IMG/VR virus record: IMGVR_UViG_3300029169_000023
Location: 1 to 30,416 of that record
Source of the DNA: a virus
Lineage: Duplodnaviria; Caudoviricetes
Direction: 5' to 3' (one strand)
Length of the DNA: 30,416 nucleotides
Shown: in pieces, positions 1-30,416 of the stretch
Layout: every line of letters begins with the position of its first letter
How positions within the stretch are numbered: position 1 is the first letter of the stretch
Program-made: the position numbers and the translations under genes
The notes under the pieces: generated by a model
The model's database searches: none
Seen by the model: the letters and a program-made list of their open reading frames with translations, nothing else
Told to the model about the DNA's origin: nothing

Positions 1-17
1 GTTTCCCAGTCACGATC
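1..17 (+). other. Random-amplification (Round A/B, SISPA) primer GTTTCCCAGTCACGATC; library artefact
   Basis: Exact match to the widely used Primer B sequence; its reverse complement is at the other end of the contig. Confidence 0.93.
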
Positions 18-23
18 CAGTAG

Positions 24-128
24 GCACTGCAGAGCGCGAAGCGCCTGGGGCACGTAGCCCGCACGCACCGCATGACCTGGAAGATCACAGGCTACGGTGC
101 CCTCGCGCTTCGCACGGAGACTAAGTAA
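24..128 (+). CDS. 5'-truncated small protein, possibly the C-terminus of a winged-helix protein
   Basis: Open frame ALQSAKRLGHVARTHRMTWKITGYGALALRTETK* ends in TAA overlapping the ATG at 128 (TAATG); start lost at contig end. Confidence 0.45.
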   Translation, partial: ALQSAKRLGHVARTHRMTWKITGYGALALRTETK

Positions 129-322
129 TGGCCACCTGTGGCAAGTGCGGCCGGCCCCAGTTTAACAAGGGTGCCAAGCCCGACCAGACCTGCCTGCGAT
201 GCGTGCGGGCCATGTTCAACCGAGCGGTGCAGGGTGCCAGCATGCTCTTCATCAGCGACATGAAGGCCCTGGGCTTTAGCCAAGCCGACATCGAGCTCGA
301 GTTGGCGCGGAGGATAGGATGA
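128..322 (+). CDS. Small Zn-finger protein
   Basis: CGKC...CLRC pairs; TAATG and ATGA coupling with neighbours. Confidence 0.65.
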   Translation: MATCGKCGRPQFNKGAKPDQTCLRCVRAMFNRAVQGASMLFISDMKALGFSQADIELELARRIG

Positions 323-465
323 CTCGGTACATTGCGATCACGAGAGAACAGCTAATTGAAATGGCTGAACTCCTAGAGAACGGTGCATCCCTCGAAGACT
401 TGATCCGGGCATACCCGATGGTAAATCCAGACAGTCTTGGCGATCTTGTTGCAGGGTGGGAGTAA
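319..465 (+). CDS. 48-aa protein, weak DUF433-like motif (not in ORF track)
   Basis: MTRYIAITREQLIEMAELLENGASLEDLIRAYPMVNPDSLGDLVAGWE*; ATGA overlap upstream and TAATG overlap downstream fill the gap exactly. Confidence 0.65.
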   Translation: MTRYIAITREQLIEMAELLENGASLEDLIRAYPMVNPDSLGDLVAGWE

Positions 466-692
466 TGACCCCCCACAACGATAAGCCCGTGCTGGCCATC
501 CCAGGCCCCAACCCTCTCAAGGCTGTGTGCTGCATCTGCGGTGCCACCATCCGCGAGGGGCACACTGCACCCGACGGCGGGGTGAGTCACGGATACTGCA
601 TACCCTGTGCGAACACCGTTCGCAAAGAGATGGGCCTCCCTCCATTCACTGACGCTGAGCTAGAGCAGATCAAAAAGGAGAACCAGTCATGA
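465..692 (+). CDS. Small Zn-finger protein
   Basis: CCIC...SHGYCIPC; ATG at 465 overlaps the previous stop. Confidence 0.7.
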   Translation: MTPHNDKPVLAIPGPNPLKAVCCICGATIREGHTAPDGGVSHGYCIPCANTVRKEMGLPPFTDAELEQIKKENQS

Positions 693-925
693 CCACAGTC
701 ATTCGTCTCGAGAACACCACTAAGGGCAGCTTCAAGTTCTGGGAAGCCCTCGTCAAGCCTCGGTCGGTCGACATTCGTCACGGTCGCATCGGCCGCCTGG
801 GGCGATACCTGCACTATCGCTTCAACACCGCAGAGGAGGCCCAGGAGTTCGTCAACAAGCGCGCCGCCCAGTGGCTCAGTCGCGGCTACGTTCGCGACGA
901 CCACGGCATCCTGGTGACGGTCTAA
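689..925 (+). CDS. WGR-domain-like protein
   Basis: KFWEA...IRHGRIGRLG...F.TAEEA.....A..LSRGY matches the WGR pattern with W replaced by H. Confidence 0.75.
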   Translation: MTTVIRLENTTKGSFKFWEALVKPRSVDIRHGRIGRLGRYLHYRFNTAEEAQEFVNKRAAQWLSRGYVRDDHGILVTV

Positions 926-1086
926 TGACCAATCGAGAGATCCTGAAACGGTTCGTCGAGGAGGGCACCATGCCCAAGGAGGTTCGTCCTGCGCTGCGCG
1001 CCCTCCTCGACGAAACCGAAGAAGCCCCCTTGACCCCAGGCAATCCTTACTGGAATGCCCCAGAGGACGCAGAGGAAGGCGAATGA
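925..1086 (+). CDS. Hypothetical protein (53 aa)
   Basis: TAATG coupling at 925 and ATGA coupling at 1083. Confidence 0.6.
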   Translation: MTNREILKRFVEEGTMPKEVRPALRALLDETEEAPLTPGNPYWNAPEDAEEGE

Positions 1087-1862
1087 CAGCCAAAGACAAG
1101 GTCATCGACAAGATCCGCAAGATGCAGGCACACGCAGACTCCGCGCACAAGATCGGCTCCGAGAACGAAGCCGAAGCATTCGCCGAGATGATTCAACGGT
1201 TGCTGGCACGGCACAAGCTCGACATGACAGACATCGAGTTCAGCCAGATGGAAGTCGAAGAGCCGGTGCAGCAACACAGCGTCGACTACGATAAGCACGG
1301 CATGAAGGTCAGTAAGTCGCGGGTGGCCTGGATGGAGGGGCTGGCCCGCATCATCGCGAACGCCCACTTCTGCAAGATCCTGGTTCACTCAGGCTCAAGT
1401 CGCATCTCCATCATCGGCCGTAAGTCCGACGCCGACGTCGCCGAGTACATGATCATTACCTTGCAGCGGCTCATCGACAAGATGTCTATCAAGGCGCGGC
1501 TCACGCACAACAATGAGTGCAAGCGCGAAGGCCGGCTGGGCGACATCTATGGCTTCCGCCAGTCCTACATCAAGTCCTTCGTAAGCAGAATAGCCGAGCG
1601 ATATCAGGAGGCGAAGCGTTCACAGGAGGGTGAGTCTTCCACTGCGCTGGTGCGCATCAACCGAGCCGAGCAGGCTGTCAAGGACTTCATCGACGAGCAG
1701 TACAGTAGCCGACGATACCAGCGGGCCTCCATCGTGCGAGGCTCTAGCAAGGCTGGCAACGCTGAGGGGCATCGCCGAGGCCGTGCAGCCGCTGACGCCA
1801 TTGACCTCAACGGGAAGGCTGTTAAGAGTGGAAACAGGGGGCGCAGAGGTCAGCTTGCATAG
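1083..1862 (+). CDS. DUF2786-domain protein
   Basis: N-terminal DKVIDKIRKM.AHA...EAEAFAEMIQRLLARHKLD; central IIGRKSD; C-terminal G...GRAAA..IDL are typical of this phage family. Confidence 0.8.
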   Translation: MTAKDKVIDKIRKMQAHADSAHKIGSENEAEAFAEMIQRLLARHKLDMTDIEFSQMEVEEPVQQHSVDYDKHGMKVSKSRVAWMEGLARIIANAHFCKILVHSGSSRISIIGRKSDADVAEYMIITLQRLIDKMSIKARLTHNNECKREGRLGDIYGFRQSYIKSFVSRIAERYQEAKRSQEGESSTALVRINRAEQAVKDFIDEQYSSRRYQRASIVRGSSKAGNAEGHRRGRAAADAIDLNGKAVKSGNRGRRGQLA

Positions 1863-1883
1863 TCGTTCAGCCCGTGGTACACT
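1855..1883 (+). promoter_or_regulatory. Putative sigma70-type promoter
   Basis: TTGCAT - 17 nt - TACACT with extended -10 TG at 1875-1876; lies in the only sizeable gap of the + block, upstream of RBS GGGAG and ATG 1912. Confidence 0.55.
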
Positions 1884-1911
1884 GCCTTTAGTGAGCAGAA
1901 GGGAGCAGGCA

Positions 1912-2244
1912 ATGAGCAGAGACTTTGACGCAGAAGAGGCCACCCGCCGCACTAGCAACGAGGTGATTGCCCCCACGACAGTAGCCCTAGCAGACACGCT
2001 CTTCGACTTGGCCATCATGCAGAAGTCCACCCCACTTCAGGATCTGGCCATCGGTGTCAGTGCCAAAGCACAAGAGGGCATCGAGTTCAAGATCCAGGAC
2101 GTCGCCCGAACCTGCGCCCAGGCCAACAGAATCCTTGGGCTAGCCACTACCTGCAAGGAGCCTATCTCGGAAAACTCCGTGTGCTCTTTGCTCAACGTTC
2201 CAGGAACCGAGCGTTGCCCCCTCCACTTCAGAGAGGAGCAGTAA
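1912..2244 (+). CDS. Hypothetical protein with C-terminal Cys/His cluster
   Basis: AAGGGAG RBS then ATG 1912 (MSRDFDAEEA); ends C...C...CPLH. Confidence 0.65.
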   Translation: MSRDFDAEEATRRTSNEVIAPTTVALADTLFDLAIMQKSTPLQDLAIGVSAKAQEGIEFKIQDVARTCAQANRILGLATTCKEPISENSVCSLLNVPGTERCPLHFREEQ

Positions 2245-2245
2245 G

Positions 2246-2605
2246 ATGTCCGTCATGACATTCAGCATGCCTTGGGGCGAAGAACTGACCTTTGACCCCA
2301 TCGTCCATATCAATACTTGCATCAAGGCTCACAAGAAAACAGGCAGGGACCATAGCCTATGCCGCCGGTGCCCCGAACTTCGCGCCACAGTGGAGAAGAT
2401 GCTCAACACTGAGATCCTCGTAGGATCGATGAAGTCAGAGATGCCACCTGAGACATTGGAAAAGGTGATGGAGTTCAACGAGAGTGCTAAGCCCTGGGGC
2501 GAATCGTGTGCTGCACCCAACGACACACAGCCCTACGAACGGCCTGTGAGGGATCTATCGATGGATCCGGATGGATCAATCACCGGTTTCGAAATCAAGG
2601 AATAG
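2246..2605 (+). CDS. Hypothetical protein (C/H motif)
   Basis: GAGGAG RBS; H..TC...H...CRRC. Confidence 0.6.
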   Translation: MSVMTFSMPWGEELTFDPIVHINTCIKAHKKTGRDHSLCRRCPELRATVEKMLNTEILVGSMKSEMPPETLEKVMEFNESAKPWGESCAAPNDTQPYERPVRDLSMDPDGSITGFEIKE

Positions 2606-2607
2606 CC

Positions 2608-2850
2608 ATGAGTGACGCACGAGCCAGCCGAGATGCTGTGATGGAGCAACTCGGCAGGGCTGTTAGAGGCTTGAGTTCAAAGGCGGCAGCCCCTATCAAG
2701 GAGTCGGGCTACCTGCCAGGGCGCAACTCACTTGAAGTAGAAGTCATCGCGTGCCTCAAGGCACTACTGAGTGAACAGACAGAGTACACCCCCCTCACTC
2801 GCGCTGCATACCAAACCCTTCGACGAGCAGAAAAAGCATGGAGGAAATGA
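2608..2850 (+). CDS. Hypothetical protein
   Basis: AAGGA RBS then ATG 2608; packs between neighbours. Confidence 0.55.
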   Translation: MSDARASRDAVMEQLGRAVRGLSSKAAAPIKESGYLPGRNSLEVEVIACLKALLSEQTEYTPLTRAAYQTLRRAEKAWRK

Positions 2851-3053
2851 TGGAAGCTGATTGCCGGTGTGGCAACGTTCGATATGAAATCGCTGAGCGT
2901 CTCCTCAACGCTGCTAAAGAGGCCCTCCTCGGTATGGACGGGGGCGATGATAATTCCCCCTGCCACCTGGGCCTCGTCACTCGCGCGCAGTGCGCGCAGT
3001 GCCGGCGAGTGGACGGTTTGGCAGCGGCGATTGATGCTGCGGAGGCAGAGTGA
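2838..3053 (+). CDS. Small Cys-containing hypothetical protein
   Basis: GGAGG RBS before ATG at 2847/2850; CRC, CH, CAQC; GTGA overlap with the sulfatase start. Confidence 0.55.
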   Translation: MEEMMEADCRCGNVRYEIAERLLNAAKEALLGMDGGDDNSPCHLGLVTRAQCAQCRRVDGLAAAIDAAEAE

Positions 3054-4297
3054 AACACTTAATCGCAGCACTCTGTCTCCTGTCCATAGCCTGTGGCGGG
3101 ACCGGTCCAACCGACCCATCGCCCAGCCCCCAGCCCACGCCGAAGCCCGACCTGGGCCGACCGAACATCGTGCTCATCTTCGCCGATGACATGGGGTTCG
3201 GGGATACCAGCATGAACGGCGGCTCGATCCAAACCCCCAACATCGACCGCATCGCCAGCGAGGGCACCCGCTTCACTGACTTCTACGTGCCCGCTGCACT
3301 ATGCTCGCCCAGCCGCGCCGCGCTGATGACGGGGCGCTACCCCGTACATGTCGGCGTTCCTTGGAACCCTGCACGCGCACCGAACGCTGATGAGATCATG
3401 GTCTCTGAGCTCCTCCACGAAGTGGGTTACAGTACCGCCATCCTCGGCAAGTGGCACCTCGGGTGGGAACCTCATGAGATGCCCATCCACAGGGGCTTCG
3501 ACTACTTCTGGGGCATGACCCACGGCAACGATGATTCGCCCTACATACTGGGCGACCAGCCCACCGATGATGGGGTAGCAGCGCAGGACATTCCACGGCG
3601 GCTCGTCGATTACAGCCTGCGCTTCATCCAGGAACACCCTGCGCCGTTCTTCATCTACATCGCCCATCGCGACCCTCACCTCCCCAACTATGGAACCTAT
3701 GTGCAGGCGATGCAGCGCATGGACGCCAGTGTTGGCCAACTGCTTGACGGTCTAGAGACCCTGGGGGTCGCTGAGAACACTCTGGTGTTCTTCACTAGTG
3801 ATAATGGCCCCGCCCGGAATGGGGGCAGCCCTGGGATCTACTCCGGGGGCAAGGGGTCTGTTGAGGAGGGTGGGATCCGGATGCCCGCTGCCGCCCGCTG
3901 GCCTGCACGTATACCCCCAGGCACCACAGTGACGGACATGGCCAGCACGATCGATCTACTGCCCACATTTGTCGCTCTGGCCGGGGGTACCCTACCAGCC
4001 GACCGGCCGTACCCTGGCGCAGACATCACACCGCTGCTCCAGGCGTCCCAGGCGGCTCTCCCTGGGCGGGGGCAGGCAGGCGCAAGGGAACTTTTGCTGT
4101 GGCAGCAGGGCGGGGCGCTAGGGGCCTTGCGGTCTGGTCAGTATAAGTGGCTGCGCCCAGGGTTGTGGAATAGCCAGCCCACCCTGATCAACCTCAGGGA
4201 CGACCCCACGGAATCGAAGGACCTGAAGTTCCAGTACCCCGAGCTCGCCGCTGAACTAGAGGCCCGTATGGTGCAGCTAGCCAAGGAGGCACAATGA
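3050..4297 (+). CDS. Cys-type (formylglycine-dependent, S1) sulfatase, lipoprotein
   Basis: Lipobox LSIAC, Pro-rich linker, RPNIVLIFADDMG, CSPSRAALMTGRYP (3302-3316), GKWHLG, SDNG, KGS.EEGGIRMP. Confidence 0.93.
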   Translation: MKHLIAALCLLSIACGGTGPTDPSPSPQPTPKPDLGRPNIVLIFADDMGFGDTSMNGGSIQTPNIDRIASEGTRFTDFYVPAALCSPSRAALMTGRYPVHVGVPWNPARAPNADEIMVSELLHEVGYSTAILGKWHLGWEPHEMPIHRGFDYFWGMTHGNDDSPYILGDQPTDDGVAAQDIPRRLVDYSLRFIQEHPAPFFIYIAHRDPHLPNYGTYVQAMQRMDASVGQLLDGLETLGVAENTLVFFTSDNGPARNGGSPGIYSGGKGSVEEGGIRMPAAARWPARIPPGTTVTDMASTIDLLPTFVALAGGTLPADRPYPGADITPLLQASQAALPGRGQAGARELLLWQQGGALGALRSGQYKWLRPGLWNSQPTLINLRDDPTESKDLKFQYPELAAELEARMVQLAKEAQ

Positions 4298-4554
4298 CAC
4301 TGATGGAACTGTCGAACTACTTCTGGCTCATCCCGTGGTTGCTAATCGGTAGCCTAGTGCTAGCCCTTGGTGGGCTGTACGAGGCCTTCGTCAAGGGCGG
4401 GCTGTGCCGGGGCAAGCCAACGATGGCGGAGTACAAAGAGATCTGCTTCCTCAGACGAACAAATAGGCTCGATGGCCCCAGGCTCGATAGGCTTCCCACA
4501 TCGCCTTCATCTCGTCAGCGCGCCAGCGGATCCGGTTACGATGATGCAGCGTGA
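4294..4554 (+). CDS. Small membrane protein
   Basis: AGGAGG RBS, ATGA overlap, hydrophobic N-terminal helix; 3' end overlaps a convergent gene. Confidence 0.5.
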   Translation: MTLMELSNYFWLIPWLLIGSLVLALGGLYEAFVKGGLCRGKPTMAEYKEICFLRRTNRLDGPRLDRLPTSPSSRQRASGSGYDDAA

Positions 4555-5110
4555 TGAGCCGCATAGCCTGTGCGAACTGAGCATAGGTGAGCGCACCGCC
4601 AATTAGCGGACTGAGCATAGAGAAGAACGTGATGAAGCTACTGCCCGCCTGTTCGTAGTCCACGTTGACGAAGGTCTGTGTGCAGCGCACTTCAGCCGCA
4701 CCAGACGAAGACCGCTGGTAGCCCCCCTCCATAGCATTAACACTAGTGGGCGTCCAGGCACTAGCATCAGGGGCTGTGGCAAACGTATTTGAATACGTCA
4801 CATAGACCGTGCTGACGGTGAAGGTTCCACTGAACGCATCAGTAGCGTTTTCCCTGATGTAGTTGCGGAAGTTCCCACTACCTGCACCCTGCCTCTTCAG
4901 CAGCGCACGAGCGATCACCGTGTTGATGATCTCAGCATCCGTGGGCAAATCGTCCAAGGTAAAGGTATCGATGCCCGTGTTGCCCGAGGCTAGCTGCCTT
5001 CGAGTAGTGTCCCCATCGTTGGTCTGGACATTACCAGGAACCGATCCAGCCCCGTTAATCCATTGCTGGTAGTTCCCTGCCGCATCGGGGAAGATATCAG
5101 TGTTGGCCAT
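4451..5110 (-). CDS. Probable virion (tail-tip/adsorption) protein, last gene of late operon
   Basis: Gly/Thr/Ala-rich beta-type sequence, WTPTSVNAMEGG motif; TGATG coupling to upstream gene. Confidence 0.6.
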   Translation of the reverse strand: MANTDIFPDAAGNYQQWINGAGSVPGNVQTNDGDTTRRQLASGNTGIDTFTLDDLPTDAEIINTVIARALLKRQGAGSGNFRNYIRENATDAFSGTFTVSTVYVTYSNTFATAPDASAWTPTSVNAMEGGYQRSSSGAAEVRCTQTFVNVDYEQAGSSFITFFSMLSPLIGGALTYAQFAQAMRLITLHHRNRIRWRADEMKAMWEAYRAWGHRAYLFV

Positions 5111-5535
5111 CAGGCTTGTACCAAGTCCACCTGAACAGCGACTTGAGTGGGGCTGCCAGTGGGGCCGATGATCATGATTTCCATCTTATCCCCCACTGCG
5201 TAGCTAGCATTCTGCACAGCTCCGCCATCAGCCCATACATCCGCCGTGCCCAGCGTGAGGTCAGTGGCCAGATGAGTTGAGGATCCGTTCTTCCGGGCAT
5301 TGACGTCAACCGTTGTGCCCCCCACCCTGTAGCCACGAACATTCGTAACGGTGCAGATATAGGTCGCGTACCATACGATGATGTTCACCGCTGCGAGGAT
5401 GCCATTCGGGTTGAACAGTGCGCCCCCTCTTGAGAAGACCGCGAGTACGTTAAGATTGTCGCGAACGTCGGTGTTCATGATAGAAGAAGTGACGGTCTCT
5501 CCAGCACTCCATGTTCGCGGTAGCGTCCAAGCCAT
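5110..5535 (-). CDS. Minor tail protein with MAW..PRTW N-terminal module
   Basis: N-terminus MAWTLPRTWSAGETVTSSIMNTDVRDNLNVL shared with 8479-9348 and 9580-9867. Confidence 0.7.
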   Translation of the reverse strand: MAWTLPRTWSAGETVTSSIMNTDVRDNLNVLAVFSRGGALFNPNGILAAVNIIVWYATYICTVTNVRGYRVGGTTVDVNARKNGSSTHLATDLTLGTADVWADGGAVQNASYAVGDKMEIMIIGPTGSPTQVAVQVDLVQA

Positions 5536-5536
5536 T

Positions 5537-5917
5537 TCAGTATCTCCTCAAGTGGTTCTCACACCCTTCGCACAGCGGGGGATACCCCTCTGGGGCAGGG
5601 AGGTTGCACCACCAGCAATTCTTCTGTTCCTTGGGGACGGGCCAAGCGACTTGAAGAGCACGGTATGGCGCAAGGAACATCCGCGAGCCTGTGGCGATCT
5701 CAATCACCTGTAGCTCGTCCGTCATGGGAACAGCGTTGCACGTCGGACACACCGGTGACTCGTAAGGTGCGGCCACCCTTCCATCGTGGTAGACCACATG
5801 CCACGGGGCAGCGGTGCGTCCAGGGGCAAGGTCGCCGATCATAAGGGCGCGCTGATACCAAGCGACATGCCCGTTGTGCTGGACAATCCAGGGGCATTCG
5901 GCGATCATACCGTTCAT
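5537..5917 (-). CDS. Zn-finger-like hypothetical protein
   Basis: ATGA overlap at 5914-5917; CPTC, CWWC, CEGC motifs. Confidence 0.6.
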   Translation of the reverse strand: MNGMIAECPWIVQHNGHVAWYQRALMIGDLAPGRTAAPWHVVYHDGRVAAPYESPVCPTCNAVPMTDELQVIEIATGSRMFLAPYRALQVAWPVPKEQKNCWWCNLPAPEGYPPLCEGCENHLRRY

Positions 5918-7173
5918 TGCCATGCCGTCACTTCCGCTACCTGCGCCCCGTTGCCCTCGAACATGCCCTTCCCCAGTACCAATCCAGTCTGCTCGGCGAG
6001 CGAGAGTAGATTTCCGTCGTAGGAGTAAACGATGACCCGCCCTGCCTGCTCGCACAGTGCCCCCTTCACAACGGCAGCTTTCTCTTCACCCATCTCCAGA
6101 AGCCTTCCGGGCATGAGCAGAACGGTATGCGCCTTGAAGTCAGTAGCGTCTTCAATGCGTTGATTGATCACCTTGACATCCGGGTATCGCGTCTTTGCCC
6201 TGGCAGCTCTGCCCGCATCGGCTTCGTAGCCCCAGGCTTCCTTCACCATACCCGCCATTCGCATCGAGGCGATCAGCGCACCGTCCCCACAGCCCAAATC
6301 AAGAACGGTCTCCGTCGTGCCAACGATAGCAATCATGGCCGAATGGGCTTGACGCATTGCCCTGATGTCATTAAACCCGTTGTCCTGCCAGTGCGCAAGA
6401 GCAGGATCAACCTTGGGCATTTCAAACTTGGAGCCTGCACGCTGGAGTTTCTCCTCTCCAAGCGTGTAGTCTGTTGAGAAACAGAAGCGGAAGTATTCTG
6501 TTTCTACAACGCCCACTCCATTCAGCACAGAGTAGGACATGGGCAGCGAAAGAAGCGACATCGCAACTTCTACTTCTGGTGCCAGCCCATTCGCATTGGC
6601 CAGTTCGATGAACAGATCTGCGAGCTTCAGCGTGTCTTTACATGCTGCACTGCACGGCAGATGAGGAACAAACCGTACCCCTAGCCAACGGAGAAGGATG
6701 TTGGACTGAGGTGGCCCCTCGATGGTTTCCATACTGAGGGTTGTATCCCGCTTGCGCCCTTCCTTCCAGACACGACTGAAGAACTCAATGCAGCAATCCG
6801 GGAACCCCAGTAGCGCCCCAATGGCCGGGTCGTCAGAGCCGCCCCAGGCCCTATGCCAGTCGCTAGCCAGTCCGGGGGCATGCATGGCCACCCGCAACCC
6901 TGGCGACCCGTGTAGGGGCGTGGCGGCACTGTAGTTCTCCCCTAGGGGCTGGGCCTGGAGAACGGAGACGCCCAGCTTTTGCAGCGTGGCCGTGCGCGAC
7001 ATCAATGCCAGTTCTTCGGGGGTAACAGAGAAGAGCGCGGAACTGCGGATGCCCCCTGGCACCGACATCGACTCCAACTCGTTCCATAGGTTAGAAGCGA
7101 TGCGGATCTTCTCTTCAAACTCAACTCGCGCGCTGTCTGAAGCCCATTGCGGGCCACGGAAAAATTCATGCAT
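5914..7173 (-). CDS. DUF483-like Cys-motif domain fused to a class I SAM methyltransferase
   Basis: IGALLGFPDCCIEFF and PHLPCSAAC motifs in the N-terminal part; VLDLGCGDG motif I and YEAD acidic strand in the C-terminal part. Confidence 0.75.
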   Translation of the reverse strand: MHEFFRGPQWASDSARVEFEEKIRIASNLWNELESMSVPGGIRSSALFSVTPEELALMSRTATLQKLGVSVLQAQPLGENYSAATPLHGSPGLRVAMHAPGLASDWHRAWGGSDDPAIGALLGFPDCCIEFFSRVWKEGRKRDTTLSMETIEGPPQSNILLRWLGVRFVPHLPCSAACKDTLKLADLFIELANANGLAPEVEVAMSLLSLPMSYSVLNGVGVVETEYFRFCFSTDYTLGEEKLQRAGSKFEMPKVDPALAHWQDNGFNDIRAMRQAHSAMIAIVGTTETVLDLGCGDGALIASMRMAGMVKEAWGYEADAGRAARAKTRYPDVKVINQRIEDATDFKAHTVLLMPGRLLEMGEEKAAVVKGALCEQAGRVIVYSYDGNLLSLAEQTGLVLGKGMFEGNGAQVAEVTAWQ

Positions 7174-8482
7174 TGACTTTCTCGCCTTTCAGTGCTGACA
7201 GTATCTTAGACAAATCTTGATGATCGCCATGGTCGGTGTGATCTCCGTGGTCAACGGAGTGTTGCAGCGTGGTCTTGATCTCTCCTTTTTCGTTGAGGAC
7301 CTCATTGATATGTATGGCGCGGCCCACTGCCCAATGTTTAGCCATCGCCTCTTCGATCTGGTCACGATCTGCCCTGAGCGTTACTGGAAATTCTCCGGCA
7401 TCCAGTAGCACCCCTTCGAAGTACTCCAACAGGGGCTTCCAAAATTCACAGTCGCGGCTACGCTTACGCCAGTCGCCGCCGAGGGCAGTGCCAGGACACT
7501 GTCCTTTGCAGGTGATCATCTGGCGGCAGCCCTGGCAGCCACCCTGATCTTGTGGAGTGGAGCGTAGTGCCGCCTGACGCATGAACGGCCCAGGCTTCGC
7601 GGCTTGCCACTGTGTCGGCGTGGTGTGGACGCGTTGACACAGGCTACGCTTCCCATCGGCATCGATGCCACGTACCGCTGGCGTAACCCAAGGGTCGCAG
7701 GCATTCCACGTGCAGTTTACTCCGCCCGAGGTGCCGTCCTTCCATGTCCAGCTATCCTTACCCCTAAGCAGGGCAATGATGTCACTGAAAGGGGCAAGCT
7801 TCAACTGTCTAAGCTGGCGCGTCTGAAGCTGGTGCAGTTCAATCATCGCCTGAAGGGTTTCTTTGTGGTCGAGCGCCTGATCCTTGAATGCGCCCTCATG
7901 CTGAAGGACGTGAAGGTTACAACTGCCCAGGCCCAGCCCATCAAGCTTTCGAAGCCACTGCTTTAGACGCGGGAGACGGTCAAATGAAGCGTTCTTCTGG
8001 TGCAGGGTGGTGATCAGCCCTGTGGGGATGCCCTCAGTGAGACAACGCTCCAGGCATGAAATAGAATGTGCCGTAGACCTACGCGTCTCTTCGAGTGTGC
8101 CGGCCCACCGAGCGTCGTTCAACTCACCAGGGCCTTCGATAGAGAACGCGACACAGACTTTGTACTTCTTGAAGAGTGGCCAATGCTTTTCGGTGATAGG
8201 ACGCCCGCTAGTCTGGCACCCGTTCTTCCCATACTTCTCGAGCCCCAATGCCCAGAGCTTCTCGAGATCTTCGAGGGGTGCCAACAGCGGTTCGCCCCCA
8301 AACAGGCTAAAGCCCCCTGCTCCGGGGTTCTCGCTCTCGAGTGCGGCAGTGATCGCCTCCATGTTGAGTGGAGGGATTGGGTTGTTTGCGCCCTTCGTTG
8401 GGATCTGGTAACACCACGAACAGCTCAAGCCCCCGTTCTTTGCACCGCATCGAAGGCCGACAGGGTTTACTTCAATCGTCAT
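7166..8482 (-). CDS. Radical SAM/SPASM-domain enzyme
   Basis: CX8CX2C (C12,C21,C24), LFGGEPLL, SIEGPGELND.R, SPASM cysteines CTWNAC...C...CX2CX5CX3CX15C; C-terminal (HxD)4. Confidence 0.92.
   Translation of the reverse strand: MTIEVNPVGLRCGAKNGGLSCSWCYQIPTKGANNPIPPLNMEAITAALESENPGAGGFSLFGGEPLLAPLEDLEKLWALGLEKYGKNGCQTSGRPITEKHWPLFKKYKVCVAFSIEGPGELNDARWAGTLEETRRSTAHSISCLERCLTEGIPTGLITTLHQKNASFDRLPRLKQWLRKLDGLGLGSCNLHVLQHEGAFKDQALDHKETLQAMIELHQLQTRQLRQLKLAPFSDIIALLRGKDSWTWKDGTSGGVNCTWNACDPWVTPAVRGIDADGKRSLCQRVHTTPTQWQAAKPGPFMRQAALRSTPQDQGGCQGCRQMITCKGQCPGTALGGDWRKRSRDCEFWKPLLEYFEGVLLDAGEFPVTLRADRDQIEEAMAKHWAVGRAIHINEVLNEKGEIKTTLQHSVDHGDHTDHGDHQDLSKILSALKGEKVNA
7214..7249 (-). repeat. (HxD)4 tandem motif at the C-terminus of the radical SAM enzyme
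   Basis: HGD HTD HGD HQD, residues 412-423. Confidence 0.9.
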
Positions 8483-9348
8483 GAGGCACCTATAAATTCT
8501 GGACGAGAGTCGGCTGCCACGTCATTATGATCAGTATGATCGTTGTGATCATCGAAGTCGGTGTGGGCGACATCGCCGTGGGTGGTCGTATCGGTGTGGT
8601 CTGTGTGGTCCGTGTGTTCGTCTACGAAGAAGCTATCGAAGTGGTCCGTATGTGTGTCTTGATGGGGATTTGTGTTATCCCCGTGATCAGAATGATCAGA
8701 ATGCGGTGGCCCGCTATCGTCATGATCATTATGATCGTTGTGTGAAGAGTTGTCGGTGTGGGAAATGTCCGAATGACCTTGGATCTCTGCGCTGCCCGAC
8801 TGTTGAATCCAGTGCAGGTATGTCTCAATCCAAACGGAGTTTAATGCCGCTGCGTCATTGTGCGGTGTAACAGTTGAATCAATGCGCCGCTGGTCCCCAT
8901 CAGCGTCGATGTAATAGACGCGATTGCTGGACAACATAAGAAAACCCGGCTGCGCGCCTGGGGTAGCAAACAGCGTACCGAGGTAGCGCCATTCGTCCTG
9001 ATTGTCATCCACGTGGTGCAGGTAATCGCCCTCTACCCAGACGGAGCCGGGTGTCTTGTCCCCGCTTGACCCATCGTACTTGTCTGCACCCACTGGCAGC
9101 TTGAGGAGAGACGTGCCCTCAAAGGCATTCTTCCCAGCGGTGAACACATTGCCTGCACCCGGGAACGCCACTGCCGTCAAGTTCGCTCCGGCTAGGCTGG
9201 CAAAGTACGATGAATTGAACGCGCGAATTAGGCCATCATCATCGATAGGCACTTTCAGGATGAGCTGATTATCCCGAATGTCCTGGTTCATCATCGCAGC
9301 GGTGACGACCTCAGGCTCAGTCCAGGTGCGTGGGGCTACCCATGCCAT
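8479..9348 (-). CDS. Probable tail-associated protein with C-terminal His-x-Asp repeat tract
   Basis: MAWVAPRTW N-terminal module, three internal beta repeats, 19 HxD triplets; ATGA coupling to the rSAM gene. Confidence 0.85.
   Translation of the reverse strand: MAWVAPRTWTEPEVVTAAMMNQDIRDNQLILKVPIDDDGLIRAFNSSYFASLAGANLTAVAFPGAGNVFTAGKNAFEGTSLLKLPVGADKYDGSSGDKTPGSVWVEGDYLHHVDDNQDEWRYLGTLFATPGAQPGFLMLSSNRVYYIDADGDQRRIDSTVTPHNDAAALNSVWIETYLHWIQQSGSAEIQGHSDISHTDNSSHNDHNDHDDSGPPHSDHSDHGDNTNPHQDTHTDHFDSFFVDEHTDHTDHTDTTTHGDVAHTDFDDHNDHTDHNDVAADSRPEFIGAS
8521..8775 (-). repeat. HxD repeat tract (19 copies in 85 aa)
   Basis: Residues 192-276; every His is followed by x-Asp. Confidence 0.95.
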
Positions 9349-9579
9349 TTAGGGGGTGCTCCTCGGAAGTTCAATTGAGGCATAGGGGTGAGGGACTGTC
9401 TTGATCGTCTCGAGTTCGTCGATAACGCGCTTGACCTTCTTCAACGCGTCCTTGACAAGCTCAACATCCTCCTTCGTCATGGGCTTGCCCCGCATCATGT
9501 CAAGGATAACAGCCTTGCCCAGTTCAAGGACGGGAATGACAGATGCCAGCTTCTTCGGCTCGAGGTCTTCAATTGCCAT
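9349..9579 (-). CDS. Small helical hypothetical protein (possible chaperone)
   Basis: Abuts both neighbours exactly (TAA/ATG); charged helical sequence. Confidence 0.65.
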   Translation of the reverse strand: MAIEDLEPKKLASVIPVLELGKAVILDMMRGKPMTKEDVELVKDALKKVKRVIDELETIKTVPHPYASIELPRSTP

Positions 9580-9867
9580 TTAGGTCACCCATTTGTCAGT
9601 GCCAACAGGGAGAACCATACGAGTGGAAGCGCCGCCATTGAAATCTTGAGTGCCCGCTGTGAATGTGTTAGCGGCTGCCAGCTTCAAGATCCCTGTAATG
9701 TTACTTCCATCAAGGTTGGCAAAACGAAGCGAGTCAATCGCAATGATCTTGCCGCTGTCGTTCATTGGTGTCTTGAGGATGTTCATGTTGTCACGAATCT
9801 GCGCGTTGAGGTCACCCTCCTTTACCAACTCACCTGCCAACCACGTTCTAGGAGCTGTCCAAGCCAT
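9580..9867 (-). CDS. Minor tail protein, paralogue of the N-terminal ~90 aa of 8479-9348
   Basis: MAWTAPRTW...IRDNMNILKTP...FTAG...LPVGTDKW aligns by eye with MAWVAPRTW...IRDNQLILKVP...FTAG...LPVGADKY. Confidence 0.8.
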   Translation of the reverse strand: MAWTAPRTWLAGELVKEGDLNAQIRDNMNILKTPMNDSGKIIAIDSLRFANLDGSNITGILKLAAANTFTAGTQDFNGGASTRMVLPVGTDKWVT

Positions 9868-9876
9868 TATGTCCCT

Positions 9877-11961
9877 CTACTGATTAACCCTTGTCCCAGA
9901 ACCCAGGGCACTGTCGTCAAGGACCCATCCAGCAATGAAGGATCCATAGCCCAGGCGCGTGGTGATGCCAAGCTCGGTGAACCCCGTGCGCTCAAGGATC
10001 CAGTAGTTGAATGGATCACCAGGGGCAAGGGTCCACGTGCATCGGATAACTCCACGTTCACCGATGGTAAGGTTTATCCCATTGATGAAGAAGTTTGTAG
10101 CGGTGATCTGTTGTTCTGTCTCTCCAATTGGAAAGAAGGGCGCAGCCCCGATAACTGTTTCAATCAGATTGATCTTGTCACTGACGTCACGTTGCAGTGC
10201 AGCATTCATCAACTGAATGCTTCTGTTTCCCCAGAACGTAACGGAGTCCACCTGTGTAAGGATGTCCTTCGCCTGATTGACTATGAACTCAGCCGCATCA
10301 CGAGATACGTTGAGGTCATCCTGGTAGGGCATGTCCAAGGCGAAGGTCGTTTCACCGTAACGAGTCTTAGACGGCTGGCTGTCCGCAGTAGCTAGCGCGG
10401 TCTCATAGGCATAGATACCCTTGCCCCTCAGGTTGAGCTTCGTAAGAAACCCGTCGAAGGGGCCATTGTTAGTGACTACCACAACAGCAGAGTTCGCGCT
10501 GAACGTAACGACAATTGAAATCTGCGCGGTATAGTCTGTGCCCGTGCCATCGGCGTTCTCGAAGAACGCATAATCGGTCGTGGCCACAGGAACAACCATC
10601 TCGATCCCACCGACTCGCGTAGCCCTGGCATCAGGGTCGCGGTACAGTGCTTCTACCGTAAGGCTAGTCGATCGCAAGATCTCAGGAACAGATGCCAACT
10701 GGAACAGAATAGAAGTGGCAGCCGCGTCCACTCTACGTGGGTGGGCCTGCACCTCAGCACGATTGATAACGCTGTCTCTTCCACGGCCAGCGCCAACGCC
10801 TGAGATCTCCTGATCTGTAAGGGATATGTCCGTCGTGAAGATGTTCGGCCGCTTGTGCCGACTCTCGAAGATCAATACGCCATCGCGGCGCACCCAGATG
10901 AACCCCTGCTCGGACTGGATGAGCTTGGTGAACTCCGTCATCACAGAGACTTCTTCACTAAAGGCATTGTCCAAGGCGAAAGGATACTCGTCTCCCCCGA
11001 CCTGTACCACGCTGCCCTGTGGGGGCTGATTCTCCATGTTAGCAAGAAGGGCTGAGAAGACTTCATCTGACCGCACGTTTTGAAGAACCGTAAGACCCTT
11101 GACCTTAACCCTGGCAGCCTCGTCCATCCAGTCCACGCAAGAGACTAGAACCTTGCGGCTACCAAATTTGCCCGAGGTCGGAGTAATGGAATCAATAGTG
11201 CCGTAGAACAGAAACTGACGAACCTCCTGAAACACCATGGACAAGCGAACGTTGACACCGATGCGCCATCCATCAAGGGCGTTAGCGTTGTTCGGCGAGT
11301 AGAGCCCCAGAAGTGCCTGTGAGTTTGTGGCACTGTTGTCAAGCTGAAAGTCAAGGTCGCCTGAAGAAGCCACTCTGTCTCGAAACGTGATGCCCTGGAT
11401 GCCACGGTTCACACGGATGCCTGAAGCTATCTGAACATCGAGTAAAGGCTGCCACACCCCGACCTTGACGTTGTCCCAACCGGAATTCTGCACAGCAATG
11501 GACACATCAACGATCAAAGGGTATGTAGGGGCAGTCAGCGATGTGTAGATGAGTAGCCCATTCTTGAAATACCGCACTTCGCCGCTGATCACAGCCACGC
11601 GCAACATATCACCAGACTTGTAAGTCGTGGCGAGCTTCACTACTCCGAGCTCAATGACATTGAGGACGTCCGTAGCTATTTCAGCCTGAAACCCAAAGTC
11701 AATGTCATCAAAGTCCTCATCCGTGTTTCCGTTGGCTAGCCCTATAGCTGCACCCGCTAGAGCCTGCGGGATTTCAGCTTGGACGAACCAGAACTTCTCA
11801 GTTCGTGTTTGAACAGACGTACCCCCAGCATCCCAAAGAGCAGTGGCAGTCGTCTTACGAATCTTGCCATCTTCAGTGCTGCTAGCGTCGACAAGATTTT
11901 CGAACTCCACCTTCTCAGGAAGAAAGGCATCGATGTCTACGGAACTAGGGAACACAGACAT
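9877..11961 (-). CDS. Tail-tip/baseplate hub protein
   Basis: Directly follows the tape measure; beta-rich; SEQGFIWVRRDGVLIFESR hub-like motif; N-terminal lectin/SPRY-like segment. Confidence 0.7.
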   Translation of the reverse strand: MSVFPSSVDIDAFLPEKVEFENLVDASSTEDGKIRKTTATALWDAGGTSVQTRTEKFWFVQAEIPQALAGAAIGLANGNTDEDFDDIDFGFQAEIATDVLNVIELGVVKLATTYKSGDMLRVAVISGEVRYFKNGLLIYTSLTAPTYPLIVDVSIAVQNSGWDNVKVGVWQPLLDVQIASGIRVNRGIQGITFRDRVASSGDLDFQLDNSATNSQALLGLYSPNNANALDGWRIGVNVRLSMVFQEVRQFLFYGTIDSITPTSGKFGSRKVLVSCVDWMDEAARVKVKGLTVLQNVRSDEVFSALLANMENQPPQGSVVQVGGDEYPFALDNAFSEEVSVMTEFTKLIQSEQGFIWVRRDGVLIFESRHKRPNIFTTDISLTDQEISGVGAGRGRDSVINRAEVQAHPRRVDAAATSILFQLASVPEILRSTSLTVEALYRDPDARATRVGGIEMVVPVATTDYAFFENADGTGTDYTAQISIVVTFSANSAVVVVTNNGPFDGFLTKLNLRGKGIYAYETALATADSQPSKTRYGETTFALDMPYQDDLNVSRDAAEFIVNQAKDILTQVDSVTFWGNRSIQLMNAALQRDVSDKINLIETVIGAAPFFPIGETEQQITATNFFINGINLTIGERGVIRCTWTLAPGDPFNYWILERTGFTELGITTRLGYGSFIAGWVLDDSALGSGTRVNQ

Positions 11962-14591
11962 TATTGAACCTGGAGAAGAGCGTCTCTAATGGACCTTGAA
12001 AGAACACGGGCCAGGGATGCCATCGCGTCATCCGAGAACTCCATATCGGAGGGAGTCATAGACTCTCGAGCTCTGTCGAGCGGCACCACTGCCTCGGGGC
12101 CTGCCTCACCAATGATACCCAGGGTGGGGGAAGTAACGATGCCCCCTTCTGCAAACTCAGGGATCCCTTCGCCATCAAAGATACCAGGGCGATTGAACCC
12201 GGCTGCACCCCCTCGAGGGGTATCAAAGCGAACCGGAATAGTAATAGGCTTTGGATCAATGCCCGTGATGGCACTGACAAAGCTGTCGATCCTTTCGATA
12301 AGCGTTTGGAACTGCTCACTCATGGACTGCGCAAAGGAAATACCCGCGTCCTCAGCGCTAGTGAATGCTTCACCGTTGGCGTCTACGAGTTGCCCACTCT
12401 TGATGAGCTCATCAATAACTGGGCGCATCGCCTCGGGCACAGCTTGACCGGTAGCCTTGGCAGTCTCGACGAACTCAAGCAGGCTTCCGCCCATCCTGTC
12501 AATGACAGTGGTAACGTCGATTCCACTGGCAGTGAGCAGGTTGAAGTCTTGCAGCAATTGTCCAGCTTGTTCCTCGAGTTGCTGCCGCTGCATGGCAGGC
12601 CCAAGTTCCTCGATAGTGAACCCATAGCGCTCAGTCGCTTCCTGGAGTGCGGCCTGGGCCTCACCCTGAAGATTTAGCGTGTCATTCACACGATTTACTG
12701 CGGCCTGGAACTGATCAACCGTCTCGGCATCAAAGACTTGCTTTACGAGATCCTCACTCGTAACCTGAGACAGCCGCGCCTGAAGAGCCTCGAAGCCCCC
12801 CTCCGCCTCGAAGAAAGAATCGCGAAGGTCATTGACCTCCACCTCAGCGTCACTAAACAGGCCACCGATTGCACTCAGGCCCTTGTCAAACAGCCCGCCT
12901 GCAAGCCCGCCAAGGATGCCCCCCAAGCCCGGCACGAGCCCGCCAATGGCCCCGCCCAGGCTCTTGCCGAGGCTCTTGCTTAGGACGTCTGTAAGCGGCC
13001 CAGAGATCGCCGTAGCAAGATCCCCGCCTAGTTGGGCACCCACCGCGCGGAAAACATCCCCACCGCCCTGTATGGCCCCCACAATCACCTGCGGAAGCGC
13101 CATAAGGGAGGCACTGAGACCCTCCTTGAAGGGGATGCTGAATTTGCCAGGGGCCTCGGCTCCCAACTGCGCGAGAGCATCCTTGGCCCCTTCGAGGTTT
13201 AGCAGGCTTTCAAAGTCTGGAAGGGTCTCGAACTGCTTAAGGAAACTATCAAACTCTATTTCCTCAATGGCACTTCTTGGAGTTTCTATGGCTGTAATAG
13301 CGTTGTCAATCAGACTTGAAAGCTTCTTCGATGCCGCCTCAGCCGCAACTCCCGCGTTAGCAGCGGCATCCCCCGTCTCTTCATACGCTTCAGCCAACAT
13401 GCCCGCAGAATCAGTAGCGTCCCTAGTTCTTTGGATGTTAGTCTGAAACTTCTCATTGCTAAGGGTAACGTCTGCTATGAGCCCAGTGAACGCATTTGTC
13501 TGATCCTTAATCGTCTTGATGTTCTTCTGCTCTTCAGCGTCGACTACTGCAACAGCTCCTTTAAGATTCTTCCAAGCCTGTGCCGCCTCCAATGGATTCT
13601 TGCGAAGATCATCAAGGAATACGGCAGCCTGTCCCGTTCTCTTGATGATGGCTTCTATCTCGACAAAGTCAATCCGGAGTTCTTGAAGCCCTATGCTCAC
13701 CAGAGCTATAGCGTTTAGAACAACGCCGAAAGCCTTACTAAGAATGACAAGACCGCCAGTAATGAAGGATTGGATGGCATCTTCATTGTCCTTAACGATC
13801 TTGACTAGATCCCCTGCCACTCCCACAAATGCCGCAAATGCAGGCAGAAGGGCTGTACCAATCGAGATGGAAATCTGGTCAACCCGCTGCCCCATGATTC
13901 TCAAGGCATTCGCGGGCGAATCAACGGTACGTGCCAAATCGCCCTGGGCCTTTGCAGTCTGCTGAAGAATCGCTTCATACGTGGCGAGGAACTTCTGGTT
14001 CTGTGTAAGCTTCACTCCCTGCTCAGCAATGCCCTTGTTCCAAGCAATCGTCTCAAGCTGGGCTTGGTTGACAAACACGTTCAAGGAACGAAGCGCCTCG
14101 GTGTTCCCAACGAGTCCACTCTGAAGGGCCTGTACCGGATCGATCCCCTTCTCACTCAGGTTCAAGAAACTGTCAAGATCGCCAGACAACTCAACGAGTG
14201 AAGTAGAGATACCCAGGGCAGAGTCTGTGGTTTCGCCCATCGACTCTGCAAGAAGGAACAGTGTTGCCGCCTGCTCACGTAGCTTGAATTCGTTGGTCCC
14301 GACAGCCTCACTTAGCTCTTCAGACCACGTTCTCGCAGCGTCTGCCATGTTCCCAAACGATACTTCAAAGAGGTTCTCCGACTCAGTCGCGGATATGGCA
14401 GCTTCAAGCGACTTCTTCGCGACAACAGCTAACGCCGCGCCTGCGGCTGCCCCGGCGATACCAATAGCTCCAGCCGCAAGCCCAGCCGCCTTACTGAATC
14501 CTCCAAGAACACTGCCCGCTGAGGACAGCTTCTTAGAGAATCGGTCATCTAGGTCAATGGTGCCTTGAAGAGTACCGATATTCAGGGCCAC
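11961..14591 (-). CDS. Tape measure protein (876 aa)
   Basis: IGTLQGTIDLDD start, Ala/Gly-rich helical body, C-terminal FAEGGIVTSPTLGIIGEAGPEAVVPL; follows the chaperones. Confidence 0.92.
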   Translation of the reverse strand: MALNIGTLQGTIDLDDRFSKKLSSAGSVLGGFSKAAGLAAGAIGIAGAAAGAALAVVAKKSLEAAISATESENLFEVSFGNMADAARTWSEELSEAVGTNEFKLREQAATLFLLAESMGETTDSALGISTSLVELSGDLDSFLNLSEKGIDPVQALQSGLVGNTEALRSLNVFVNQAQLETIAWNKGIAEQGVKLTQNQKFLATYEAILQQTAKAQGDLARTVDSPANALRIMGQRVDQISISIGTALLPAFAAFVGVAGDLVKIVKDNEDAIQSFITGGLVILSKAFGVVLNAIALVSIGLQELRIDFVEIEAIIKRTGQAAVFLDDLRKNPLEAAQAWKNLKGAVAVVDAEEQKNIKTIKDQTNAFTGLIADVTLSNEKFQTNIQRTRDATDSAGMLAEAYEETGDAAANAGVAAEAASKKLSSLIDNAITAIETPRSAIEEIEFDSFLKQFETLPDFESLLNLEGAKDALAQLGAEAPGKFSIPFKEGLSASLMALPQVIVGAIQGGGDVFRAVGAQLGGDLATAISGPLTDVLSKSLGKSLGGAIGGLVPGLGGILGGLAGGLFDKGLSAIGGLFSDAEVEVNDLRDSFFEAEGGFEALQARLSQVTSEDLVKQVFDAETVDQFQAAVNRVNDTLNLQGEAQAALQEATERYGFTIEELGPAMQRQQLEEQAGQLLQDFNLLTASGIDVTTVIDRMGGSLLEFVETAKATGQAVPEAMRPVIDELIKSGQLVDANGEAFTSAEDAGISFAQSMSEQFQTLIERIDSFVSAITGIDPKPITIPVRFDTPRGGAAGFNRPGIFDGEGIPEFAEGGIVTSPTLGIIGEAGPEAVVPLDRARESMTPSDMEFSDDAMASLARVLSRSIRDALLQVQ

Positions 14592-14950
14592 TTATTTTCT
14601 CCCATCGGAGTAGGACATTGACATCTGTTGGCCAATCCACTTCATGACACGCCAGTCAGTTGGAGGACTTGTCGAGCTCTTGACCTCATCCCCGAACAGA
14701 GGGGTAACCTCTTGCAACGTGTAAGGCTGAGGGCGCGTCTTTGAATTACGAAATGCATTGGCCAGTAGCCTCGTTAGCAGTGCGATTCTATGAGTCTGTC
14801 TCGTTTCCTCAAACGGTTCAAGATCTGCGAAGACCTGCCATTCCCTGAACTGCCGAACAGTCAGGCCCCGCAGCATCTTGTCTACATTCGACTCCCCTAG
14901 CTTAAGAGCGAGACGGTACGCGAACCGGCGCGCACTGCCCCGCTCTAGTC
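14592..14950 (-). CDS. Tail assembly chaperone, frameshifted (G-T) segment
   Basis: -1 frame is open from the slippery site: RLERGSARRFAYRLALKLGESNVDKMLRGLTVRQFREWQ. Confidence 0.85.
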
Positions 14951-15301
14951 GTTTTTTGTTGCAGCGGTTTCAGCTTCGGACAGCCCGTTGATCTCAAGAG
15001 CAACCTTCTGCAGCCTGAGAATTGCTCGAAAGCTCTTCTTGCGAAGTGCCTCAAGCTGATCAACGGTAAACAGTCTGGCACCAGACTCATCCACCGCACT
15101 TAGCAGCACAATCTGAACGGCCGAGTTGTTCTTTTGTGCAGGGTCATCAGACAACTCCTGGACAAACTTCACAACCTCATCCCCTGCCAGTGATCGCAGC
15201 CTTACTGTGCCGCCCCACTCGTCCACCTGGACATCGCGTGTGACGATGTCTTCAGCGCTGAGGATTTCCGCCGCCGACAACAGCTTCTTTTCTTCACTCA
15301 T
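14945..15301 (-). CDS. Tail assembly chaperone (gpG-like)
   Basis: V.EWGGTVRLRSL...VDESGARLFT motifs; between tail tube and tape measure. Confidence 0.88.
   Translation of the reverse strand: MSEEKKLLSAAEILSAEDIVTRDVQVDEWGGTVRLRSLAGDEVVKFVQELSDDPAQKNNSAVQIVLLSAVDESGARLFTVDQLEALRKKSFRAILRLQKVALEINGLSEAETAATKND
14951..14957 (-). promoter_or_regulatory. -1 programmed ribosomal frameshift site A AAA AAC
   Basis: ACA AAA AAC GAC TAG at the end of gpG; XXXYYYZ heptamer in the correct phase. Confidence 0.85.
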
Positions 15302-15338
15302 TGACCTACTCCTTCGTTGGCCGTCTTAATAGTTGAGA

Positions 15339-15758
15339 CTAGACAAACGTCATGGTTCCCGTGGGCCGAATGGTGATGTCTGCCGTCAGACCGTCATCCA
15401 CAGGCGCAGCGGGGGCGATGTTCGTCACGAACCCACTGAAGAGCCACTGAGTGGCATCGGGGTACGTGATGCGGTAGATGTCTCGACTGCCATCCAACCA
15501 AGCCTTCTCAAGCCCGGTGAGCTGGTCATGCGTGGCGTTCGTTGGCACAAAGCCGATGGTGAACGTCATCTCACCCTTGCGGCGAATGCCGACAACGAAC
15601 GACTCTTCCACTTCGTTGTGAGAAGTGGTCTCAATCGGGTTGCGCGTGAGCGGCGGAGGTGTGATATTCCTCAGCTCAGCGATGGTCGTGAAGACCGTTG
15701 GCGTGGCAGCGGGAGCCCTGGCGATCAGAGTTCCTTGTGCAGAAATTGCTTCAGGCAT
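15339..15758 (-). CDS. Major tail tube protein
   Basis: I..L..ITPP..TRNPIETTSH...G.R..GEMTFT...F.GFVT...DD.LTA.ITIRPTG, typical siphophage tail tube. Confidence 0.88.
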   Translation of the reverse strand: MPEAISAQGTLIARAPAATPTVFTTIAELRNITPPPLTRNPIETTSHNEVEESFVVGIRRKGEMTFTIGFVPTNATHDQLTGLEKAWLDGSRDIYRITYPDATQWLFSGFVTNIAPAAPVDDGLTADITIRPTGTMTFV

Positions 15759-15779
15759 TGTTCTACGTCCTCCCTTCCT

Positions 15780-16184
15780 TTACAGGGTTACTGTGGTGTT
15801 ACGAACGGCAGAAAGAGCCAAGTATGCTGCGAAAGCCATTGTTCTAGCTGTCACAATTGAATTCGCTCTCACTACGATTTGAGCAGTCGGCTGAGGATAC
15901 GCTGGTGGTGAAATCTCATTATGAATACGCTGAGGGGCTGCACCCCCTGTTGAAATGACGTGCAGATACGGTCCCTCGCCTTCAGGGACAGCGGCTTTTG
16001 ATCCAGCAAAAATGTTCTCACTGGTGCCCACATTGGCATCAGTAAGTATCTTGATCAACTCTTCCTCCAACGTCTCAGAATACACTTTGCTAATGGCGAC
16101 ATTGAAGGTGATGCGCTGGTGCTGCCCTTCGCGGCCATCATCGAACGGATCCTGTAGCGGCTGGATGTCTAGATAGCGCGCCAT
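15780..16184 (-). CDS. Tail terminator/completion protein
   Basis: Position; TGG.AP...YPQPTAQIVVRA motif. Confidence 0.7.
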   Translation of the reverse strand: MARYLDIQPLQDPFDDGREGQHQRITFNVAISKVYSETLEEELIKILTDANVGTSENIFAGSKAAVPEGEGPYLHVISTGGAAPQRIHNEISPPAYPQPTAQIVVRANSIVTARTMAFAAYLALSAVRNTTVTL

Positions 16185-16603
16185 TTGTCCACCTTCAAAT
16201 CTGCAGCAAGGTCAGGAAGAAGCGTCCTACGCGCATCCATCAAAGGCCTCTCAAGATACTTAGGCCCGCGCCCAGGGGGGTGAAACCTTACTCCAGCCCC
16301 TTGGCGCTCAGACACTTTCCAAGAACGTGGGGAGTGCTGTGAAAGATGCTCATGGACAGCGATTGCATAGGGGGCAGCCGGCCCACCGTAGTTGAGGAAC
16401 ACCTGAAGCTTGATCTTTGCCGCCTCAACGAACCCGCTGTTCTTCAGGTTGGCATCATCCACAGGCACAAAATCCCGCTTGCTCACTGTCATGACACGCT
16501 CCCCTCTAAAGAACAGGGCAGCTCTTGCCCTGTCAGGGAACCGCTTCGCATGTGTAGCGATGACTTTGCGCATCTTCTCGTCACCGACTAGATCGAATCT
16601 CAT
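16169..16603 (-). CDS. HK97 gp10-like neck/tail-completion protein
   Basis: VPVDDANLKNSG, APYAIAVHE, GPKYLERP motifs. Confidence 0.85.
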   Translation of the reverse strand: MRFDLVGDEKMRKVIATHAKRFPDRARAALFFRGERVMTVSKRDFVPVDDANLKNSGFVEAAKIKLQVFLNYGGPAAPYAIAVHEHLSQHSPRSWKVSERQGAGVRFHPPGRGPKYLERPLMDARRTLLPDLAADLKVDKWRAI

Positions 16604-17763
16604 GCAGTCTTCTTTTCAACAACGACAGAGTCAATTGCTTCAGCAAATCTCTGTCCAATGTTTTCCCAACGGAACTGCGGCTGTAACACTCGCGAACGGC
16701 CCATGCTGCCATAGGCCGTACGAGTGCGCTCGGAAATGTACATCTCCTCAAGGGCGTCAATCGTTCTACGCCTGTCGGGTACCCCACCAATCACGTTCAC
16801 CCTGTTCGGCGTGACTGCAATCTCTGAGCAAGGCACCCGCATGACCGTGTCCTCAGGCCATTCCCCCAGAGCCGACCAGTCGGGTACAATCTGAGGAATG
16901 GCACATGCCATGCTTTCCATCGTGCAGAGGCCCCATCCCTCGCCCTGAGTGGTGGTCAACTGCACATCAAAGGAAGCGTAGACGTGCGCCAACTGAAGTT
17001 CAGGCACCCCGTACCCCATGTCGGGTTCGCAGAAGATGAGCCGTTTGTTTTCCTTTCCAAATCCGTAGTAGTTCATCAGTTGCTGTACGTTGTATCCCTG
17101 CTCGCCAGTGGGGGCGACATGCAGGTACAGATAAGCATCCCTGTGCCCAAACTCCTTCACCCACTCCGCGAAGTAAGACACGGTCAAATCCAAACGCTTT
17201 CGAGGCTGGTTCCGATTCACGTTGCCGACAATGTAGGCATCCACTACGGGGTCAAGCCCCAATGCCTTACGGGCTTCCCTTCTATCTCTCGGGTGGTACG
17301 TTTCAACGTCCACCCCAAGGGGCACCACTGCGGCCGGCCCTTCGTAGCCTCCAAGGCGCGCTTCATTCTTCCCGAACTCCGTCCAGAAGATAGCAAGGTC
17401 AAGCCCATTGAGCGCTTTCGCATTGCAGTTCTTGCCGTCAACAGCAAGTGCAGCAATGATGAATGAAACTTTTGCATCCTCGAGTGCTTTGACGTACATC
17501 GGGATATTCCAAGGGTCATTCTGAATGACGAGAGCGTCTGGCTTTATCGTCTCCACTATGTCCTTGATGCGCCCCAGGCCAAACGGATCCCCTCCAGGGG
17601 CGCAGGGATAGATGGGATAGGGGTATCGGTGAGGATCCCCAAGATAGTTCAACCCTAGGACCGCTACGTCCCACGTCTTTTGAAGGATGGCGAGCGTGTT
17701 GTGAGTGCAGCGGGCAAACCCAGTCTCAGCAACAGCGTCGCCAACCCAAAGAAGCTTTCTCAT
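16600..17763 (-). CDS. GT4 (GT-B) glycosyltransferase
   Basis: TGFAR, PLGVD...YHP, NRNQPRKRLD, GEGWGLCTMESMACAIPQI. Confidence 0.9.
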   Translation of the reverse strand: MRKLLWVGDAVAETGFARCTHNTLAILQKTWDVAVLGLNYLGDPHRYPYPIYPCAPGGDPFGLGRIKDIVETIKPDALVIQNDPWNIPMYVKALEDAKVSFIIAALAVDGKNCNAKALNGLDLAIFWTEFGKNEARLGGYEGPAAVVPLGVDVETYHPRDRREARKALGLDPVVDAYIVGNVNRNQPRKRLDLTVSYFAEWVKEFGHRDAYLYLHVAPTGEQGYNVQQLMNYYGFGKENKRLIFCEPDMGYGVPELQLAHVYASFDVQLTTTQGEGWGLCTMESMACAIPQIVPDWSALGEWPEDTVMRVPCSEIAVTPNRVNVIGGVPDRRRTIDALEEMYISERTRTAYGSMGRSRVLQPQFRWENIGQRFAEAIDSVVVEKKTA

Positions 17764-18320
17764 GTTCCCTGTCCTATGTCAGTGATGATGCGCAGGGTGT
17801 CATATCTTGCGTTGGGGAAGGTCTCTCGCGCAGCACCGTTGATCGTCTCAATTTCAAAGCGATGTTCGCGTTGTCCTTTAGCCAGGGGCAACGTGGGTCC
17901 AATGACCAATTGTCCTGGATCCCAATCGGTCGCGAGCCACGTATACCGAACCTGGGCATTCGTTGGAGCACCCACAATGCTCATGTCCCGCTCCAGCTTG
18001 GTGCCACTAACAAGCCAGATGTGGAGCTTGATCGTAGCACCTGTGAGGTCAGGAAGGGAACCGTCGGGCAGGCGCAGCGTCACGTCCAGTGGCCGACGCG
18101 TATCCAAATTCTTCAGATGGAAGACACCCATTTCCTGCTCTCCTAGAATCTCTGTTTCAGTTGCGGAGTTCGCGATTTCAGTATCGTTCTCAGACTCTGC
18201 AAGTTCTGTGTCGTTCTCTGAGGCTGCGATGTCGGTATCGTTCTGGGAGTCGTCGAGTTCAGTTTCATTCTCAGACTCCTCATTGAACGCTGGCCCAAAG
18301 AGCCACCAGAGAAACAACAC
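17760..18320 (-). CDS. BppU-N-like virion attachment protein with acidic N-terminal repeats (alternative start 18131)
   Basis: DLTGATIKL...VRYTW.A.D...E.E....ETFP motif; AGGAG RBS before internal ATG 18131. Confidence 0.7.
   Translation of the reverse strand: MLFLWWLFGPAFNEESENETELDDSQNDTDIAASENDTELAESENDTEIANSATETEILGEQEMGVFHLKNLDTRRPLDVTLRLPDGSLPDLTGATIKLHIWLVSGTKLERDMSIVGAPTNAQVRYTWLATDWDPGQLVIGPTLPLAKGQREHRFEIETINGAARETFPNARYDTLRIITDIGQGT
18141..18275 (-). repeat. 5 x 9-aa (27-nt) acidic repeat SENDTE[LI]xx
   Basis: SENETELDD SQNDTDIAA SENDTELAE SENDTEIAN SATETEILG. Confidence 0.85.
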
Positions 18321-18326
18321 AATGTC

Positions 18327-18521
18327 TTACCCCAAATACTTGAGCAGTGCGTCCCGCATCTGAACGCACTGAATGTGAACATCAGCGTTCTGTGGAGCAG
18401 TTCGCGTCACCTGCCACAGTTGGTTCACAACGTTAATTGCCCCCTCTTTCGTCAACTTCTCAGGTTCAGGCATCTCAAGAACCTTTGGCTTTTCGGCGTT
18501 ACGTCGAGCTTCTACTCCCAT
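18327..18521 (-). CDS. Small hypothetical protein (possible fibre chaperone)
   Basis: AGGAG RBS; packs within the operon. Confidence 0.65.
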   Translation of the reverse strand: MGVEARRNAEKPKVLEMPEPEKLTKEGAINVVNQLWQVTRTAPQNADVHIQCVQMRDALLKYLG

Positions 18522-18530
18522 GATCGTCTC

Positions 18531-18830
18531 CTATGGTTGTGGTGGCATGTTCGCAGCGATGAACGCCTGTAGGGCTGAAATCTGTGCATCAAGCGCCGCT
18601 GAAGAAGCGTCATCGGCAGCCTTCTGTGCCATAGCTTCTTTCAATTGCTCTCCCTTGATGTACAGAGTGACAGCGCCCTGGTCCTGAAGAAGATGCCAGT
18701 ACTCACGAACAAGATCAAGCCACACCTGTACGTTCGTGGGGTCAATCTGTCGTTCTCGCATCTTATAGCGGATAGCTTCTTGAAGAAGCTCCCAATGATC
18801 TTGTGCAAGCGCATGCTCTTCACCAGCCAT
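18531..18830 (-). CDS. Coiled-coil protein (possible fibre chaperone)
   Basis: GGGAG RBS; C-terminal heptad LDAQISALQAFI; follows the fibre gene. Confidence 0.65.
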   Translation of the reverse strand: MAGEEHALAQDHWELLQEAIRYKMRERQIDPTNVQVWLDLVREYWHLLQDQGAVTLYIKGEQLKEAMAQKAADDASSAALDAQISALQAFIAANMPPQP

Positions 18831-18839
18831 AGCTTCTCC

Positions 18840-20792
18840 CTAGACCCAAACGGGGATCCAATGCGCGACCCCTCCAATGTCAATCTCGACCCATTGAGCC
18901 TGTGCTGCCGCTGTTGGGCCTGTAGCACCAATCGTTCCAAGGGTGGCCCCTGCACCCCCACCAAGGGCGATACCACGATTGATGTCGAGCCTTCCATCAA
19001 AACGCGCGCGGGCAGAAGCATTCGACTGGCGGAAAGCATAGTTGAGCGTGCCGCCTGTAGGGTTGCTGATGATGAGCAATCCATAACGATTCGTGCCTTG
19101 GTTAACGTTGCCCCCGACAAGAAGCGCACCCGTGTCAGTTGCCGAACCCCCTCCGCCCAGAACCATTGAAGGGGCATTAATCGTCCACCCGAACACTTGA
19201 GACATAGCGTGGTTAAGAGTGAGGCTGCCCCCCTGTGTCAATAGGAAATCACTCCATCCACCTGGGATGCTAGTCGCCCGCGCTGGGGCTACAAACACTC
19301 CGACCTGATTTCCAACTGCACCAGTCTGTGCTCCCAAGGAAAAGCGCGAGCAGTTGAAGTTATATTCGCTTGTCCCCGTATCCGTCGTCATCAGGTAGCG
19401 CTGCGCTGAAGGGTTGCTCCACCGAATCTGGTTCCCTGTGCCGTTAAACTGCCAGAACCAAAAGTTAGCCGCGCCCCATCCCTGCTGAAAGTCGTCACTG
19501 AGCCCCAACGTAAGACCGGTGAGGTCGCGAGGGATACGAAGCTGCCCATTCAAGACGCTCTGCGCGGTCCCGGTGTGGTTCAGGAAAAAGCGAGTCGCGG
19601 CGGCGTTCAGTGCGCTGCGGACGACGCTGATGTCGCTCGACACAGCGTTGACCATCGCAGGGAAATTAATCCCTCGGATAGAGGTGATGTTCTCCGTCCC
19701 CGCCGAAGGCTGGAAGAGAGCAACAGCGGGCGCAATCATGTCTAGACCGGTCAGTGCTCCCATGTTCACAGTAGAGCCTGCCGCCGTGCTGAACTTCGGT
19801 GCGAAGGAAAGACCAGTCGCTCCTGTGGACCACGTCATAACTGCGCCTGAGACGAGAGCGCGAATCTGGGGTGAAGCTGAGATAGTGAGATGTTGGATAG
19901 CAACACTCGTTCCCGATGTAGACCGCTCGTGCGTTCCGCCGTCATTCAGAATGAGCATCTGGACGAGATCGTTGCTCGTTCCGTTCCGGACTGTGGGCAA
20001 CGCATTGAAAAGCGTAAACGCTTGGAACCCGGCCGCCGCATTCGAGATGTGAACCGATCGATCCAGTACCGAAGCATAGATGTAGAACGCATTCGTGTAG
20101 GTGATCTGTGCGTCATTCCGAAGCATCTGCCCAATGAATGCGCCCGATGTCGTAAACGTGGGTTCCCAAATTCCAAAGCCAGTCTGCTCCGCCGGGGTCG
20201 TGTTCCCCTCAGAGTAGTTGGACCGTATCGGGTGGAACGTCTCGATCAGCCCACCACCAGCGGCAGCAGATGCTCTTAGTGCCAGCGCGTTTCCTGCCGC
20301 CGTGCCACCAATAAGCGTCTGTCCGCCTGCGCGGCCTGCCAGCAGTGCATAGATAGTGTGGTCGTCGTCAAGAAGAGAAGCACCGACAAGCCCTGTGCCG
20401 TGGTCGATAAGAGGGATGTCCCCCGCCACGAGGGCCTGGAAGGCGAACGTGGTGGCCCCTGTGGCCCGCAGGACCTCGCCAGCGGTCAGCCCGCTTGCTG
20501 TATGGGCTGCTCCCTGAATGTCATGGGCAAGAGGTGTCTGAGCGTCAGCAAGCAAACCACTTAGGCCGACAACGTCAATCTCGTCCACTCCACCGTTCTG
20601 ATGATCTACGGCATGCAACGTGGGGTTCTGGTCATCGGCCAACAGACCAGACAGCCCTGCCACGTTAATCTCATCCGCTCCACCGTTCTGGTGGGTAGCG
20701 GCGTGAAGTCCAGGCGCAGCTCCCACCCACGGCTCATTGAGATTGAGCAGAAGACCGCCACCGAGATCAACGTTGATGAGTAGAGTTGCCAT
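18840..20792 (-). CDS. Fibre-like virion protein (650 aa)
   Basis: Gly/Ala/Thr-rich; HxxxH repeats; LLDDDHTIYALLAGRAGGQ fibre motif; C-terminal WVEIDIGGVAHWIPVWV. Confidence 0.8.
   Translation of the reverse strand: MATLLINVDLGGGLLLNLNEPWVGAAPGLHAATHQNGGADEINVAGLSGLLADDQNPTLHAVDHQNGGVDEIDVVGLSGLLADAQTPLAHDIQGAAHTASGLTAGEVLRATGATTFAFQALVAGDIPLIDHGTGLVGASLLDDDHTIYALLAGRAGGQTLIGGTAAGNALALRASAAAGGGLIETFHPIRSNYSEGNTTPAEQTGFGIWEPTFTTSGAFIGQMLRNDAQITYTNAFYIYASVLDRSVHISNAAAGFQAFTLFNALPTVRNGTSNDLVQMLILNDGGTHERSTSGTSVAIQHLTISASPQIRALVSGAVMTWSTGATGLSFAPKFSTAAGSTVNMGALTGLDMIAPAVALFQPSAGTENITSIRGINFPAMVNAVSSDISVVRSALNAAATRFFLNHTGTAQSVLNGQLRIPRDLTGLTLGLSDDFQQGWGAANFWFWQFNGTGNQIRWSNPSAQRYLMTTDTGTSEYNFNCSRFSLGAQTGAVGNQVGVFVAPARATSIPGGWSDFLLTQGGSLTLNHAMSQVFGWTINAPSMVLGGGGSATDTGALLVGGNVNQGTNRYGLLIISNPTGGTLNYAFRQSNASARARFDGRLDINRGIALGGGAGATLGTIGATGPTAAAQAQWVEIDIGGVAHWIPVWV
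20529..20708 (-). repeat. 2 x 30-aa repeat with HxxxH
   Basis: LHAATHQNGGADEINVAGLSGLLADDQNPT / LHAVDHQNGGVDEIDVVGLSGLLADAQTPL. Confidence 0.9.
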
Positions 20793-21172
20793 CAGCTATA
20801 GCTCAGGGCTGCCCGGCTGTCCCAAACGTTGTCGAAGCTCTGGTTCCCATCGGCCCACTCAATGGTGGCGAGGTCGCCCGAGACTGTGATCCTCTTGATT
20901 CTCCAGGCAGCCGCCGAAGTGAGAGATCCTACCGGAGCATCCCCCACATAGGTGACCGCTCCAGCGGCGGGGTTGTCGGTGCGCAAAGCAAGCGACGCCC
21001 CCGAAGTTGGAAGCGTGTTCGGCACCTGGGCAGTGATCGGCGATACTGCTCCATCACCCCCACCGTCCAACTTCAGACGCTGGTACGCAACGCCAGCAAC
21101 GTCGTCGACAGCTACAGCAGTCGTAGCCGCGACTCCAACGTTGGGCTGTAGCGTTACTGATTCATCAGCCAT
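20792..21172 (-). CDS. Small virion-associated protein
   Basis: TYVGDAP.G..TSAAAWRIKRI...WADG...FDNVWD.RA.LSYS motif recurrent in phage fibre modules; TGATG coupling. Confidence 0.7.
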   Translation of the reverse strand: MADESVTLQPNVGVAATTAVAVDDVAGVAYQRLKLDGGGDGAVSPITAQVPNTLPTSGASLALRTDNPAAGAVTYVGDAPVGSLTSAAAWRIKRITVSGDLATIEWADGNQSFDNVWDSRAALSYS

Positions 21173-21175
21173 TGC

Positions 21176-21517
21176 CTACTCCTCGTAACAGGCTTCGCCG
21201 AGCCCCAAAGCCAGCATGAACTCACGGGTCTGCTTGCAGTCCTTAATCTCCCAACGGCGCTTCCAGTCCCACATGCTGATGGGGACAAGAGCCATATTGG
21301 CGGCACGATCAGACCCTCCGCAATGTAGAGGGATGATATGCTCTACATAGTGCCCCGCCTTGGAACGCCGCTCCCCTGTCACACATTCGATGAAGTCCAT
21401 CTTAGCTGCATACGATCGCACTTCCTTGCCATTCTTATCGACGTAACGGCAGGGTCGCTCAGGTACAGGCTGCATGCAGACAGCAACGCCAAGAGCAAGA
21501 CTAGCCAGTAGCTTCAT
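21176..21517 (-). CDS. HNH-like protein with N-terminal signal peptide
   Basis: MKLLASLALGVAVC; YVEHIIPLHCGGSDRAANM. Confidence 0.7.
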   Translation of the reverse strand: MKLLASLALGVAVCMQPVPERPCRYVDKNGKEVRSYAAKMDFIECVTGERRSKAGHYVEHIIPLHCGGSDRAANMALVPISMWDWKRRWEIKDCKQTREFMLALGLGEACYEE

Positions 21518-21749
21518 GCTCAATCTTCTTCCCATTGATAACAAGAGTCTCAACTCGAACAAGACGCTTGTCAATGTCAACGACCTTGTCGTAAGTGGCT
21601 CTCCCCTTCGACTCTGTACGATGTACACTTCTAAGCACAGAGTCATAGCCCACCTTGCCCAGCATGGCAAGAAGACCCCCGACTATTGTGACAAGCGTAC
21701 CGAGGAGAGCCACTGCAACTCCTGGATGTTGTGCGAAGAAATTGTTCAC
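21501..21749 (-). CDS. Single-TM coiled-coil protein (holin/antiholin-like)
   Basis: GTG 21749; TM VAVALLGTLVTIVGGLLAML then IDKRLVRVET. Confidence 0.6.
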   Translation of the reverse strand: MNNFFAQHPGVAVALLGTLVTIVGGLLAMLGKVGYDSVLRSVHRTESKGRATYDKVVDIDKRLVRVETLVINGKKIEHEATG

Positions 21750-21753
21750 TCTT

Positions 21754-21963
21754 CTACTGCTCTCGATTCTTGGCCCAGTTTCGGCCAGCCTCGACAACGA
21801 ATGGAGCAGCAACAGCGGGGACACCAAAACTCATCAGAGTTTCAACGTCAATGCCTCCAACGAATGAGGTGACAACGGCAGCAGCCCCTACCGTAAGAGC
21901 GGGGCGAAGGCCCTTCCACGCCGATTTCTTCCAGTCGTACTTCTTCAGCTTGGGTCCACTCAT
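21754..21963 (-). CDS. Putative holin (2 TM)
   Basis: 69 aa, basic N-terminus, two hydrophobic segments, RNWAK end. Confidence 0.6.
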   Translation of the reverse strand: MSGPKLKKYDWKKSAWKGLRPALTVGAAAVVTSFVGGIDVETLMSFGVPAVAAPFVVEAGRNWAKNREQ

Positions 21964-22580
21964 TTGATCCTCACTGCAACTCCGACTCGAGCATAGCCAT
22001 CTTGGCCCGAGACGATATCCCCGACTGCATAGACACGATCGTAGACAGGGATGTGGCCACTAAATGAAACTCTCCACCCACCGAGGGGTAGATAGTCATG
22101 AACACCGACAACGATGTGGAACTCGGCACCGTGCCCGCCCAGGCGAACTCCCCCACCATAGATATCGAGCCCGATGCCCCCAACAGACTGTTCATTCGAA
22201 ATAGAACCGATAACTACGGCAGGCCCAATTTGTAGCCCATGCTTGACGAGCCACACATAATGAGCAGCACCGTAGATTTCAAGTGTGTTGAAGGTCTCTG
22301 GGTCTTCGAATGAAAACTGTTCCTTCAGCCCGCTCACGTCGGCGCGCATCTCGAAACCAAATCGCCCGAAGCCCAGGCCTCCAACGAGCCGGCCTCCCCA
22401 GATGTCCCCTCTCTCAAGCGTGTACTCCCCTTCGGCATCGGCGGTGTACTGCCAGATCGCTTGCTTCCATCCGTACAAGCCAAGGAAGGTCGGTGCGTCA
22501 GTAGGATGAGAAGGCTCCCCCTGGGCAAGCAGGGAGCCCCCCATTAGAAATGTAATGAGTGCGATGGCGAAGATCTTCAT
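21960..22580 (-). CDS. Putative outer-membrane beta-barrel protein
   Basis: Sec signal peptide, alternating Gly/aromatic strands, terminal strand YARVGVAVRIK. Confidence 0.55.
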   Translation of the reverse strand: MKIFAIALITFLMGGSLLAQGEPSHPTDAPTFLGLYGWKQAIWQYTADAEGEYTLERGDIWGGRLVGGLGFGRFGFEMRADVSGLKEQFSFEDPETFNTLEIYGAAHYVWLVKHGLQIGPAVVIGSISNEQSVGGIGLDIYGGGVRLGGHGAEFHIVVGVHDYLPLGGWRVSFSGHIPVYDRVYAVGDIVSGQDGYARVGVAVRIK

Positions 22581-22903
22581 GGCTGGTAAACTCCTTCTGG
22601 TGTAGACGACTCCGTCTCATGCTCTGCAAGGCACCGAAGAAGGATAGGCTCCAGCTCCTTGTCCTTCTGCAGCCTCGTTGAAATGTAGCGCCCGAACATA
22701 TTCCGTTCAGTGTCGAGCTGAACCTCTGTCTCTTCAGCCTTCTTCGCTTCATGTACGAACCCATCCGCAACCACGATGCCACCCTTTGCAAGGACGGCGC
22801 AGAAAAGAGTCCACACAAGACGCTCGGCCATACGCGCCTTCCACGAGTCCTTAACAACAGGCTTCTTCGCGAAGTCAGGAATAGACATCGATCCAGTGTC
22901 CAT
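22577..22903 (-). CDS. Single-TM membrane protein
   Basis: One hydrophobic helix followed by a charged helical region; coupled on both sides. Confidence 0.6.
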   Translation of the reverse strand: MDTGSMSIPDFAKKPVVKDSWKARMAERLVWTLFCAVLAKGGIVVADGFVHEAKKAEETEVQLDTERNMFGRYISTRLQKDKELEPILLRCLAEHETESSTPEGVYQP

Positions 22904-23214
22904 TACCGCCTCCTCATGTCCATGAGATAACCGATGAGCGCATCCATCTGTTCATCGTTGAGGCGATACCCTGGCATCCTGTTATCTATGCCCCTGCTAA
23001 TCCAGTGTGCCATCTCACGCGGCGGCATTCTCGAATAGCTCAGGTTCCCTCTACGGGCATTGTGGCAAGTGACGCACGGCGGATTCGCATTGTAGAAGAT
23101 GTCTTCGCCCAGGCTACTCCGTCCCCCGCCTTCAGATGGACGGAGAGTGACCACCAGTAGCGCCACAAGGATGGCGACCACGACGATGACGATCAACTGC
23201 GTACGCGACTTCAT
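22903..23214 (-). CDS. Membrane-anchored class I monohaem cytochrome c
   Basis: N-terminal TM, GEDIF..., CVTCH (23062-23076), axial Met in RMPGY, C-terminal LNDEQMDALIGYL helix; ATGA coupling at 23211-23214. Confidence 0.85.
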   Translation of the reverse strand: MKSRTQLIVIVVVAILVALLVVTLRPSEGGGRSSLGEDIFYNANPPCVTCHNARRGNLSYSRMPPREMAHWISRGIDNRMPGYRLNDEQMDALIGYLMDMRRR

Positions 23215-24368
23215 TGCCCTATCTCGGCACAAGTGGCACCGTCTTCGGTGCAGGTCTTGGCCAGCCCCTTGCAGATCGCCTGTGAACCTGTCGGGTTTGA
23301 AGGCTCAATGGGCTGCCCATCGCACGTCCAGGCTTGCTTACCCACTACGTCGGGCTCCTGCTCACATAGCACCCGCTCAGGGTCCCCCTCTATGCGAACT
23401 GGGCAGTTGGTTCGAGTCGTGTAGCACACATCAGGCTCAACGGGGCTGCACACTTGACGGCAGTAGTCGTTCCCCTTGATCTGATAAGTGGACGTGATCT
23501 TGTTGCCATTACCAATTCGCTTTAGAACGAATCGAGCTTCACGCCCTCGTGGATTGGGATCAGCACATACCTGAGGATCTGGATCTGGTGGGTCTGGCGG
23601 ATCCGGGGGCACAGGCGAAGTTCCGCCACCCTTGCAGAAGTCTGAACCTGTGATGCTCCAGTCGTTGAACTTCTCCCCTCGAGAATCCCACCGCACCTTG
23701 CCACCACCGAACTCATAGATCTGCTGATTGCTGTGCTGATCAACACACCAGTTCTTTCCACCAGCGAGGAGGGAAATCTGATCACTGCACCCCTGTCCCG
23801 GTTCACACTGCCCTGGGAAGGGGTCGATGTGCCGTCCAGCGTTGAACCCTCTGTCACGCATCTTCATTGTAACGAGGTTCATCCACTGATCTGCATCCAT
23901 ATCCAACTTGCAGCTTGATCCGATACCGCAGCCACTCAGCTCCGCCATGAGGACGTTCACTTCCCCACGAAGACTGTTTGTGTGGGGTAGCTTTTCAAAC
24001 TGGTCATCAGGAATGCCCTGGGGGAACATCGTTCCACTCAGAGGCGGAGGCGTTGGCCCTGGTCCTGGATCCGGTGGCGTCACCTCTTCGCATTCATCTG
24101 GCTCCCCCGCCCTGATCAACTGCCCCTGGGCGTCGGGCGCACAGACGTATCCCCAATTTGGCTGCCACTGTGGGAAAGACTGGCCATTCGGAGGATTGTC
24201 GTAGCACTCGCTAGCAGCCCCTGTAAGATGACATTGCTGAGATGCAGGGGGAACCGGTAGGGGTGTTGGCGTAGGGACCGGTATAGGGGTCGGCCCTGGA
24301 ACGGGGGGCTTGGGCAACAGGTTGCACCCGGCAATCACGGCCGACAGCAAAAGAACCATCCTACGCAT
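23211..24368 (-). CDS. Cys- and Pro-rich lipoprotein
   Basis: MRRMVLLLSAVIAGC lipobox; three Pro-rich linkers; 20 further Cys. Confidence 0.8.
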   Translation of the reverse strand: MRRMVLLLSAVIAGCNLLPKPPVPGPTPIPVPTPTPLPVPPASQQCHLTGAASECYDNPPNGQSFPQWQPNWGYVCAPDAQGQLIRAGEPDECEEVTPPDPGPGPTPPPLSGTMFPQGIPDDQFEKLPHTNSLRGEVNVLMAELSGCGIGSSCKLDMDADQWMNLVTMKMRDRGFNAGRHIDPFPGQCEPGQGCSDQISLLAGGKNWCVDQHSNQQIYEFGGGKVRWDSRGEKFNDWSITGSDFCKGGGTSPVPPDPPDPPDPDPQVCADPNPRGREARFVLKRIGNGNKITSTYQIKGNDYCRQVCSPVEPDVCYTTRTNCPVRIEGDPERVLCEQEPDVVGKQAWTCDGQPIEPSNPTGSQAICKGLAKTCTEDGATCAEIGQ

Positions 24369-24747
24369 CGTGGCCCCCATTACCGTTCTTCCGCCGCTCC
24401 ACGAAATTCGTAGCCTTGTGCTGCTGAAACCAGAAGTGCCCCTGAAGGAAGCCCAGGGCAAGAATCAGCCAGGGATCAGAAACGTATCCTGTCGCCAACG
24501 CCCAGCCTGTCGCCACACCAAACAGCCACGGCACGATCGGTCGTGTGCTGAGCCCCCACAGGATCTCGCTAATGGTGTCGTTCTCATACTTGTTGATCAG
24601 CGTCCACCCCTCATAAGCAAGGATGGCAGTCACGCCGATTGCCCACCAGATGGGGAGAAGAGACCACGCCATCACAAGGATTGCGGCACCCATGATGCCG
24701 AGTACGACCTTCTGCGTTGGTGACTGTGTTACTGGCTTCAAGACCAT
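24361..24747 (-). CDS. Multi-TM membrane protein, putative holin
   Basis: GAGGAGG RBS before ATG 24747; 3-4 hydrophobic helices; directly after the endolysin. Confidence 0.65.
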   Translation of the reverse strand: MVLKPVTQSPTQKVVLGIMGAAILVMAWSLLPIWWAIGVTAILAYEGWTLINKYENDTISEILWGLSTRPIVPWLFGVATGWALATGYVSDPWLILALGFLQGHFWFQQHKATNFVERRKNGNGGHDA

Positions 24748-24757
24748 CTCTGCCTCC

Positions 24758-25327
24758 TCAGACGTTTCCGTAGATTCGCTGGTGCAGGCGCACGACACGC
24801 CATGCCCAGCCGGGGAAGAACACGTCTGCCTTTCGATGCTTCAAAAACCTCTGCAATCTTTCACTCGCGAAACGCGCCAGCCCGTCGGCCTCCTTAGAGT
24901 TACGCACCCGCATCAACGTGTCGGGTCCAAGAACTCCATCGGGCTTCGCCCCGACAGCCTTTTGCATCAGTGCAACAGCGGTTCGTGGCCCCTGCAGAAC
25001 TGCGGCATCAAACACGACGATGCCCCAGCGGCGGGGCAGGCTGTCACACGAAAGAAGAAACGAGCTGCCTGCCCCCGACAAGGACCAGTAGTCTTCCTTA
25101 TAGAGTCTCTTGGCATCGGCCTCGCTGACAAGACGAATGTCGTCGATGTCCACATCCCCGTCGCCATCGAGGTCGAAATCCAGGTGCCCATCGCCGTCCT
25201 TGTCGCGAAGCTTCACCGCACGAAGGGACACTCCGCGATTCGTAGCCCCACCTGGGTCGTCGGGATGGTTTACGAACCCCCCCTCCGCATGCACGACCCA
25301 CAAGAAAGCTTCGTCAAATGGCTTCAT
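24758..25327 (-). CDS. GH108 endolysin with peptidoglycan-binding C-terminus
   Basis: EGGFVNHPDDPGGATNRGV catalytic motif, Y..DYW, FDAAV..G, DGVLGPDTL, F.PGW..RV. Confidence 0.92.
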   Translation of the reverse strand: MKPFDEAFLWVVHAEGGFVNHPDDPGGATNRGVSLRAVKLRDKDGDGHLDFDLDGDGDVDIDDIRLVSEADAKRLYKEDYWSLSGAGSSFLLSCDSLPRRWGIVVFDAAVLQGPRTAVALMQKAVGAKPDGVLGPDTLMRVRNSKEADGLARFASERLQRFLKHRKADVFFPGWAWRVVRLHQRIYGNV

Positions 25328-27078
25328 CGAATGTCCCTAAAGGAAAGGCCAGCACGGAGCATGTCTACATGCTTGTCCCTGCGGGCAGTGGCTAGAGCTC
25401 GAGGACCCGAGGCCGTCACCTTAACGTCGACAAATCCGACATCTTCAAACAGTTGCTTCAGCACAGACGGCGAAGGAAGAAACCAGTTCCAGCCGCTGCG
25501 GTTCAAGTCTTCCTTCGTCCCATTGCGGAACTTAGTGGCCCCCTCATAGAGCAAGGTGTGCTCAGTGGTGAAGTGGTCCTCGGTCTCGATGAAGATCTTC
25601 CCACCGTCCTTCAGAGCGTTGAAGGCAATGCGCAGGAAGACAATCAAGTCAGTGACGTGGTACAGTACCCCGGGAATGAAGACCACGTCGAACTCGTCCT
25701 GGAAGTCAGGGTTGTCCCACACCTGATAGAAGGAAGCCGGTAGGGCCTTGAGCCCCTCAACATCAAATGCAGTCGCCATGTAATTGACGACATTCGCGTA
25801 CTTGTGTGCTTCCTCCACAGCCACAACGTCAGCCCCCAGAGCCTTAAGCATCAGGCTGGTACCACCAGTCCAGCACCCAACATCAAGGACCTTCTTGCCC
25901 GACATGTCCTTGTCCAGCACTCCGTGATTGATAGCGGCTGCCACCATGCGAATGTGACGATCCCCCATGCGGCCCACCATACGGAAATCACCGAAGTTGT
26001 GGTTGTGCCCCCAGGCAAAGCGCACCGTCATGTCGCGCTGCCCCTCGGCGCTGTCAAGGGCTTCCTCTGCAATGCTGTCTTTCCCTGGCAGGGCAGTGAT
26101 CACCTCTTGGAAAGTCTTAGCATCCTCAGTGATCAGCTTGTCTGTCTGCCACTTCGAGTTGAACAGCGTGCGTAGCTCGTCTATCTGATTACCAGACATC
26201 GTCTTCTCCCAAAAGCCCGGCACGATCATGTCCCAATTGAACTTCTTGATGACATCGTTCCGTTCTTCTATAGTGACCGGATCAGGATCGTTAGAAAACA
26301 GTTCAGACAGGCAGTCTACAAGATCACCACCATACAGCTCGGGGATGAACACCGCGTGCCCTTCGAACCACTTCCGCGTTTCGGGTCTATCAAACACGAT
26401 TGGACGTGCCCCGCAGCACAGCCCTTCAATCACAGGCAATTCAAAGCCTTCGATGAACCGCAAGCCAGAGACCCACTTCGTTCGGCGATACAGGGTGGCA
26501 AGCTCACTATCGGAGATGCCCATTGTGGCGTGCCAGTCGCCGTGATCCGAGCTCATGCCCACAACGTTATCTGGGCCGAGGTGGATGACCGACTTCTCAG
26601 AACGGTGCGCAGCCATGGCCACTTCTTCAATCGCCTCGGCTGTGCGCCCGCTCACGTATCCGGAGGTCATTACGTCGATGTCACGCGCTTCTTCAGCGAA
26701 GGGAAGAGTAAACTCAATGTCAACCCCCAGCGGCGCGTGATAGAATGGTACTCCCTCGGGCATCATGTCGCTTAGATCGTAGTAACTCCACACCCCACGC
26801 GAGCCAGCCCACAACTTCTTCAAATCCTCGATACGGGCGTTAGCCGAAGCGACACAGTATTGGATCACCATGTAGTTCTTCGGGTGCCCAGCGTGCTCCA
26901 TCGCCGCTTTACCGTCGCCTACCACGTGGACCACCTTGATGTGGGCAGTCTTGGGGTCATCGACGATGTTCATGCCGTGCCCAGGGCGCGCAGTAAGAGC
27001 AGTCGCTACCCGAGTCATGGCGCGGCTGAGTTTGGGGTCGGGCTTAACGTAAATCTTCACGCTATTCGTCTCCACCAC
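25324..27078 (-). CDS. GT4 glycosyltransferase fused to a class I SAM methyltransferase
   Basis: PLGVD, EGFELPVIEGLCCGARPI, F.W; C-terminal VLDVGCWTGG, FDVVFIPGVLYH, LKDGGKIFIET. Confidence 0.85.
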   Translation of the reverse strand: MVETNSVKIYVKPDPKLSRAMTRVATALTARPGHGMNIVDDPKTAHIKVVHVVGDGKAAMEHAGHPKNYMVIQYCVASANARIEDLKKLWAGSRGVWSYYDLSDMMPEGVPFYHAPLGVDIEFTLPFAEEARDIDVMTSGYVSGRTAEAIEEVAMAAHRSEKSVIHLGPDNVVGMSSDHGDWHATMGISDSELATLYRRTKWVSGLRFIEGFELPVIEGLCCGARPIVFDRPETRKWFEGHAVFIPELYGGDLVDCLSELFSNDPDPVTIEERNDVIKKFNWDMIVPGFWEKTMSGNQIDELRTLFNSKWQTDKLITEDAKTFQEVITALPGKDSIAEEALDSAEGQRDMTVRFAWGHNHNFGDFRMVGRMGDRHIRMVAAAINHGVLDKDMSGKKVLDVGCWTGGTSLMLKALGADVVAVEEAHKYANVVNYMATAFDVEGLKALPASFYQVWDNPDFQDEFDVVFIPGVLYHVTDLIVFLRIAFNALKDGGKIFIETEDHFTTEHTLLYEGATKFRNGTKEDLNRSGWNWFLPSPSVLKQLFEDVGFVDVKVTASGPRALATARRDKHVDMLRAGLSFRDIR

Positions 27079-27569
27079 TTGGCATTCTGGTCAGTGACAT
27101 CAATGGCTGCCATCGAAGGATCAAGCCCTAGGGACTTAACGAAAGCGAACTGCGCCTGGGGGCCACCAAGGATGAGAGACTCATACACCAGTATGGTGAA
27201 CGGCACCTTATGGTGATTGAGCTCTGCAAAGATCTGTAGATACGCCTCCTCAATGCGTTCACGCGCGATCTGCTTAGTGGGGGCATGCTTGCTCTTCACC
27301 TGGCTGGCCACAGTACAAGCCCAGTCTCGCACCGTAACGACCACGTGGACGTCACGCCCGGTGAGCCGGCTCATTAGGGTGCCCATATCCAGCCAGCGAC
27401 CGTTGTGGGGCACGCTACGACGCCACACCACTGGATCCTGGTCACCGAAGGGCTCCTTGTCGAAAGGCTGGAAGTGTCCATCCCAGCCGGTGCAGCCCGC
27501 TTGGATCAGCAGCTTGGTTGCCAGCCGGGTTCCGGTTGATTCCGCGCCAAGAACTAGAAAGGCTCTCAT
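27057..27569 (-). CDS. Sulfotransferase-like P-loop protein
   Basis: VLGAESTGTRLATKLL (5'-PSB-like), VVTVRDWACTVAS (3'-PB-like), YESLI; GGAG RBS before ATG 27569. Confidence 0.7.
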   Translation of the reverse strand: MRAFLVLGAESTGTRLATKLLIQAGCTGWDGHFQPFDKEPFGDQDPVVWRRSVPHNGRWLDMGTLMSRLTGRDVHVVVTVRDWACTVASQVKSKHAPTKQIARERIEEAYLQIFAELNHHKVPFTILVYESLILGGPQAQFAFVKSLGLDPSMAAIDVTDQNAKWWRRIA

Positions 27570-27570
27570 G

Positions 27571-27987
27571 CTAATCTCCGGAAGGACGGCCAATTAGAAT
27601 TTCGTGGTGATAGGGCAGATCTGTCTTCGGATCGGTAACGCTTTTGATGTCTACGATGGGGCCAGAGAACCCGTCGGCCAGTATGATCTTATCTCGGCGG
27701 TCAATCGGCTCCATACGCGCATCGCTCGGGCTAAGGTCGGCACCATTCGAAGGCACAATCTGAAGGATGATGAGCTTAGCAACAATGAACACGTTTCGTC
27801 CATCAGCGAAGTTCACCATCTTGTGCATAGGCTCCATGATTGCCATGCAGGCAAACGGTGGAGAAAACTTCCCCTCGCCAAACGTGTCCTGCCCCAGCCA
27901 CGCATAGTGCTGAATCTGCACCTGAAGGCTCTTCGTCACCTTGTCCAAGGTGGCAACGCCTTTCCGCAAGACTGTGTCAAGTCCCAT
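27571..27987 (-). CDS. Head-closure/stopper protein
   Basis: Position after the adaptor; D.FGE..F, ID.RDKI.L.DG motif. Confidence 0.65.
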   Translation of the reverse strand: MGLDTVLRKGVATLDKVTKSLQVQIQHYAWLGQDTFGEGKFSPPFACMAIMEPMHKMVNFADGRNVFIVAKLIILQIVPSNGADLSPSDARMEPIDRRDKIILADGFSGPIVDIKSVTDPKTDLPYHHEILIGRPSGD

Positions 27988-27989
27988 TG

Positions 27990-28565
27990 CTAGGGCTCCA
28001 ATGACTCGAAGATGAACTGGCTATTGTTGGCGTCCTCTTCATCCTCGAGCAGCCACGTCGGAGGAAGAAGCATCTTCACCGCGTCTGGCATGATGGCAGC
28101 CAAAGCGTTGAGACGACGCTGTGTGCGGATGACCAGATCGGAGTTCTCATCCTTCACTTCGGAGAACTTCAACTGAACTGATCCCGCCTTAATTTCTGTG
28201 ATGCCCTGCATGAGAACAGAGTTGTCCTCGGTCCGATCCGCATCGATGAGCTGACGCCCATACTCGGACTGGGCAGCTTTCAAATCGTAGGGAATGACCC
28301 CACTCGCAATAATGGCTCCGTCCCTAGTAGTCGTTCCGACTCGGGGCCAACGAAGTGCCTGGGTAGTCGTCGAAGGAGTCCCCTGCCAAGCACAGCGGTC
28401 TGAATCAAGAAGCAGTCGCGCCCACTTGAGCGCCGCTTCCTTCGTTTCGGGGGTAGCGTTGGTCCACGACTCCACATGAAGTCGACATCCGTTGTATGTA
28501 TCAGCCTCGGCTACGCTGGCGTAGCTGTTAGCGTTCGGCCCCGCCACCGTCACATCCAGTGCCAT
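27990..28565 (-). CDS. Head-tail adaptor (DnaT_2-like)
   Basis: ANSYASVAEADTY, QALRWPR, IP.DLK.AQ.E, KAGSV motifs. Confidence 0.82.
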   Translation of the reverse strand: MALDVTVAGPNANSYASVAEADTYNGCRLHVESWTNATPETKEAALKWARLLLDSDRCAWQGTPSTTTQALRWPRVGTTTRDGAIIASGVIPYDLKAAQSEYGRQLIDADRTEDNSVLMQGITEIKAGSVQLKFSEVKDENSDLVIRTQRRLNALAAIMPDAVKMLLPPTWLLEDEEDANNSQFIFESLEP

Positions 28566-28579
28566 CTCGCGCCCCTTCT

Positions 28580-28637
28580 AAAAGGAAAAAGGCCCCGCCT
28601 TGCTGACCGACTCAGTAGATGTGTGCCTTAAGGCGGG
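28580..28637 (-). terminator. Putative intrinsic terminator/attenuator after the capsid gene
   Basis: Minus-strand CCCGCCTT...AAGGCGGG stem with inner CTGA/TCAG pairing, followed by TTTTTCCTTTT. Confidence 0.55.
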
Positions 28638-28659
28638 AACATCTTTCCGCAGGTACGAC

Positions 28660-29679
28660 TTAGCTCATGTGGAAGACGCCCGAGTTGCCCAGGGCATCCG
28701 ACCGCACAAGAGGAACGTTGATGGTGAACGCCTTGAAGTTGATCTGGAAGCCACCCTCGACATCCCACTGGATTGTCTGGAGTGTCTCACCTTCGACCAT
28801 GACCACGACATCGGACGTGCCCTGGACGAGGATGATGTTGTCGGCCGGAAGCTGGTCGACAGTGCGGATGGCAGCGAGCTGATCAACTTCGAGCAGGCGC
28901 TGACGGATCGTCTTGTCGGAGTTGGTCTTGAAGTCCTCCTCCAGCTTGACGGACGTGTTGCCCGGCACATAGAGCCAATACGGCCCAAAGTACCGATCCG
29001 CTTCCAGTCCACCGACCATGGTCAGAAGATCCGCGAGAATCTCCGAACCGGTCTTTGCGGCACCAGACCACACGCCACCCGCACCGAAGCCCGCAGTGTT
29101 GCGGTCGGGGTGAGTGGTGTACCCATAGATGTTGAACCCGCCGAACGTGTTGGCGTACCCATTGAAGAGCAGGTTCTCGGTCTGTTCAGCGACGAGGCGA
29201 CCCGCCGTCCGAACCTGGGTGGTGTCAAGGCTCTCACCCCGCTCCCGCGACGCGGACAGCGTGCGCAAGTTGAGGAAGAAATCCTTGTGCGTGATGGGGA
29301 GCGGCAGGTTCTCGAGCGAGAACTCCTGTCGATCACCTTCCGACCGGACGATGCCATCGAGTGACACCTGGGCCGGATTCATGTCGGTGATCTTCTCCCA
29401 CTGGAAGATGGTCTTGCCCATGCCGTTTGCGACGGTACGAACGAGACCGGCTGCCATCAGGTCGGCCACACCGCGCAGGCGGATATGTCCTTCCTCGATG
29501 AGTGCGTCGTCGAGCTCCTTCCACTCGTCCTTTCGGAGAGTATCCAGAGTCCTCAGTGCCGATGGAGAGATCTGACCACCGTTGGCCAGAACCTTCATCA
29601 ACTGCTCGCCGGCCCAGCGTCCCGAGGCTCCGCCCCAGAACTGACCCTTTGGCCCGCTGCTGTCAGTGACTGCTTGCAT
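28660..29679 (-). CDS. Major capsid protein, HK97 fold, Linocin_M18/encapsulin-like
   Basis: LRKDEWKELD, LPITHKDF.LNLRTL.ASR..G.SLD, A.R.VAE..E.LLFNG, YGYTTHP, GPY.LYV; context between decoration and adaptor genes. Confidence 0.88.
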   Translation of the reverse strand: MQAVTDSSGPKGQFWGGASGRWAGEQLMKVLANGGQISPSALRTLDTLRKDEWKELDDALIEEGHIRLRGVADLMAAGLVRTVANGMGKTIFQWEKITDMNPAQVSLDGIVRSEGDRQEFSLENLPLPITHKDFFLNLRTLSASRERGESLDTTQVRTAGRLVAEQTENLLFNGYANTFGGFNIYGYTTHPDRNTAGFGAGGVWSGAAKTGSEILADLLTMVGGLEADRYFGPYWLYVPGNTSVKLEEDFKTNSDKTIRQRLLEVDQLAAIRTVDQLPADNIILVQGTSDVVVMVEGETLQTIQWDVEGGFQINFKAFTINVPLVRSDALGNSGVFHMS

Positions 29680-29710
29680 TCCGATTCTCCTTCCTTTCAG
29701 GCTAGCGAGC

Positions 29711-30130
29711 CTAGACGATCTCGACGCGGATGCGCAGGGCAGCCGCCGTCGCGTTCACGGCTTCCAGTGCTCGTGCGAGCCTGGGGTTGACACCAGCGGC
29801 AGAGAGATGACCGGCAGCGTCACCAGTCAGGTAGGCACCCTTGGCGACGTTCTGCCCGGATGCCAGCCACGCATAGACGTGATCTCCACTCTTGAACGAG
29901 CCAACCTTGACCTGATCACCGATCGCATACGCCACGTCGATGTCATTGCCAAGCTCGTCACGCTCAAGCGCGAAAGCACGCACAACGTTCTCGTCGGCTT
30001 CTGTGTTGAGAATCAAATCCCCCGAACCATCAAGCGCCAACAGTTCGCCAGGAGTGATTGCCTCAGCCGCCGCATCATCCTCAGTGGTGACAGGCGGTCC
30101 GCCCAGAAGAGCGATGACCCTTCGTGCCAT
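29711..30130 (-). CDS. Capsid decoration/cement protein
   Basis: AAEAITPGELL, AYAIGDQV, L.SGQNV.KG..L...AAG.L, ALEAV; directly upstream of the capsid gene. Confidence 0.78.
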   Translation of the reverse strand: MARRVIALLGGPPVTTEDDAAAEAITPGELLALDGSGDLILNTEADENVVRAFALERDELGNDIDVAYAIGDQVKVGSFKSGDHVYAWLASGQNVAKGAYLTGDAAGHLSAAGVNPRLARALEAVNATAAALRIRVEIV

Positions 30131-30202
30131 CTTTGTCCTCCTATGTCCTTTCCGCTACCCATCAATGGCTGGTAGCTCGCCAACTAAACGAACGAACGAA
30201 GC

Positions 30203-30388
30203 CTAGTTGGCTGCGCTCTTCTTGAACCGCTCCGCCAGACGGGGAGGAGGAGCAACGTCATCAGACGAATCCGACGCGGCCCGAGGAGCCTGTGCGGAGT
30301 AGTCCACAGCGGGCTTCACGAGAGTTGCCGTCTTCTCGAGCTGATCGAGCGGCATGGCTTCCAGCTCCTCCGAAGAGAAGACCTTCTG
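30203..30388 (-). CDS. 5'-truncated C-terminus of scaffold/maturation protease
   Basis: Open frame QKVFSSEELEAMPLDQLEKTATLVKPAVDYSAQAPRAASDSSDDVAPPPRLAERFKKSAAN*; position upstream of decoration and capsid genes. Confidence 0.6.
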   Translation of the reverse strand, partial: QKVFSSEELEAMPLDQLEKTATLVKPAVDYSAQAPRAASDSSDDVAPPPRLAERFKKSAAN

Positions 30389-30399
30389 CCCCCCCAGCC

Positions 30400-30416
30400 G
30401 ATCGTGACTGGGAAAC
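30400..30416 (-). other. Random-amplification primer (reverse complement); library artefact
   Basis: GATCGTGACTGGGAAAC is the exact reverse complement of 1-17. Confidence 0.93.

Follow-up and report, generated by a model that had tools for sequence, protein, structure and literature searches.

A radical SAM/SPASM enzyme and a DUF483-like partner as candidate modifiers of an HxD-repeat protein, a likely tail appendage, in a tailed phage

The 30,416-nucleotide window (the whole stretch of viral DNA analysed here, IMG/VR record IMGVR_UViG_3300029169_000023) encodes a radical SAM (rSAM)/SPASM enzyme together with a DUF483-like partner; the two likely modify the HxD tract of a neighbouring protein, probably by cross-linking His rings to Asp, and the substrate is likely a trimeric tail appendage. 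As a combination of all these parts, the reading is tentative and falls slightly short of an even balance. The relevant features are as follows.

5110..5535, minus strand: second paralogue, covering the first part of the N-terminal module and carrying a different C-terminal domain; likely a tail appendage
5537..5917, minus strand: Zn-finger protein of 126 aa with three CxxC pairs
5914..6408, minus strand: class I SAM methyltransferase domain with an intact DxGxGxG motif; accessory
6424..7173, minus strand: DUF483-like domain, residues 1-250, with conserved C127, C128, H171, C174 and C178; core partner
7166..8482, minus strand: radical SAM/SPASM enzyme, 438 aa; likely maturase (PF04055, E 3.5e-8)
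7214..7249, minus strand: four-HxD tail on the rSAM enzyme itself, residues 412-423
8479..9348, minus strand: HxD-repeat protein, 289 aa; likely enzyme substrate and likely tail appendage
8521..8775, minus strand: HxD tract of the HxD protein, residues 192-276
8779..9051, minus strand: beta domain of the HxD protein, residues 100-190, pLDDT 85-92 by block
9076..9348, minus strand: N-terminal module of the HxD protein, residues 1-91, with a PVGxDK-aromatic 'hook' at 85-91
9580..9867, minus strand: separate paralogue of the N-terminal module with the hook motif at its end; likely to be a docking partner
9877..11961, minus strand: protein of 694 aa whose gene comes right after that of the tape measure; likely tail tip or hub, an identity given by position

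A preliminary description had placed four coupled genes here, and all four ORFs were confirmed on the minus strand, with start and stop codons that overlap: the HxD gene ends within the start of the rSAM gene (ATGA), whose own stop runs into the start of the ORF at 5914-7173. The Zn-finger gene was confirmed with its three CxxC pairs but not with its start, which is most likely the ATG at 5917 (126 aa) and not the GTG at 6055. The four-HxD tail on the rSAM enzyme had been overlooked.

The HxD protein contained 21 HxD triplets, 19 of them within residues 192-276, where every His (19/19) was part of one. This agreed with the 19 triplets described before; 20,000 shuffles of the 85-aa tract gave 5.1 on average and 13 at most. 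FxD occurred at 241 and 265, the one at 265 in the 3-residue phase. Among 95 homologue C-termini, Asp stood at +2 of 1975 of the 2106 His, and Ser at +2 of just two. No regular structure was predicted for the tract, which had no confident model; judging from the aligned ranges of the model (99..289), the extreme C-terminus appears to fold back onto the beta domain. Foldseek found no PDB match with an E value below 0.001 for the protein, the best VIA match had a Z of 4.3 (LlpA lectin, rmsd 4.5, 97 aligned) with no solved fold above it, the sole BFVD match was a 342-aa protein without a name, and a PDB sequence search gave zero matches. The alignment of HxD proteins was too variable to serve as a query for a locus search, and searching with the single protein yielded nothing new.

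The enzyme at 7166-8482 matched PF04055 above the cut-off and TIGR04085 weakly (E 0.006). Eight auxiliary SPASM cysteines (257, 262, 282, 316, 319, 325, 329 and 345) were invariant, as was H191, and its assignment as an rSAM/SPASM enzyme was upheld. Its cluster motif was CX8CX2C, compared with CX3CX2C in most relatives, and the family numbered at least 120 clusters with identities of 41% or higher. The kinship with triceptide maturases that had been proposed was not supported. Triceptide HMMs scored far below their cut-offs (bits/cut-off: AmcB 45/425, YhhB 33/445, GrrM/OscB 26/310; lower matches FxsB 20/370 and XyeB 17/450), and the window family formed its own clade with a split support of 100. 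It carried eight SPASM Cys versus four in 19/19 triceptide-like references, a sample in which 16/19 were below their own family cut-offs and which did not include HaaB, HtkB and YxdB. By sequence, the enzyme is thus outside the triceptide-synthase clades sampled. Cellular members apparently nested within viral members in the tree, whose root and nesting are not to be trusted because the stem is long and the cellular loci were the best 80 of 230. Hxs models, HxsB and HxsC included, had no match among nine window proteins at E 0.1, and relatives of the window rSAM reached E 3.5e-8 at best against HxsB.

The best PDB sequence match of the enzyme was the anaerobic sulfatase maturase anSME (4K37, E 4e-15), which has the same eight-Cys auxiliary pattern, and a sulfatase with a CxPxR motif is encoded 3 kb away (3050-4297). 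That the enzyme matures this sulfatase is nevertheless close to inconceivable, given a TIGR03942 (anSME) score of 32 bits against a cut-off of 349 and the absence of the Asp that followed the third SPASM Cys in all six anSME references. A sulfatase link was rejected, as no sulfatase homologue occurred in any of 134 loci (54 viral and the best 80 of 230 cellular).

HxD-rich neighbours were found at 48/54 viral rSAM loci and at 55 of the best 80 of 230 cellular loci; in 36/54 viral loci at most 60 nt lay between the neighbour's end and the rSAM ORF. The rSAM tail itself bore at least three HxD in 49/54 viral loci and in 16 of the best 80 of 230 cellular loci. A reverse search that was blind to the enzyme and used the DNA pattern alone found 81 loci. 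The enzyme family was present in 10 of the 14 with at least ten motifs versus none of the 67 without a tract, and in 10/10 with the beta domain. The loci counted here and above are not all independent, as they include several near-duplicate pairs, and three of the ten reverse matches were contigs already in the forward set. Exceptions were a locus with 11 motifs from which the enzyme was absent (L250) and a viral locus without an HxD-rich neighbour in its 8 kb (L007). Among the best 80 of 230 cellular loci, 25 had no such neighbour by the threshold, some of them being short contigs and some having shorter tracts. Whole-genome HxD scans of 10 genomes without a local tract were not clearly above controls, except for one genome (G659, 11 vs 0).

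Because the rSAM and its partner accompany such repeats in dozens of phages and bacteria, the enzyme likely modifies the tract, and this two-way co-occurrence bore out the suggestion that the HxD protein is the substrate. Recognition would be leader-independent, since carriers of the tract are unrelated to one another and include the enzyme. We consider it highly probable that the rSAM acts on the tract and needs no fixed leader to recognise it. By its distribution, the system is not limited to phages.

Substitutions in 117 homologue tracts pointed to a wider motif. Phe-x-D/N was observed 62 times (15.9 expected) and Tyr-x-D/N 126 times (24.4 expected). Other one-step His mutants were at most slightly enriched (Q 15 vs 14.5, P 43 vs 31.5, R 2 vs 1.3) or below expectation (N 16 vs 26.7, L 5 vs 8.8). 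The Phe and Tyr pattern was alike in viral and cellular loci, and one tract (L034) was built of Phe-x-Asn. As only Phe and Tyr replace His, the motif can be written as aromatic-x-Asp/Asn, like cyclophane substrates, which supported the aromatic-x-acceptor grammar of the preliminary description. Phe has no heteroatom and cannot ligate metal, but is a cyclophane donor.

In the proposed mechanism, the rSAM and the DUF483-like partner would modify the tract post-translationally: a 5'-deoxyadenosyl radical would abstract H from the Asp C-beta, and the Asp C-beta radical would add to the aromatic ring at i-2, with a change of -2 Da per motif. Provided that the tract is the substrate, we modestly favour, by analogy, this -2 Da His-Asp cross-link via an Asp C-beta radical. 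The interchangeability of His, Tyr and Phe with D/N at +2 fits ring-carbon coupling best, Phe having no heteroatom, and argues against other chemistry on the same substrate at the same virion site, such as a His N-to-Asp link, Asp C-beta hydroxylation or epimerisation, or an HxsA-like one-carbon addition. We regard such chemistry as unlikely, if far from negligible. It would suit the anSME-like eight-Cys SPASM set and separate clade of the enzyme, the near-obligate and often fused DUF483-like partner, and the twin rSAM genes of five loci (L014, L015, L022, L025 and L026), which recall the HxsB/HxsC pair. HxsA, from the one characterised His-repeat protein system, gains +8 Da and not -2 Da (PMC13128918). 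For the favoured His-Asp cross-link, precedents are the His C2-C-beta, the Tyr C3-Asp C-beta and, among triceptides, the Phe-Asn cross-links (PMC11002830, PMC11499958). The likeness to the chemistry of triceptide synthases would be convergence.

The DUF483 match of the ORF at 5914-7173 was under the cut-off (E 8e-5, 23 vs 25 bits), and Atlas returned only DUF483 clusters plus weak DUF3793 for this domain. The C-terminal domain has a class I methyltransferase fold (Foldseek E 2e-8; VIA Z 14.5, rmsd 3.5, 157 aligned), matches to which filled the lists of the two-domain fold searches. Of the Cys-motif/methyltransferase fusion described earlier, the methyltransferase fold was therefore matched, whereas the DUF483 assignment stayed below its threshold. 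The DUF483-like partner occurred in 46/54 viral loci and 69 of the best 80 of 230 cellular loci, and was fused to the rSAM in several bacteria; near-obligate as it is, it has no role in the simple cross-link model. The methyltransferase domain was present in 28/54 viral loci and absent from the Thermus phage proteins Cumys_11 and phiLo_141, and the Zn-finger gene occurred only in the closest relatives (4/54 viral loci, 2 of the best 80 of 230 cellular loci). By their distribution these two are accessory; the conserved neighbourhood put forward for testing held for the HxD-rich and DUF483-like genes. The methyltransferase might, speculatively, be an optional extra.

The flanking genes had been called tail-type. 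Clear tail genes (tape measure, chaperone, tube) do lie further upstream, but for the flanking genes the label is just positional, with no Pfam or PHROGs match at E 0.01 for 9877-11961, 9580-9867 and 5110-5535. Family searches for 9877-11961 gave no firm family, and its profile match to the J-like protein of one viral locus (L006) was weak (probability 6.7%). A promoter and terminator scan of the window was uninformative. In 8/54 viral loci the HxD tract was fused to the C-terminus of the post-tape-measure protein, a homologue of 9877-11961 (E 8e-67 to 1e-84), and in L006 it lay inside a homologue of the central tail fibre protein J (phrog_31, E 4e-47). Where the beta-domain protein was without the N-terminal module, another gene ended in the hook motif in 19/26 loci (controls 1/21 and 0/78), and 13/22 upstream proteins matched tail fibre/spike PHROGs, mostly weakly. 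A trimer of the HxD protein was predicted with a score of 0.72 versus 0.00 for the best control; the confident contacts lay in residues 2-76, i.e. in the N-terminal module (runs had no fewer than 40% of contacts in common, and partner pLDDT was never below 54). The trimer mark was reached by 20/30 solved pairs and 1/23 single chains, a calibration that only roughly fits a three-copy job.

The HxD protein is very probably part of the virion, and its earlier placement on the tail was strengthened by the fusions, the hook motif and the predicted trimer. Trimerisation would involve the N-terminal module, and docking may rely on the PVGxDK-aromatic hook. The protein could instead be modified but non-virion, namely a precursor of RiPP type from which a product active in or on the host is made. 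Among the cellular relatives are short peptides, and proteins whose N-termini look twin-arginine-like by eye (L073, L084, L091, L098 and L111), which would suit such a precursor, but the tract fusions to post-tape-measure proteins and the J homologue, the hook on fibre-like proteins, the predicted trimer and the Thermus phage homologue Cumys_13, situated after baseplate and tail-collar genes, make it improbable.

A stapled tract might, speculatively, form an out-and-back needle that is stiff and resists proteases, leaving imidazole nitrogens and carboxylates free to bind metals. An unmodified tract could also be a metal-binding needle like T4 gp37, which has seven His-bound irons (PMC6957217), with the enzyme pair acting elsewhere. 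The His/Asp-rich composition, the predicted trimer and the mirror-symmetric motif spacing in 36/117 homologue tracts (19/56 viral-locus tracts vs 2/55 cellular tracts) are consistent with this. The window tract itself was not mirror-symmetric (p 0.53). Residue identity across mirror positions was uncorrelated (6 vs 5.2; 82 vs 84.5), so there was no hint of paired substitutions. The enzyme in all ten reverse-search loci with the beta domain, the replacement of His by Phe and Tyr, and a motif of HxD and not HxH leave the unmodified needle with little probability; metal binding following modification is possible.

It is possible, though doubtful, that unrelated tailed-phage lineages poly-macrocyclise a portable HxD tag, with tens of triplets stapled per chain, by means of a leader-independent rSAM/DUF483 maturase from outside the known cyclophane-synthase clades, yielding a rigid metal-binding out-and-back needle that is docked on fibres by a short C-terminal hook, and that the same tag-enzyme pair acts on exported bacterial proteins. 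Modification of the tract, if true, would bring RiPP-type radical chemistry to a structural protein of the virion, and would give a widespread rSAM family a function and DUF483 a context. Given the variety of unrelated proteins that bear the tract, the enzyme could serve to staple folded proteins without a leader.

As far as we found, peptide natural products and one bacterial defence protein are the only substrates for which such rSAM chemistry has been described, and no paper on HxD-tract modification by this rSAM was found in the open-access literature. Triceptide synthases (HaaB, HtkB, YhhB, YxdB, OscB/GrrM, MscB/FxsB, XncB, ChlB) are likewise rSAM/SPASM enzymes beside aromatic-x-acceptor repeats. 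The window family differs in its separate clade, its eight SPASM Cys (four in triceptide references), protein carriers of up to ~1900 aa without a shared leader, the DUF483 partner and the HxD tail on the enzyme. The anti-phage system HXS (HxsABCD), a periplasmic host defence, also involves rSAM-dependent maturation of a His-x-X repeat protein and not of a small peptide, but with His-x-Ser, five basic repeats, two enzymes plus HxsD, and +8 Da (PMC13128918). With the T4 gp37 needle and other His-metal fibres (PMC6957217), the HxD protein would share a trimeric fibre, as predicted through its N-terminal module, and a His-rich stretch returning to the base domain (the return being inferred in the window protein). 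It differs in HxD and not His-only sites, in far denser motifs and in an enzyme that is always nearby, and the searches made gave no sequence or fold match, with a collar/needle fold of the gp37 type still conceivable.

The closest system is the 'rSAM module' of Thermus phages Cumys and phiMa, a gene trio for which DNA modification was proposed and whose third gene was left without function, according to 10.1101/2024.08.14.607894; the word 'histidine' is absent from the text. Its rSAM is 47% identical to the window rSAM, it has a DUF483 partner (E 3e-28), and its third gene, Cumys_13, shares the beta domain and HxD tract of the window protein, with 54/54 His in HxD. The three homologous genes adjoin as in the window; the partner is without a methyltransferase, and the N-terminal module and hook form a separate gene, Cumys_14. 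The gene trio as such was already published, but the account does not mention the HxD substrate. That the rSAM and DUF483 proteins modify DNA is very improbable. Besides the published proposal, a pair near UvrD, PD-(D/E)XK and PLD-like genes (L154) fits this idea, with no HxD tract within 20 kb; its adjoining genes, however, encode coiled-coil proteins, one with His-Asp-Gln heptads. The HxD protein as third gene of the Thermus module, the cassette within the tail operon and the HxD on the enzyme itself also speak against it, as do QueC in 2/49 and TGT in 0/49 viral records, of which 16 were at least 90% complete (a scan confined to models of QueC and TGT, the latter of which may miss DpdA). 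Thermus thermophilus HB8 serves as culture host for Cumys, phiMa and phiLo, which makes the question directly testable.

The radical SAM (rSAM) cassette of the window is real, widespread and uncharacterised, and it likely encodes a RiPP-type maturation by the rSAM enzyme aimed at a virion protein, with a chemistry that is predicted. It lies within a siphovirus-type structural operon on the minus strand of the window (30,416 bases, the whole virus record), with the following genes:

Structural operon genes, −: head protein, head–tail adaptor, lambda-like tube protein, chaperone and tape measure protein
9877–11961, −: 694-aa protein following the tape measure gene
9580–9867, −: gene preceding 9349–9579
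9349–9579, −: gene directly before the cassette
8479–9348, −: HxD protein, 289 aa
7166–8482, −: rSAM/SPASM enzyme
5914–7173, −: DUF483-like/methyltransferase partner of the enzyme
Start probably at 5917, −: Zn-finger gene
5110–5535, −: gene following the cassette
4451–5110, −: last gene of this series

A prophage-like locus of identical gene order was present in two copies (L063, L064) in a Vicinamibacteria genome, and we therefore guess that the virus infects Acidobacteriota. On the strand opposite the cassette, the window has a complete sulfatase gene (3050–4297, +; PF00884, E 3.5e-52), whose product contains a CxPxR motif and begins like a lipoprotein. It is scarcely credible that the rSAM is the maturase of this sulfatase, since the 134 rSAM loci contained no homologue of it. 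A small c-type cytochrome-like protein (22903–23232, −; CxxCH; PF13442, E 6e-7), unusual in a phage late operon, is encoded close to the endolysin gene. Genes for a glycosyltransferase (phrog_2170), for a fusion of a glycosyltransferase-like part with a methyltransferase, and for a P-loop-like protein of 178 aa lie among the head and neck genes (16600–17763 and 25324–27593, −); they may form another system for decorating the virion, one that acts by glycosylation. A Cys-/Pro-rich lipoprotein-like protein of 416 aa (23211–24461, −) had no match in Pfam or PHROG. Likewise, no family matched a Gly/Ala/Thr-rich fibre-like protein of 650 aa (18840–20792, −) with His-containing repeats near its N-terminus.

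The HxD protein comprises an N module, a confidently predicted beta domain (residues 100–190) and a tract predicted to be unstructured. Of its 21 HxD motifs, 19 lie in residues 192–276 and cover every His there, while 20,000 shuffles of the tract averaged 5.1 and never exceeded 13. The HxD-repeat protein of the preliminary description was thus borne out, as was its Cys-motif/methyltransferase fusion, a DUF483-like domain joined to a class I methyltransferase (5914–7173). Among 95 homologue C-termini, Asp followed at position +2 for 1975 of 2106 His. The rSAM has the cluster motif CX8CX2C, with a five-residue insertion common to a subgroup. Eight of its SPASM cysteines are invariant, and it has a C-terminal tail of its own with four HxD.

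A profile search yielded 54 viral rSAM loci and a cellular set consisting of the best 80 of 230. An HxD-rich neighbour was found in 48/54 viral loci and 55/80 of these best cellular loci, and a DUF483-like domain in 46/54 and 69/80, respectively, so that the proposed conservation of both genes beside the rSAM held, although the counts overstate independence because several loci are near-duplicates. A methyltransferase was encoded in 28/54 viral loci and 35/80 of the best cellular ones, an enzyme with an HxD tail in 49/54 and 16/80, and a Zn-finger gene in 4/54 and 2/80. Among the six viral loci lacking an HxD-rich neighbour, four had <2 kb of upstream sequence (L023, L031, L035, L053), one (L034) had a Phe-x-Asn tract in its place, and one (L007), without such a neighbour in its 8 kb, is a real gap. 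In the reverse test, a DNA pattern blind to the enzyme was applied to 81 loci, with a tract defined as ten or more motifs. The enzyme was present in 10/14 loci with a tract and 0/67 without; three of the ten positive contigs were already in the forward set and two pairs were near-identical. Of the four tracts without an enzyme, one was a low-complexity repeat, two were the ends of a single microsatellite contig, and the fourth was L250.

In five large phages (L014, L015, L022, L025, L026) two rSAM paralogues stood in tandem; the HxD tails of some were long, reaching 25 motifs, and two of the phages (L014, L025) also had two HxD proteins each. The L034 tract (2908–3945) consists chiefly of Phe-x-Asn units, and the L034 rSAM has no HxD tail.

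The only matching annotated phage records were those of the Thermus phages Cumys, phiMa and phiLo. All 54 His of Cumys_13 and all 53 of phiMa_29 lie in HxD. For phiLo, the four genes translated downstream of the enzyme included no HxD-rich one. The tract offers no sites to trypsin, so that a digest of Cumys or phiMa virions would be expected to leave resistant fragments. The gene trio is already in print in a preprint that suggests DNA modification (10.1101/2024.08.14.607894); neither its HxD substrate nor a virion target turned up in the open-access literature searched. Modification of DNA by the enzyme pair is very improbable: the third gene of the Thermus trio is the HxD protein, the cassette is located among tail genes, and QueC and TGT occurred in 2/49 and 0/49 viral records. 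The reading draws support from a cyanobacterial locus (L154) that has the pair close to genes for a helicase, a nuclease and a PLD-like protein and lacks an HxD tract within 20 kb, a true counterexample to the universality of the enzyme–HxD link. However, the genes directly beside the pair encode coiled-coil proteins, one of which has His-Asp-Gln heptads. The two proteins flanking the pair in L154 (8323–12038, G052) are paralogues.

With the His motifs fixed and the remaining residues shuffled, Phe and Tyr were enriched 2.7- to 5.9-fold at position −2 from Asp/Asn in each of the three tract sets. Other residues one base change from His (Gln, Asn, Leu, Pro) reached at most 1.4-fold, and Arg was too rare to judge. 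By this pattern of substitution the motif reads as aromatic-x-Asp/Asn. Three-residue cyclophanes follow this grammar, and His C2–C-beta, Tyr C3–Asp C-beta and Phe C4–Asn C-beta links have been described for them (PMC11002830, PMC11499958). A purely metal-binding needle, for which T4 gp37 served as the comparison (PMC6957217), is an unlikely reading of the tract, as it leaves both the Phe substitutions and the enzyme linkage unexplained; metal binding after modification is possible.

Several features suggest that the tract is probably part of the virion. It was fused to the C-terminus of the 9877–11961 homologue in 8/54 viral loci, and in L006 it lay inside a homologue of the central tail fibre J. 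The N module of the HxD protein terminates in PVGxDK-aromatic. Of the 26 loci in which the beta-domain protein had no N module, 19 carried this motif at the end of a different gene (controls: 1/21 and 0/78), nearly always the one directly upstream of the beta-domain gene, and 13/22 upstream proteins had tail fibre or spike family matches, mostly weak. The same C-terminus occurs on Cumys_14 and window 9580–9867. From this split/fusion pattern alone, we infer that the motif may be a docking hook. A three-copy structure prediction of the HxD protein reached a score of 0.72 (best control 0.00). Its confident contacts lie in residues 2–76, the runs agreed to at least 40%, and the partner pLDDT was 54 or more. 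The mark was reached by 20/30 solved pairs and 1/23 single chains, a calibration that suits a three-copy job only roughly. Mirror-symmetric motif spacing (p <0.05) was found in 36/117 homologue tracts, 19/56 viral-locus tracts and 2/55 cellular tracts, counts of related homologues that are not independent. It was present in Cumys_13 (p 0.0075) and absent from the window's own tract (p 0.53), and suggests an out-and-back tract shape in many phages.

Cellular tracts sat on short peptides, proteins with a twin-arginine-like N-terminus, proteins of 800–1900 aa, a lectin-domain protein, an FAD-binding protein and a KilA-N protein. This diversity of carriers argues for a portable tag that would be read without a common leader. 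In eight bacterial loci (L061, L066, L067, L076, L085, L107, L113, L125), proteins of 970–1900 aa with essentially no Pfam match ended in HxD tracts and were encoded immediately before the rSAM gene. A putative cyanobacterial precursor (L141, 3008–3331) with about ten tandem Trp-Glu-Asn motifs adjoined a GrrM/AmcB-like rSAM.

The preliminary description had likened the rSAM to triceptide maturases; the aromatic-x-acceptor grammar of the motif agrees with this, but kinship with them was not supported. Against triceptide synthase HMMs the enzyme scored 45 bits or less (cut-offs 310–450). In a tree of 13 family members, 6 anSME and 19 triceptide-like references, the family formed its own clade, with eight SPASM cysteines versus four in 19/19 triceptide-like references; membership of the sampled triceptide synthase families was thus rejected. 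Asp C-beta is likewise a target of SPASM enzymes with two clusters, PapB among them. Given the substrate link, our best single guess, at slightly better than even chances, is that the enzyme works like a triceptide synthase. A precedent for the maturation of a His-repeat protein by an rSAM is the HXS system, in which, however, the mass change is +8 Da (PMC13128918).
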